From a virus (Duplodnaviria > Caudoviricetes), in IMG/VR virus record IMGVR_UViG_3300021197_002023, positions 1-53,769 of that record: 53,769 nucleotides of DNA, one strand, 5' to 3'. Below, piece after piece: positions 1 to 53,769 of the stretch. The position numbers and the translations under genes are program-made. A model generated the notes under the pieces. It did no database searches and was not told the DNA's origin. It saw only the letters and a program-made list of their open reading frames with translations. Numbering within the stretch: position 1 is the first letter of the stretch; every line of letters starts with the position of its first letter.

Positions 1-1
1 G

Positions 2-445
2 CTTCACATCGGTCACATTTTACTTTTAAAAGAAGCATCAGAATACGGCGATGTCGTCGTCGCATTAAATAGTGATGAGTGGATTATCAAAAAGAAGGGC
101 TACATATTAGCCCCATTTGAAGTAAGACAAGAACTTGTAAAGTCAGTCCCTTACGTATCGGAAGTCGTAGGATTTGACGACTATGACGGCACAGCTTGCT
201 CTGCTTTGGAAACAGTCAAGCCAGACTTCTTTGGAAACGGAGGAGGGCGGTCTTCGTTTAATACCCCCAAAAAAGAAGCAGAACTCTGCGAAAAACTAAA
301 CATTGTGCCTGTCTGGAATTTAGGCGAGAGTTTAAAAGATAACAAATATTTATTGCTTACCTTGGACAAGGTGTTGGCGAACACACTAGAAGAAGTCGAC
401 AAATTAAGTAAATTAATGGAAAGAATTAAACACCTAGAGGACTAG
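2..445 (+). CDS. Cytidylyltransferase-family nucleotidyltransferase (TagD/RfaE2-like), 5' truncated by the window edge
   Basis: Frame 2 is open from base 2: LHIGHILLLKEASEYGDVVVALNSDEWIIKKKGY...KPDFFGNGGGR; contains the literal HIGH motif and a VVALNSD motif; the track ORF 206..445 is only its C-terminal half. Confidence 0.85.
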   Translation, partial: LHIGHILLLKEASEYGDVVVALNSDEWIIKKKGYILAPFEVRQELVKSVPYVSEVVGFDDYDGTACSALETVKPDFFGNGGGRSSFNTPKKEAELCEKLNIVPVWNLGESLKDNKYLLLTLDKVLANTLEEVDKLSKLMERIKHLED

Positions 446-832
446 ATAAGCCGCTATCAAAAGAAGAGAGTGGTGAAGGAACTGGTCAAACCCAAGAAGG
501 CTAATTGGACCCCAAAGACTAAGCCGTTTGTGTATGGGCTTTGTATCATCGGGATCCAATAGCAACTTAGAAGAGTTGTCTGAAATAACTCTGCTGGTCA
601 AATAATCAACGACATAGTGAAAAATAAAGTTAAGACCAGCAAATTTTAAAGCAGGCTCTATACCAACAACAAGAACTAACCCTATATAAAGAGTGCATGC
701 ATAAATCCATACGTGGGCTAGCATTGTTATTTGATTTTCGGATTTTTCTACGGACATAGAGTAGGGTTGGAATAAATAATCTCCCAAATAATGAAGCGCC
801 AATATATAAATAAACAATCCGGCTGAAATCAT
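434..832 (-). CDS. DUF3307-like integral membrane protein
   Basis: Hydrophobic helices with HYLGDYLFQ, AH, HYVVD and GFDQFLHH motifs. Confidence 0.7.
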   Translation of the reverse strand: MISAGLFIYILALHYLGDYLFQPYSMSVEKSENQITMLAHVWIYACTLYIGLVLVVGIEPALKFAGLNFIFHYVVDYLTSRVISDNSSKLLLDPDDTKPIHKRLSLWGPISLLGFDQFLHHSLLLIAAYLVL

Positions 833-903
833 AATAACCTAACTACATCATAAAAGTTCCTTTCTATTAATAAGTATTAAAACGTAACACTAATGTCTTT
901 ACT

Positions 904-931
904 TTGACAAAAAAATATTATATATTATAAA
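904..931 (+). promoter_or_regulatory. Sigma70-like promoter for tRNA-Leu
   Basis: TTGACA at 904-909 and TATAAA at 926-931 (16-nt spacer), 10 nt before the tRNA. Confidence 0.6.
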
Positions 932-940
932 AATGAATAT

Positions 941-1026
941 GTCGGGGTGGTGGAACTGGTAGACACAGCAGACTTAAAATCTGCCGCACTAAAGCGTGTG
1001 TGGGGGTTCGAATCCCCCTCTCGATA
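941..1026 (+). tRNA. tRNA-Leu (anticodon UAA), class II with long variable arm; followed by CTA instead of CCA
   Basis: GTCGGGG acceptor strand, D-loop GG, anticodon arm GCAGA-CTTAAAA-TCTGC (TAA at 975-977), variable arm CGCAC/GTGTG, T-arm GGGGG-TTCGAAT-CCCCC, discriminator A1026. Confidence 0.9.
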
Positions 1027-1884
1027 CTAAAAATTTAAGTCAATATCAAAATCGCTCATTTTGGAAGGCTCGGACAATCCCAATGCCTCCCAAACTGAGC
1101 TTTTTTCTTCTTTTGACTTTTCTTTAACTTTACTTAATCTTTTTTCTTCTCCCATACGAATACTGTTTATAACGAACTCACGTAAAAGATCTTTAGGAGG
1201 AGATACAGATACAACTGGGAAATAAACATTAACAGAGTGAATCATTCCTACAATCTCATCGTCCTTGTTGAAAATAGGAGACCCAGAACTACCACCCATC
1301 GCAGGTATAGAATAATAAGCCCTCAAATCTCTATCACCCATAAAGAAGCCTTCCAATAATGGGACAACATCTTTATAGAAGATACCAACTGGGGCAGCAA
1401 CATTATAAACCCTTTCCCCCGGTTCTACCGAAGTCATAGGTCCAGCAAGTTTCGCTACCTTTGTTGTATAGAGATTGTGAGCGAATAAAATACAAGTATC
1501 AATGTTATTATCAACATTAATAATATCAGAGGTGTATTCTCCAAGCTTGAAATTAACTGATTTCATCTCGACATCTATTTTTGCAGCACCAAGTGAAACA
1601 GCCAATCCCATTTCTTGCTCAAAAGAACAAACGTGACCAGCAGTAAGGACATAAGATCCAGCGTTTGTTCTCATAACAACAGCACCAGAACCGCTAGATC
1701 GTGCCTCTTTTGATAGGCACTCAGCAGGATCTGCTGGATTACAAACTGTGATCACAACCTTTTGTTTTATTTTAACAAATGTATCACGAGCGTCTCTCGA
1801 AAAGTCTAGATTCGACGTAGCACAAGAAAGTGCTGAAAGACTAAATAGGAATAGTGTTAGTATTTGTATGACTCTTTTACGCAT
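1027..1884 (-). CDS. Trypsin-like (S1) serine protease, predicted lipoprotein
   Basis: VLTAGHV (His), IDTCIL (Asp), GGSSGSP (Ser); N-terminus MRKRVIQILTLFLFSLSALSC has a basic region, hydrophobic stretch and lipobox-like ALSC. Confidence 0.85.
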   Translation of the reverse strand: MRKRVIQILTLFLFSLSALSCATSNLDFSRDARDTFVKIKQKVVITVCNPADPAECLSKEARSSGSGAVVMRTNAGSYVLTAGHVCSFEQEMGLAVSLGAAKIDVEMKSVNFKLGEYTSDIINVDNNIDTCILFAHNLYTTKVAKLAGPMTSVEPGERVYNVAAPVGIFYKDVVPLLEGFFMGDRDLRAYYSIPAMGGSSGSPIFNKDDEIVGMIHSVNVYFPVVSVSPPKDLLREFVINSIRMGEEKRLSKVKEKSKEEKSSVWEALGLSEPSKMSDFDIDLNF

Positions 1885-1888
1885 ACTT

Positions 1889-1896
1889 TAAGTAGT
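1889..1896 (-). promoter_or_regulatory. Putative phage late promoter motif ACTACTTA
   Basis: Minus strand reads AAAACTACTTAAAGT-ATG, 4 nt before the protease start with no Shine-Dalgarno; matches the motif upstream of other genes. Confidence 0.4.
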
Positions 1897-1930
1897 TTTA
1901 AAAAAGTTTAAACTTTAATATTTTCTGGTA

Positions 1931-1939
1931 GTATTTATA
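1931..1939 (+). promoter_or_regulatory. Putative phage promoter motif GTATTTATA
   Basis: TATTTA core upstream of the GAGG Shine-Dalgarno and GTG start of PhoH. Confidence 0.35.
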
Positions 1940-1954
1940 ACACGAGGTAATCCT

Positions 1955-3262
1955 GTGAAAAAAACATTCGTATTAGACACCTGCGTCTTCCTATCAGATC
2001 CTAACTGTTTAAAACACTTCGAGGAGAACGATATTGTTGTCCCTCTTAAAGTTTTAGATGAAATAGATAAAAACAAAGCCAGACAAGATGGAGCAGGATT
2101 TAATGCTCGCTATGTCATCCGGATCCTAGATGTTTATAGGACAAAAGGCAGCCTTTTCAAGGGAGTTTCTCTTGGAGAAGGCAAAGGCAAACTGTTCGTT
2201 CAGCACTACGAAACAGAAGGCTTACCACACGATTTTGACTTATCGGTCCCAGATAACCAAATCATAGCCACCGCTCTTACAGAAAAAGCAAAATACAAAA
2301 GAAAAAAAGTCGTTGTTGTTTCGCAAGACATCAACATGCGCGTCAAATGCGATTCTCTTGGATTATTGTGTGAAGATTATGTGGCTCACGATACAGTTGA
2401 AAACAAAGACGAGGTATTCACAGGTCTTACAAAATACCTTGTCGACGAGCAAGTCGTTGATTCATTCTACGCTGGCGAAGACATTTTTGCTGATAAAGAA
2501 GAAATAAAACTCCAACCAAATCAGTATGTAATGCTCGTGTCTAACTCAAACGACAAGAAAACTGCTTTGGCTAGGTTTTATAAATACAACGACCCTCTTG
2601 TAAAAATGTATAAGATGGATGATGTATGGGGTATTGACGCTAGAAACAAAGAGCAATCATTTGCCCTCGAACTCTTGATGGACCCGGATGTTGAAGTTGT
2701 ATCCCTTATTGGTCAGGCTGGTTCTGGCAAAACTCTACTAGCAGTAGCAGCAGGATTAGAGCAGGTATTGGGCGATGATAATGAATATAAAAAACTTATT
2801 GTATCCAGACCAATCCAGCCACTTGGTAAAGATATCGGCTATTTGCCCGGAACACTTGAGGAAAAAATGGATCCTTGGCTGATGCCCATCAAAGATAATC
2901 TAGAGTTTCTACTAGGAAATGATAGAGATACAGTCAAAATGTACTTCGAGAAGGGTGTCATTGAGATAGAAGCCATCACATACATTCGAGGGCGTTCTAT
3001 CACAAATGCCTTTATTATTATTGACGAAGCACAAAACCTCACAAGACACGAACTAAAAACCATCCTTACCCGTGTTGGCGAGGGAACAAAAATAATTCTT
3101 ACTGGTGACATCGAGCAAATCGACAATATCTACATTGACGAGACTTCTAACGGATTAACCTATGCTGTTGAAAAGTTTAAGGAACATGATATTTCAGGTC
3201 ACATTACCCTCCAAAAAGGTGAGCGGTCAAAGGTTGCTACCCTAGCAGCAAAGATTCTATAA
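1955..3262 (+). CDS. phoH: PIN-domain PhoH-family ATPase (PhoH2/YlaK type)
   Basis: N-terminal PIN domain (FVLDTCVFL, DNQII, SQDINMRVK); Walker A GQAGSGKT, IGYLPG, RGRS, IIDEAQN, LTGDIEQID. Confidence 0.95.
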   Translation: MKKTFVLDTCVFLSDPNCLKHFEENDIVVPLKVLDEIDKNKARQDGAGFNARYVIRILDVYRTKGSLFKGVSLGEGKGKLFVQHYETEGLPHDFDLSVPDNQIIATALTEKAKYKRKKVVVVSQDINMRVKCDSLGLLCEDYVAHDTVENKDEVFTGLTKYLVDEQVVDSFYAGEDIFADKEEIKLQPNQYVMLVSNSNDKKTALARFYKYNDPLVKMYKMDDVWGIDARNKEQSFALELLMDPDVEVVSLIGQAGSGKTLLAVAAGLEQVLGDDNEYKKLIVSRPIQPLGKDIGYLPGTLEEKMDPWLMPIKDNLEFLLGNDRDTVKMYFEKGVIEIEAITYIRGRSITNAFIIIDEAQNLTRHELKTILTRVGEGTKIILTGDIEQIDNIYIDETSNGLTYAVEKFKEHDISGHITLQKGERSKVATLAAKIL

Positions 3263-3269
3263 TTTTTTC

Positions 3270-3298
3270 TTGACAAAACTTAAATAATACTTTATATT
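3270..3298 (+). promoter_or_regulatory. Sigma70-like promoter for the tRNA(CAU) and downstream genes
   Basis: TTGACA at 3270-3275, 17-nt spacer, TATATT at 3293-3298, 10 nt before the tRNA. Confidence 0.7.
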
Positions 3299-3308
3299 AT
3301 TGTATATT

Positions 3309-3385
3309 GGACTTGTAGCTCAGTTGGTTAGAGCACACCGCTCATAACGGTTAGGTCCTCGGTTCGAGTCCGAGCGGGTCCACCA
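3309..3385 (+). tRNA. tRNA with CAU anticodon, most like tRNA-Ile2 (lysidine type); elongator Met not excluded
   Basis: GGACTTG/CGGGTCC acceptor stem, GCTC-AGTTGGTTA-GAGC D-arm, CTCATAA loop (CAT at 3343-3345), CTCGG-TTCGAGT-CCGAG T-arm, encoded ACCA; the G1-C72 pair argues against initiator tRNA. Confidence 0.9.
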
Positions 3386-3401
3386 AATAAACGGAGATAA
3401 A

Positions 3402-3698
3402 ATGGATATTGAGTTTAGAGATATAGTAGAAGACGCCAACGAAGTTCTTGATGAAGTTGTTGAGCCCTCAAATGAACTTAAAACAATGTTGATTAATTAT
3501 GTAGGAGAAAAGCAATCCCCTGATGAGAATAACGTCACGGTAGAAATGATCGTAGATCAACTTGCAAATGAATTCCCAGAGTTTGTTTTGGCAGTAGCAG
3601 AGGAAAACTTTGTTCGTGGATATCAACAAGCACTAAACGATGTTGAAGTTGGTAGAAAAGCTTGGGAAGAAGAGCAGCAAAATAATGAGCAAGAGTGA
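3402..3698 (+). CDS. Hypothetical acidic protein (98 aa)
   Basis: ORF with GGAG Shine-Dalgarno; no family recognised. Confidence 0.75.
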   Translation: MDIEFRDIVEDANEVLDEVVEPSNELKTMLINYVGEKQSPDENNVTVEMIVDQLANEFPEFVLAVAEENFVRGYQQALNDVEVGRKAWEEEQQNNEQE

Positions 3699-4380
3699 CT
3701 ACATTAGGGAGAGCCTAAATAAATCTAAGTCTTTGAATCATCATAGTCTTTTTGGTTCTCGGATCCCGATTTATGTCAAAGATGAGCTTGTATTTACAGA
3801 TGACAAGAGCACCCTACAAGACGTAATAGAGATAGTACAAAATTCACTTCCTTCCTTCCTTGTCTCTAATATAGATGTAATCTATGTTGGGGACTTTTCT
3901 TTTTTTCAAGAAAGAAATACAAATGCTGCGTATGAAGAGGGCGCAATCTACATAATTAATGTCCAAGATAATGCCGAAGACATGGCTGATGACATTGTTC
4001 ATGAGATTGCCCACTCTGTCGAAGAGAAATATTATGAGCAAATCTACGGAGATGGTAGGGTGCAGAATGAATTTCTAGGAAAAAGAGAAAAACTTTTTCA
4101 AATCCTCAAAGCGTATGAAGAACCAATGATGGATCTTGTTTATTTTCAAAACCCAGACTACAATGAGGACTTCGACGAGTATCTTTACACGCAGATAGGT
4201 TATCCAGCCCTCAATGCTTACGCTAATGGTCTGTTTTATTCACCCTACGCATCGACCTCTGTTAGGGAATACTTCGCCAGAGGTTTCGAGGCTTATTTCT
4301 TACACAAAGATTTAAAAACACTTGCTAATATTAGCCCCATACTGTATAATAGGATAGAAACTTTAGCAGACATGGAGTAG
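3685..4380 (+). CDS. Zincin-type metallopeptidase (HExxH)
   Basis: IVHEIAHSVE plus downstream YASTSVREYFA, resembling the third-ligand motif of lethal-factor/Pro-Pro endopeptidase-like zincins; ATG 3685 preferred over TTG 3640. Confidence 0.65.
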   Translation: MSKSDYIRESLNKSKSLNHHSLFGSRIPIYVKDELVFTDDKSTLQDVIEIVQNSLPSFLVSNIDVIYVGDFSFFQERNTNAAYEEGAIYIINVQDNAEDMADDIVHEIAHSVEEKYYEQIYGDGRVQNEFLGKREKLFQILKAYEEPMMDLVYFQNPDYNEDFDEYLYTQIGYPALNAYANGLFYSPYASTSVREYFARGFEAYFLHKDLKTLANISPILYNRIETLADME

Positions 4381-4382
4381 AA

Positions 4383-5156
4383 ATGGGTCACATTAGCTTT
4401 TCTGAGGCAAAAAACTGGAACTTTTGCCCTTATTATCACAAATTAATGAACATAGACAAGGTAAAAGGCTTCCAAGGCAACGCTTTTACTGCTTTTGGTA
4501 ACGCTATTCACGACACCTGTGAGAAGATGATGACCGAGGGTTTAGACGATAAAAAGTCGTTTTTTAGCCTAAAATTCAAAGAAACACTCGAAAAACTGCC
4601 TGAAAATGCCCAAAAAGACCCTAAATTAGTCAATTCTATGGAAAATCAAGGTCCTTTGATCCTCGACGAGGTGTTTCCTGCTATGGAGGAACACTTTGGA
4701 GAGTATGAAGTGCTTGAAGCCGAAGAAGATTTGATGGAAATGATCAAAGATTTTAATTGTGATGAAAAAAACAAGTTCAAAGGCTTTATTGACTTGGTTA
4801 TTAAGACATCTGACGGCAAAGTACACATCATTGACTGGAAAACCTGCTCTTGGGGATGGGATGCTCGCAAAAAAGCAGACCCAATGATCACTTACCAGCT
4901 TACCTTCTACAAACACTTCTGGGCAAAGAAGCATAATGTTGACCCAAAGATGATAGAGACGCACTTTGCCCTCCTTAAGAGAACTGCGAAGAATAATAGA
5001 GTAGAAATCTTTCGTGTAACAAGCGGTCCTAGAAAAACTCAAAACGCACTTAAATTTCTAGAAAATGCAATTTATAATATTGAAAAGAAAAACTTCATTA
5101 AGAACAGACTTGCTTGCCGCAAGTGCGAATTTCACAAAACGGAACATTGCCCATGA
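4383..5156 (+). CDS. PD-(D/E)xK nuclease, Cas4/AddB-like with four conserved Cys
   Basis: WNFCPYY, FGNAIH, GFIDLV, IIDWKT, QLTFY and C-terminal CRKCEFHKTEHC. Confidence 0.88.
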   Translation: MGHISFSEAKNWNFCPYYHKLMNIDKVKGFQGNAFTAFGNAIHDTCEKMMTEGLDDKKSFFSLKFKETLEKLPENAQKDPKLVNSMENQGPLILDEVFPAMEEHFGEYEVLEAEEDLMEMIKDFNCDEKNKFKGFIDLVIKTSDGKVHIIDWKTCSWGWDARKKADPMITYQLTFYKHFWAKKHNVDPKMIETHFALLKRTAKNNRVEIFRVTSGPRKTQNALKFLENAIYNIEKKNFIKNRLACRKCEFHKTEHCP

Positions 5157-6409
5157 CTGATAAAAAAATAAAATTATTAACGATTAGTGATCACCCTCTT
5201 TCCACATCTGGCGTATCAAACCAGACAAGATATATGATTGAAGCTCTCTTAGAGACAGGAAGGTACCAAGTTATATCTCTCGGCGGAGCAATGAAACACG
5301 TCGACTACACCCCACAGAAAGTAGAAGGACATGGGGATGATTGGATCATTATCCCAATCGATGGATATGGGACCCCGGATCAAATAAGATCTCTATTGAG
5401 GACACACAAGCCAGACATTTTATGGTTCATGACAGATCCAAGATTCTATGAATGGCTTTGGGCTGTAGATAATGAAGTTAGATCTCACATTCCGATGGTC
5501 TATTACCATGTGTGGGATAATGATCCAGCCCCGGTCTTTAACAGGGGCTTTTATGAGTCAAACGATATGGTAGTTTCTATCTCCAAATTAACACATAGAA
5601 TCGTTTCTGAAGTAACTTCGAATGTAGAAAACATCTATTTTCCTCACGCAGTCGACTCTCATTTCTTTAAGCCTCATTCACAAGAAGAAAATGACCAAAT
5701 TCTAAAAGAGCACGACTTGGAAGATAAGTTTGTATTTTTTTGGAACAATAGAAATGCCAAGAGAAAACAAAGTGGTAGTTTAATATATTGGTTCAAGAAG
5801 TTCTGCGACAGAGTAGGGCATGACAAAGCAGTCTTGATTATGCATACGGACCCAAGTGATCCATATGGGCAGCCGCTGGAGCATTTATTATCTCATTTCG
5901 GTCTTCATCAGGGTCAAGTTAGGCTATCAAAAGAAAAAGTTGGATTAGACTATCTGGCTAAAATGTACAATATAGCAGACTGCACAATTAATATCTCAGA
6001 TGCAGAAGGTTTTGGGCTAGCAACGCTTGAATCTTTATCATGTGGAACGCCCATTGTGGCTACTATGACTGGTGGATTGCAGGAGCAAGTTACGGATGGA
6101 GAACAGTCATTCGGAATCGGATTGGAGCCAGCATCCAGAGCCCTTATCGGGTCTCAACAAGTGCCCTACATATTTGAGGATCGTGTATCGGAAGATCAAG
6201 TTGTGTCTGCGATGGAAAAGATGTATAAAATGACAAAAGAAGAGAGAGAAGCTCTTGGTCAGGCTGGAAGGCAGCACGTAGTTGAAAACTATTCTTTTGA
6301 AAAATACCAATCTGGGTGGGTTGATATTCTAGATAAAGTTCATGAAAAGCACGGATCTTGGGAAAATAGAAAAAATTATTCTCCTTGGACTTTTAAAAAG
6401 GTAAATTAA
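5153..6409 (+). CDS. Glycosyltransferase, GT4/GT-B family
   Basis: SDHPLSTSG N-terminus, NRNAKRK, EGFGLATLESLSCGTP; ATG 5153 overlaps the upstream stop (ATGA). Confidence 0.9.
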   Translation: MTDKKIKLLTISDHPLSTSGVSNQTRYMIEALLETGRYQVISLGGAMKHVDYTPQKVEGHGDDWIIIPIDGYGTPDQIRSLLRTHKPDILWFMTDPRFYEWLWAVDNEVRSHIPMVYYHVWDNDPAPVFNRGFYESNDMVVSISKLTHRIVSEVTSNVENIYFPHAVDSHFFKPHSQEENDQILKEHDLEDKFVFFWNNRNAKRKQSGSLIYWFKKFCDRVGHDKAVLIMHTDPSDPYGQPLEHLLSHFGLHQGQVRLSKEKVGLDYLAKMYNIADCTINISDAEGFGLATLESLSCGTPIVATMTGGLQEQVTDGEQSFGIGLEPASRALIGSQQVPYIFEDRVSEDQVVSAMEKMYKMTKEEREALGQAGRQHVVENYSFEKYQSGWVDILDKVHEKHGSWENRKNYSPWTFKKVN

Positions 6410-6412
6410 ATT

Positions 6413-7681
6413 ATGAGAAAAAAGATAATTGTTAGGGGACCTATTCTTAGCAGGTCTGGCTATGGAGAACAGGCTAGGTTTGCTCTCCGTTCTTTAAGAA
6501 AGCATGAAGATAGATTTGATATATATGTAGCTAACACAAACTGGGGACAAACGGGATGGGTATTGCAAGACGATGAAGAGAGGCAATATATAGACTTTTT
6601 GGTTAAAAAAACTTATCACCATATCCAAGATAAACAAGGATTTGATTTATCCCTTCAAATTACAATTCCAAATGAGTGGGAAAAGATGGCACCTATTAAT
6701 ATTGGGTATACTGCCGGAATTGAAACAACAAAAATTGCCCCCGGATGGATTGAAAAAAGTAATTTAATGGATAAAATTATTGTTATTTCAAATCATTCTA
6801 AGGACACTTTAATAAACACAATATACAGAGCGCACGATAAGGACACAAATCGATATGTTGGAGATGTATCTGTAAAAACTCCCGTTGAAGTTGTCAATTA
6901 TCCTGCAAAATTAAACAAAAAGAAGTCTGTAAAATTAGATTTTGAAACAGATTTTAACTTCCTAATGGTATCCCAGTGGGGTCCCAGAAAAAATACAGCA
7001 AACACTATAAAGTGGTTTGTTGAGCAATTCAAGGATAATCCCGATGTTGGGCTAGTTGTGAAGGGTTTTGTTAGAAATAACTCAACCATGGATAAAAACT
7101 ATAGTGAAAATGCTTTAAAATCTTTAATAGACGATGGAGCAAAGTGTAAAATTTATCTTCTTCATGGAGACATGTCCGATGAGGAAATGATCGGCTTATA
7201 TTCACATCCAAAAATAAAATCTTTAGTTTCTCTTTCACATGGAGAGGGATTTGGACTCCCCCTCTTTGAGGCAGCTTATACGGGACTTCCAATTGTAACG
7301 ACAAACTGGAGCGGTCAGTGTGATTTTTTAAATATGCCGGAAAAACAAAGAAAAAAAGGCTCTAAAAAGAAGACACAAACTATTATGAAGCCCATGTTCG
7401 GAGAGGTAGATTACACTATTGCACCAGTTCAGAAAGAAGCAGTTTGGGATGGGGTACTTCAAGCCGACTCTTCATGGAGTTACCCAGAAGAAGGTAGTTA
7501 TAAAAATGTTCTTGATGACGTCTTAAACAATTATGATAAATATAAAAATATGGCGAGCAAATTAAAGGCTTGGGTGAGAAAAGAATTTGAAAGCGATAAA
7601 CAACATGACGCTTTTGCAAATGCTGTTCTTCCGAAAGCAGAGGATATTCCTCTCGAAAATATGTTGGTGAGTTTCGATTAA
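6413..7681 (+). CDS. Glycosyltransferase, GT4/GT-B family
   Basis: SRSGYG N-terminus, PRKN, GEGFGLPLFEAAYTGLP. Confidence 0.9.
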   Translation: MRKKIIVRGPILSRSGYGEQARFALRSLRKHEDRFDIYVANTNWGQTGWVLQDDEERQYIDFLVKKTYHHIQDKQGFDLSLQITIPNEWEKMAPINIGYTAGIETTKIAPGWIEKSNLMDKIIVISNHSKDTLINTIYRAHDKDTNRYVGDVSVKTPVEVVNYPAKLNKKKSVKLDFETDFNFLMVSQWGPRKNTANTIKWFVEQFKDNPDVGLVVKGFVRNNSTMDKNYSENALKSLIDDGAKCKIYLLHGDMSDEEMIGLYSHPKIKSLVSLSHGEGFGLPLFEAAYTGLPIVTTNWSGQCDFLNMPEKQRKKGSKKKTQTIMKPMFGEVDYTIAPVQKEAVWDGVLQADSSWSYPEEGSYKNVLDDVLNNYDKYKNMASKLKAWVRKEFESDKQHDAFANAVLPKAEDIPLENMLVSFD

Positions 7682-9306
7682 TGAAAAGTATAATCCACAT
7701 AGCAGATTTTTACTCGACAGAGATTAGGGGAGGCGGCGAACTCGTAGATGAGATTGTCGTCTCTTCTCTCGTTGAAATAGGTTATTCTGTAACTAGAATA
7801 AAATCCAAGCAAGTAACAGAAAAGCTAATCAAAGACAACGCAGACAAGCTTTTTATTGTCTCTAACTTTGTTATGCTGCCCGGTATGTGTATCAACTTGC
7901 TACAAACTTGTGATTATGTGATTTACGAGCACGACCACAAATACATTGTCGGTAGAGATCCTTCCCCATATAAGGATCATAAAGTTCCAGCCAACAGATT
8001 GCTAAATCTGGACTTCTATCAGAATGCCAAAGCAGTGTTTGCTCAATCTAAACTACACGCTGAAGTAATCAGTAAAAACATTAGGGGAGCTAACGTAATC
8101 AATCTTGGCTGTTCTTTGTGGTCAGAGTCCGAACTTGAAACTCTGCAAGATTATGTAGATACGAAGAAGAATGGTAAGATGGCTGTACTTAATAGCACTA
8201 ATCAGATCAAAGGCACATATCAAGCAAAGGACTTCTGCCAGAAAAACAAAATCGATTACAACTTGATCGGCTCTCTCAGCTACGATGAATTCATTGGGCA
8301 ATTAGCCCAACACGATGGTTTGGTTTTTTTCTCGCAAGTTATGGAAACTTTCTGCCGCTTGGCTGTCGAAGCCCGTATCCTAAACTGTAAACTTAAAACG
8401 AATAATAACCTCGGCTGTGTAAGCGAGGAATGGTTCCCCAAATATAAAGGGCAAGAGCTTTTAGACTTCGTAAAGTCCCAAAAAACTGTGGTTATTGACA
8501 AAATTGTAGAGTCTCTGGAAAGCGAGAAAAGAGCCGAGACCACAGAGGCACCTATTACAGTTATTTTAAATGCTTATCGACGCCCATACAATCTCAAAAT
8601 GCAGATTGATGCGATCAGGAAGCAAACAACCAGACCAACACAGATTTGGCTGTGGGTAAACGACCACGAGGATAATCATGGATTTGACTTTAAGGAACTG
8701 GGCTTTGATAGAATTTGCCACAATGATTACAACTGGAAGTTCTATGGAAGGTTTGCCGCTGCTTTGTTGGCTGACACTGAATACGTAGCCATTTTTGACG
8801 ACGATACAATCCCCGGTGAAAAGTGGTTTGAAAACTGCTTGGAAACAATGAAAACTAACGAAGGCATCATGGGAAGCGCTGGATACGTTCAGACCGGCGC
8901 TAGGGCTATGCAATATGAACCTGAAAGATCAGGCTGGCCTCGACAAAACGAAGAAACAATGAGGGTTGACTATGTAGGTCACGCTTGGTTCTTTAAGCGC
9001 GAGTGGCTATCACACTTATGGAGAGAAAAGCCTCCAACTTGGGATAATGGAGAGGATATACATTTCTCCTACACAGCCCAGAAGTACGGGGGAATACAAA
9101 CTTATTGTCCTCCCCACCCACCAGAAGATAAAAGTTTACACGGGTCTTTACTTGGGTACGAACTTGGTGTAGACTCTAAAGCGACATCAAATAATCAAGC
9201 TGTTTCTCATCAACAGTTTTTTAGCGAGAGAGATAATTGCATAAACAACTCTCTTGTTGGCGGTTGGAAAACAGTACACAATATTAAACCAGAGGTACAA
9301 AAATGA
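7681..9306 (+). CDS. Two-domain glycosyltransferase: GT-B-like N-terminus fused to GT2/GT-A C-terminus
   Basis: N-terminal RGGGE...ETFCRLAVEARILNC; C-terminal ITVILNAYRRP, IFDDDTIP (DxD) and GEDIHFS. Confidence 0.8.
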   Translation: MKSIIHIADFYSTEIRGGGELVDEIVVSSLVEIGYSVTRIKSKQVTEKLIKDNADKLFIVSNFVMLPGMCINLLQTCDYVIYEHDHKYIVGRDPSPYKDHKVPANRLLNLDFYQNAKAVFAQSKLHAEVISKNIRGANVINLGCSLWSESELETLQDYVDTKKNGKMAVLNSTNQIKGTYQAKDFCQKNKIDYNLIGSLSYDEFIGQLAQHDGLVFFSQVMETFCRLAVEARILNCKLKTNNNLGCVSEEWFPKYKGQELLDFVKSQKTVVIDKIVESLESEKRAETTEAPITVILNAYRRPYNLKMQIDAIRKQTTRPTQIWLWVNDHEDNHGFDFKELGFDRICHNDYNWKFYGRFAAALLADTEYVAIFDDDTIPGEKWFENCLETMKTNEGIMGSAGYVQTGARAMQYEPERSGWPRQNEETMRVDYVGHAWFFKREWLSHLWREKPPTWDNGEDIHFSYTAQKYGGIQTYCPPHPPEDKSLHGSLLGYELGVDSKATSNNQAVSHQQFFSERDNCINNSLVGGWKTVHNIKPEVQK

Positions 9307-9854
9307 TTTGGAATGAAATACTTTGTTTAGGGGACTCTTTAACCTATGGAGCAAGAGATAGATACGGAAGGTCATATCCCGCAGAATTAGGAAAAATTCT
9401 TAGTGAAAAGACTGGTGAATTTTACATCTGCCATAACTACGGAATCAATGGGGAGACAAGTTCCGATTTATTGAGGCGATCATGGGGCATTATGAAATCA
9501 AACAGAAGCTGCAAGATTATGCTTCTTCTTATTGGTACAAATGATACAAAAAAGCCAATGCCAATTGAAGTTTACCGAGATAATCTTAGGCAAATCATCA
9601 TGTCTGCTAAGGCTAATGGAATGACTCCAATCGTCGGGACACTGCCAGAACTAGAATTCTCTCCTTATTATCAATCAAACAGAGAACATACAGACATCTA
9701 CTCAAAAGAGGTTATTAAGCTTTCAAAAGAATTGAAGTTTGAAGTTTGTGATATGTCTAAAATGGATGCGTACCTAATTGACGGCGTACATTTTGATAAC
9801 GAAGGGTATCACGAAATGGCATCTAGATTCGCAGATAAAATCTTGAGTATGTAA
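9303..9854 (+). CDS. SGNH/GDSL hydrolase (possible O-acetyl esterase or transferase)
   Basis: Blocks LGDSLT, GINGE, IGTND and DGVHF. Confidence 0.9.
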   Translation: MIWNEILCLGDSLTYGARDRYGRSYPAELGKILSEKTGEFYICHNYGINGETSSDLLRRSWGIMKSNRSCKIMLLLIGTNDTKKPMPIEVYRDNLRQIIMSAKANGMTPIVGTLPELEFSPYYQSNREHTDIYSKEVIKLSKELKFEVCDMSKMDAYLIDGVHFDNEGYHEMASRFADKILSM

Positions 9855-10594
9855 TGAAAATAGCACTAATAGGAAACACAAAGCAAACCAAAATAGGTCT
9901 TGAAAGGCTCGTCAAAGAGGGCTATGAAGTAACTCATGTCTTCGGATTGCCGGAAGACAAATCCGCCAATAAAGTAAATTTTGTTCCTTTGGGTGATTTT
10001 TGTTTAGAGCACAACATAGTGCTAGACACTAGCAACAATTGGGACAATTTGTTAGATATCGATTCAGACTTAGTAATATGTTTGGGTGACTCAAGGATTG
10101 TTCCTGAGCGTGTTTTAGAAGAACACAAGGTTATAGGCAATCATGGAGCAGTTTTGCCCTATGTTCAAGGTGGTGCTTCTTATGTCTGGGGCAGGATGCT
10201 CAACACTGGGACATGGGGAATTTCTATCATGGAATTAGACAAGGTAGTTGACGCTGGCAAGATCTTGGTAACAAAGGAGTTTCAATATCAGCCTGAATGC
10301 TCTATGGAAGAATTCTGCGATAATGCTGACAGTTTAACGATTGACGCTTTATTCGAATATCTCAATGATGATTATAAGCCTAGAGAAAATTCAAAATGGA
10401 ATATAAAGATAGCAAGACATACAGATAGTAAATTTGTTGTTGATACTTTGAGGCAAACATTAGAAAACGGCAAAAATATTTATCTTCCCCCTCGTAGACC
10501 AATTGATTCGGATGTGAAATCTGAGTGGGAAGAAGAGTTTGTTGATGCTTTTAAAAAAGCAAATAATTCCCCATACCCAAGGTGGACGGAGTGA
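9854..10594 (+). CDS. Formyltransferase-like protein (putative sugar N-formyltransferase)
   Basis: Fmt-type N-terminal domain: MKIALIG, IGNHGAVLPYVQGGAS, GISIMELDKVVDAGKI. Confidence 0.75.
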   Translation: MKIALIGNTKQTKIGLERLVKEGYEVTHVFGLPEDKSANKVNFVPLGDFCLEHNIVLDTSNNWDNLLDIDSDLVICLGDSRIVPERVLEEHKVIGNHGAVLPYVQGGASYVWGRMLNTGTWGISIMELDKVVDAGKILVTKEFQYQPECSMEEFCDNADSLTIDALFEYLNDDYKPRENSKWNIKIARHTDSKFVVDTLRQTLENGKNIYLPPRRPIDSDVKSEWEEEFVDAFKKANNSPYPRWTE

Positions 10595-11595
10595 AATTTC
10601 TAATAGCATTCGGAACAAGACCAGAGTGGATTAAATTAAAACCTGTCATTGATATGTTTGACGATAAGGGTATTGCATATAAAACTCTTTTCTCGGGACA
10701 ACACGTTGATCTACTCCCCAAACAAGTCATTGATTCTGTTGACATGAAGTTAAAAATCAATGATGGTCCCAACAGATTAGACTCTATCGTTGGCTCTGTT
10801 ATGGTTGATTCAGGTATTTGGGACGACGATATAACTCACGTTATGATTCAAGGCGATACTACATCTGCTTTTGCTATTGCGCTAGCAGCATTTCATAGGA
10901 AATTAAAGGTCGTCCATTTAGAAGCGGGACTAAGAACATATAACATTTGGGATCCCTACCCAGAAGAGTTTAATCGTCAAGCAATTTCAAGACTTACCGA
11001 TCTACATCTTTGCCCGACTGAACTTTCCAGTATATACCTGTCTAACGAAAAGGTTGCAGGTAGGATTGAAATGGTTGGCAACACTGTGCTGGATAATCTA
11101 CGAGACGTTAAAACAGAATATACTAATAAAGTTGTTGTAACGATGCATCGTCGTGAAAATCATGAGATAATTGATCGTTGGTTTAAGGAAATTGATAAGA
11201 TTGCAGAAGCAAATAAAGACTTGGAATTTATCATTCCCATGCACCCAAATCCAAACGTGCAAAAACACAAACATCTATTAAAAAACCTTAAAATTGTTGA
11301 GCCAATGGAGTATAATGAATTCATAAAGTTATTGGCTCAAACAAGGCTCGTTATTAGCGATTCTGGCGGCTTACAAGAAGAAACTTCTTTCCTAAAAAAG
11401 AAATGTATTGTCTGCCGAAAAACAACTGAAAGACTTGAGGGTGTCAATACTTTTGCTTTTATGTGTCTAGAGCCGGAAGGGTTAGAAAAAATCTTTAATC
11501 AAGTCAACGCAGATCACATACCTGTCGGAGACTGCCCTTACGGAGACGGATACGCTGCTGAAAAAGTGTATGAGGTCTTAAAGGATGAAGTTTGA
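10591..11595 (+). CDS. wecB: UDP-N-acetylglucosamine 2-epimerase (non-hydrolysing)
   Basis: FGTRPEWIK, GQH, QGDTTSA, HLEAGLRT, PEEFNR, HRREN, DSGGLQEE; GTG 10591 overlaps the upstream stop (GTG 10582 is an alternative). Confidence 0.93.
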   Translation: MKFLIAFGTRPEWIKLKPVIDMFDDKGIAYKTLFSGQHVDLLPKQVIDSVDMKLKINDGPNRLDSIVGSVMVDSGIWDDDITHVMIQGDTTSAFAIALAAFHRKLKVVHLEAGLRTYNIWDPYPEEFNRQAISRLTDLHLCPTELSSIYLSNEKVAGRIEMVGNTVLDNLRDVKTEYTNKVVVTMHRRENHEIIDRWFKEIDKIAEANKDLEFIIPMHPNPNVQKHKHLLKNLKIVEPMEYNEFIKLLAQTRLVISDSGGLQEETSFLKKKCIVCRKTTERLEGVNTFAFMCLEPEGLEKIFNQVNADHIPVGDCPYGDGYAAEKVYEVLKDEV

Positions 11596-12361
11596 AGAAG
11601 ATTTTTTTAATCTACTCGGTAAATTAAAGCGCAACGAGCCATTTGCATACACTCGCTTTTCTGATGGCGAGATCTGCGTCATGCAAGACAAAGAATTAAA
11701 ACTTGCAGATGATCATGTTGTAATGGGAGAAACTCATTATAACTTTGGATATTCATCCGACGACCATAAGCATTACGATCCAAAACAGCACGGCTTTTTA
11801 AAAGATGCTCTAATAGAAGCATATAAATACAAAAAAGAAAACTATTTTGTCGGTGGCATTTGTAAGGGATGTACTTGTGCATCAAAAGAGTTTGCCCCAT
11901 GGATGCATGAACTATATGGTCAGGTCGACGACAACTTAACTTCAACAAATCTGCTTGTTAACTCAAACTATCCTCTGTTTGTTGGTCACTTTATCCCTGA
12001 GTTAAAAAAGAAAAAAGTTGTCTTTATCTGTAGTGAGAACTCTGACCTATCTAACAGTGGGCTTGACGTTATAAAAGATTTTCGTGTAGGAAAAAATTGT
12101 ATTGTCAATGACCACCACTTGATTGGCGAGATTAAAAAGTGGGTAGATGAGAACAAGATAACAGATCATGTATTTTTGTTCTCTGCAAGCAGCTTAAGTG
12201 AGGTTCTTATTTATGAACTTTTCAAGCACAACGATAAAAATACGTATATTGATATCGGTACAACTTTGCATCCTTATATTGGACTAACAATCGAAAGAGA
12301 TTATCTTAGGGCTTACCACAATAACTCATTCCACCCTGATCTTTTTAGCTCGTGTGTATAG
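11585..12361 (+). CDS. GT-D fold (DUF1792-like) putative glycosyltransferase
   Basis: YTRFSDGE near the N-terminus and YIDIGT near the C-terminus resemble the RFGDGE and IDIGH motifs of GT-D. Confidence 0.6.
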   Translation: MKFEEDFFNLLGKLKRNEPFAYTRFSDGEICVMQDKELKLADDHVVMGETHYNFGYSSDDHKHYDPKQHGFLKDALIEAYKYKKENYFVGGICKGCTCASKEFAPWMHELYGQVDDNLTSTNLLVNSNYPLFVGHFIPELKKKKVVFICSENSDLSNSGLDVIKDFRVGKNCIVNDHHLIGEIKKWVDENKITDHVFLFSASSLSEVLIYELFKHNDKNTYIDIGTTLHPYIGLTIERDYLRAYHNNSFHPDLFSSCV

Positions 12362-12745
12362 ATGGAATTAATAAAAAATAAAAAACAATATTGGGAATTT
12401 ATTAGGAACCTTCGCAACCATGAAGAGGTAAAGACCGGCTTTATTCAGCAAGAAAATATAACTGCACTTCGACATTATATGCACATGATGCTTCGCGAAC
12501 AGTGTTATTATATCTGTTTAGTCGAGGAAAAGCCAGCAGGTTATGTCGGTGTAATTGAAAAAGACATCAGGGTGGCTACACACCCAGATTTTCAAGGGCA
12601 AGGTGTTGGAAAGTTTATGATTAATGAACTCATGAAAATACACCCTAATGCTTTTGCAAAGGTAAAGTTAGAGAATGAAGCAAGTATGAGATTGTTTAAG
12701 GCTTGTGGATTTAAAGAAAAATATTATATTTTGGAGAAGGAATAA
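12362..12745 (+). CDS. GNAT acetyltransferase (PseH-like)
   Basis: LRNHEEV N-terminus, motif A HPDFQGQGVG, and NEASMRLFKACGF. Confidence 0.85.
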   Translation: MELIKNKKQYWEFIRNLRNHEEVKTGFIQQENITALRHYMHMMLREQCYYICLVEEKPAGYVGVIEKDIRVATHPDFQGQGVGKFMINELMKIHPNAFAKVKLENEASMRLFKACGFKEKYYILEKE

Positions 12746-13365
12746 TGCTGCATAATCCATATAAAGTAGTTCAAATGTTTGAAGAAGAGGTTGCACATTA
12801 TACAGGTGCTCCATATGCTGTATCTGTAAATAGTTGCACAAATGCCTTGTTTTTAGCTTGTAAGTGGTATAATATAGTAGACAAAGAAGTGGTAATTCCA
12901 AATAGAACTTACCTTTCACCTCCTCAATCAATTATGCAAGCAGGTGGAAAATTAGTATTCGAGAACGTTAAGTGGCAGGGCATTTATCAATTAAAGCCTT
13001 TTCCAATTTATGATGCAGCAAAGAGGTTAACATCAAATATGTACATCCCCGGAACAATGATGTGTTTGTCATTTCATATTAAAAAACATCTTAAAATTGG
13101 AAAAGGTGGCATGATTTTGCTTGATGATATTGAGGCAGTAAAATGGTTAAAGGCACGACGTTATGAAGGTAGAACTGACGGTATGAGATATCACGAGGAT
13201 ATGATTGATGAAGAGGGCTGGAATATGTATATGACTCCAGAACAAGCAGCGAGAGGTCTAACTCTTATGCAAAATTATCCCGAGCATATGCCCGACATCC
13301 CAGAAGATCCTCCATATAAAGATTTAACAGAATTTGATTTATTTAAAGATGTAGAGGTAAGATAA
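12745..13365 (+). CDS. DegT/DnrJ/EryC1/StrS PLP aminotransferase, short form (206 aa)
   Basis: FEEEVAHYTGAPYAVSVNSCTNAL, YDAA, SFHIKKHLKIGKGG with the catalytic Lys, GWNMYM. Confidence 0.8.
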   Translation: MLHNPYKVVQMFEEEVAHYTGAPYAVSVNSCTNALFLACKWYNIVDKEVVIPNRTYLSPPQSIMQAGGKLVFENVKWQGIYQLKPFPIYDAAKRLTSNMYIPGTMMCLSFHIKKHLKIGKGGMILLDDIEAVKWLKARRYEGRTDGMRYHEDMIDEEGWNMYMTPEQAARGLTLMQNYPEHMPDIPEDPPYKDLTEFDLFKDVEVR

Positions 13366-14250
13366 GTGATCACATTTGTTGAGCTTGGTAAATATGGTCG
13401 CTTAGGAAATCAATTATTTCAGTATGCTATGCTGCGCTCTGTATCTATAGAGACAGGGTTCGAGATGAAAATACCAGACCCATCAGAAATATATTGGGCA
13501 GGCTTGAAAAGCCAACCTTGCCTTCTAACAAAATACAATATTCAATGCGATTATTTACAAGATGATGATTTGGAAAAAATAAAACACACGTTTCATGAGC
13601 CAAATCATACACTTTATTACCCACAAGTGTTCGACATACCGGATAATGTTAATTTTCACGGGTATTTTCAAAACAGCCAATATTTTATCAAACATCAAGC
13701 TGTAATCAGAAAAGATCTGGGATTGATTGGTGATTTAGAAGAATCTGCAAAAGAATATATTAATAATTTTAGAACTAGTAATGAGAAAATTGTTAGTGTC
13801 CACTTTAGAAGGGGAGATAACACAGACGGGTCTGGGGGGATAGTTAAGGATTATTATGGCAAAAGTGACACCTTAACAAAAGAAAGTATATTTGGTAGTT
13901 ATTTCTTTAGAGCACTAGAGCATTTTGATAATCATAATGTTAAGTTTTTAGTTTTTTCGGGCGGATCTCAAAAAGGTATGAATCACAACCAGAGTGATAT
14001 TGATTGGTGTAGAGAGAACATAAAAGATGATAGATTCGTTTATTGTGAGGGCAGATCCGACATAGAAGATTTTGCAGCAATGAAAAACTGTGATCACCAT
14101 ATTGCCTCTCACCAAACTTCATTTGGCTATTGGGCTGCTTTTTTGAACGATAAAGAAGATAAAATTGTAATTGCGCCAAAAAATTATACAATACCAGATG
14201 ATGGAAGAGTAGAAAGAGGCTTCTATCCTAGCACTTGGAGAGTTATATAA
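13366..14250 (+). CDS. GT11 alpha-1,2-fucosyl/colitosyltransferase
   Basis: GRLGNQLFQYA, GYFQ, VHFRRGD, TSFGYWAA. Confidence 0.9.
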   Translation: MITFVELGKYGRLGNQLFQYAMLRSVSIETGFEMKIPDPSEIYWAGLKSQPCLLTKYNIQCDYLQDDDLEKIKHTFHEPNHTLYYPQVFDIPDNVNFHGYFQNSQYFIKHQAVIRKDLGLIGDLEESAKEYINNFRTSNEKIVSVHFRRGDNTDGSGGIVKDYYGKSDTLTKESIFGSYFFRALEHFDNHNVKFLVFSGGSQKGMNHNQSDIDWCRENIKDDRFVYCEGRSDIEDFAAMKNCDHHIASHQTSFGYWAAFLNDKEDKIVIAPKNYTIPDDGRVERGFYPSTWRVI

Positions 14251-14251
14251 G

Positions 14252-16180
14252 ATGAGAAATGTTTATCTTTTTGAATTATCTGACATATTTGCAAATCAAG
14301 TATATTTGCCCTATAGCTCTGGAGTCGTATGGTCCTACTGTAAGGCAAAGCCAGAAATAAGTGACAATTACCAACTTAAAGAGTGGTTTTATTATAGAGA
14401 AGAGTTAGATGATATACTTTCTAAAATAGAGAATCCTGATGTTTTGGGTTTTTCCTGCTTTATGTGGAATTGGAACTTAAATTGCGACATAGCCAAGAGC
14501 GTAAAGGAGAAATACCCAGACTGCCTAATTGTTTTTGGAGGTCAGCATCAGCCAATGCAGGATAGGAGTGATAGTTTTTTTGAAGATCATCCATATGTTG
14601 ATCTCTTAGTTCATCACGAGGGAGAGCAATCTTTCCACGAAATCCTTAAAGAAAACCTAAGCAAATTCCCAGACTACACGAGTATTCTTGGATGCACTGT
14701 TAATATTGGTGGCAAGGAAGTCACTGCCCCTCCAAGACCTAGGATGGATGATATTCAAAACGTTCCGAGTCCATTTTTGGATGGGTCTTTTGATAGGATA
14801 TTATCCAGTAACGACAGGGGTTTGGCTTATAATGTTAGCGTAGAATCCAATAGAGGTTGCCCATTTAGTTGTGCATTTTGTGAGATTGGAGAGCAATACT
14901 ACGCGAAAGTTAAAACAAGTTATGAAAAAACTAGAAAAGAAATTGAATGGATAGCAGAGAATAAAATTGAATATGTAACAGACGCTAGTTCAAATTTCGG
15001 ACTGAAATATCAAGACGATTATGATTTGGCTATGTTTGTCAAAGGGGTGAAAGAGAAAACAGGTTATCCACACGCTTACAGGGTAACTTGGCTTAAGGGA
15101 AAGGCAGATAAGGTTCTTAACATAGCAAAGGTATTTGAAGAAGCAAAAGCTCAAAAAGGTATGACTATTGCTCTACAGTCTATGAACCCTGATGTATTGA
15201 AGGCGATTAAAAGAAAGAATATTGATGATGGTAAATTAAAAGACTTCATTGAATTATATGAGGGAGAGGGTATAGGCAGCTATGTTGAATTGATCTGGGG
15301 TCTCCCAGAGGAAACTGTTGAAACTTTTAAAGATGGCATAGCACAAATCATGGAGTATGGATATCACAATTATTTGGATATTCACCTGATGATGTTGCTG
15401 CCCAATGCTCCAATCGCTTCTCAACAATATGTTGAAAAGTATGGTATTACAACCTCAACCACTCAGCCAAGATTTTCTCATAGGCACATTACTGAAAAAC
15501 TTAGTAACGACACAGTGGAATTTATTACAAAGACAGACAAACTCACTGAGGAAGACTGGATAGAAGGTCACCAGTTTAGATGGGCAATTATTTTTGGTCA
15601 TTATCTTGGACCAATGCAGTTTATATCTAGGGCAATGAATAAGATATATAATGTTCCATTGAAAGAATTTTATAGTAATTTTATTGACTTTGCTAAAAAA
15701 AATAAAAATACTTTTATTGGTAAAGAATATCACACTATCAAGGGTGATCTAAGAAATATTATAGACAATAAAAGACATTGGGGCTATGTTATAGACGGCG
15801 CTGGAGATATTAACTGGGCTGTTGATGAATCAACTTGTATTAGAATAGCAAAGGGCAATAACAAAGACAAGTTTTATAAAGAAATGAAACTCTTTTTGGA
15901 TAATTATTATCCAGATATTGACGAGGATATTGTTAAAGAAGTTTTCAAATACCAATACAATAGATTAAGTGATCCAAATAGGTCGTACCCTTTTGAAGAA
16001 AACTTCTCCTACAATATTCATGATGTAATTGAGAAGGGAGAAAAACTTCAAAAGAAAGTAAATAAAATAAAATTTAATTCTAAAAATTACAATTCCGATC
16101 TCTTTAACTGGGCTAAAGAAGTTCTTTGGTACGGTCGCAGGGTGGGAAGATATAAGGCAACAGCGGAGTTAGTAGCATGA
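14252..16180 (+). CDS. Cobalamin-binding radical SAM enzyme (class B methyltransferase-like)
   Basis: N-terminal B12-binding domain (LPYS, DVLGFSCFMWN, IVFGG, HEGE); RGCPFSCAFC (CxxxCxxC); LQSMNPDVLKAIKRKN; ELIWGLPEET. Confidence 0.88.
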   Translation: MRNVYLFELSDIFANQVYLPYSSGVVWSYCKAKPEISDNYQLKEWFYYREELDDILSKIENPDVLGFSCFMWNWNLNCDIAKSVKEKYPDCLIVFGGQHQPMQDRSDSFFEDHPYVDLLVHHEGEQSFHEILKENLSKFPDYTSILGCTVNIGGKEVTAPPRPRMDDIQNVPSPFLDGSFDRILSSNDRGLAYNVSVESNRGCPFSCAFCEIGEQYYAKVKTSYEKTRKEIEWIAENKIEYVTDASSNFGLKYQDDYDLAMFVKGVKEKTGYPHAYRVTWLKGKADKVLNIAKVFEEAKAQKGMTIALQSMNPDVLKAIKRKNIDDGKLKDFIELYEGEGIGSYVELIWGLPEETVETFKDGIAQIMEYGYHNYLDIHLMMLLPNAPIASQQYVEKYGITTSTTQPRFSHRHITEKLSNDTVEFITKTDKLTEEDWIEGHQFRWAIIFGHYLGPMQFISRAMNKIYNVPLKEFYSNFIDFAKKNKNTFIGKEYHTIKGDLRNIIDNKRHWGYVIDGAGDINWAVDESTCIRIAKGNNKDKFYKEMKLFLDNYYPDIDEDIVKEVFKYQYNRLSDPNRSYPFEENFSYNIHDVIEKGEKLQKKVNKIKFNSKNYNSDLFNWAKEVLWYGRRVGRYKATAELVA

Positions 16181-16947
16181 CAAATAGAAATATAGCAAAT
16201 GAAATATCCGATTGGCTAAATGACTACCTCGATAAAAGCAAAATGCAATGCTTTGTTATTGGAGTATCGGGAGGAGTAGATTCTGCTCTTTCCTCCACTT
16301 TGTGTGCAATGACTGGCAAAAAAACATATATTGTAAATATACCAATCAACTCAAAAAAAGAAAACACTCACCTTTCACAGGTACATTGCGACTGGTTGTG
16401 TGAAAAATATGATAATGTCGAAGAAATTTATATAGATGCTAGCGATGCCTATAATTCTTTTGAAAAGATTTTTAAGGAAACTAGCGCACACAATTTACTA
16501 TCAAATGCTAATTCTAAATCTAGAATGAGAATGATGGTGCTGTATTATTTAGCCACATCTAAATCCGGTATTGTTGTTGGAACAGGAAATAAAGTTGAGG
16601 ATTTTGGTGTTGGATTTTTTACAAAACATGGCGATGGCGGTGTAGATATCAGCCCAATAGCGGATTTAACAAAAAGCGAAGTTAGGATGATGTCAAAATC
16701 TCTAGAAATTAGTGAGCAGATTTTGAATGCCCCACCTACTGATGGTCTATGGGATGATTCTAGAACGGATGAATCTCAAATAGGAGCATCATACGAGGAA
16801 CTAGAATGGGCTATGAAATACATTGAGATTGGAGAAAGTCAATTACTAAGCCCAAGGCAAGAAGAGGTTCTAAGCATTTACAATTTTTTTCATAACAAAA
16901 ATAAACACAAAATGGTAGACGTACCGATATACAAGGTTGGAGAATAA
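16177..16947 (+). CDS. nadE: NH3-dependent NAD+ synthetase
   Basis: GVSGGVDS, NSKSRMRM, VGTGNKVE, FTKHGDG, PIADLTK, PPTDGL. Confidence 0.9.
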   Translation: MTNRNIANEISDWLNDYLDKSKMQCFVIGVSGGVDSALSSTLCAMTGKKTYIVNIPINSKKENTHLSQVHCDWLCEKYDNVEEIYIDASDAYNSFEKIFKETSAHNLLSNANSKSRMRMMVLYYLATSKSGIVVGTGNKVEDFGVGFFTKHGDGGVDISPIADLTKSEVRMMSKSLEISEQILNAPPTDGLWDDSRTDESQIGASYEELEWAMKYIEIGESQLLSPRQEEVLSIYNFFHNKNKHKMVDVPIYKVGE

Positions 16948-16948
16948 G

Positions 16949-18046
16949 ATGAAAAAAGTATCTGTTATTGGAATCGGAAGATTGGGAATATGTTTTTCTT
17001 TGACCTTGGAAAAGTGCGGCTATGATGTATTGGGAGTAGATATTAACGAAGAATATGTTAAATCTATCAATAGTAAGACATTGGAAAGTGATGAACAAGG
17101 AGTTGTTGAGCACCTAAACAAATCAAAAAACTTTAGAGCCACAACAGACATCAAAGAGGCGTTAGATTATTCCGATGTCCTATATGTTGTTGTTGCGACC
17201 CCTTCACTACCAGACGGAAAATATGACCATTCACAAGTTGATGGTGTTGTAGAAAAGTTGCTTACTTATGGAAATCAATTAAAAAAACACTTCATTATAT
17301 GCTGCACCACGATGCCCGGATACTCCGACACTGTTGCTGAAAAGATGAGCAATTTTGGCTATACTGTGTCATATAATCCTGAATTCATTGCACAAGGCAC
17401 AGTGCTGAGAGATCAAGCGTCACCTGATATGGTTCTGATTGGCGAAGGATCAAAAGAAGCTGGCGACATAATGCAGGAAATGTATGAGAAAATGACTATT
17501 AACTCTCCAAGAATACATAGGATGAGTAGGACTGAAGCGGAGATAACCAAAATCGGATTAAATTGTTTTTTGACAACAAAAATATCTTATGCTAATATGG
17601 TAGGCGATATTGTTTTGCGAGCAGGGGGAGATCCATCTGTGGTGCTTTCAGCCATCGGCGCTGACAGCAGAATTGGCAATAAGTATTTGGGGTATGGATA
17701 TGGCTACGGTGGTCCATGTTTCCCCAGAGATAATAGGGCTCTGGCTATTTTCGCGAAAGACTTAGAGATTGATGCACTTATAAGCCTAGCATCTGATAAT
17801 AGCAACGAAAAGCACCTAGAGTACCAACTGGACTATTACGAGCAAAATAACGACAAAAGTAAGCAAATTTGTTTTAGCACAGTGACCTATAAGCCAGAAT
17901 CAACAATGATTGTGGAATCGCAACAACTAGCGTATGCTGTTGGGTTGGCTAAAAGAGGCTTTGATGTTCTGGTAAAAGAAAGACAAGTTGTGATTGATCA
18001 AGTTAAAAGCATTTACGGCGATTTATTAAAATATGAGGTAGTATGA
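16949..18046 (+). CDS. ugd: UDP-glucose/GDP-mannose dehydrogenase family
   Basis: GIGRLG, VATPS, YNPEFIAQG, KISYAN, GYGGPCFPRD with catalytic Cys; ATG 16949 follows GGAG. Confidence 0.88.
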   Translation: MKKVSVIGIGRLGICFSLTLEKCGYDVLGVDINEEYVKSINSKTLESDEQGVVEHLNKSKNFRATTDIKEALDYSDVLYVVVATPSLPDGKYDHSQVDGVVEKLLTYGNQLKKHFIICCTTMPGYSDTVAEKMSNFGYTVSYNPEFIAQGTVLRDQASPDMVLIGEGSKEAGDIMQEMYEKMTINSPRIHRMSRTEAEITKIGLNCFLTTKISYANMVGDIVLRAGGDPSVVLSAIGADSRIGNKYLGYGYGYGGPCFPRDNRALAIFAKDLEIDALISLASDNSNEKHLEYQLDYYEQNNDKSKQICFSTVTYKPESTMIVESQQLAYAVGLAKRGFDVLVKERQVVIDQVKSIYGDLLKYEVV

Positions 18047-18960
18047 AATATATTGTAACAGGCGGATCTGGAATGGTTGGCAGACACCTTAAGGAAGTGA
18101 TGCCAAATTTAATTTATATGTCTAGCAAAGACTGCGACTTAACAGATCTTAAGTCTGTTGAGGCATATTTTAAGAGAGAAAAGCCACACGGAGTTATTCA
18201 TCTGGCTGCTAAAGTGGGGGGCATTCTACAGAATATGAGTTCTCCCGCTGTTTTCTATGATAAAAACATACAGATCAATTCAAATACCTTAATCGCTGCC
18301 AGAAATATCGGTGTACAGAGATTTCTTGCTGTATTAAGCACTTGTATGTATCCTGATGTCGCTGATCAATATCCAATGACAGAAGAAGATGTACACAAGG
18401 GTCCACCCGCGCAAGCGAATTTTAGTTATGCATACACTAAGCGATGCATGGCAGTGCAAATTGATGCCTATAATAAACAATATGGTTTAAAATACAACTA
18501 TGTGATCCCATGCAATTTGTATGGGGAGAATGATAATTTTGAAGATTCAAATAAGAGCCATTTTATAACTGCATTAATTAAAAAGATAATTGAATCTGAA
18601 CAAAGGGGAGAAAATAAAATTTCTTTGTTTGGAAGTGGAAAGCCAATGAGACAATTCATGCACTCTTCAGATCTAGCGAATGTAATTAAAAAGATGATTG
18701 AAGAAGATATTACAGATAGTTTTAATATTGCGCCACCAAACCAGAATTATTCTATTCACGAAATGGCTACTATGACTCTAGAAGCTCTTGGAAAAGATGA
18801 TTGGGCTATCGAATATGATAGTGAAAAGCCAGATGGTCAGTTCAGAAAAGATGTAAGTTCTGAAAAAATGATGCATTGCTTAGGTGAATATGACTTCATA
18901 GAGTTTAAAAGCGGCGTTGAAAGGGTGTATAATGCTATTAAAGAAGCACATGGAGTCTAA
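18043..18960 (+). CDS. GDP-L-fucose synthase / GDP-L-colitose synthase (Fcl/ColC family)
   Basis: TGGSGMVG, HLAAKVGGI, LSTCMYP, YAYTK, PCNLYG, SHFITALI, KPDGQ. Confidence 0.9.
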   Translation: MKYIVTGGSGMVGRHLKEVMPNLIYMSSKDCDLTDLKSVEAYFKREKPHGVIHLAAKVGGILQNMSSPAVFYDKNIQINSNTLIAARNIGVQRFLAVLSTCMYPDVADQYPMTEEDVHKGPPAQANFSYAYTKRCMAVQIDAYNKQYGLKYNYVIPCNLYGENDNFEDSNKSHFITALIKKIIESEQRGENKISLFGSGKPMRQFMHSSDLANVIKKMIEEDITDSFNIAPPNQNYSIHEMATMTLEALGKDDWAIEYDSEKPDGQFRKDVSSEKMMHCLGEYDFIEFKSGVERVYNAIKEAHGV

Positions 18961-18961
18961 A

Positions 18962-20113
18962 ATGTTCTGGCCTTTAATGAAAAATTGTATTACCGAGGAA
19001 GATAAAAAGTCAATGATAGACTTTATTTCAAGTACAGATAGGTTTACAAATGGTCCTAAAGTTAGAGAGTTTGAAGCGTCTTGGTCTGAATGGTTGGGAT
19101 GTAAGTATTCTCTCTTTGTTTCTTCTGGAAGCACAGCGAATCTTCTTTTGGTTGCTGCGATAAAAGAAAAATACAATTTAAAAAGTGGAGACAAAGTTCT
19201 CTTACCGGCGATGACTTGGGTTACAAATGTTTCTCCAATTATACAACTTGGATTAGAGCCTGTATTTTGCGATGTCGACTCCGACAATTTTGGGTTTGAT
19301 ATTAAGCATTTACAATATCTCAAGGATAAAAATCCAGACATTAAATTAGCGTTTGTTACGCACCTATTTGGAATTGCCGCAGACATCGATGAATATAAAA
19401 AGATAATGCCTGATACAATATTTATTGAAGATGTATGTGAGTCTCATGGTGCGACATATAAGGGCAAGAAGGCTGGCACGTTAAGTGAGGGGTCTACATT
19501 TAGTTTCTACTTTGGTCACCATATGACTACTATTGAGGGCGGGTTTGTCTGCACAGACGATGAGGAACTCTACAGCCTGATGAAGATGAAAAGAAGTCAC
19601 GGCATGGCTAGAGAGGCATCACCACAAAAGTTTGAACAGTATAAGAAGGATTACCCAGATGTACATCCGCAGTTTCTTTTTGTGACGGACGGATACAATC
19701 TGAGAAGCATGGAGCTAAACGCTGTCCTAGGAATGTCTCAATTAAAAGGCTTGGATAGTGCTATAGAAAGAAGAAGGGAGATATACAAGAAGTTCTTGTC
19801 AATGTTGAGGGAAAGTGGTAATTTCCACGAACCCAATACCGAGGGTAACAGTAGTTTTTGTCTTCCATTTATATGCGAAACAGAAGAAGTTAAGCAAAAG
19901 TTAGAGAGTTACTTGCAAAGTAATGGTGTCGAGACGCGCCCACTTTGTAGCGGCAATTTATTGAGGCAACCATTCTTAAAAAATTATAATATGGATATAG
20001 AATGGAGCCCAAATGTTGAGTATTTGCATAAAAACGGGTTTTTTATTGGCAACAATCATATGATAACAGATGAGGAAATTTTAAAACTAGAGGAACTTCT
20101 CCATGACTTTTAA
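18962..20113 (+). CDS. colD: GDP-4-keto-6-deoxy-D-mannose 3-dehydratase (ColD-like PLP enzyme)
   Basis: DegT fold (SSGSTANL, EDVCESHGA) with His at the catalytic Lys position (FSFYFGHHMTTIEGG); RSHG, GYNLR, ETRP; lacks the Cys cluster of E1/RfbH; ATG 18962 follows GGAG. Confidence 0.72.
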   Translation: MFWPLMKNCITEEDKKSMIDFISSTDRFTNGPKVREFEASWSEWLGCKYSLFVSSGSTANLLLVAAIKEKYNLKSGDKVLLPAMTWVTNVSPIIQLGLEPVFCDVDSDNFGFDIKHLQYLKDKNPDIKLAFVTHLFGIAADIDEYKKIMPDTIFIEDVCESHGATYKGKKAGTLSEGSTFSFYFGHHMTTIEGGFVCTDDEELYSLMKMKRSHGMAREASPQKFEQYKKDYPDVHPQFLFVTDGYNLRSMELNAVLGMSQLKGLDSAIERRREIYKKFLSMLRESGNFHEPNTEGNSSFCLPFICETEEVKQKLESYLQSNGVETRPLCSGNLLRQPFLKNYNMDIEWSPNVEYLHKNGFFIGNNHMITDEEILKLEELLHDF

Positions 20114-20387
20114 AGAATACTATAAATATTATTTAACGTTACACCAAAATAAATGGAATAGAAGGCTTCACGCTCTGGGGCAAATAACAACACTTCTGTT
20201 CATTGCCGTTGCCATTCAGGAGCAGCAGTGGTTTTTATTATTGTGGTCACCGTTCATCATCTACCCATTTGCTTGGTCAGGGCATTTCTTTTTTGAAAAG
20301 AATAAGCCAGCAGCTTGGTCAAAACCATTATGGGCGAAGGCATGTGATTGGTTAATGTTGAGAGATATTATTTTAAGGAAATTATAA
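20103..20387 (+). CDS. DUF962/Mpo1-like small membrane protein
   Basis: YLTLHQNKWNRRLH and FAWSGHFFFEKNKPA motifs. Confidence 0.8.
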   Translation: MTFKEYYKYYLTLHQNKWNRRLHALGQITTLLFIAVAIQEQQWFLLLWSPFIIYPFAWSGHFFFEKNKPAAWSKPLWAKACDWLMLRDIILRKL

Positions 20388-20388
20388 A

Positions 20389-21333
20389 ATGAGTAAAAAA
20401 ATATTTATTACAGGCGGCGGCGGCTATATTGGCTCTGCCTTAATACCAAAGTTGTTAGATAAGGGATACGAGGTCACTATATATGACTGCCTTTTCCACG
20501 GTGGCAATCACTTGCTACCATTCTTCAGAAATAAGAATTTTAATTTTATTCGAGGAGATATTAGAGATTATAAAAAGCTTAAAGATTCTGTCAAAGGTCA
20601 GGACATTGTTGTTCATCTGGCTGCACTTGTTGGCTTCCCTGCTTGCAGAATGAATCCAAAAGTAGCAAAAGATATTAATGTTCAGGGCACAAAGAATTTA
20701 ATAAAAGCTTGTGCAAATGAGTTTCAACCTATCTTTTATGGATCCACCGGGAGTAACTATGGAGTAGTAACTGATATTTGCACAGAAGAGACACCCCTCA
20801 AGCCCTTAAGTTTATACGGCGAGACAAAGACAGAGGCAGAGAGACTTCTCTTGGAGAGGGGAAACACTGTAGCCTACCGATTTGCCACAGCTTTTGGAAT
20901 TTCTCCAAGAATTAGATTTGATTTGTTGATTAATGATTTCGCAAATAAGTGTAAAAAAGATGGATATCTGGTTGTATATGAAAAGCATTTTATGAGAACT
21001 TTTATTCACGTTACCGACATTGCTAACTCTTTTGTTTTTGGAATAGAAAATATTGATAGAATGATTGATAATGTATATAACGTTGGAAGCGACTCAATGA
21101 ATTATAGCAAAGAGGCTGTCTGCAATAAGATAGCTGAAAAAACTGGTGCTTTCGTTCATTTTGAAGAAATCGGAGAAGATGCTGACAAGAGAAATTACGT
21201 TGTTAGTTATGATAAAATTAATAAACTGGGCTTTTCAACTACTGTCTCAATGGATGAGGGAATTGACGAGATTTGTTCTGTTTTGGATGTTATTGATACA
21301 CAAGAAAATTACACTAACGCAAAGTATTATTAA
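20389..21333 (+). CDS. NAD-dependent sugar epimerase/dehydratase (extended SDR)
   Basis: ITGGGGYIG, HLAALVG, YGETK (YxxxK), RFATAFG. Confidence 0.9.
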   Translation: MSKKIFITGGGGYIGSALIPKLLDKGYEVTIYDCLFHGGNHLLPFFRNKNFNFIRGDIRDYKKLKDSVKGQDIVVHLAALVGFPACRMNPKVAKDINVQGTKNLIKACANEFQPIFYGSTGSNYGVVTDICTEETPLKPLSLYGETKTEAERLLLERGNTVAYRFATAFGISPRIRFDLLINDFANKCKKDGYLVVYEKHFMRTFIHVTDIANSFVFGIENIDRMIDNVYNVGSDSMNYSKEAVCNKIAEKTGAFVHFEEIGEDADKRNYVVSYDKINKLGFSTTVSMDEGIDEICSVLDVIDTQENYTNAKYY

Positions 21334-21355
21334 AAGCGCAGGAGTCTTAAAATAA

Positions 21356-22312
21356 ATGAAATTAGTTGTAATTACAGGCTGTTTGGGGTTTATTGGCTCT
21401 CATGTCGTCAATAAGTGCCTAGGTATGGGCTGGAGAGTGTACGGCATTGATAGCGAAACATACGCAGCAAATCCTCAACTCATTAAGACGTTCAAGGCAC
21501 ACTACAAAAAGCATTTTACCTTCGTTAATTCGGATATTGCAGACCTTAAATCACTTCCAGATTGCGATTATGTCATTAATATTGCCGCCGAAACACACGT
21601 AGGCAACAGCATTATCGACAGCAAAGAGTTTCTTAGGTCAAATATCGATGGTGTGTACAATTTATTAGAATTAATTAGACAAAAGCCAGATAATGTCGAC
21701 CGCAGACCAATATTCTTCCATTTCAGCACTGATGAAGTCTATGGAGACATCGAAGATGGCGAGCACACAGAGGATGATTTAGTAAATCCAAGCAATCCTT
21801 ACTCTGCTTCTAAGGCAGCGGCTGATATGTTGGTAAAAGCTTGGTCTAGAACGTATGGATTGGAGTATATTATCTTGCGACCAACCAATAACTACGGATC
21901 TTATCAATATCCAGAGAAACTTATCCCACTTTCAGTCAAACTTTTACAGCGAGGTAAAAAGATTAGACTTCACGACGAAGGCTTGCCTACACGTAACTGG
22001 TTACACGCCGAAGACACGGCAAATGCGGTCACAAGTATCATAAATAGTGGAAAAACCAACGAAACTTACAACGTTGCCGGTGGCTTTGAACAACAGAACA
22101 GAGAGACAGTCAAGAAAGTCATTGAGGTCTTTCATGGACCAGAGGCAAATTGGGAAGATTATGTAGATCTTGGCTTTAAGAGAGAGGGTCAAGACGTAAG
22201 ATATGCCTTAAACGACGATAAACTACGTGCGTTAGGGTGGAAACCACAAAAAGTATTTAACGAAGAGATACAAAAAGTGGTACAATTCTATATAGATAAT
22301 TTTAAATGGTAG
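21356..22312 (+). CDS. rmlB: dTDP-glucose 4,6-dehydratase
   Basis: TGCLGFIG, TYA, AAETHV, STDEVYG, NPYSASKA, NNYGSYQYPEKLIP, DVRYA. Confidence 0.88.
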   Translation: MKLVVITGCLGFIGSHVVNKCLGMGWRVYGIDSETYAANPQLIKTFKAHYKKHFTFVNSDIADLKSLPDCDYVINIAAETHVGNSIIDSKEFLRSNIDGVYNLLELIRQKPDNVDRRPIFFHFSTDEVYGDIEDGEHTEDDLVNPSNPYSASKAAADMLVKAWSRTYGLEYIILRPTNNYGSYQYPEKLIPLSVKLLQRGKKIRLHDEGLPTRNWLHAEDTANAVTSIINSGKTNETYNVAGGFEQQNRETVKKVIEVFHGPEANWEDYVDLGFKREGQDVRYALNDDKLRALGWKPQKVFNEEIQKVVQFYIDNFKW

Positions 22313-22319
22313 GAGAACT

Positions 22320-22523
22320 ATGAAACTTTCAAAACAAGCAATGGGGTCACTTATGATGGCTCTTCAAAAGAGCCTTTTAGAACAAAGCGACATTACGGAA
22401 ACACTCGAAAAGATGGATTTTGTTCCGGCATCAGATGAGGACGGCACAGAAGCAGAGCTTTATGTAAAAAATCCACCTTTGGTCAAGTTTGGCAACGAAG
22501 ATACCGTTGAAGAAGGCGAATAA
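22320..22523 (+). CDS. Hypothetical protein (67 aa)
   Basis: AGGAG Shine-Dalgarno; stop overlaps the next start. Confidence 0.7.
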   Translation: MKLSKQAMGSLMMALQKSLLEQSDITETLEKMDFVPASDEDGTEAELYVKNPPLVKFGNEDTVEEGE

Positions 22524-22765
22524 TGCCAAGCTATGTGTACGAATGTTCTGATTGCAGGGATGTCACCGAAGTTTTTCACTCAATGAGCGAAGAAAGAACC
22601 GATTGCGAAACTTGCGGAGCAGAAAATACACTTAATAAAATACCAGAAGTACCGATTTATTTAAAAAAGAACGATGCTGGTAATATCGTTAAGCAACACA
22701 TTGAAGAAGCCAAGCAACAAGTCCGCGAGGACAAAGAAAGAATGACCAAGGATTACACAGATTGA
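22523..22765 (+). CDS. FmdB-family zinc-ribbon protein
   Basis: MPSYVYECSDC...CETCG. Confidence 0.85.
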   Translation: MPSYVYECSDCRDVTEVFHSMSEERTDCETCGAENTLNKIPEVPIYLKKNDAGNIVKQHIEEAKQQVREDKERMTKDYTD

Positions 22766-23064
22766 GTTTACTTATCTTTTCTTTAATAGCATCAGTATGT
22801 ATCAACCTGCTGTTGATCTGGTATATTAGAAAAATGTTACAAAAATTACTTTATGTCTCAGATAGTATAGGATCTTTGCTGGTTTCAGCCAAGGGCTTCT
22901 CTGACCACTTGGACGGACTACACGCTATGGAAATGTACTATGGAGATGAAACCCTTGGTGCTTTGATTAAACACGCGAAACAAGTCATAGAAGATATAAA
23001 AGATTTTGAGGATATCTACACTTTAACTAATGAAGGGTTAGAAGAAGATGAAGAGCAGGAATAA
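22762..23064 (+). CDS. Hypothetical protein with an N-terminal transmembrane helix
   Basis: LLIFSLIASVCINLLLIWYI hydrophobic stretch; TTG start overlaps the upstream stop. Confidence 0.7.
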   Translation: MSLLIFSLIASVCINLLLIWYIRKMLQKLLYVSDSIGSLLVSAKGFSDHLDGLHAMEMYYGDETLGALIKHAKQVIEDIKDFEDIYTLTNEGLEEDEEQE

Positions 23065-23747
23065 TGCCAAAAGCAAAAAAGAAAAACCTATACTTTACCA
23101 AAGACCACGAGAACGCAATAGTAGCCTATGCTAGAACCGATGATATTAAAGTTCGAACCGAGCTTTATGTCGACTGGATAGAGCCAGCATTTAACGAGAT
23201 GGTCGACAAGATTATCTACACTTACAAATTTACATCCCTCCCAAATATTGATGTTCTCAAGGATGAGTGCAAGATCTGGCTCACCACGATTTTGGATAAG
23301 TATGACCCTAACAAGGGTTCAAAAGCATTTTCATACTTTTCAGTTATTACAAAAAACTGGTTTATTCATAAGGTTAAAAAAACAACTCTAGAAAATAAAA
23401 GAGAAGTAAAATTCGATCAGATACCTAAAAATGTAGAAATTAGACAATTCACTGTTGTCAATGAGTACGAATCAAAGAGAATAGAGAAAGAATTCTGGAT
23501 GAACTTTTGGGAAGAAGTCAATTCTTGGGAAACTGGAAACATGAAGCCAAACGAGGAGAAGGTTTATGAGGCGATTAGGCTTATCTTCTCTAATCCAGAC
23601 CGCATAGATATTTTCAACAAAAAAGCAATCTACTTTTACATCCGAGAGATCACAGGTCTCAATACTAAGCAGGTTGTAAATAACTTAAATAAAATGCGTG
23701 TGAAGTATAGAGTATTTAAAAAGAAGTGGGACAAAGGCGATTTGTAA
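23064..23747 (+). CDS. Phage late-transcription sigma factor (T4 gp55-like)
   Basis: Region-2-like LDKYDPNKGSKAFSYFSVITKNWFI resembles the gp55 F.YF motif; N-terminal YFT; lies just before the structural genes. Confidence 0.65.
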   Translation: MPKAKKKNLYFTKDHENAIVAYARTDDIKVRTELYVDWIEPAFNEMVDKIIYTYKFTSLPNIDVLKDECKIWLTTILDKYDPNKGSKAFSYFSVITKNWFIHKVKKTTLENKREVKFDQIPKNVEIRQFTVVNEYESKRIEKEFWMNFWEEVNSWETGNMKPNEEKVYEAIRLIFSNPDRIDIFNKKAIYFYIREITGLNTKQVVNNLNKMRVKYRVFKKKWDKGDL

Positions 23748-23764
23748 TACTTTTTTGCTCTTCA

Positions 23765-23773
23765 ACTATTTAT
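23765..23773 (+). promoter_or_regulatory. Putative late promoter ACTATTTAT
   Basis: CTATTTA-TTTGTGTT-ATG with no Shine-Dalgarno; same architecture as the site at 49598. Confidence 0.5.
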
Positions 23774-23780
23774 TTGTGTT

Positions 23781-24071
23781 ATGAAAGACTTAGAAGCATA
23801 TATCGACGAAGCAATCAAAAACATAAGAAGTGATCGTGCCATCACGACAACCCTTCTGATGGAGCTAATGGAGTACATCAAGAAGGAAGACGGAAGGAAA
23901 GAAACTGTCGGCACAATTGCTGCTAAATATGTTGAAACACTCCAAAGATCAAATGAGCAATTAGTGAAGATTTCTACTCTTTTGCAAAAGAAAGCAGGGA
24001 CAGACCAAGGCTTAACTGACGAGGACAAAAGCGAACTGTTTGATCTTATAAAGGACTCAAGCAATGGTTAG
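23781..24071 (+). CDS. Hypothetical helical protein (96 aa)
   Basis: ORF at the head of the structural operon; no family recognised. Confidence 0.7.
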   Translation: MKDLEAYIDEAIKNIRSDRAITTTLLMELMEYIKKEDGRKETVGTIAAKYVETLQRSNEQLVKISTLLQKKAGTDQGLTDEDKSELFDLIKDSSNG

Positions 24072-25494
24072 TAGAATTAGAATTCTTGATATTGGTTATG
24101 GTGTTTTAAACCCGTCATTCAATAGCTATGCTAAAAATAATTATGATACTGAAGAAGCTGGTTTTTTTGATCTTGTTAAAAGAACTGTCGACAACTCAAT
24201 GGGATTCAATGAATTTGAAGGTCAGGGTCCACTAATTGGCATATGCTTAAGGGACGAGGGTGAAACAAATACAAATGGTATGATTGGTCCAACAGAGTGG
24301 TTCTCTTTGACAAGAACCGCTGCACAACAGGCTGGGGTAGATACCCCAGCCCTTGTTCAAATAAAAGTAAGAGTTCCTGAATTGCATGCTGCCATCCCGG
24401 TACCAGCAGATTTGCCAAATAGGCTTCAGGCAAGCGCTGATCATGCTATAATTAACATGTATCCAACTTTTACGGCTCAAACAGCAGGTATGGATATACC
24501 CGAACCGGGAACTTTAGTTTGGATAGATTTCCAAAATAGAGAAACACTTGAGGGTGGCATTTTCATTAAGCCGGTCGACCGGAATGCTGCTGCGCCTAGT
24601 ACCCTTCCAACACCCAGTGCCGCAGCATCCCATAGGGCTGGATCAAGGAGGGCTGTTGAAATTGAAGCTGGAACTACACCCGTCCCCATTCCGATACCCC
24701 TACCCCCACCATCAGGATCGGGTGACTGGACTAGTTTGGATTTAAGCAGCCAATCAGGTCCGGGGTATTATGTTAAATATACAACGTGGACCAGAATATC
24801 GGGCAAATCCCCAAGGCTAGCAGCAGCAGGCACTCGTGAATACACAAGTCCACTTTGGGGGCAGACTGATGTAATAGCTACAATACTGGAAATATGTGCC
24901 CGGTTTGCTTCTGTGTCCTCCCCCGGATTAGGTCCAGCAGGCAGACTTGTTCTAGGGGATATTTCTGGAAGATATGGTGGGTCCATGAGTCCCCACCATG
25001 GCTCACACCAAACAGGGGAAGATGTCGATATAGGAATGCCAGTTAACACTGTGTATGGAGTCGGTGCGCTAGCTACAAACTGGGCTAATGCCAGCAATTC
25101 CTCTACTGGGGCAACTGGAGGAGGGGGACAACGAATCGCAAGAAATAACGTGGCTGTTAGAGAAGCAGAGATTATGTTTGATGTCTTAAGACCGCTTTGT
25201 GACCCCGCAACAACTCCGCCCGGACTAGTGCCAATTGATTTTATACTTATATCTTCCGGAGTCGCAAGCAAACTATTTGTTACTGCGGGAGGAGAGGCGG
25301 GTCATCTTGATCCAATCTTATATCCTGCCCGTGCGGGTGGGTTAAGACGCGGAGACAGTAGATTTAATGGCAAAATTCTCATTGGACCTAATCATGATGA
25401 CCATATACATGTTAGATTTCAAACACCGTGGGGCATAACAACAGCCCCCGGTGGAGCAGCCATACCACCAAAGTCTGATGCATTCTGGGGTTAA
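24064..25494 (+). CDS. Baseplate hub-associated protein: gp5-like N-terminal domain, Pro-rich linker and MepA-type (M74) murein endopeptidase
   Basis: QIKVRVPELH...PEPGTLVWIDF resembles the gp5/VgrG OB fold; GDISGRYGG..HHGSHQTGEDVDI and HDDHIHVR match the MepA HxSHQTGxDVD and HxH motifs. Confidence 0.72.
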   Translation: MVSRIRILDIGYGVLNPSFNSYAKNNYDTEEAGFFDLVKRTVDNSMGFNEFEGQGPLIGICLRDEGETNTNGMIGPTEWFSLTRTAAQQAGVDTPALVQIKVRVPELHAAIPVPADLPNRLQASADHAIINMYPTFTAQTAGMDIPEPGTLVWIDFQNRETLEGGIFIKPVDRNAAAPSTLPTPSAAASHRAGSRRAVEIEAGTTPVPIPIPLPPPSGSGDWTSLDLSSQSGPGYYVKYTTWTRISGKSPRLAAAGTREYTSPLWGQTDVIATILEICARFASVSSPGLGPAGRLVLGDISGRYGGSMSPHHGSHQTGEDVDIGMPVNTVYGVGALATNWANASNSSTGATGGGGQRIARNNVAVREAEIMFDVLRPLCDPATTPPGLVPIDFILISSGVASKLFVTAGGEAGHLDPILYPARAGGLRRGDSRFNGKILIGPNHDDHIHVRFQTPWGITTAPGGAAIPPKSDAFWG

Positions 25495-25513
25495 TAAAGG
25501 AATTTTTTAAAAA

Positions 25514-26509
25514 ATGAGCGAAACTTTAAAAGGGCAATTAGCTAGACCAAAGCCAAAAAAAGAATTTCAACGTTTAGGTGATAGTGCCGAGACAATTGAG
25601 AAAATGTCGAAAAGACTACAGAGTAAAATAAAAAATCTTCCATCTGATGCTAAATATAACTATTCTGGTATTGGACATAGACCCTCCTTAACAGTTAGAC
25701 CAAATTATTCCTATAGTAGAGACGAAACGAAGGTGGCAGAGGGACAGGGTAATTCTTTTATAGTTATGGGGAGAGATAAGCCGGGAGGTGCTGGTACTGG
25801 ATATGGCGCTCTACCACAAGGACAGTGCGCCAGTATTGATTTAGTGGTAGGTAGATACGGAAGGTATGCAAAAACTTCTAGTGAAGAATCCTTGAATGAT
25901 GAGCCGATAATTGTAGAAAATGATTTTGTATCAGATGCGGCTAGGATTTATATATGCGAAAAAACCGATATTGATGAAAATTTTGGTATAGTTCCCGGAA
26001 AAGTAGGCAATCCGAGAGGAAGATCTGCAATTGGAATTAAGGCTGATAATGTCAGAATTATAGCAAGAGAGGGAATAAAATTAGTGACTAGAACAGATGA
26101 AAGAAACTCCAAAGATGGTAAAGTTGATATTGTTGTTGGCGTGGATATTATCGCAGGAGATGATGATTCTGATTTGCAGCCAATGGTTAAGGGTCAAAAC
26201 CTAGTGACATTGTTGAGGTATATGGTCGATGATTCTATGAGATTAGCACAGATGATTCATTCCTTATCTCTAAGCCAAGCCGCACTAGAGTCAATGCTAG
26301 CAGCCCATGTGCATGTCGACCCGCTTTCAGGAGTTACGCTTCCATCCGTTGAGATGGGAGTATATTGCGTGGGATCACAGATTAAAAGAATGGTACAAGA
26401 TATACCTTCTCAAATAACTCACACATTCAACAATATTGCAGAAGAAATAGAATTTCTCAGTCCTGTTGGAACAAAATATATAAACAGTAAAGCAAATAAT
26501 GTAAACTAA
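25514..26509 (+). CDS. Putative baseplate central spike (gp5 C-terminal/gpV-like)
   Basis: GNSFIVMGRD, DAARIYI, IKADNVRIIAREGIKLVT beta-strand repeats, QPMVKG and a C-terminal HVH (HxH apex-like motif). Confidence 0.55.
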   Translation: MSETLKGQLARPKPKKEFQRLGDSAETIEKMSKRLQSKIKNLPSDAKYNYSGIGHRPSLTVRPNYSYSRDETKVAEGQGNSFIVMGRDKPGGAGTGYGALPQGQCASIDLVVGRYGRYAKTSSEESLNDEPIIVENDFVSDAARIYICEKTDIDENFGIVPGKVGNPRGRSAIGIKADNVRIIAREGIKLVTRTDERNSKDGKVDIVVGVDIIAGDDDSDLQPMVKGQNLVTLLRYMVDDSMRLAQMIHSLSLSQAALESMLAAHVHVDPLSGVTLPSVEMGVYCVGSQIKRMVQDIPSQITHTFNNIAEEIEFLSPVGTKYINSKANNVN

Positions 26510-26536
26510 TATATAAATGGCTAAAAAGAGAACAAT

Positions 26537-29500
26537 ATGACAAAGATAGATCCAAATTTATTAGCGCCGAAAAAGGTTGAAATAAAAAAACCACTAGGAG
26601 GTGATGGAAAGTTGGCGGAAAACCTTATGGATGATCCTCCACTTGATACAACAGATTTACCTTTTTATTTCAAATTAAAGCCAGTCGACGCCCCAATTAA
26701 AGTAAAATCCTCAGTTGTTTTGCCATTGCCCATTTACAGTTCTGATGCTTTGCACAAAATAAAATTGTCCCCTGCTGGAGGATATTCTCAGCATGACGAC
26801 AAACCTCTATCATTCGAATACATATATAATAATTTTGACCCAGAAGATTTCGCACAACTTCTTGTTACCAGCGGAGTTTTAAGTAAAGCAATTAGATATG
26901 CTCTGCTGTATAATTATTTTGGGTACCCCATTGCAAATTACTCTGATGGAGAGGGAAATTATGAAATGGACAATACAGGCTTTGCTAAATACAATAATTT
27001 AGCAAAGCGTTGCCTCGGTACAGATCAGGCACTGCTAGCACAACTACACGCCCCCGAAGGCATCATATGGTCCCAAGAGAACTATGAGACATCTCTTACA
27101 CAATATTTAACTGATTACGTCCAAGGGTTTTATCAATTTGGAGAAATTGGATCATTACCCAGTTTTAATAGTAGCGCTTGGAATCAGGGCACTGATGAAA
27201 CCTCTAGCATAGAGTATTTCTCCCCAATAAAATTTTCAGAAGCTAAAGAAATTATAGGTGAATTTCCGGGATATTCCCTTGATTCAGAACTATCCTACGA
27301 ACAGCCCCCTTCTTTCTCGGGATTATACAATAGTCTTCATGGTATGGCATTCCCAAACGAGCCGTCATACGTTGAGCCAATTGGAATTGATGCACAATAT
27401 GCTGGAATTAGTGCTTATTTGGGCACAGCCCTAGGAGACCAGCCCGGAAATGATTATGTTGATTTACGCGGATCAGCGTTAAATTCATTAGCGTTCAATC
27501 CTTCGTGGGGAGCACATACAAATAACGTCCACAAGACTTACGCAAGAGCTTGGATGCCGTCAGATGTTCTAAGGGGTCTGGGATATTTTGCATCGACTTT
27601 AGATGCGTTTTCAAATCCAGACGTAGATGGCATTCCTGATCCCCACATAACCCTGTATGGCGCAGGAAATTCCGAATTGACTGTCGATAATAGTTTATGG
27701 GGTCAGCTAACTTATTCTAATTTTACAAAAAGTGGAGTTGGACCGTTTCCTTTTGAAAAAAAAGCAGAGCACTCTATAGAATTTAATTCTCTAGCTTACG
27801 TAACAGGTCACCCACAGTCTCTACCTTCCATGCCATTAACCGAAGGTCCGCAACTCGGCGGAACAATATACCACAGCTTTTGGAATATTCAGGCTGACCA
27901 ATTTAAAGGGTGGTACCATAATCTGGAAAGCTATATTAAAGAGCCTGAAGATGGATTTTCTCCTTTTTGGAAAAACAATTGGCAATCTTCTAACATTGTA
28001 TCAATGTATAAGTTAGTTCCAGCAGGGCTAAATACAAATGCTGAATTAAATAAATATAGAAACGATCCTGCAAAAACATTAAATGTTATATGGCCAAAGA
28101 TTTGGGATTACATTGAAAGAGTTGCGCCGAGAAAAATGTACCAATCTGAGCATATAACTTACGGAGAAAATATTCCCGGATCAGATCAGGGTTCAAAATT
28201 TAATAAATCTGATATTATCACAAGCCCATATGGATCAGGACCCAGTAGTGACTATGTTGCTTATGATTGGACACCAAAATTTAGAATTGGTCATCAAATG
28301 ACTCCCACGAAAGCCGGAGTAGGTCAGAGCCCCTTTGGGAACCCATCGGTTTATGATGGACCAGTGCCATCGTCGGAACAAGGTGGGGAGTTGGGATTTA
28401 CTCATGTCATAGGTGACTCTGGTGACCGTGGATATCACTTAATATATGCCCAAGATACCATTCAAGATGGTCTCTCGCAACAGTATAACCAAACAGGAAC
28501 TCAACAACGTTTCAGAAATAAGCTTAGTTTAAATTTTAAAACAGATTTTCACAGAGGATTCTTTTGGGATTCTAAATATGATAAATCCTTTGGATCAACA
28601 AAGGGCAAGTTTATAGATATTAGTTATGATCAACCAATCATTCAACAGGGCTTGTTCGCAGAGCCCCCGATTCCTGTTATTTCATATAAATTTTCAGTAG
28701 ACTATAGTCACGCCGCCGCCCTTGATGTGGGATTTACGCCGGACAACGGATCGGTATCAACCCCAAACCCTTGGGAGGATGAATTAGACTATTCATATTA
28801 TTTGTCGACAAAGATGTTGACATATTTGTATCTTAAAGCGCCCGCCGGATTTGATTCTGAGCTACCAAGCGTTGTTCCCGGAACAGGTTTTGGGAAATCG
28901 GCAGGGCATGCAACATCTATGTTGGAAAATGTTATTAAATCTTCTTACAAAGGAAGTGTTATGCTTCCAACATCCTATGGTGAAGAGCAATTTGGACAAT
29001 ACTTAGAATCTTCTGATTTTCAAGAATATTTGATTCCAAATTATATTTTTGAAACTTATAACGAAGATGATTTAGGAGATTTAAATGATTATGTCGATAG
29101 CTCGCATCCTGCCTTCACTGTTACCAATAAGTCCAATTTTGCATTACCAGTTTGGTATTATCAAGAAAACACATCATGGGACCCAAGAGACATAGAATGG
29201 TCAAAGATATCAGACTCTCAAAAGAAGATTGAACAATTAGAAGAGGCTGGAACTCTCGAAAAATACTCTGGTATTGAAAATTTAACAAATTACGGTTTGC
29301 CATCTTGGGTTAGATCTATAAGAATTTACCCATGCCCAGATAAACAAATTACGGCAACAAATCCTAATGCTTATGGTGTTTCTGGCATTGGGTGGGATGT
29401 GAATGTTGTCCCGCCTCAATTGCCAACAGACAAGGACTCCGAAGGTCAAACAGTAAGCGGTGATGGCTATGGATATTACCAATATAACGACATCAAAGAT

Positions 29501-32500
29501 GTTGCATCTGCTGCATTGAAAATTAATTTAGAGCCAATATCAAATAAGTGCTTGGATGATCAAGCCACAGAAATGAATCTCAATGCTTCTCTGGTGATGT
29601 ATAAACATGTAGATGTTAGATATGTTGTAGAATTAGATATCGACGAAAGGGAATTAATATTAACTATGGCAGGTCAGGGAGTATTTCAACTTGACGGGAC
29701 CATAGATCAGTACGAAGACATTGGCATATCTCTAAAAGACATCATAGACAAGACTTTTGGAAACGTTTCGTCGGAAGATATCAAGGAAGAATTGGATAGT
29801 GGAAATTATGACTTTGATTTATCAGGAAATGGGGAAATTGATTTTCAAAATCTCCCCGGTGCTGGAATATTCCCCCCATCCGAAGTAGACGAGATATGTG
29901 CATTGTTCGCAGAACCAGAATTATTGCAAAAAACTTTCGATATTATGGAGCAAAATCCAGCTAATATTGCGGATAATGATCCATGGAAATGCACAAGTTA
30001 TCTTTGTCTAAAAGAAATTGGTCAGCCAACTTATCGATTAAAGAAAGAGCCCGGAAAAGATGCTCAAAATATTGGATATCTAGATGACGGAACTATAGTG
30101 AAGGTTACAAAAGAGTGGGCGATTGGGAAGGGAGAATATCACAAGGTTTTAATTGTGGATAATAGCTCTCCATATTTTATGGAGGAAGGCTATATACCTC
30201 CCGAGTTGCTTAAGCCGCTGTTCCCAAATACACAACAAAACTCAAAAATCTTCTTCAATCAGATATTTGATAATTTAAGTTTGGCAGAATCTCCAAAATT
30301 AGAAATGTCTGAAATGGCTAAAGCTCTTATTCCAAATTGGTGGAAAATGGAGGAGCCCTATTATCACAGAGAAGATATGGAGTATTGGGCAAATGTTGAA
30401 TTACCATATGACTGTGTTGTCGATGATCAAGATTTAGAAGCCAAGAAGCAAGAAGCAGTTATTTTAGGAATTGAGCAGTTGTTTAATTACTATAATGTTC
30501 TCTATACAGATGATGATATAAAAACCTTGGCTAATACTTATTTAGCAGCGAGGGCAGAGGAATGTTATATAGATTCTAGACCCGGTGCTCCAATTAAAGT
30601 TCTAGTGAAAGTGGGAGCAATTTATCTAAATGCTTTTCCAAATCAAGTGAAGAAGTTGCAAGATTTGAAATCTAGTTCTGCTAAAATCTTGTCACTGGAC
30701 TCAAGACATTATCAAACACATCTACAACACGCTATATTTTCTTTAAACAAAATATATTTAGACATTTTCTCTTCAAAATTCTCAGTCCCCGGATTAGATT
30801 TGGAAGCAGAGGCGCAAAGACTCTCTTATATCCCTGTTGGACTAAAAAAGATGCTCGCAGTTAATGGATATAACACAGGTGATGGTGATAGGCAAGACAT
30901 TATAAATTTAGGTTTTGATGAAAATTATGCTCTAACATTCGTTTCAATAATTGAGGACGCAGGACCATCCAGCAGTCCCGATTCTACAGAAGAAAAACTG
31001 GTCACGATTGGTTTTGATTTGTACAAAAATAGTGAGCCTTTCAATTTCCCAAATACAATGTCTCTGTTTTTTCATCATAGGGAATTGAAGAACCCTGTTT
31101 TAAAATGGCAAGATGTTGTGGAAAAGTGGATGATAAGCCCTACATATGAAATTGTTTCAAAAGATGAAGCAGGACCGCTGAATCTGCCATCCAACAGTTG
31201 TGGCTTAAAATACTTTGATTTACCACCTCTTACTGAGATAATGATGGGCATTGGTGAAAAAATAGATCTTGGATTAGACCTTCATCCAAGATATGATCTT
31301 GGTGCTTTTCAATTTAATTTGTTGCAATTTTTTCCACCTTGTCCAAAGCCTGCACCCGGAAAAGGGTCTCCATTTTATAAAATGCTTTCTGAGATTGATG
31401 GGCAGACCGTTGATTTTAGTCAAATGGACTTTATGGAAGCTTTGGAAGAAGAATCTTCAAGGGTACAGCAGTATGTAGGCGATTGGTTGGCATCGGGTGC
31501 TGCACTCAGAGATATAAGAGGTAAAATCTTTGATTTGGACGATTTGTATCTGTATGTTTTAAATTATATTACCCCAGAAGCTCTGTATAGTAAGATATGC
31601 AAATGCTTTATAGATCTAATGGGAATAGAGGGAATCCCAATCCCAAATCTTGAAATTAGCGCATCAGGCGGATCTGGAGGGTTGAATTTAGATCCGAATA
31701 CGCTAAAGAACAACCCAAAAAATATTTATAGTGGTGAGGGGGCAAAATTTAACACTAATTTTGTCGACAAAGATGGCAAGTTAAAAAACAAAGACTCTTT
31801 CATGGAAACATTAGCCGCAGAGGACTTGTTCTGCTCTTTTTGCTTTAACATACCATCGATTTTCTTTAGATTGCCGACAACTAATTTGTTAGATTTTTTA
31901 ATCTCTGCCCTGAAGGCGATTTTAGAATTCGCTTTAGCCCAAATTCTGCTCGAATTAATTATGGCATTGTTGGATGCATTGTTGACATGTCCAGAAATTA
32001 ATTGCCCCTCTAGTCAGGGAGGTATTAAAGACTATGGCGCACAAAGCCTTGCAGAATTAGCGCCCAATGGAGTGGAAACCTATAGAGAGTGTGGCATACC
32101 AATTGACGGAGTTAATGTCACAAATGAGTCGGTATCATCGATGCTAGAAGAATGTTCTAATTCTTTAACAACATCGGAGGTGCTTGGCTTACTTGATGGA
32201 AGCGCAACAAAAGAAACTTTAAAAGTCATAGAGAGAGTCATTACAAAATATCCGAATATATCAAGCCAGATCAATACTACCGCACAGCTAACAACAATTT
32301 TTTCTTGTGTTGGAAATAAAGTTGGACCTGATACACTGGGCGATTTAGGGTTTGAAGTAACTACTTTAGTAAATGACAAAAATTTGTGCCAAGAGTTGAT
32401 ACAAACTAACGAGCAAGCGATTTTGGATAAGTGTGGTAATATACCAGATGCGCTGTCTATGGCTTCCAAAGTTTTAAATCCGGATTTTAGTAAGTACGCA

Positions 32501-35437
32501 GACATAGCAAGAATTATTAGAGAAAATGACGATCTATCGACACAGATTCCGCCTTTGTTTTCTGATGGAAAAGGAATGCAGGCGCTACTATCGGGCTTGA
32601 AGTCTGATACTGCTGACTTCGCACTGCAAGAGGCGCTTGAGACACAGGCAGTAACAGCCGAATCTTCCCTCATGCAAGAAGTGAAACAACTTTTCAAGGC
32701 TCCAACTTTGATGGAACAAGTTGCAGGAGTGGGTAATGTATACGTAAAGGCAAATGAAAAATTTGCATATTATAAATTTAATGGAGCTTTCAATACGTGG
32801 ATGACGGCAGTATTTGATGAAGGCGGATCTCATGAAAATCAGTTGCCTAAATTAAATGTTCTTGATGGGGACCCAATACCCATGTCACATATTATAAGGA
32901 ATATATCAAACTCAATAAAGGCACCAATTAATCCGTTTGTTGCTGAGTTAAAAGCTGAATTGACGGAAGATGATTATGTTCATTTGACTTTTGGTCAACC
33001 ATACGATAGCGACGGTGATGGGTCTTTGGACTATAACGATTCATATTCGTTTGTTTTAAACAGCCAAAATGGAATCAATTTATCAATCTCTGGAAACCCA
33101 TCATTATTACCGCCGGATATGCTTGAGTATTTAAATAAAAACGATTTAGAGTCTAGTGGAAATTGTGAACAATCTCAGTTTTTGTCATACTTGATCCTAT
33201 CCAATCTTAATATGGATAATATAGATCAACCACTGGGATCCTCTGCTGACAAGCTAAAAGAGATGTTGGAGAGTCAAGTGTATGTAAGCGCCCTATCCTC
33301 TGGTCTCACTAATATGGGGAATATTGTTTCCAAGTCAAAGTTGTTAGAATCATATGACATCGAATTTTGGAACGCGGTTAGTGCAACATTGGCGGGACCG
33401 GCTTCTCTTGCAACTCTTACTTTTCTCCCGCCAATCGCTGCTGTTCTGGCAGCCCCCGGCGTTGCTTACAGCGCATATGAGGTATTGCAACTTCTCCTAC
33501 CAGAGTTAAAAAGGCAGCAACTAGAAAAAGTTAATTTAATATCATCTAATGCTCCTGACAGCAGTGGAAACATAAGAAGGACATTTATTGATTTTGATTT
33601 TGGAATAGAATTGGCAAAAGTTGAATATGATTTTTCTAAATACTATGACCCAAATTCTCCATTCATTGGAATGCCTCATTACGCAATGCTTGAAAGCGTT
33701 GTATCCAATATGATGCAATTATTTGTTGGCGAGGCTCTTGTGCGAGGAGTTTTCATATTGCCGTTTTTCCCGAAAGAGGTGTTTTTAAATGACGATATTG
33801 CAAACTTTGTTTTAGCGATATTTGACTCTTATCTGAACACAAAAGCTGGAGGTGCGGGTCCTAAAATCAGAACAACACTGATGAGAATGGTTTATGAAAA
33901 AACAGAATTTACACCCAATGAAAATTCATCTAAACCTTTAATGCCCGGAGAAACACAAGATATTGATGCGCTTGTTGCTGGCACCTTACAGCCTTTTGGT
34001 GGTAAAATATATGACGCTAGTTACGGAAGAGAATATGAAATCAATAGTTGGAAAGACTGTGCCCTGTACTTTATTAGGAAGAATATGGAGCGCCCCCTAT
34101 CCTATATAAAAGATAAGTTAACCAACACGACTCTTGGAGGGGAAAACCAGATGGATCAAGAAGTTAATCCATTCTTCCTGATGGTACAGAAAGGCATGAA
34201 AGAGGTGCATTCGTATTACGATATGACTTGGATGAACACGAAGCCGAACAATATTTCCAGTACCCTAGTCCAAAATGATATGATAGGTGTTACAAAGAAT
34301 GGAGCATTTGTCGTTCAATATTATTTCAGAATTGAAGATTTGTCACTCGGAGATGATCTTTATTACGAATACCTAGTTCAAAGAAAAAAAGTTATGATAT
34401 CTAATGTTGCCACTGGTTTAATCGATGGAGATGATTGGAGCCCACCCGGAAGCGAAGAGTATCTTGAAGACATATTCGATGATTTCAGTCCCGTCAGCGA
34501 AGGTGAAGACGGTGAGAATAATTTTGAGCCTTATCCATGGCCCGGTCAAAAACCAAATGATTTTGTCGGTGACCCCGGAGCCGAAGAGTTTTTGCTGATT
34601 TCAAACCCAGACCTTTCTCTAAAGAGTATATTAAATAGAGATTCCTTATATAGGCTTTGGCAGGCAATGAGTGTTTTAGATAACAATACTGCAAAGGGAA
34701 ACTATGCCATATCAAAAGATGACCAAGCAAAGACCTTTGCATCATTTTTTAAATCTATTAAGCTGGGGGTTAGACTTTGTTATGTAGTGGGCGACTCAAC
34801 TGAGGTTAATGTAGAGACTGGCGTACCAATAATAGATGAGGGGGATGTTGTCAAAAGGCAAGACGTAAAAGATTTTACACAAAATATAATTGATTTATTA
34901 CAGGAAGACAAACAAGGAAGCGGAAACCTTAGTACATATCAGCAATATGAAAAAATGTTGCTAATTGAGGAAAAACATATCGCTGGAACCGACACTAGCG
35001 TTATCCTTCCCTTAATTGAAAAAGAAGTTGACATAACTAATCATGATATTTTTCAAAATCCTGTTAGTAGTTTTAGTCCCGGAGAAACAGGCGATGAGCT
35101 TAGTGCGGTCATCACAGATCCAGAAATTGCTAGTAAGCTTAATAGTCTTGTGGTAGATATGTTTTCTGGAATAGAGGGTAGAACTCTTTTTAAATATTGT
35201 CTCCCTATCCCAAAGTTGGCTACAATGTTGTTTATGTATAATGCTATTGGATTATCAACTGACGACAATATCAATAATGCATTCGATAGCACTAAAGAAA
35301 TTATAAAACAAAACTTCGAATCTATTTATGATATTAAGGGACCAGAAGCATATAAGTACCAGCCTCAATACATCAAAGACCGGGGCGGTCCTCGCGGAAT
35401 CGCTGCATCTGCCTCAGAACAAACAGATGAAGAATAA
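26537..35437 (+). CDS. Giant putative virion protein (2966 aa) with SH3-like domain and hydrophobic helices
   Basis: Uninterrupted ORF between gp5-like and gp25-like genes; SH3b-like YRLKKEPGKDAQNIGYLDDGTIVKV; no overall family recognised. Confidence 0.6.
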   Translation: MTKIDPNLLAPKKVEIKKPLGGDGKLAENLMDDPPLDTTDLPFYFKLKPVDAPIKVKSSVVLPLPIYSSDALHKIKLSPAGGYSQHDDKPLSFEYIYNNFDPEDFAQLLVTSGVLSKAIRYALLYNYFGYPIANYSDGEGNYEMDNTGFAKYNNLAKRCLGTDQALLAQLHAPEGIIWSQENYETSLTQYLTDYVQGFYQFGEIGSLPSFNSSAWNQGTDETSSIEYFSPIKFSEAKEIIGEFPGYSLDSELSYEQPPSFSGLYNSLHGMAFPNEPSYVEPIGIDAQYAGISAYLGTALGDQPGNDYVDLRGSALNSLAFNPSWGAHTNNVHKTYARAWMPSDVLRGLGYFASTLDAFSNPDVDGIPDPHITLYGAGNSELTVDNSLWGQLTYSNFTKSGVGPFPFEKKAEHSIEFNSLAYVTGHPQSLPSMPLTEGPQLGGTIYHSFWNIQADQFKGWYHNLESYIKEPEDGFSPFWKNNWQSSNIVSMYKLVPAGLNTNAELNKYRNDPAKTLNVIWPKIWDYIERVAPRKMYQSEHITYGENIPGSDQGSKFNKSDIITSPYGSGPSSDYVAYDWTPKFRIGHQMTPTKAGVGQSPFGNPSVYDGPVPSSEQGGELGFTHVIGDSGDRGYHLIYAQDTIQDGLSQQYNQTGTQQRFRNKLSLNFKTDFHRGFFWDSKYDKSFGSTKGKFIDISYDQPIIQQGLFAEPPIPVISYKFSVDYSHAAALDVGFTPDNGSVSTPNPWEDELDYSYYLSTKMLTYLYLKAPAGFDSELPSVVPGTGFGKSAGHATSMLENVIKSSYKGSVMLPTSYGEEQFGQYLESSDFQEYLIPNYIFETYNEDDLGDLNDYVDSSHPAFTVTNKSNFALPVWYYQENTSWDPRDIEWSKISDSQKKIEQLEEAGTLEKYSGIENLTNYGLPSWVRSIRIYPCPDKQITATNPNAYGVSGIGWDVNVVPPQLPTDKDSEGQTVSGDGYGYYQYNDIKDVASAALKINLEPISNKCLDDQATEMNLNASLVMYKHVDVRYVVELDIDERELILTMAGQGVFQLDGTIDQYEDIGISLKDIIDKTFGNVSSEDIKEELDSGNYDFDLSGNGEIDFQNLPGAGIFPPSEVDEICALFAEPELLQKTFDIMEQNPANIADNDPWKCTSYLCLKEIGQPTYRLKKEPGKDAQNIGYLDDGTIVKVTKEWAIGKGEYHKVLIVDNSSPYFMEEGYIPPELLKPLFPNTQQNSKIFFNQIFDNLSLAESPKLEMSEMAKALIPNWWKMEEPYYHREDMEYWANVELPYDCVVDDQDLEAKKQEAVILGIEQLFNYYNVLYTDDDIKTLANTYLAARAEECYIDSRPGAPIKVLVKVGAIYLNAFPNQVKKLQDLKSSSAKILSLDSRHYQTHLQHAIFSLNKIYLDIFSSKFSVPGLDLEAEAQRLSYIPVGLKKMLAVNGYNTGDGDRQDIINLGFDENYALTFVSIIEDAGPSSSPDSTEEKLVTIGFDLYKNSEPFNFPNTMSLFFHHRELKNPVLKWQDVVEKWMISPTYEIVSKDEAGPLNLPSNSCGLKYFDLPPLTEIMMGIGEKIDLGLDLHPRYDLGAFQFNLLQFFPPCPKPAPGKGSPFYKMLSEIDGQTVDFSQMDFMEALEEESSRVQQYVGDWLASGAALRDIRGKIFDLDDLYLYVLNYITPEALYSKICKCFIDLMGIEGIPIPNLEISASGGSGGLNLDPNTLKNNPKNIYSGEGAKFNTNFVDKDGKLKNKDSFMETLAAEDLFCSFCFNIPSIFFRLPTTNLLDFLISALKAILEFALAQILLELIMALLDALLTCPEINCPSSQGGIKDYGAQSLAELAPNGVETYRECGIPIDGVNVTNESVSSMLEECSNSLTTSEVLGLLDGSATKETLKVIERVITKYPNISSQINTTAQLTTIFSCVGNKVGPDTLGDLGFEVTTLVNDKNLCQELIQTNEQAILDKCGNIPDALSMASKVLNPDFSKYADIARIIRENDDLSTQIPPLFSDGKGMQALLSGLKSDTADFALQEALETQAVTAESSLMQEVKQLFKAPTLMEQVAGVGNVYVKANEKFAYYKFNGAFNTWMTAVFDEGGSHENQLPKLNVLDGDPIPMSHIIRNISNSIKAPINPFVAELKAELTEDDYVHLTFGQPYDSDGDGSLDYNDSYSFVLNSQNGINLSISGNPSLLPPDMLEYLNKNDLESSGNCEQSQFLSYLILSNLNMDNIDQPLGSSADKLKEMLESQVYVSALSSGLTNMGNIVSKSKLLESYDIEFWNAVSATLAGPASLATLTFLPPIAAVLAAPGVAYSAYEVLQLLLPELKRQQLEKVNLISSNAPDSSGNIRRTFIDFDFGIELAKVEYDFSKYYDPNSPFIGMPHYAMLESVVSNMMQLFVGEALVRGVFILPFFPKEVFLNDDIANFVLAIFDSYLNTKAGGAGPKIRTTLMRMVYEKTEFTPNENSSKPLMPGETQDIDALVAGTLQPFGGKIYDASYGREYEINSWKDCALYFIRKNMERPLSYIKDKLTNTTLGGENQMDQEVNPFFLMVQKGMKEVHSYYDMTWMNTKPNNISSTLVQNDMIGVTKNGAFVVQYYFRIEDLSLGDDLYYEYLVQRKKVMISNVATGLIDGDDWSPPGSEEYLEDIFDDFSPVSEGEDGENNFEPYPWPGQKPNDFVGDPGAEEFLLISNPDLSLKSILNRDSLYRLWQAMSVLDNNTAKGNYAISKDDQAKTFASFFKSIKLGVRLCYVVGDSTEVNVETGVPIIDEGDVVKRQDVKDFTQNIIDLLQEDKQGSGNLSTYQQYEKMLLIEEKHIAGTDTSVILPLIEKEVDITNHDIFQNPVSSFSPGETGDELSAVITDPEIASKLNSLVVDMFSGIEGRTLFKYCLPIPKLATMLFMYNAIGLSTDDNINNAFDSTKEIIKQNFESIYDIKGPEAYKYQPQYIKDRGGPRGIAASASEQTDEE

Positions 35438-35458
35438 ATATAAAAGGGCGAATTTAAG

Positions 35459-35854
35459 ATGACAAAGTATTCTCCAAAATTACCATTAGCTCCAGCAGAA
35501 GATGACACGCATCTAATGCTAAAAACAATCAAAGAAGTTGTAAAACAAAATATGAAAATGGTCATCCTGACTAATCCCGGTGAAAGAATTATGATGCCAA
35601 ATTTTGGTGTGGGAATACAGCAATATCTTTTTGAGAATGTAAACCCGGTTATGTTAGAATCAGCAAAGCAACGCATTGAAGCGCAGGTGGAAAGATTTCT
35701 ACCATATGTTATTTTGCAGAGTGTTGTATTGAACACTAATAATGACAACCCACAACTTTCAAGCAACACTGTTTATGTGAGCATTACATACTCCATACCT
35801 TCATTAAATACGTCGGACATACTAGTTTTGAATTTAGATCAGTCAGAATTTTAG
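35459..35854 (+). CDS. Baseplate wedge protein, gp25/gpW-like
   Basis: VKQNMKMVILTNPGERIMMPNFGVGIQQYLFE signature; FLPYV. Confidence 0.92.
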   Translation: MTKYSPKLPLAPAEDDTHLMLKTIKEVVKQNMKMVILTNPGERIMMPNFGVGIQQYLFENVNPVMLESAKQRIEAQVERFLPYVILQSVVLNTNNDNPQLSSNTVYVSITYSIPSLNTSDILVLNLDQSEF

Positions 35855-35883
35855 CATTTTGCAAAAGATAATACTGACTTAAA

Positions 35884-35892
35884 ACTATTTAA
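35884..35892 (+). promoter_or_regulatory. Putative late promoter ACTATTTAA
   Basis: Motif in the 61-bp gap upstream of the GGGGAG Shine-Dalgarno and GTG start of the gp6-like gene. Confidence 0.5.
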
Positions 35893-35915
35893 TAAAAACA
35901 GGGGAGATTTAAGCT

Positions 35916-37751
35916 GTGCCTAATAATAAAAAAAGAAAAATACCAATCAATTATACAAGCAGAGAATTCAACTCCATCAAAACTGATCTGGTAAATTATG
36001 CAAAAAGATATTACCCAGATACTTTTCAAGACTATAATGAGGCTTCTTTCGGATCTTTAATGTTAGATTCAGTAGCCTATGTGGGAGATATTTTATCGTT
36101 TTACTTAGACTATCAAGTAAATGAGTCCTTTTTGGACACTGCCAACAATTATGAGAATGTTTTAAAGTTGGCAAAACAATTAGGGTATAAAAAAACAGGC
36201 ATCCCAGTTTCAACAGGTCCAGTTGCCCTTTACGTAATCATACCTGCCGCAACAGTTGGGGATGACATATCATTTCAGCCAGATTACTCATATGCCCCAG
36301 TCTTAAGAAGGGGTGCGATTTTCTCAACCATTTCGGGTGTTCCATTTACTTTGGTAGAAGATGTTAATTTTAATAGCACTTCTTCGGAAGCTGTTGTTGC
36401 AGAAGTAGATCCAACCACTTCAAACCCATTGAGTTATGCCATAAAAGCCTACGGGCAGGTAATTTCTGGAGAGGTCTTTAAACAAAATTTCACCATCGGA
36501 GAGTACGAAAGATTCCCCAGAATTTCCCTAGCAGGAAACAGTGTAGTAGGAGTGACATCTGTTGTCGACTCAGACGGGAATAAATTTTATGAAGTGGATC
36601 ACCTCTCACAAGACACAGTTTATATTCCAGTTAGGAATAACAATATAGATTTATCAAGCCAAGTTCAAGATACGGAACCTGTTTTTATAATGAAACAGCT
36701 TTCTGTTCCAAGAAGATTCATAACTGTACATGAGGGTGGGAAAACATTTCTACAATTTGGGTTTGGATCTGAGGATAATTTGAATTCTGAAGTTGTTACT
36801 GATCCATCTCGGGTAGGCATAAACATGCATGGCAGAGACTATATACAAGATGTCTCTTTTGATCCGACTAATCTTATAACAACGGACAAATTAGGTCTTG
36901 CGCCATCTAATACGACTTTGACTGTCACTTACAGGCAAAATAGCGCACAGAATGTCAATATTTCAGCAAAAACTCTTACAAATATAACAAACCAATCATT
37001 TGATTTCTCTAATATTGGATCTTTAAACAGCGCAAAAGTTAAATCTGTCATTGCATCTTTGGAGTTTGAAAACGAAGATCCAATTGTTGGAAGTACGCGA
37101 GAGGATTCATCTGAAGAAATAAAATATAAAGCATATGGAATGTTTTCATCTCAAAACAGGGCAGTAACTCAACAGGACTATATGTCATTAATATACAATA
37201 TGCCTGCAAAATTTGGATCAGTTAAGAGAGCGGCTATTTTACAAGACAAAAATTCATTCAAAAGAAACTTAAATGTGTATGTTGTTTGTGAGGATGAATT
37301 CGGAAAATTAACGGCATCTAACTCAGCTATAAAAAATAATATTAAAACTTGGCTATCAACAAACAAGATGATCAATGATACAATAGATATTCTGGATGCG
37401 AAGATAGTTAATTTAGGATTGCAATTTAGTATAATTACAGACACAAACGTAGATGCTTATGAGATACTAAACGAGGCTACAAAAAGCTTGCAACAATATT
37501 TTAGAGATTCATCCTTAAACATCGGCGAGTCAATTAGGTATGGAGATATTTTGAGAGTGTTGAAGAACATAGATGGGCTTTTAGATGTTGTTCAGTTGAG
37601 AGTTGTTAGAAAAACGGGAGCTTCATATTCAACAGCGATATTTAATATAGATCAAATGACAACGGCAGACGGAAGAATAGTAGTAGCGCCATCGGATGTA
37701 ATATTCGAAGTAAAATTTCCAGAAGTAGACATAACAGGGACAATTGCATAA
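35916..37751 (+). CDS. Baseplate wedge subunit, T4 gp6-like
   Basis: YTSREFNSIK, DYNEAS, VGDILSFYLDYQVNESFLDTA, AKQLGYK, QFGFG, QNRAVTQQDY. Confidence 0.9.
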   Translation: MPNNKKRKIPINYTSREFNSIKTDLVNYAKRYYPDTFQDYNEASFGSLMLDSVAYVGDILSFYLDYQVNESFLDTANNYENVLKLAKQLGYKKTGIPVSTGPVALYVIIPAATVGDDISFQPDYSYAPVLRRGAIFSTISGVPFTLVEDVNFNSTSSEAVVAEVDPTTSNPLSYAIKAYGQVISGEVFKQNFTIGEYERFPRISLAGNSVVGVTSVVDSDGNKFYEVDHLSQDTVYIPVRNNNIDLSSQVQDTEPVFIMKQLSVPRRFITVHEGGKTFLQFGFGSEDNLNSEVVTDPSRVGINMHGRDYIQDVSFDPTNLITTDKLGLAPSNTTLTVTYRQNSAQNVNISAKTLTNITNQSFDFSNIGSLNSAKVKSVIASLEFENEDPIVGSTREDSSEEIKYKAYGMFSSQNRAVTQQDYMSLIYNMPAKFGSVKRAAILQDKNSFKRNLNVYVVCEDEFGKLTASNSAIKNNIKTWLSTNKMINDTIDILDAKIVNLGLQFSIITDTNVDAYEILNEATKSLQQYFRDSSLNIGESIRYGDILRVLKNIDGLLDVVQLRVVRKTGASYSTAIFNIDQMTTADGRIVVAPSDVIFEVKFPEVDITGTIA

Positions 37752-39673
37752 TGGCTATTAAAAGATACATTGCAACATCAGACAACACGATCACGAATGC
37801 ATTTCAAATGGATCTTTCTACGAGAGGCACAGGATCTAATATGGGCGCAGCAGACACACTAGAAGCATTTTATATTTATGGTCAAGTAAGCTCTTCTGCT
37901 GGAACAACTGCTGAAAAATCAAGGATTCTTGTTCAATTTGATATCGACAAAATGAATCAAGATAGAACTAACGGATTGATTCCTGCTAGTGGTAATGTCG
38001 CTTGGTATTTAAACCTTTACAATGCCCCCCACTCATTTACTCTTCCCAAAGATTTTAAGATGGTTATTAAAGTTTCTTCTGGTTCTTGGCAAGAAGGGCA
38101 TGGCTTGGATATGGATAACTATACAAACCAAACCTACGAAGGGACAGGATCTAACTGGGTAAGAAAAGGCGCATCCGGAGATGGTAATTCAACTTGGCTA
38201 ACTGAAGGTGGTGATTTCGCAGAAAGCCTACTATCTCCAGTCTATACTGCTTCATTTACTGACGGAACAGAAGATTTGTCTGTTGACATTAGCGACATTG
38301 TTGAAGATTGGATGACTGGTGGAGTGACAGCTTCTACTCATGGTCTAGTTGATAACGCTGCCTCCCCTACAAATACAGATGATATTACTTTTACTCTCAT
38401 AGACTCCCAAGGAACAACTGTTGTATTTAGGCTGGATAAGGATGTCACAACCGCAGGAGAAGTCATAGGCACCTCTGGATTGGCGAACGCCGCCGCGATC
38501 ACAACTAAGATCATAGAATCAATAAATAATGTAACTCAGTTGAGAATAACGGCCGCTTCTTCTGACGCTGGAACAAATATATTTACTATAACTATGGATG
38601 ACATAGGGTTGGCGGGAAATAAAATTGGTGGTCCCGGAGATTTTGAAGATTCGGGCTCTAACAAAACTGGAACACAGTGGATCACAACTGAAAATGACAA
38701 TTTTGTAAATGGGACAGGTATACCAAACTACGGACTAGGGGTGTTCTTATCTTCTAGTTATGAGACTGGATCTCACTCATACTATACCAAAAAGTTCTTT
38801 GCTAGATCAAGTGAATACTTCTTCCTTAAGCCAAACCTAGAAGCTCGATGGGACTCTTCTGAAAAAGACAACGCTGTTAATTTTGCAATGAGTAGTTCTT
38901 TAGCAACCGGAGAGGACAATTTAAACACCCTCTATTTGTACAATTATGTTCGAGGGAAATTGCAAAACATCCCGAATAACGCATCTCACGCGAACACAGG
39001 CGTTAAAATGATGGTAAGCCTATACTCTAACTCGGCAGGTAATTTATACGATAAGTTGCCTCTCCCAAAGGGTGGAGGTGTTGTTACAACGGGTCACTTA
39101 AATGTGACAGGCGGCATTATCTCAACAGGAGTTTACACCGCTTCATTAGCGATGAGCCACTCTTTAGACTCAGTATACGCTGCATGGCATTATGACGATG
39201 TTGTCACTTATCATACTGGCTCTGAAATTGCTGTCAACACTTTGAATGCATCCAATTTCAACCCCGATCCAGATTATGTAACAACCATTGATAATTTAAA
39301 ATCTGTTTATTCTAGAGAGGAGGATGCTAGATTTAGATTGTTTATTAGGTCTAAAAATTGGAATCCAAATAATTACACTACAATGCAATCAACTATTCCT
39401 AGCGAGGCTGTGGAAGACGCATATTTCAGTTTATATAGAATTGTGGATGATTATGAAATAATTTCTTATGGCACTGGTTCTGCGACGTCTCCCCAAGGTG
39501 ATGGCACAGCAGGCTCATATACGAGATTATCTTACGATATTTCTGGGAATTATTTTGATTTAGATATGAGTTTGTTACAGGCTGGCTATGAATATGGATT
39601 AAAGTTTGCTTACTATTCAAATGGATCTTACAGAGAGCAGAAAGAAGTGTTTAAATTTAAAGTAGAGGAATAG
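37751..39673 (+). CDS. Putative virion structural protein (640 aa), beta-rich
   Basis: DNTI...SRILVQFD...WQEGHG pattern reminiscent of DNRLRE-type domains; translationally coupled to the gp6-like gene. Confidence 0.6.
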   Translation: MAIKRYIATSDNTITNAFQMDLSTRGTGSNMGAADTLEAFYIYGQVSSSAGTTAEKSRILVQFDIDKMNQDRTNGLIPASGNVAWYLNLYNAPHSFTLPKDFKMVIKVSSGSWQEGHGLDMDNYTNQTYEGTGSNWVRKGASGDGNSTWLTEGGDFAESLLSPVYTASFTDGTEDLSVDISDIVEDWMTGGVTASTHGLVDNAASPTNTDDITFTLIDSQGTTVVFRLDKDVTTAGEVIGTSGLANAAAITTKIIESINNVTQLRITAASSDAGTNIFTITMDDIGLAGNKIGGPGDFEDSGSNKTGTQWITTENDNFVNGTGIPNYGLGVFLSSSYETGSHSYYTKKFFARSSEYFFLKPNLEARWDSSEKDNAVNFAMSSSLATGEDNLNTLYLYNYVRGKLQNIPNNASHANTGVKMMVSLYSNSAGNLYDKLPLPKGGGVVTTGHLNVTGGIISTGVYTASLAMSHSLDSVYAAWHYDDVVTYHTGSEIAVNTLNASNFNPDPDYVTTIDNLKSVYSREEDARFRLFIRSKNWNPNNYTTMQSTIPSEAVEDAYFSLYRIVDDYEIISYGTGSATSPQGDGTAGSYTRLSYDISGNYFDLDMSLLQAGYEYGLKFAYYSNGSYREQKEVFKFKVEE

Positions 39674-39680
39674 TGCCAGT

Positions 39681-42600
39681 ATGAACATATACGACTTATA
39701 TGGTGGAACATTTTCTGGCGGACCCGGAAAGATTGAGGTAATTGCTAAGAATCCCGGAGCAAGCATTGTTAAGCCCGGATCTATGAAGGAATACCGTGTT
39801 GGCACCAGTATTGATCAAATTTCTAGAAAAATAGAATCACCCGATTATATCTCTGAATTCTCTTTCGATAGAAGTCGCTACATACCTCAGATAGATTTTT
39901 CTGATCCCTCAAAATTCGCTTATTTTGGATCTGCACAACAATATTACATAAAGGCAATAGAGAATATATATCGATTCTATCCTTATGATGGATCTTTAAA
40001 AGAAAAATTAGAATGGCATAATGAATCATCCTACTTTGACAATTATGTTTTCGAAAAAGAATACCCTAGAACTAATGGGTATGTAGAAATAGGCGAAACT
40101 TGGGGATCTGCTGCAACGTCGACATTGACCGTAGCTCCAGACCAGTACAAATTATCCAATGCCCCACAATATATATCAGTTAAGGGAGGACCCCATGCGG
40201 CTTCCGTGCCAACCTATACTTCTGGCACATATAGTAAAAATTTAAGTTTTAAAGAAGCGGAACAGAAAGCGAATATATATGATGCAGAATCTCGCCAAAT
40301 GCAAAATTTTACTATTGATGGAACAAAGGGAAATACAGTAGAGTTTTGGCTAAAGCTACCTCTTGAGCCATCAAAGAGTCAGACCTCCCCATCTCATGCA
40401 TACTTTGATCTTTGGAATGGCGAAACCATAGGGCAAAATCCATATGGAAGGTTTCTTGTCGAAACAAGATATAACAACTCGACAGGACCAGCAGGGGATT
40501 ATGTAGGAGATAGTTTTTTCCATATTACCTATATGAGCGGTACCGCAGGAGTCCTTAGAGCAAAAGTAGGAGCAAAGGAGCTAACTGGAGCGCTCGGCAT
40601 AAATCTAGCAGATTGGAACCACTGGGCCTTTACTGTAGAAAATGCTACAACCGATGACTTAGAGATTAAGCTCTACGCCAATGGGGAATTAATTGAAACA
40701 ACTTTAACGGGATCAGCAATTCAACCAGTCCGAACAGGGTCATTCAATGCCCTCATAGGTGCTTACAAACATGCCCCGGACTCCGATGCAGCTTCTGCTG
40801 GATTTCTTGGAGAAGGAAATGGAACCCTAAGCGGATCTTACTTTGATGAATTTAGATTTTGGACAATACATAGAGATTCTGATGATATCAAGTTTAATTG
40901 GTTTAAGCAAGTGGCAGGCGGTACCAACACGGATTATGGCACCGCAAGGTCTAAATTTTACCGAGATACAAACCCGGTTAATTTGGGCGTATATTTTAAA
41001 TTTAATGAAGGAATTACAACCTCTGCGGAGCATGATAGGGTTACGCTAGATTATTCTGGTCGTGTGTCTAATGGCTATATTTCTAATTACACTTCCGCCA
41101 TGAGATCAACCGGATCAGCAATTGTGGAGAAAAAAGCTGCCACAAGAGAATTTAAAGATCCTATCATATATAAGTTCCATCCAGATGTGGTCGCGTATGA
41201 GCACTCTTCTAGCATAAAAGGAAGAGAATACGACGGAAGAAACTCAATGTTCCTGCAAAACATGCTCCCAAGTTGGATAATTGAGGAAGATGAATTTAAG
41301 GGAAAAAACCAAGCGCTATACTTAAACCAGATTTTGGCAAGCTATTTAGATAATTTGTATCTTCAAATTGAAAAAATGCCTAGCTTGAAGAATATTGACT
41401 ATGTTAGTGGATCTTCAAGTGGTAGCATTAATAAGCCAATTCCTTTTGCTGACAGATTATTGGCAAACGCTGGTCTTGTTGTCCCCGAAATATTTTCAAA
41501 TGCCAATGTTTTTGAGTCTTTAGCAGATAGAGATGACGAGAGAGAATTTGAAAGAAAGCTGAATGATATTAAGAATCAAATATATTCAAATATATACAAT
41601 AACTTAATTTATATCAACAAATCAAAGGGTACCATTAAGTCAATTACAAACATGATGAGGTGCTTTGGGGTTGATGATGATTTGTATAGCATTAATTTTT
41701 ATGCCAACAATGCTCAATTGGATTTAAAAGGCAATTTTGTACCCAAGACAATTAGAAAAAGTTATGCCGATTTCTCAACAGCAGATAAGTTTGGAGCCAG
41801 CGTGTTTCAAATGACACAATCTAGCAATACTAATTCTGTGTCTTTCATTACTGGTAGTTACAAAGGGGCAACTGAGGCATCCCCATCGGCAGATGGTTGG
41901 GACACAGAGAACTCATTCACACTAGAGACGGAAGTTCTTTTTCCAAACTATCCCAACCCAATTCAGCCGGGAGGCAGAGAGAGGGATTTTAATAATGTTT
42001 CCGCGTCATTGTTTGGCATTCACTCGGCAGTTGTCGAGGCAGCATCTGACCCCGGAGATACAACTTGGGCAGGCAGAGATTATGCAAACTTTCAAGTTTA
42101 TGCGGTTAGAGAAAAAGCAAATAATGCAGAAAACGAAAGCAGAAATGTAAGATTTATTTTAACATCGTCAAACCCACTATCTACAGATAATGGCTTGATT
42201 TCTGAGATGACTTCTCAAACATTTAAACAAGTTTATGATGGTGACCGATGGAATTTTTCTGTTAGAGCATACCCATCTAAGTACCCGAATGTTGGCTATG
42301 TATCGGGGTCTGAAGATACCGAATATACAGTGCAATTTACAGGGTTTAACATGGTGGGAGACGTTGTTAAAGATAGTTTTGACCTAACGTCCTCTATATC
42401 AAGAACAAACGGTATTTTGTTCAATAACAGCAATAAAAGAATATATGTTGGTGCTCACAGAACCAACTTTACCGGGGACCTTCTGTGCCCCACTAATGTT
42501 AAAGTTTCATCTTGTAGATATTGGGCGATAAAGCTGGAAGATCATGAACTTTACTCACATGCTCTTGATCCAAAAAATTATGGTGTCTATAATCCAATGC

Positions 42601-45600
42601 AAACCTCCCATCTTTTACAAGACAGGGGTGGGCAATATCCGGTTGATATACCAAAAATAAAATCATTGTGGATGAACTGGGATTTTGACACGCTCACCGG
42701 ATCAGACACTGGGGAATACAATGGAGAATTTTCTGTAGCTGATTTCTCTTCTGGTTCCGGCGAAAATATATACAAAAGTTATATATCCGCTGGTGCAGAG
42801 AAGCAACATACGGGAAGAGGTGTGTATTTCCCTGCTGGAAACAACCAAACAGGGTCAATTTCTAGGGAATATGTTTATGCATATAGGCAACAAGTACCAG
42901 AAAATTTAAACAACCTAAACGCAATTAAAGTTTTAAACAGAGACGATGAGTTTTTTACCAAGAGAACAAGACCAGTTAGCTTTTCCATGTCAGTCGAGAA
43001 GAGCATGTACCAGAACATTTCAGAGGAAATGATCAACTTTATCGCAGCTTCTCAGGAAGCTAGTGCTATGGAAGACCTTATTGGTCGACCAGTTAATAAA
43101 TATCGAGACAGATACAAAGATTTAGAAAAAGTAAGAAATATATTTTTCACTAGAATAGGCAATGTCCCCGATGTTGATAAGTATATAGAGTATTTTAAGT
43201 GGTTAGACACCAGCATCAGTCAGATGATACAGCAAATCGTCCCCGTATCTTCTAATTTTAGTTCAGTGAGGAATATGATTGAAAGTCATATTTTTGAAAG
43301 GTCTGGAAAGTACAAGCATAAATTTCCAACGATAGAGCGGGTTTATCCAAAAGATAAGTCTGTTGATGAGTATCTAAACCAAATACAATATAATTCAATA
43401 CAAACCTCTGAAGGCGGATACAATGCAATTGCGACAAGCCGCCTTTCACCAGAAACCTTAAGTATACGAGGCTCAAATGTTAGCGTCCCTTCGCACATGG
43501 CAAGGCAACTAACTAGCTGGTCTAATAATCACGCCAGCATAGAAAATGCTGGAGACACACCTGATCAGGCTGAGTCTTTGTGGTGGTGGAGAAATAGAGT
43601 AGAATTTAGCGCTGATACGTCAAAAAATTCAGGCAATACAGCTTTAAATACATCTGCCACTAAAACTTTTGAAGCAGCCACGTCTCGCACACAGCAAGCT
43701 GGTTATAATATTATATTAAGCTCCGAAGAGACGCCGATATCCTCACCAAACCCGGACAGTATTTTATCTTTTGCAGTTGATTCTGGAGGAGATGCCATTT
43801 CCTTTAATGACCAAAACAGATCTAGACCGAAAAAAGACAGGAACTTTAGAGATGTTGTGTTTAGGGAGGCACCTGCTGGTTCTGGAACTAGACTATCTTT
43901 CAACACCTCTACTTTTGCAAGACAACCTAACACAAACACTCTGGATAAAATTGATCCAAACAGAAAGTTCAAGCCAGAATTTAATGTCGAGTTACCCTCA
44001 GTCTCCACTGAGACCGGCGTTGATGGTAGAAAATACGCCCCGATATCTTTCCAGAGTTCATCAACGAGCAATCCATTTGTAACAGGAAGCACCCCGTGGC
44101 ACATAGGCTATGAACTTTCAACTCAGCATCTGCAAGATTATTATTTAGATAATAAAGATATTCCTATACAAGGTCCATTTACACAACAAAATGTGGGTGG
44201 TTACGCTTATAGACACGCTGGCTTAAATCTTGGTGTCGCGTCCACAACAAGACAAGAGGCTTGGTATGCATACAGAACAATTACAGCCAATCCCAATGGT
44301 GTTAGGTTTGACTTTTACAATATTTATGATCTGCCCGGAGGTGTAAATGCTCCGAGAGCTACAATGCTAAGAGAAGAGGTTGCCAAGAGACCTTTAAATA
44401 TTAAAAATATAAAAAGCACCACTTCTAGCGCTAATACGCAAAATCCGTATTTACCACCAGTTAATGAACTCGGCTCAACCAAAGTATATAACGGTAATTA
44501 CGAAAAAGATTATCAGATAATTCAAATAGCAGACAGAGACACAAACAATAGGTATTTTGTCGACAATGGTGGTATTTCTACGGCATCTGCCGCATCTACC
44601 GGAACGCCATCTGTTTCTGGCTCATACGACTGGACGGTGCCAGATAGGGGCAAAAACGAACATATATTTGTTAGTAGATTCTCTGCCCCCGGAGGTCCTG
44701 AAGTTAATGGTCAGGCGTTTTTAAATTATGAGTCTGAGGTATATTCTCCTTATAATGCAATGACATACAGAAACTTATCAGTTAGGCAACCATTACAGAC
44801 GCTGCTAACAAGGCATACTGCTTTTGGTGGTTTAGAAAATGACCCCGGAGATGCCGCCTCCTTAACTAAAGCAATAAAAATTACTGGAGTTGCTAATAAT
44901 GATAGGTTTACAGTAATCGTACCATCCGCGATTAGCGGATCAAATACCACTATAACCATTAGAGTCCTTTCAACAGCCTTGGGCACCCCCCCATCAAATG
45001 AGGCACAAGTTCGAGAAGGAAGTTCTGCCGAGGCTACGAGAAACAGAATGGTGGGTCTAATCAACGGAAATAATGGTGTTGCCACGACTGTATACAAGTA
45101 TGGTGCAGGATCTGGCGATTACACAAGTGGTATCGCAGGAATTACAGCCACAGCAGTTGATGACGGCGGTCAGTTTTTCATAACAATAACTGCGAACAAG
45201 GATGGAGCCGCAGGAAATGGCACTATATTCACAGATGTTGCGGGAACTATGATTGCTGGCGGCGGCGCTGGATCATCCCCAGCAAGACTCTTTGGGGGAA
45301 GAGGGGTATCTTTTCGGGCGTCATTTCACAAAACACAAAGAAACGCTATAAGGCGTATAAAATATACAGATATATTTGGAACAGCAGCAACAAGTAGTAT
45401 TTATGACAACTATTATGTGCAGCATCAAATTCCTCAAAGCGATAGGCAATACGCTTGGATTAGCGCTTCTGCTGTAACGACTCCTTTAGGGTTTTCTCAA
45501 AAAGATTATGCTAACAGAAGTTTTGCGTCAACCGATATAGCATTTGTTACTGCAAGTGATTTTGGCGCATTCATCAACACTTCGTTGTTGGGAAATGGAA

Positions 45601-48600
45601 AGTACATTTTTGGTCGCCCCGCCGCCTCCGCAGGGGCACTTTTCTTGCCACAAGATTTTATAGGTTTAAACAATTTTACATATCTAAGCGCCAACGAGAT
45701 GGACAACAATACACTGTCGTTTAATTTAAATACTGATTTTGTTGGGGCAACCATTGTTGGCGGTGCTTTGGGCAGCGCTGCACCCGTAGAGGGACTAAAC
45801 ATAAATCTTTTAAAAGGCAATGGTCCATACGGCTACCCTTCTTGGAAGCAGATACAAAATTCATATAATCCAATTGTAAGATACATGAAGCGTATTAATA
45901 GGTTTTCTATTTTAACAGAGAACATAACGATTTCTCCCGGCGATCTTAAGCAGCAGTATTTAAAAACTCAGACCTTGCAGAACTTTACTGAGCCGATGGT
46001 TTCTTTCAAATATAAGCCAATTGAACATGATTTGATTGCGATTACAGAGAAAGATGAGCAAACTAAAATAGAAATAGATAGTTCTTATTCAAATTGCCTA
46101 TCTGGTTTTGCTAATAATAAAATAGATCTGCTTTTGAATTACAAAAAGAATATAAATGATATAAAATTGGTATATAACTCTCTAAAAAATATGTACTTGG
46201 GAAACAACATTCCAAGTGGATCTAACCCAGTTAAGGGCTTGGAAAAGCTCTCCTACAGAGAGGTGGTTTATCCACGCGAAAGAAACACAGGTTTAGCAAA
46301 AACAAGGAGCAGGGAAAACTATACGGTTTCAAGTGGATCTTCTGATTTTAATCTTCGCTTGGGTGATTCTTTGGCTTTTTGGAAAGACAATATCAATGAT
46401 AGATTAAGAAGTGATGCAGAAGCGAGAAATGCACAGGGGTTGATTATCGCCAGTGGCTCGTCCTACTTTGGATTAACTGACATGAGTATTTGGCCACTAG
46501 ACGCCGAGGAGCCATTTTTAGATTTATATCAAATATCTTCTTCTGCTGGACAAGACGGAAAGCACGATCCATATTATTGGGCACCCTTATCCCCTTCATC
46601 AGCCGCCGGAACACCTCTTGGGGGATTAAATCCAGCTAGAACTTCAAGAATCGGGAACTTAAATAAAAATGGAGAATTATCATACGCTGGTTACATCTAT
46701 GGCTTATTTGGAATTAACATTCAGGGCAAGGTGCGCCAAGAGGGAGCACTAACTGGCTCAGGGCCCCTTCCAAACTTTTTGGGCAATGGCACTTCAGATG
46801 ATGGCTTGAACTACAGCCCTTCGGCGTCGTTTCAATATGAATACCCAAGCATGATGATGTCTGGTGCTATTGCAGGCTCGCGTTTCAACTCTCCCTCCGC
46901 CTCTTTACACCTCATGGCTCCATATCGAGCCGATATTTTGAGCGGGAAAACCCCATGGTTCAATTCTTATGAAGATTACGCAGAGGATATTAGAAGAATA
47001 GCAAAAGATTACACAGTAATTCCTGAGTTTAGAATCTCAGATCACATAGATTATTATTTAAAAGAGGGATTCTTTGCTGATAATAACAAATTTTTGGACA
47101 TAATAGGGGCTTCGCTGGCTAACACGTCTAGTGCCACAGCAGAAACTGGCTCTTTTCAGCCAGACTTCTTTAAAGTGTATTCTCATAGTGATTTTATGAA
47201 ACATTTTTCCATCATTCAGGAAGATCACAAGAAAAACAGCACTGCTTTTGCATCTACATTGAGATTAGAGGCTAGCGCCATAAAAAAATTGTTACCATAT
47301 CAAGGATTTTATCCTGTTTTGAGGTCTATGCAATTAGGACAACTATTTTCTTCTTCTTATGCGCCTTTTATAACTGGCTCCAATGCGCGTGACGGAGCAC
47401 AAGAGCGACTCGCTGCACTTTACCAGCCATTTTTTGCTCCGGGTATTTTCTTTAATACAATTAAGTCAGGCATTGCCGTTTCATACCCAGTACATACAGC
47501 ATCTGCTCCGATTTTAGATAAAGCTAATGGTCTAACTGTTTCTGTCCCGACTTCGGCATCTTTATTCGTGTCAAATGTGTATACGACAACTCCGAATTAC
47601 AACTTCCCATTCGAAGCTATTCTAGACCCAGATCAGTATTTGCCATTGTCTTCGTCTCTAACCAGTTCGACAATAAACACTTTATCTTCGAGCGTGTACT
47701 TTGTATATCCAAACTTTACGGGATCTGTTGCTGGCAATGCTTTTTTTGATAGTTATTATACTGCACAGACAGTCGACAACCCGTATACTCCGTATGGTGG
47801 GGTGGTGAGAGATCAGCCTCAATTCTTTTTCGAGTGGCAGGGACAAAGTGACCCCAAGTATTCTATTGCTGCGAGTAATTTCTTTGCAGAGACAGTTGAT
47901 TTTTTCTTAGATCGAGGCACTTTAACTAGTTTTATTTCGAAACCCGAGAAAGATTTTAAGTCTATGGTGTCTGGATCAACGTACTACATGGACGTATTAC
48001 TGTATAAAACAGATGACTATGTGTCCTACGAAGGACCACCATCAGGGACGTTCAATTATGATGGAGGGGCAAAATATGCTGATGGTGGTTTCTTATCAGA
48101 CGCTCTAAAGAATGCAAACGGAGATGGATTCTTAAATAAAGGAATTTCAGCTAGAGGAATGCATTATGGTCCGTCCTACAAATCTAGTGGTATTGCGTGG
48201 GGGTCCACCGGTACCGGAAGCGTACCATATGCTGCATTTAGGGCGCAGGACCCAACTTACGCTCCACATACACCCCCATATTTCTATGGAACCTCTAGAG
48301 CGAGAATTGGCTTTAAGCCTGACAAAGTAAGAGACATGACATCTGGTGAATCATCCAAATTTACTTTAGAGGAAGTTTTATCAAATGCAAAAGTAGAAAC
48401 AATCTACCAGAATGAAAACGAAAGAGCCAAAACCTTGCAAGAGGACAGCTATAGAAATAATTTTGCTGCTGGCATCTCCCAGATGCAGTTGAGTTCTTCT
48501 GTTAATCTTTTTGGACAGATCACCCTTAAAGAAATCCAGTATGGCACAGAAAGAAACCGCGATGGAACCTTTAAGGCAAGAAGCGCAACAACTCCAGTTG

Positions 48601-49580
48601 TTCAAGGTACTAACGACGCTTGGATTATCGAAACAAAATTTGAGTGCCCCTCTGTCAATATGGCGCACATGGACACTGCCTCCCTCGGTGCGGGAATAGG
48701 GGATGGAAAAGAAAAATATCACACAAGAGGCATTTGGAAGGGGTATGGAGTAGTACCATCTGGATCAGAGGGTCTTTTCTTGCAATTGAAAGAAAGCTAT
48801 CCACAAGTAACAAATGATATTGGTGGAACTGTGTCTGGTGAGCTAACTGGCTCTCTTATTGATGTATGTGGGTTTAAAGCATCCAAAGAAAGAATCGGAG
48901 AGATGAGAAGTAAAAAAACAATTTCAGAGGCTATTGTTGCAGTTCCAATTGATGAAAAAGGAAATTTCTACACCATAGATCCTGCTATGTTTGAAAAACA
49001 AAGATTGAATTATGAGACAAGCAATAAAGCTCTAATGGCAGGCGACTTTGGCATCGAAAACGATATTGGAGAAACTTCAATTACACAGATGATTGAAAAA
49101 ATGAAAAAGTTCTCCCTTCCCCCTCAAATGGATTTTCTAAACAACCCCAATGTTGATCCTTTTGTTATGTATATATTTGACTTTACTCACACCCTTGATA
49201 AGCAGGATTTGGCAGATATTTGGCAGAACTTAATGCCGAAAATCTCCACGACAGCGGAGAGGGGCACCTCTGCCATTGAGCACGAGATAGGGGTTAATTA
49301 TGAGTTCTTTGGTCGGTATAAAAAAGGGCAATTGCCTGATAATATTAGGTGGATGGTTTTTAAGGTAAAGCAGAAGGCAAGAAATAATTACTTCAATGTC
49401 ACACAACAGTCTGAGGTTGCAAAAGGATTCACCTTTACTGCCCTCAAGGAACTGCAAGGCATCGGATCAAATCCAGAAGCGGAATTAACATACAGTTACA
49501 ACTGGCCGTATGATTTCTTTTCTCTTGTTGAGTTGGCGCAAATTGAATCAGAGGTTGTTTTTGAGCCTCCAAAAGAATAG
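39681..49580 (+). CDS. Giant virion protein (3299 aa): LamG/concanavalin-like domain plus gp7/P2 gpI-like baseplate wedge segment
   Basis: TVEFWLK...WNHWAFT...LYANGE...FDEFRFW (LamG-like); LIYINKSKGTIKSITNMMRCFG (wedge KGT motif); a second possible LamG-like block near WNFSVR...SSCRYW. Confidence 0.65.
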   Translation: MNIYDLYGGTFSGGPGKIEVIAKNPGASIVKPGSMKEYRVGTSIDQISRKIESPDYISEFSFDRSRYIPQIDFSDPSKFAYFGSAQQYYIKAIENIYRFYPYDGSLKEKLEWHNESSYFDNYVFEKEYPRTNGYVEIGETWGSAATSTLTVAPDQYKLSNAPQYISVKGGPHAASVPTYTSGTYSKNLSFKEAEQKANIYDAESRQMQNFTIDGTKGNTVEFWLKLPLEPSKSQTSPSHAYFDLWNGETIGQNPYGRFLVETRYNNSTGPAGDYVGDSFFHITYMSGTAGVLRAKVGAKELTGALGINLADWNHWAFTVENATTDDLEIKLYANGELIETTLTGSAIQPVRTGSFNALIGAYKHAPDSDAASAGFLGEGNGTLSGSYFDEFRFWTIHRDSDDIKFNWFKQVAGGTNTDYGTARSKFYRDTNPVNLGVYFKFNEGITTSAEHDRVTLDYSGRVSNGYISNYTSAMRSTGSAIVEKKAATREFKDPIIYKFHPDVVAYEHSSSIKGREYDGRNSMFLQNMLPSWIIEEDEFKGKNQALYLNQILASYLDNLYLQIEKMPSLKNIDYVSGSSSGSINKPIPFADRLLANAGLVVPEIFSNANVFESLADRDDEREFERKLNDIKNQIYSNIYNNLIYINKSKGTIKSITNMMRCFGVDDDLYSINFYANNAQLDLKGNFVPKTIRKSYADFSTADKFGASVFQMTQSSNTNSVSFITGSYKGATEASPSADGWDTENSFTLETEVLFPNYPNPIQPGGRERDFNNVSASLFGIHSAVVEAASDPGDTTWAGRDYANFQVYAVREKANNAENESRNVRFILTSSNPLSTDNGLISEMTSQTFKQVYDGDRWNFSVRAYPSKYPNVGYVSGSEDTEYTVQFTGFNMVGDVVKDSFDLTSSISRTNGILFNNSNKRIYVGAHRTNFTGDLLCPTNVKVSSCRYWAIKLEDHELYSHALDPKNYGVYNPMQTSHLLQDRGGQYPVDIPKIKSLWMNWDFDTLTGSDTGEYNGEFSVADFSSGSGENIYKSYISAGAEKQHTGRGVYFPAGNNQTGSISREYVYAYRQQVPENLNNLNAIKVLNRDDEFFTKRTRPVSFSMSVEKSMYQNISEEMINFIAASQEASAMEDLIGRPVNKYRDRYKDLEKVRNIFFTRIGNVPDVDKYIEYFKWLDTSISQMIQQIVPVSSNFSSVRNMIESHIFERSGKYKHKFPTIERVYPKDKSVDEYLNQIQYNSIQTSEGGYNAIATSRLSPETLSIRGSNVSVPSHMARQLTSWSNNHASIENAGDTPDQAESLWWWRNRVEFSADTSKNSGNTALNTSATKTFEAATSRTQQAGYNIILSSEETPISSPNPDSILSFAVDSGGDAISFNDQNRSRPKKDRNFRDVVFREAPAGSGTRLSFNTSTFARQPNTNTLDKIDPNRKFKPEFNVELPSVSTETGVDGRKYAPISFQSSSTSNPFVTGSTPWHIGYELSTQHLQDYYLDNKDIPIQGPFTQQNVGGYAYRHAGLNLGVASTTRQEAWYAYRTITANPNGVRFDFYNIYDLPGGVNAPRATMLREEVAKRPLNIKNIKSTTSSANTQNPYLPPVNELGSTKVYNGNYEKDYQIIQIADRDTNNRYFVDNGGISTASAASTGTPSVSGSYDWTVPDRGKNEHIFVSRFSAPGGPEVNGQAFLNYESEVYSPYNAMTYRNLSVRQPLQTLLTRHTAFGGLENDPGDAASLTKAIKITGVANNDRFTVIVPSAISGSNTTITIRVLSTALGTPPSNEAQVREGSSAEATRNRMVGLINGNNGVATTVYKYGAGSGDYTSGIAGITATAVDDGGQFFITITANKDGAAGNGTIFTDVAGTMIAGGGAGSSPARLFGGRGVSFRASFHKTQRNAIRRIKYTDIFGTAATSSIYDNYYVQHQIPQSDRQYAWISASAVTTPLGFSQKDYANRSFASTDIAFVTASDFGAFINTSLLGNGKYIFGRPAASAGALFLPQDFIGLNNFTYLSANEMDNNTLSFNLNTDFVGATIVGGALGSAAPVEGLNINLLKGNGPYGYPSWKQIQNSYNPIVRYMKRINRFSILTENITISPGDLKQQYLKTQTLQNFTEPMVSFKYKPIEHDLIAITEKDEQTKIEIDSSYSNCLSGFANNKIDLLLNYKKNINDIKLVYNSLKNMYLGNNIPSGSNPVKGLEKLSYREVVYPRERNTGLAKTRSRENYTVSSGSSDFNLRLGDSLAFWKDNINDRLRSDAEARNAQGLIIASGSSYFGLTDMSIWPLDAEEPFLDLYQISSSAGQDGKHDPYYWAPLSPSSAAGTPLGGLNPARTSRIGNLNKNGELSYAGYIYGLFGINIQGKVRQEGALTGSGPLPNFLGNGTSDDGLNYSPSASFQYEYPSMMMSGAIAGSRFNSPSASLHLMAPYRADILSGKTPWFNSYEDYAEDIRRIAKDYTVIPEFRISDHIDYYLKEGFFADNNKFLDIIGASLANTSSATAETGSFQPDFFKVYSHSDFMKHFSIIQEDHKKNSTAFASTLRLEASAIKKLLPYQGFYPVLRSMQLGQLFSSSYAPFITGSNARDGAQERLAALYQPFFAPGIFFNTIKSGIAVSYPVHTASAPILDKANGLTVSVPTSASLFVSNVYTTTPNYNFPFEAILDPDQYLPLSSSLTSSTINTLSSSVYFVYPNFTGSVAGNAFFDSYYTAQTVDNPYTPYGGVVRDQPQFFFEWQGQSDPKYSIAASNFFAETVDFFLDRGTLTSFISKPEKDFKSMVSGSTYYMDVLLYKTDDYVSYEGPPSGTFNYDGGAKYADGGFLSDALKNANGDGFLNKGISARGMHYGPSYKSSGIAWGSTGTGSVPYAAFRAQDPTYAPHTPPYFYGTSRARIGFKPDKVRDMTSGESSKFTLEEVLSNAKVETIYQNENERAKTLQEDSYRNNFAAGISQMQLSSSVNLFGQITLKEIQYGTERNRDGTFKARSATTPVVQGTNDAWIIETKFECPSVNMAHMDTASLGAGIGDGKEKYHTRGIWKGYGVVPSGSEGLFLQLKESYPQVTNDIGGTVSGELTGSLIDVCGFKASKERIGEMRSKKTISEAIVAVPIDEKGNFYTIDPAMFEKQRLNYETSNKALMAGDFGIENDIGETSITQMIEKMKKFSLPPQMDFLNNPNVDPFVMYIFDFTHTLDKQDLADIWQNLMPKISTTAERGTSAIEHEIGVNYEFFGRYKKGQLPDNIRWMVFKVKQKARNNYFNVTQQSEVAKGFTFTALKELQGIGSNPEAELTYSYNWPYDFFSLVELAQIESEVVFEPPKE

Positions 49581-49596
49581 AAATTTAACAATTAAG

Positions 49597-49606
49597 GCTA
49601 TTTATA
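49597..49606 (+). promoter_or_regulatory. Putative late promoter GCTATTTATA
   Basis: CTATTTA-TAGGTGTT-ATG, with the same 8-nt spacing and GTGTT as the site at 23766. Confidence 0.5.
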
Positions 49607-49612
49607 GGTGTT

Positions 49613-50716
49613 ATGGAATTTTTTGATAGAAAAGAAGAAGTATTAGATGTACAATTAACTCAGTATGGCAAGTATCTTTTGTCAATTGGAAAATTGAATC
49701 CATCCTATTATGCTTTTTTTGATAGCGATATAGATTATGACAGCCAATATCGGGGAGATCCACCCGCTCCGGGGAATACTCCCGGTCCATCAGAAAACCA
49801 AAAAGATACAGAAGATAGACTAAAGGAAACGCCAAGAATAAAAGCTATCCATAGTCTTGATACGGTAGATAAAAGCTCAATCCAAATGGAAGTCCCTGTG
49901 CAAATAGAGATAAACATACCCAACTCTATATTGGATCAAGAGGCTGGAGCCCCCCCAATAAAGGAAACTATTGTTGAGACTGTCTTTGAAACACAAGATG
50001 TTAATGTCAACTTATTAACACCGGAGTCTTCCAACGAGTTTTTGAGTCAAACTTATGGAGATATACCATACAAATATGTGCCCCCTGAAAAACAAAATGT
50101 ATTGGGGCTAGAATTGCCATTGGGAACTTCGGATTATAATTCACAATATTATCCTGCTTTTGAATTAGTTTTTGGAAAGAGCAAAATTAAAGATTCTATA
50201 TATTACGATGATCATAAATTTGGAGTATTTAGAATTCCCCAAATAGAAGTAGAGGTAACATTCGAGACTACAGTTGGGACGGCAACTGACAAGGCAGATT
50301 TTAGTATTAAAGAGGTTGTTTCCATCAAGGATTCTAATGAACCGGCAAATTATAATTATACAAAAGTATCAGAAGACGGAACTTACATAAAGGTAGAAGA
50401 AGACTACATCTATATAAATTTAAAAGAATTAAATTCTTTAGAAGACAAGGAAAATTTTGTAATAGAGGTATACGAGGTAGAAAACCCAGACACATCAGAC
50501 GAGGTATTGCATCCACTAAGATTCTCTGGAGAATATATGAACGATCTTTATTCAGATTATCTATACGACAAAACAAACAACTCTTTAGAGGCAGGAAACA
50601 AGTTTGTTGAGTATTTCTTTAAATTAACAGTTGATGACGAGATAAAGTCTGCACCAGAAGCAGGTAAAATTTCCGTTCCGTTGCCAACTAATGATTTTGA
50701 TGTTTGCGAGGATTAA
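49613..50716 (+). CDS. Hypothetical acidic protein, probably structural (367 aa)
   Basis: ORF in the structural module; N-terminus DVQLTQYGKYLLSIGKLNPSYYAFFDSDIDYD; no function assigned. Confidence 0.65.
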   Translation: MEFFDRKEEVLDVQLTQYGKYLLSIGKLNPSYYAFFDSDIDYDSQYRGDPPAPGNTPGPSENQKDTEDRLKETPRIKAIHSLDTVDKSSIQMEVPVQIEINIPNSILDQEAGAPPIKETIVETVFETQDVNVNLLTPESSNEFLSQTYGDIPYKYVPPEKQNVLGLELPLGTSDYNSQYYPAFELVFGKSKIKDSIYYDDHKFGVFRIPQIEVEVTFETTVGTATDKADFSIKEVVSIKDSNEPANYNYTKVSEDGTYIKVEEDYIYINLKELNSLEDKENFVIEVYEVENPDTSDEVLHPLRFSGEYMNDLYSDYLYDKTNNSLEAGNKFVEYFFKLTVDDEIKSAPEAGKISVPLPTNDFDVCED

Positions 50717-50722
50717 TAAGGT

Positions 50723-53700
50723 ATGGCTTACAATGTATCAGAACGAGATTTGAGTGGCGGTGTATTGCCAAATATTTATATCACCAATATTGATTTGTCG
50801 GCAGGAGCCATGTCATCTCGCTCAAAAAATGAAAATCCGCACACTTCCGCAGGATCAAATTCAACAAGGGGGTCTGCAAGTCCCACCAATCAATCTGCAA
50901 GTGGCAAGCCTGTTAAATCTGGGTCCCTAAAGGTAAATTTAAGCATGCATTTCAAAGCTAAAGGTTTGAATGCAGCATTAAATACGGGACTAACAAAGCA
51001 TTTAAAAGTTTTGTTAATACAGTGTACTAGCGAGACGTTGCATGACAGGTTGACTTCTGATATTTCGAATTTTATGTCCTCCTACATTGATACAGGCTCC
51101 ATGAGAGATGTTGAAGGTAAGCATTTTTCATATAGAATAATTTCTGCTTCAAACATAAAAAGTAATCTTTCCAAAAAAAGCACCACCAGTGGAAAAAGTG
51201 GATCTTCTCTTAGTAATATTTCACTCGATCAGAGTTTCACCTTAAATACACACCAAGACACCCCGGATGTCACATTCCTATCCTACTTTGCAATACCTTT
51301 CTTGGATAGAAATGAAATGCAATATGACTATGACGGGTCGTCTGAGTTTGGTAGAAATGATAGAAGAATCTTGTCTATGTCTTCCTTTGGAAACGTTTCA
51401 TCGGAAATTGTATTAAAGGGCGGCAGAACGAATAAAAAATCGTTTGCTTTTAAAAGCACAAGCATGAATGAATTTTGGATCGGTCCCAAGCACCAGATGG
51501 ATGATGGCTCATATATGAAGTATTCTTCTCACGGTGGAAATCCTAAAAATAACTTATTGATGATTGAGGTTGATAATATTAAAGTAAAAGACCACAGAGT
51601 ATATGATAAAATTTGTGGTTTAGATATTAACTTATTTGATGAGGAAAGCAGCATCATAGAAGATGAAAAAATAATCTCTGAGGCTAGAAAAGACCGTAGC
51701 TTATCTATGATAAATAAGAAAAATCATGATTTTATTTCTGAATTTATGATTACTAGAGACACGTTCAATAATGCTAGATTCATGTTCTCTATAGACGTTG
51801 AAGGTATGATTAGGAGTGCAACAGATTTTCCCATGTTTCTTTCGAATGTTAAATCATCAGATCATAATTTGTACAATACTTTAATAAAAAACACAAAAAT
51901 AAGAAATCTGAAGATTAGCAGAAGAACAATTAAGACCAATCAGGACACTAGCCTTCTTTTCAAAAAAGCCCCCTTTGTTGAGGGAGAAGAGAGCATAGTA
52001 ATATTAGAAACAGCCGATTCTAATAAAAGTTCTGGCTATTTAAAGCCAATCATTTATACTACGAATACAATTCAAGACCAAAGCGGAGAGTTATTGGGGG
52101 TTCAACCTCGCCCATTGGGATCTTTGGAGGAACTATCAATTGTGGTTACGTCTGGGAACGCTCCTGTAAGACATTTCAGCGGATCAGATTTTGATGTTTC
52201 AAAGAAAAAATCAGGGACGTATGAATATGTGCTGGAATTGGAGTTTGAAGATCCTGTGCTCCCAATGATGAAAACAATGCTTAACAAGTTAAAGCAGCTA
52301 ATATATGGCACAAGTCCATACGGAACATCTGGTCTCGAACAATACCACAGGGACAGCATTTCTCAGCCCGATGCATATGATAGTATTACAAATCAATTTA
52401 ATATGAGTTTTATAAATTTTTATAATAAAAAATATGGCGGCACTGACCAAAATATTAATGAAAATTTCATTTTCTACGCTGTAAATACGTTCATCAACAT
52501 GCTTTATTCTCTTTCTGGCACCGCAGGTTTTGGTCAGCAGTATATGTCCCAAGAGGATGCCCTGATGTATCTAACAAATATGTCTAGCCCAAATTCAGGA
52601 TCCCCAGAAGGAATTAGCAAATTTTTACAATTAGCTTATATTTTTCAAGAAAAAATCGAAGGAGTGATTCTAAAAAATTCAAGATATAAGAAATATAGAG
52701 GAGGAGGATTTGAAGAAGTCTTGGCTAACAACAAAGGCATACAATCGTCTAATGAGAGGAAGAATCAAAAAATTTCTCACACTTTTAAAGAAACCTATAA
52801 TTCAAATACAAATTCCCAAATTGGTTATGAATACCTGTTTAGCTCATCTTCCGATAAAGAAAACAACCTTAATGGTTTGACATTGTTTTCTGATTCTATA
52901 ATTAAAGAAAGGTTTAAACTAGAAACACAAAAATACTTTAAAGCACTTAACGCAGATGTGTCAATAGTTGATAAAGACAACAATGAATATAACCCCGGCG
53001 AAAATATAGAAAATACTAAATATTCTTTTTTGAGCACCTCAAACATATATTTATTAGAGAGTGACAAGAATATTATTTTTTCGAATGTTAATAAAAGAAT
53101 TAAAACACCAGAATTTAAAAAAATGAACGAGGTGTTGTCTCGTGTTTTGACATATAACTACGCAAAAGATACGCTTATTAACATGAGCGCTAGGCAAGAT
53201 GTAGATAATTCTGGATATAAATTGATACAAACATTAAATCAAGCATCTGTTGGAAATTCTAGAGACCTAAGAAGAGGAAAAGATCGTGCAAATTCCCATA
53301 GCGTATTCAAGGAAGGGGCAAAGAAAGAGTTAATTGATGATGGAGAGTTGCTATTCGTTGAACGAGAAGGTGATAGTGTGATATCATCTAACATGGTCGA
53401 CGATTACAAGAGGGTATTGATGTTGAGTAATTTTATATCAAATTCTGATTTTTTGAATGAAAATAATTCATCAAAATATTATTTCTTGAATGACGAAAAC
53501 GGAGCTAATAAAATTAAGGACAGAGCAAACTATAATCCCACAGGCTTAATTGGGGCACCCAACCAAATAAAATCTTTATTTCTATCTTTTCTGGGGTCTG
53601 ATAAGGTATATAACAATAGCGCATTTGAAGGCATGGGGAATTTATACGATATAAGCTCTGATGTTTTTAGAAACCCAGAATATGCAGGATTTATATTCTT

Positions 53701-53769
53701 TAATTACAAAAATTTAAGAAGAATAGAGGTATTCAAGGGATATGGAATGACAAAAGGCAAGCTTGATAT
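50723..53769 (+). CDS. Large hypothetical protein (more than 1015 aa), 3' truncated by the window edge
   Basis: ATG 50723 after AAGG, reading MAYNVSERDLSGGVLPNIYITNIDL...; the same frame is still open at the end (NYKNLRRIEVFKGYGMTKGKLD); absent from the ORF track, consistent with having no stop codon. Confidence 0.8.
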   Translation, partial: MAYNVSERDLSGGVLPNIYITNIDLSAGAMSSRSKNENPHTSAGSNSTRGSASPTNQSASGKPVKSGSLKVNLSMHFKAKGLNAALNTGLTKHLKVLLIQCTSETLHDRLTSDISNFMSSYIDTGSMRDVEGKHFSYRIISASNIKSNLSKKSTTSGKSGSSLSNISLDQSFTLNTHQDTPDVTFLSYFAIPFLDRNEMQYDYDGSSEFGRNDRRILSMSSFGNVSSEIVLKGGRTNKKSFAFKSTSMNEFWIGPKHQMDDGSYMKYSSHGGNPKNNLLMIEVDNIKVKDHRVYDKICGLDINLFDEESSIIEDEKIISEARKDRSLSMINKKNHDFISEFMITRDTFNNARFMFSIDVEGMIRSATDFPMFLSNVKSSDHNLYNTLIKNTKIRNLKISRRTIKTNQDTSLLFKKAPFVEGEESIVILETADSNKSSGYLKPIIYTTNTIQDQSGELLGVQPRPLGSLEELSIVVTSGNAPVRHFSGSDFDVSKKKSGTYEYVLELEFEDPVLPMMKTMLNKLKQLIYGTSPYGTSGLEQYHRDSISQPDAYDSITNQFNMSFINFYNKKYGGTDQNINENFIFYAVNTFINMLYSLSGTAGFGQQYMSQEDALMYLTNMSSPNSGSPEGISKFLQLAYIFQEKIEGVILKNSRYKKYRGGGFEEVLANNKGIQSSNERKNQKISHTFKETYNSNTNSQIGYEYLFSSSSDKENNLNGLTLFSDSIIKERFKLETQKYFKALNADVSIVDKDNNEYNPGENIENTKYSFLSTSNIYLLESDKNIIFSNVNKRIKTPEFKKMNEVLSRVLTYNYAKDTLINMSARQDVDNSGYKLIQTLNQASVGNSRDLRRGKDRANSHSVFKEGAKKELIDDGELLFVEREGDSVISSNMVDDYKRVLMLSNFISNSDFLNENNSSKYYFLNDENGANKIKDRANYNPTGLIGAPNQIKSLFLSFLGSDKVYNNSAFEGMGNLYDISSDVFRNPEYAGFIFFNYKNLRRIEVFKGYGMTKGKLD

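Follow-up and report, generated by a model that had tools for sequence, protein, structure and literature searches.

A Ser/Thr tripeptide in the outer baseplate and fibre proteins of marine phages is absent from phages without a large glycan island, suggesting sugar-attachment sites

Introduction

Why do two neighbouring structural proteins of an uncultured marine phage carry many copies of one short tripeptide? The DNA analysed here, referred to as the window, is a 53,769-nt stretch from this phage, and its structural proteins were compared with one another. An initial annotation counted tripeptides of the form [S/T]-[G/A/S]-S by hand. It proposed that they are a protein-level signal, such as a modification sequon, in a subset of these proteins. 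We asked whether the enrichment is real, what it tracks across related phages, and how it is best explained. The proteins concerned are as follows.

26537..35437, + strand: upstream giant protein, 2966 aa, unenriched (5 sites against 6.9 expected; [ST]GS 0 against 2.3)
35916..37751, + strand: gp6-like baseplate wedge protein, 611 aa (phrog_219, E 1.4e-27; 2 sites)
37751..39673, + strand: motif-rich peripheral baseplate protein, 640 aa (13 [ST][GAS]S sites, 7 of them [ST]GS)
39681..49580, + strand: motif-rich giant distal baseplate/adhesin protein, 3299 aa (48 sites, 25 of them [ST]GS)
50723..53767, + strand: last ORF, open at its 3' end, 1015 aa seen (10 sites, 6 of them in the first 170 aa; weak, non-specific enrichment)

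A gp25-like gene (phrog_261, E 4.6e-22) adjoins the gp6-like gene, as in the baseplate wedge module of T4-type phages.

Results

Tripeptide enrichment in the window proteins

The motif [ST][GAS]S was counted by regular expression with overlaps allowed, and each protein was compared with 2000 composition-preserving shuffles. The hand counts for the 640-, 3299-, 2966-, 611- and 367-aa proteins (13, 48, 5, 2 and 0) were reproduced exactly, as was the estimate of about 6 sites in the first 170 residues of the last ORF (6 by regular expression). The 640-aa protein has 13 sites against 3.7 in shuffles (sd 1.8, z 5.25) and the 3299-aa protein 48 against 14.1 (sd 3.7, z 9.2). Both counts lie outside the shuffled distribution, since none of the 2000 shuffles reached either number. 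The 2966-, 611- and 367-aa proteins are at the shuffle expectation, and so are 26 other ORFs in the window, with 0 or 1 site each. The enrichment is therefore selective for a subset of the structural proteins, as the annotation had claimed. Block shuffles of 15, 30 or 60 residues, which keep local composition, gave z 5.0-5.6 for the 640-aa protein and 7.7-10.2 for the 3299-aa protein. Global and block shuffles together rule out composition and local low complexity as the cause in these two proteins. The last ORF is a different case. Its 10 sites compare with 5.0 expected (z 2.3), block shuffles give the broad motif p 0.06-0.10, and enrichment of the reversed motif is at least as strong as that of the forward one. 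Composition or low complexity is the likelier reading of its sites, and it is not counted as a clear member of the motif-rich set.

The core of the signal is [ST]GS (7 against 1.2 in the 640-aa protein, 25 against 4.4 in the 3299-aa protein). The half-motifs are not enriched ([ST]G[^S] 31 against 40; [^ST]GS 14 against 22). When all tripeptides are ranked, TGS comes first in both proteins; in the 3299-aa protein it occurs 13 times against 1.82 expected (P 7e-8), followed by SGS (12 against 2.65, P 2e-5). [ST]AS and [ST]SS are mildly enriched within the window (z 1.3-3.4), and they sit in columns that exchange with [ST]GS among homologues; the degenerate class [ST][GAS]S is therefore real, as first described. 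Comparison with the reversed motif S[GAS][ST], which the annotation had suggested, separated the two directions in the 640-aa protein (reversed 6 against 3.6, unenriched) but not in the 3299-aa protein (34 against 14.1), in part because SGS counts in both directions.

Codon use at the [ST]GS sites is varied, in agreement with the annotation, with 19 distinct 9-mers at the 25 sites of the 3299-aa protein and 6 at the 7 sites of the 640-aa protein. Blastp found no internal repeats at E<=1 within or between the structural proteins of the window, and the sites are dispersed rather than tandem. Codon variety and the absence of internal repeats rule out a DNA-level origin of the motif. Sites pair closely about as often as expected by chance (10 of 47 gaps of <=12 residues, about 7.5 expected). 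The sites had been said to follow a hydrophobic residue often. This holds in the family of the 3299-aa giant (48% at position -1 against a background of 31%) but not in the 640-aa family (32% against 32%), and no other extended sequence context was found around the sites.

Neither motif-rich protein has a PHROG or Pfam match, to T4 gp7/gp8 or otherwise, and their resemblance to carbohydrate-binding modules (CBMs) is at the fold level only. A profile of the 640-aa family gave 0 matches at E<=1 against PDB sequences, and blastn and tblastn searches with the 640-aa protein found no cultured relative in the phage collection. In the AF2 model of this protein (pLDDT 78.7), an N-terminal CBM96-like β-sandwich with an inserted domain is followed by C-terminal Ig/MG-like domains. 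The model matches 8wab_B (Z 17.8, rmsd 2.6, 173 residues aligned) and has a fold-level resemblance to a T4 gp11-like insertion domain (Z 7.9). Residues 300-1200 of the 3299-aa protein are modelled as ConA/LamG/pentraxin-like jelly rolls (AF2, pLDDT 67.5), with Foldseek matches to the LamG domain of PAPP-A, pentraxins, lectins and phage CBMs. In the AF2 models the sites are located mostly in coil directly after β-strands, and several adjoin low-pLDDT loops.

Conservation and avoidance among related phages

Relatives were sampled as the best 80 per scan of 409 found. In the motif-rich phages, family totals of [ST]GS are 1036 against 155.0 expected (6.7x) for the 640-aa family and 1919 against 423.2 (4.5x) for the giant (3299-aa) family. 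The family of the 2966-aa upstream giant has 77 against 112.7 (0.68x). In the 640-aa family, sites 27, 381, 463, 489 and 575 are kept in 57-71 of 72 homologues, and site conservation in the giant family reaches 42 of 45. Conservation of the sites in the protein sequence thus extends over homologues sharing 35-50% identity. Together with the varied codons and the absence of internal repeats, this bears out the proposal of a protein-level signal rather than a DNA repeat. Where the motif varies at conserved columns, Ser or Thr is kept at position 1 and mostly at position 3, and position 2 is Gly, Ser or Ala. Position 3 is occasionally Asn, Ala or Gly. Among homologues, SGS exchanges with SGN (Asn for Ser at position 3) and with SNS (Asn for Gly at position 2).

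The motif is confined to outer baseplate and fibre proteins. A 193-kb motif-rich genome encodes several strongly enriched proteins, all of them baseplate or fibre; a 145-kb motif-poor genome encodes none. One relative, G001, has a 1778-aa collagen-like fibre with 36 sites against 5.7 expected, in which the motif belongs to the periodic structural repeat 'fVSGSsAvYHnLSSSaA'. The phage collection gave no match to this repeat by tblastn. Elsewhere the baseline is close to 1 (102 against 92.1 in the rest of the G001 proteome; 38 against 35.4 summed over T4). Of 20 structural proteins of T4, none shows an excess of [ST]GS (lowest shuffle p 0.18); for the broad motif the lowest p is 0.04, in gp48.

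Avoidance of the motif is seen in gp6, an inner baseplate protein, at 0.36-0.42 of expectation. Its family in motif-rich phages has 97 full motifs against 234 expected and 17 [ST]GS against 62.8, and after thinning to <50% identity the count is 21 against 58.3. In the motif-poor clade described below, gp6 has 14 against 14.1 unthinned but 2 against 5.8 thinned (n=4), so that confinement of the depletion to motif-rich phages is not robust.

A clade without the motif

Motif density in the 640-aa family is bimodal. Among 156 unique homologues, 10 are at <=1.5x expectation, none at 1.5-2x and 146 at >=2x. The 11 motif-poor sequences form one clade (support 0.66). Their proteins are full-length and share 33-38% identity with the window protein, compared with 33-49% for many motif-rich lineages; judged by identity, the clade is not more divergent than these. 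Where the motif-rich sequences have 9 conserved motif columns, the clade mostly carries Glu, Lys, Asp or other residues instead. For instance, TGS575 (present in 131 of 146 motif-rich sequences) is replaced by EQT, EYT or IGT, and SSS381 (135 of 146) by KSN, ASP or KRK. Such replacements suggest that the positions are solvent-tolerant and that their hydroxyls are unnecessary for folding. In motif-poor genomes the motif is lost from several unrelated protein families at once. A further search for motif-poor lineages, started from L131, returned 7 loci, which lie outside the analysed sets.

The glycan island

The window also contains an island of glycan genes, organized as follows.

4383..5156, + strand: PD-(D/E)XK nuclease gene, conserved left flank of the island (present in 32 of 39 related records)
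5114-22312: island of glycan genes
5114..7681, + strand: two adjacent GT4-family glycosyltransferases of 431 and 422 aa, conserved island start (Pfam PF00534)
7681..9306, + strand: 541-aa protein with a ~280-aa N-terminal domain, D280, and a GT2 domain (PF00535 at residues 293-445)
9303..22312, + strand: variable island part with genes for a GDSL esterase, a formyltransferase, a WecB-type UDP-GlcNAc 2-epimerase, a GNAT protein, two DegT aminotransferases, GT11, a B12-radical SAM methyltransferase, NadE, a UDP-sugar dehydrogenase and three epimerase/dehydratases
23064..23747, + strand: 227-aa ORF, conserved right flank of the island (present in 36 of 39 related records)

The two groups of phages differ in the size of the island. 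Motif-rich islands span 8.9-28.5 kb in 23 of 23 records, with 17.9 kb in the window. Motif-poor islands span 0.9-3.3 kb in 9 of 9 locus-spanning records, with two glycosyltransferases or none; one record has no glycosyltransferase at the locus. The ranges do not overlap, and motif presence tracks island presence across genomes (9/9 and 23/23), with a single clade on the motif-poor side. The annotation had named sites equally common in homologues without glycosyltransferases as the case against a sequon; homologues from phages with reduced islands lack the motif. The glycan island is the only genomic difference found that tracks the motif. Within motif-rich phages, motif density does not scale with island size (rho 0.05).

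Of the 19 islands examined, 18 contain orthologues of the GT4 pair (42-60% identity), and so do 4 of the 5 motif-poor islands among them. The GT4 enzymes therefore either do not read the motif or have another role. The first GT4 has 21 matches at E<=0.01 among PDB sequences, to BshA, generic GT4 proteins and chlorovirus B736L (E 8.7e-8); the second has one, a WbaZ fragment. No GtfA or GtfB chain is among the matches of either enzyme at this threshold. Their structural matches are to generic GT4 proteins only, and the one signal related to GtfA/GtfB is a weak NCBIfam match to SdgA (E 3.6e-4, far below the cut-off). D280 is probably a small GT-B glycosyltransferase, with weak matches to GlgA (E 0.26-0.6). 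An HMM search located it in 10 of 14 motif-rich islands and in none of 5 motif-poor ones, a single-sequence search in 16 of 28 motif-rich and 0 of 11 motif-poor records. The third island module is a different type of glycosyltransferase in G003, G010/G031 and G029. An explanation of the motif by one extra gene is ruled out, as no such gene is common to all motif-rich islands. The motif is identical across lineages whose islands share almost no genes past the first two. No kinase or acyltransferase family was found among the conserved island members. The T4-type late promoter TATAAATA has 8 matches against 5.3 expected, giving no signal on the timing of island expression.

Discussion

Phages without a large glycan island also lack the tripeptides, which suggests that the tripeptides are sugar-attachment sites. 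In our model, [ST]-[G>S,A]-S would be a short acceptor or recognition motif of a phage-encoded post-translational modification, most likely Ser/Thr O-glycosylation. We lean, without great confidence, towards the motif being a set of acceptor sites for the glycan island of the phage itself, with one evolutionary event behind the association. Glycosyltransferases in the cytoplasm would add the first sugar to one hydroxyl of the motif late in infection, and the variable island enzymes would then build lineage-specific glycans. Judged from the genes, these could include ManNAcA-type, amino, formylated, methylated and fucosylated sugars. The carbohydrate-binding modules that face outside would be coated with glycan, and the coat could provide shielding, solubility or reduced self-adhesion. 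A sequon would be expected to retain its hydroxyl residues where it varies and to be avoided by proteins that are not targets. The former is seen at the conserved columns, and the latter in gp6 (in the thinned set) and the upstream giant.

The sequon proposed in the initial annotation thus remains a candidate. In its favour, phages without an extended glycosyltransferase island are also without the motif, and charged residues are tolerated there in the loops where the sites lie. On the other side, the link rests on one clade, most of whose members keep two glycosyltransferases. Since the 11 motif-poor sequences form a single clade, the link between island and motif amounts to one evolutionary event, and the clade may differ in other traits too. 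Strong positional conservation with Ser/Asn and Gly/Asn exchange, as would be expected for a turn, argues against a sequon, as does the occurrence of the motif within a periodic structural repeat in the G001 fibre.

These last points are what a structural micro-motif of β-sandwich and jelly-roll modules would predict: a strand exit or tight turn with a left-handed Gly and Ser/Thr capping, inherited with the fold and carrying no modification. The placement of sites at strand ends and in coil agrees with it, and the single loss seen could be lineage-specific drift or altered loop architecture that coincided with loss of the island. We nevertheless regard this explanation as unlikely, if the most serious of the rivals. 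Homologues of the same length and architecture lack the motif at all 9 conserved columns, where they have mostly charged residues, so it is dispensable for the fold. The motif densities fall into two modes without intermediates, and several unrelated families lose the motif together in the same genomes. A local turn preference does not explain the avoidance by gp6, and among T4 structural proteins none is enriched for [ST]GS. The joint loss of island and motif would also follow if the two were functionally linked without covalent modification. The loops could help to bind carbohydrate, on surfaces matched to a glycan of the host that the island also makes or mimics, or both traits could be tied to a host type that the motif-poor clade has left. 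The CBM96-like and ConA/LamG-like modules of the motif proteins fit this, and in the cyanophage literature such gene sets are usually interpreted as modifying the host surface (PMC12801897). However, the motif occurs in a wide range of domains and loops, Ig-like domains and a collagen-like fibre among them, rather than in binding pockets alone; its avoidance by gp6 is more in keeping with a reader acting in trans than with a binding surface. The motif is also unchanged across lineages with nearly disjoint islands, which argues that it is not tuned to one glycan. We consider such a link distinctly improbable.

Least probable of all, and only a slight prospect, is another modifying activity (phosphorylation, acylation or other serine modification), encoded outside the island or by the host, with a coincidental link to the island. 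It draws on the facts that no enzyme has been tied to the motif, that the conserved GT4 pair survives in motif-poor phages and that the window covers only 30% of the genome. It is at odds with the island being the sole genomic difference found to track the motif, and with the absence of kinase and acyltransferase families among the conserved island members. Returning to O-glycosylation, a broader version has slightly less than even odds. In it, a large lineage of uncultured marine myoviruses would have an autonomous O-glycosylation system, with dozens of sequons in adhesin loops, an O-antigen-like hypervariable island and sites purged from inner proteins. One clade would have dropped the system in favour of charged residues. 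The adhesins of each phage lineage would then bear a glycan coat of their own.

Should the tripeptides indeed carry glycans, glycosylation of virions would be common among abundant ocean phages, beyond a few mycobacteriophages, and would have a readable sequence code. The large gene sets described as 'LPS or cell-wall' in marine phages, usually taken to act in host-surface or DNA modification, would then be read differently, and decorated virion proteins could be recognized by a simple sequence test. Glycan coats on host-recognizing modules would affect host range, particle stickiness and grazing. A purely structural motif would still be a strong marker that behaves like a switch and is tied to a genomic island, and it can be used to sort phages and to choose expression targets.

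Comparisons with known systems place the proposed one among several. Giant viruses such as chloroviruses and mimiviruses encode their own sugar-nucleotide and glycosyltransferase genes and attach sugars to surface proteins at non-canonical positions. Among proteins of solved structure, the chlorovirus protein B736L is one of those nearest to the first GT4. Giant viruses, however, have eukaryotic hosts and N-linked capsid glycans or glycosylated fibrils, whereas here a tailed phage has a candidate O-linked tripeptide. Virion glycosylation has been described in mycobacteriophages (Freeman et al. 2023, Cell Host Microbe, as cited in PMC12619734 and PMC12801897). As described there, phage glycosyltransferases are likewise thought to glycosylate the structural proteins of the phage itself, with glycans at the C-termini of capsid and tail-tube subunits; the candidate sites here are dispersed tripeptides in outer baseplate and fibre loops. 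The island here is also far larger and hypervariable.

The O-glycosylation site of Bacteroidota is D-[ST]-[AILVMT]. Like the bacterial O-glycosylation sites, the motif here is a three-residue context around Ser/Thr with many copies in a surface protein. For the Kuenenia S-layer protein, G-[TS]-X has been proposed as the O-glycan site (PMC5088730). There, as here, a Gly precedes the hydroxyl residue. The bacterial systems are cellular and envelope-associated; here the hydroxyls flank a small residue and modification would be cytoplasmic. In Gram-positive cocci, GtfA/GtfB carry out cytoplasmic Ser O-glycosylation of serine-rich repeat adhesins, in contexts of the S-x-S type. The island likewise begins with an adjacent GT4-type pair followed by further glycosyltransferases. 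The targets of GtfA/GtfB are long tandem serine-rich repeats, whereas the sites in the 640- and 3299-aa proteins are dispersed among sequences that do not repeat.

Motif excess in two structural proteins

The tripeptide [ST][GAS]S (the broad motif) was counted in the products of the structural module, whose order, giant, gp25, gp6, 640-aa homologue and giant, is common to all loci examined:

26537-35437, + strand: 2966-aa protein (upstream giant)
+ strand: gp25-like baseplate wedge protein
35916-37751, + strand: gp6-like baseplate wedge protein, 611 aa
37751-39673, + strand: 640-aa protein
39681-49580, + strand: 3299-aa protein (downstream giant)
+ strand: 367-aa protein
+ strand: open-ended ORF, at least 1015 aa

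The hand counts of the initial annotation were exact on recount, and in the 640-aa and 3299-aa proteins they exceed what composition predicts. With 2000 composition-preserving shuffles per protein, 3.7 sites are expected in the 640-aa protein and 13 are found (z 5.25), and for the 3299-aa protein the figures are 14.1 and 48 (z 9.2). Counts this high arose in none of the shuffles, and block shuffles (15-60 residues) alter the excess in both proteins little. The last ORF had also been listed as enriched; its enrichment is weak and lacks specificity. The broad motif is at shuffle expectation in the 2966-, 611- and 367-aa proteins and in 26 other ORFs of the window. The core motif [ST]GS occurs 7 times against 1.2 expected in the 640-aa protein and 25 times against 4.4 in the 3299-aa protein, where Ser or Thr precedes 25 of the 39 Gly-Ser dipeptides. 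Neither [ST]G followed by a residue other than Ser nor GS preceded by a residue other than Ser or Thr is enriched. An unbiased scan of all tripeptides placed TGS at the top in the 640-aa protein, and TGS followed by SGS in the 3299-aa protein. The motif codons are varied, and blastp detected no internal repeats. The motif excess is real, beyond what the initial annotation could know.

The 640-aa protein has no match among the cultured phages of the collection, at either the DNA or the protein level; its relatives are encoded by 409 IMG/VR stretches. In the first 77 related loci, [ST]GS occurs 571 times against 85 expected in the 640-aa homologues and 1019 against 223 in the downstream giants, versus 36 against 62 in the upstream giants and 15 against 33 in the gp6 homologues. 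Homologues that are 35-50% identical keep the sites in place. In the 640-aa family, the motif stands at window positions 27, 381, 463, 489 and 575 in 57, 70, 58, 57 and 71 of 72 sequences; in the giant family it stands, for example, at positions 384, 1006 and 1024 in 42, 41 and 39 of 45. Departures from [ST]GS at conserved columns are mostly [ST]-S/A-S or [ST]-G-T/A/N, exchanges that back the degenerate class originally chosen.

Predicted folds and location of the sites

AlphaFold predicts an all-beta structure for the 640-aa protein (pLDDT 78.7). Its N-terminal part resembles a chondroitin-sulfate-binding CBM (8wab_B; Z 17.8, rmsd 2.6, 173/176 residues aligned) and also a CBM that binds alginate (Z 14.0); an inserted domain resembles those in sheath and baseplate proteins, and the C-terminus has Ig/macroglobulin-like domains. 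Residues 300-1200 of the downstream giant are modeled as ConA/LamG/pentraxin-like jelly rolls (pLDDT 67.5), akin to lectins, alginate and ulvan lyases and phage carbohydrate-binding modules. From these CBM-, Ig- and jelly-roll-like folds, both are taken to be peripheral host-recognition proteins that probably bind glycans. Both models place most motif sites in coil immediately past a beta-strand, and several adjoin low-confidence loops.

The glycan island

Upstream of the structural module lies an 18-kb block of glycan genes, listed here with its neighbors:

1955-3262, + strand: PhoH-like ATPase with N-terminal PIN domain, 435 aa, first in the + strand gene order
4383-5156, + strand: PD-(D/E)XK nuclease (left flank)
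5114-7681, + strand: two GT4 glycosyltransferases, at the start of the block
7681-9306, + strand: 541-aa protein with GT2 domain
+ strand: GDSL esterase, formyltransferase, WecB-type UDP-GlcNAc 2-epimerase, GNAT, two DegT aminotransferase genes
+ strand: GT11, B12-radical SAM methyltransferase, NadE, UDP-sugar dehydrogenase, three epimerase/dehydratases
5100-23064: hypervariable island locus, found also in 18 related records (L086, L132-L138, L205-L219)
23064-23747: 227-aa ORF (right flank)

Bounded by the nuclease and the 227-aa ORF, the island is a hypervariable cassette; what nearly all records have in common is limited to the leading GT4 pair and an ORF of ~100 aa adjoining the right flank. 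As in bacterial O-antigen loci, content beyond the shared genes differs by lineage.

Island size, taken as the distance between the two conserved flanks, separates relatives by the motif density of their 640-aa homologue. It is 0.9-3.3 kb in all nine motif-poor records with both flanks and 8.9-28.5 kb in all 23 motif-rich records (17.9 kb in the window). In motif-rich islands the GT4 pair comes first, followed by a third glycosyltransferase module and then by 6-20 variable ORFs, with few families common to different lineages. Motif-poor islands hold just the GT4 pair in four of the five examined and nothing in the fifth (G007). Ten of 14 motif-rich islands have a domain of ~280 aa (D280) as their third module; in the remaining four, another glycosyltransferase type takes this place. 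D280 occurs by itself, joined to a GT2 domain (the arrangement in the window) or joined to the second GT4. It has an N-terminal GGAE motif, matches glycogen synthase weakly but consistently (E 0.26-0.6) and is probably a GT-B enzyme of small size.

Loss of the motif in one clade

Among 156 unique 640-aa homologues, gathered by walking outwards from distant homologues, the ratio of observed to expected motifs is bimodal: at most 1.5 in 10, 1.5-2 in none and at least 2 in 146. The 10 motif-poor sequences and a close relative, L139 (4 against 1.4), form one clade nested among motif-rich lineages in the gp6 tree (151 tips; support 0.66). Their 640-aa homologues are full-length and 33-38% identical to that of the window, inside the motif-rich range. 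The downstream giants follow suit, at 1.2-1.3 times expectation in this clade versus 3.3-4.5 times in the remainder. Nine columns show the motif in half or more of the motif-rich sequences; what the motif-poor clade carries there is mostly charged or unrelated in some other way, for example:

TGS575 (131/146 motif-rich): EQT, EYT, VHT or IGT
SSS381 (135/146 motif-rich): KSN, ISP, ASP or KRK
[ST]AS463: EAS, KAL or YVD
TGS489: SEE or EGE in 8 of 11 motif-poor sequences, TGS kept in 3

Because such residues stand there, the motif positions tolerate charge, as exposed loops would, and their hydroxyls are dispensable for the fold.

The gp6 family of motif-rich phages is depleted of the broad motif (97 against 234 expected) and of [ST]GS (17 against 62.8), and the depletion persists after thinning to <50% identity (21 against 58.3, n=36). 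The motif-poor clade gives 14 against 14.1 unthinned but 2 against 5.8 in four thinned sequences, so that a difference in gp6 depletion between motif-rich phages and this clade cannot be relied on.

The motif in T4 and in two relatives

None of 20 T4 structural proteins tested (including gp6-gp12, fibritin and gp34-gp37) is enriched for [ST]GS; for the broad motif the lowest p is 0.04 (gp48). A complete motif-rich relative (G001, 192.6 kb) has three proteins with enrichment at P<1e-3, namely its homologue of the 640-aa protein, a giant of 5534 aa and a collagen-like tail fiber of 1778 aa (36 against 5.7). A few neighboring baseplate-region proteins are mildly enriched, and the other 106 ORFs pooled have 102 broad motifs against 92.1 expected. 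No protein is strongly enriched in a motif-poor relative (G014, 145 kb). Its three Ser/Ala/Gly-rich fiber proteins (69489-78284, + strand; loci L223-L224; 1120, 982 and 709 aa) have fewer broad motifs than composition predicts (12 against 15.2, 6 against 10.7 and 0 against 7.9).

In the 1778-aa fiber (L091:12282-17618, - strand), the motif falls within a periodic repeat, fVSGSsAvYHnLSSSaA. Past a collagen-like stretch (residues ~310-405), ~1300 residues consist of periodic repeats built around SGS...H...SSS, with spacings of 10-11, 30-35, 62 and 73 residues. The single conserved His per repeat unit might bind metal in a trimer.

Interpretation

Several features of these sequences point to a motif that some factor supplied by the island would recognize in trans. 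The signal is strong and directional, with hydroxyls on either side of a small residue; it is restricted to outward-facing virion proteins, where it is located in loops, and the inner baseplate protein gp6 avoids it; and it is gone genome-wide, in a switch-like manner, in the sole clade without the extended island. The modification sequon first proposed comes through both the shuffles and the comparison with phages lacking an extended island, and is still a candidate. Since the island consists of glycosyltransferases and sugar-nucleotide enzymes, O-glycosylation of Ser/Thr, with an island-supplied activity recognizing the tripeptide, would be the most economical reading, and we consider it somewhat probable. 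Its weaknesses are that the co-loss of island and motif is one event, that the conserved GT4 pair persists in most motif-poor phages and that motif-rich islands have no universal single extra gene.

A structural loop motif would also account for the conserved site positions, the exchange of Ser or Gly for Asn and the periodicity within one fiber, but seems rather unlikely, as the fold does without these hydroxyls in the motif-poor clade. A non-covalent link between island and motif, for example loops that bind sugar or dependence of both on a host type, is less likely still, and so is a modification other than glycosylation.

Giant viruses encode their own glycosylation machinery. In mycobacteriophages, phage glycosyltransferases are reported to glycosylate the virion, at the C-terminal ends of capsid and tail-tube subunits (as cited in PMC12619734 and PMC12801897). 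A study on an anammox S-layer protein proposed a G-[TS]-X context for O-glycans (PMC5088730), and similar gene sets in marine cyanomyoviruses are read as serving host cell-wall or DNA modification (PMC12801897). Literature searches of a limited collection turned up no paper on scattered tripeptide sequons in baseplate or fiber proteins of phages, and none on co-variation of island and motif. The sequon system proposed here would fall within known phage virion glycosylation, as a variant.

Other genes of the locus

The viral record has an estimated completeness of 30%, and the G+C content of the window is 35-44%. Within the island, NadE (16177-16947, + strand; full NAD+ synthase, 178 bits against a cut-off of 63.65) is no obvious sugar enzyme; it may help to supply NAD while infection proceeds, or act in an amidation step. 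The B12-binding radical SAM protein (14252-16180, + strand) is closest to KedN5-type C-methyltransferases (E 1.2e-71, below the family cut-off), which suggests a C-methylated sugar or other unusual methylation. A 206-aa ORF (12745-13365, + strand) matches DegT-type aminotransferases N-terminally only (profile 23-95 of 360) and may be a truncated or split gene. At the right flank, the homologue of the 227-aa ORF in one relative (G025, 29010-29684) has one in-frame TAA in that record.

Outside the island, the PhoH-PIN fusion is kept in relatives at 53-65% identity. A 246-aa ORF (3640-4380, + strand), with homologues in relatives at 32-46% identity, has a sub-threshold Pfam match over ~40 residues to an ATLF metalloprotease-type family (23.9 bits against a cut-off of 27.4) and is probably a small zinc-peptidase-like protein. 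A 476-aa Gly/Ala-rich protein (24064-25494, + strand), similar to peptidase M74 (murein endopeptidase) at residues 261-326, is likely a virion-associated cell-wall hydrolase; its versions in relatives are far longer (714-1291 aa).
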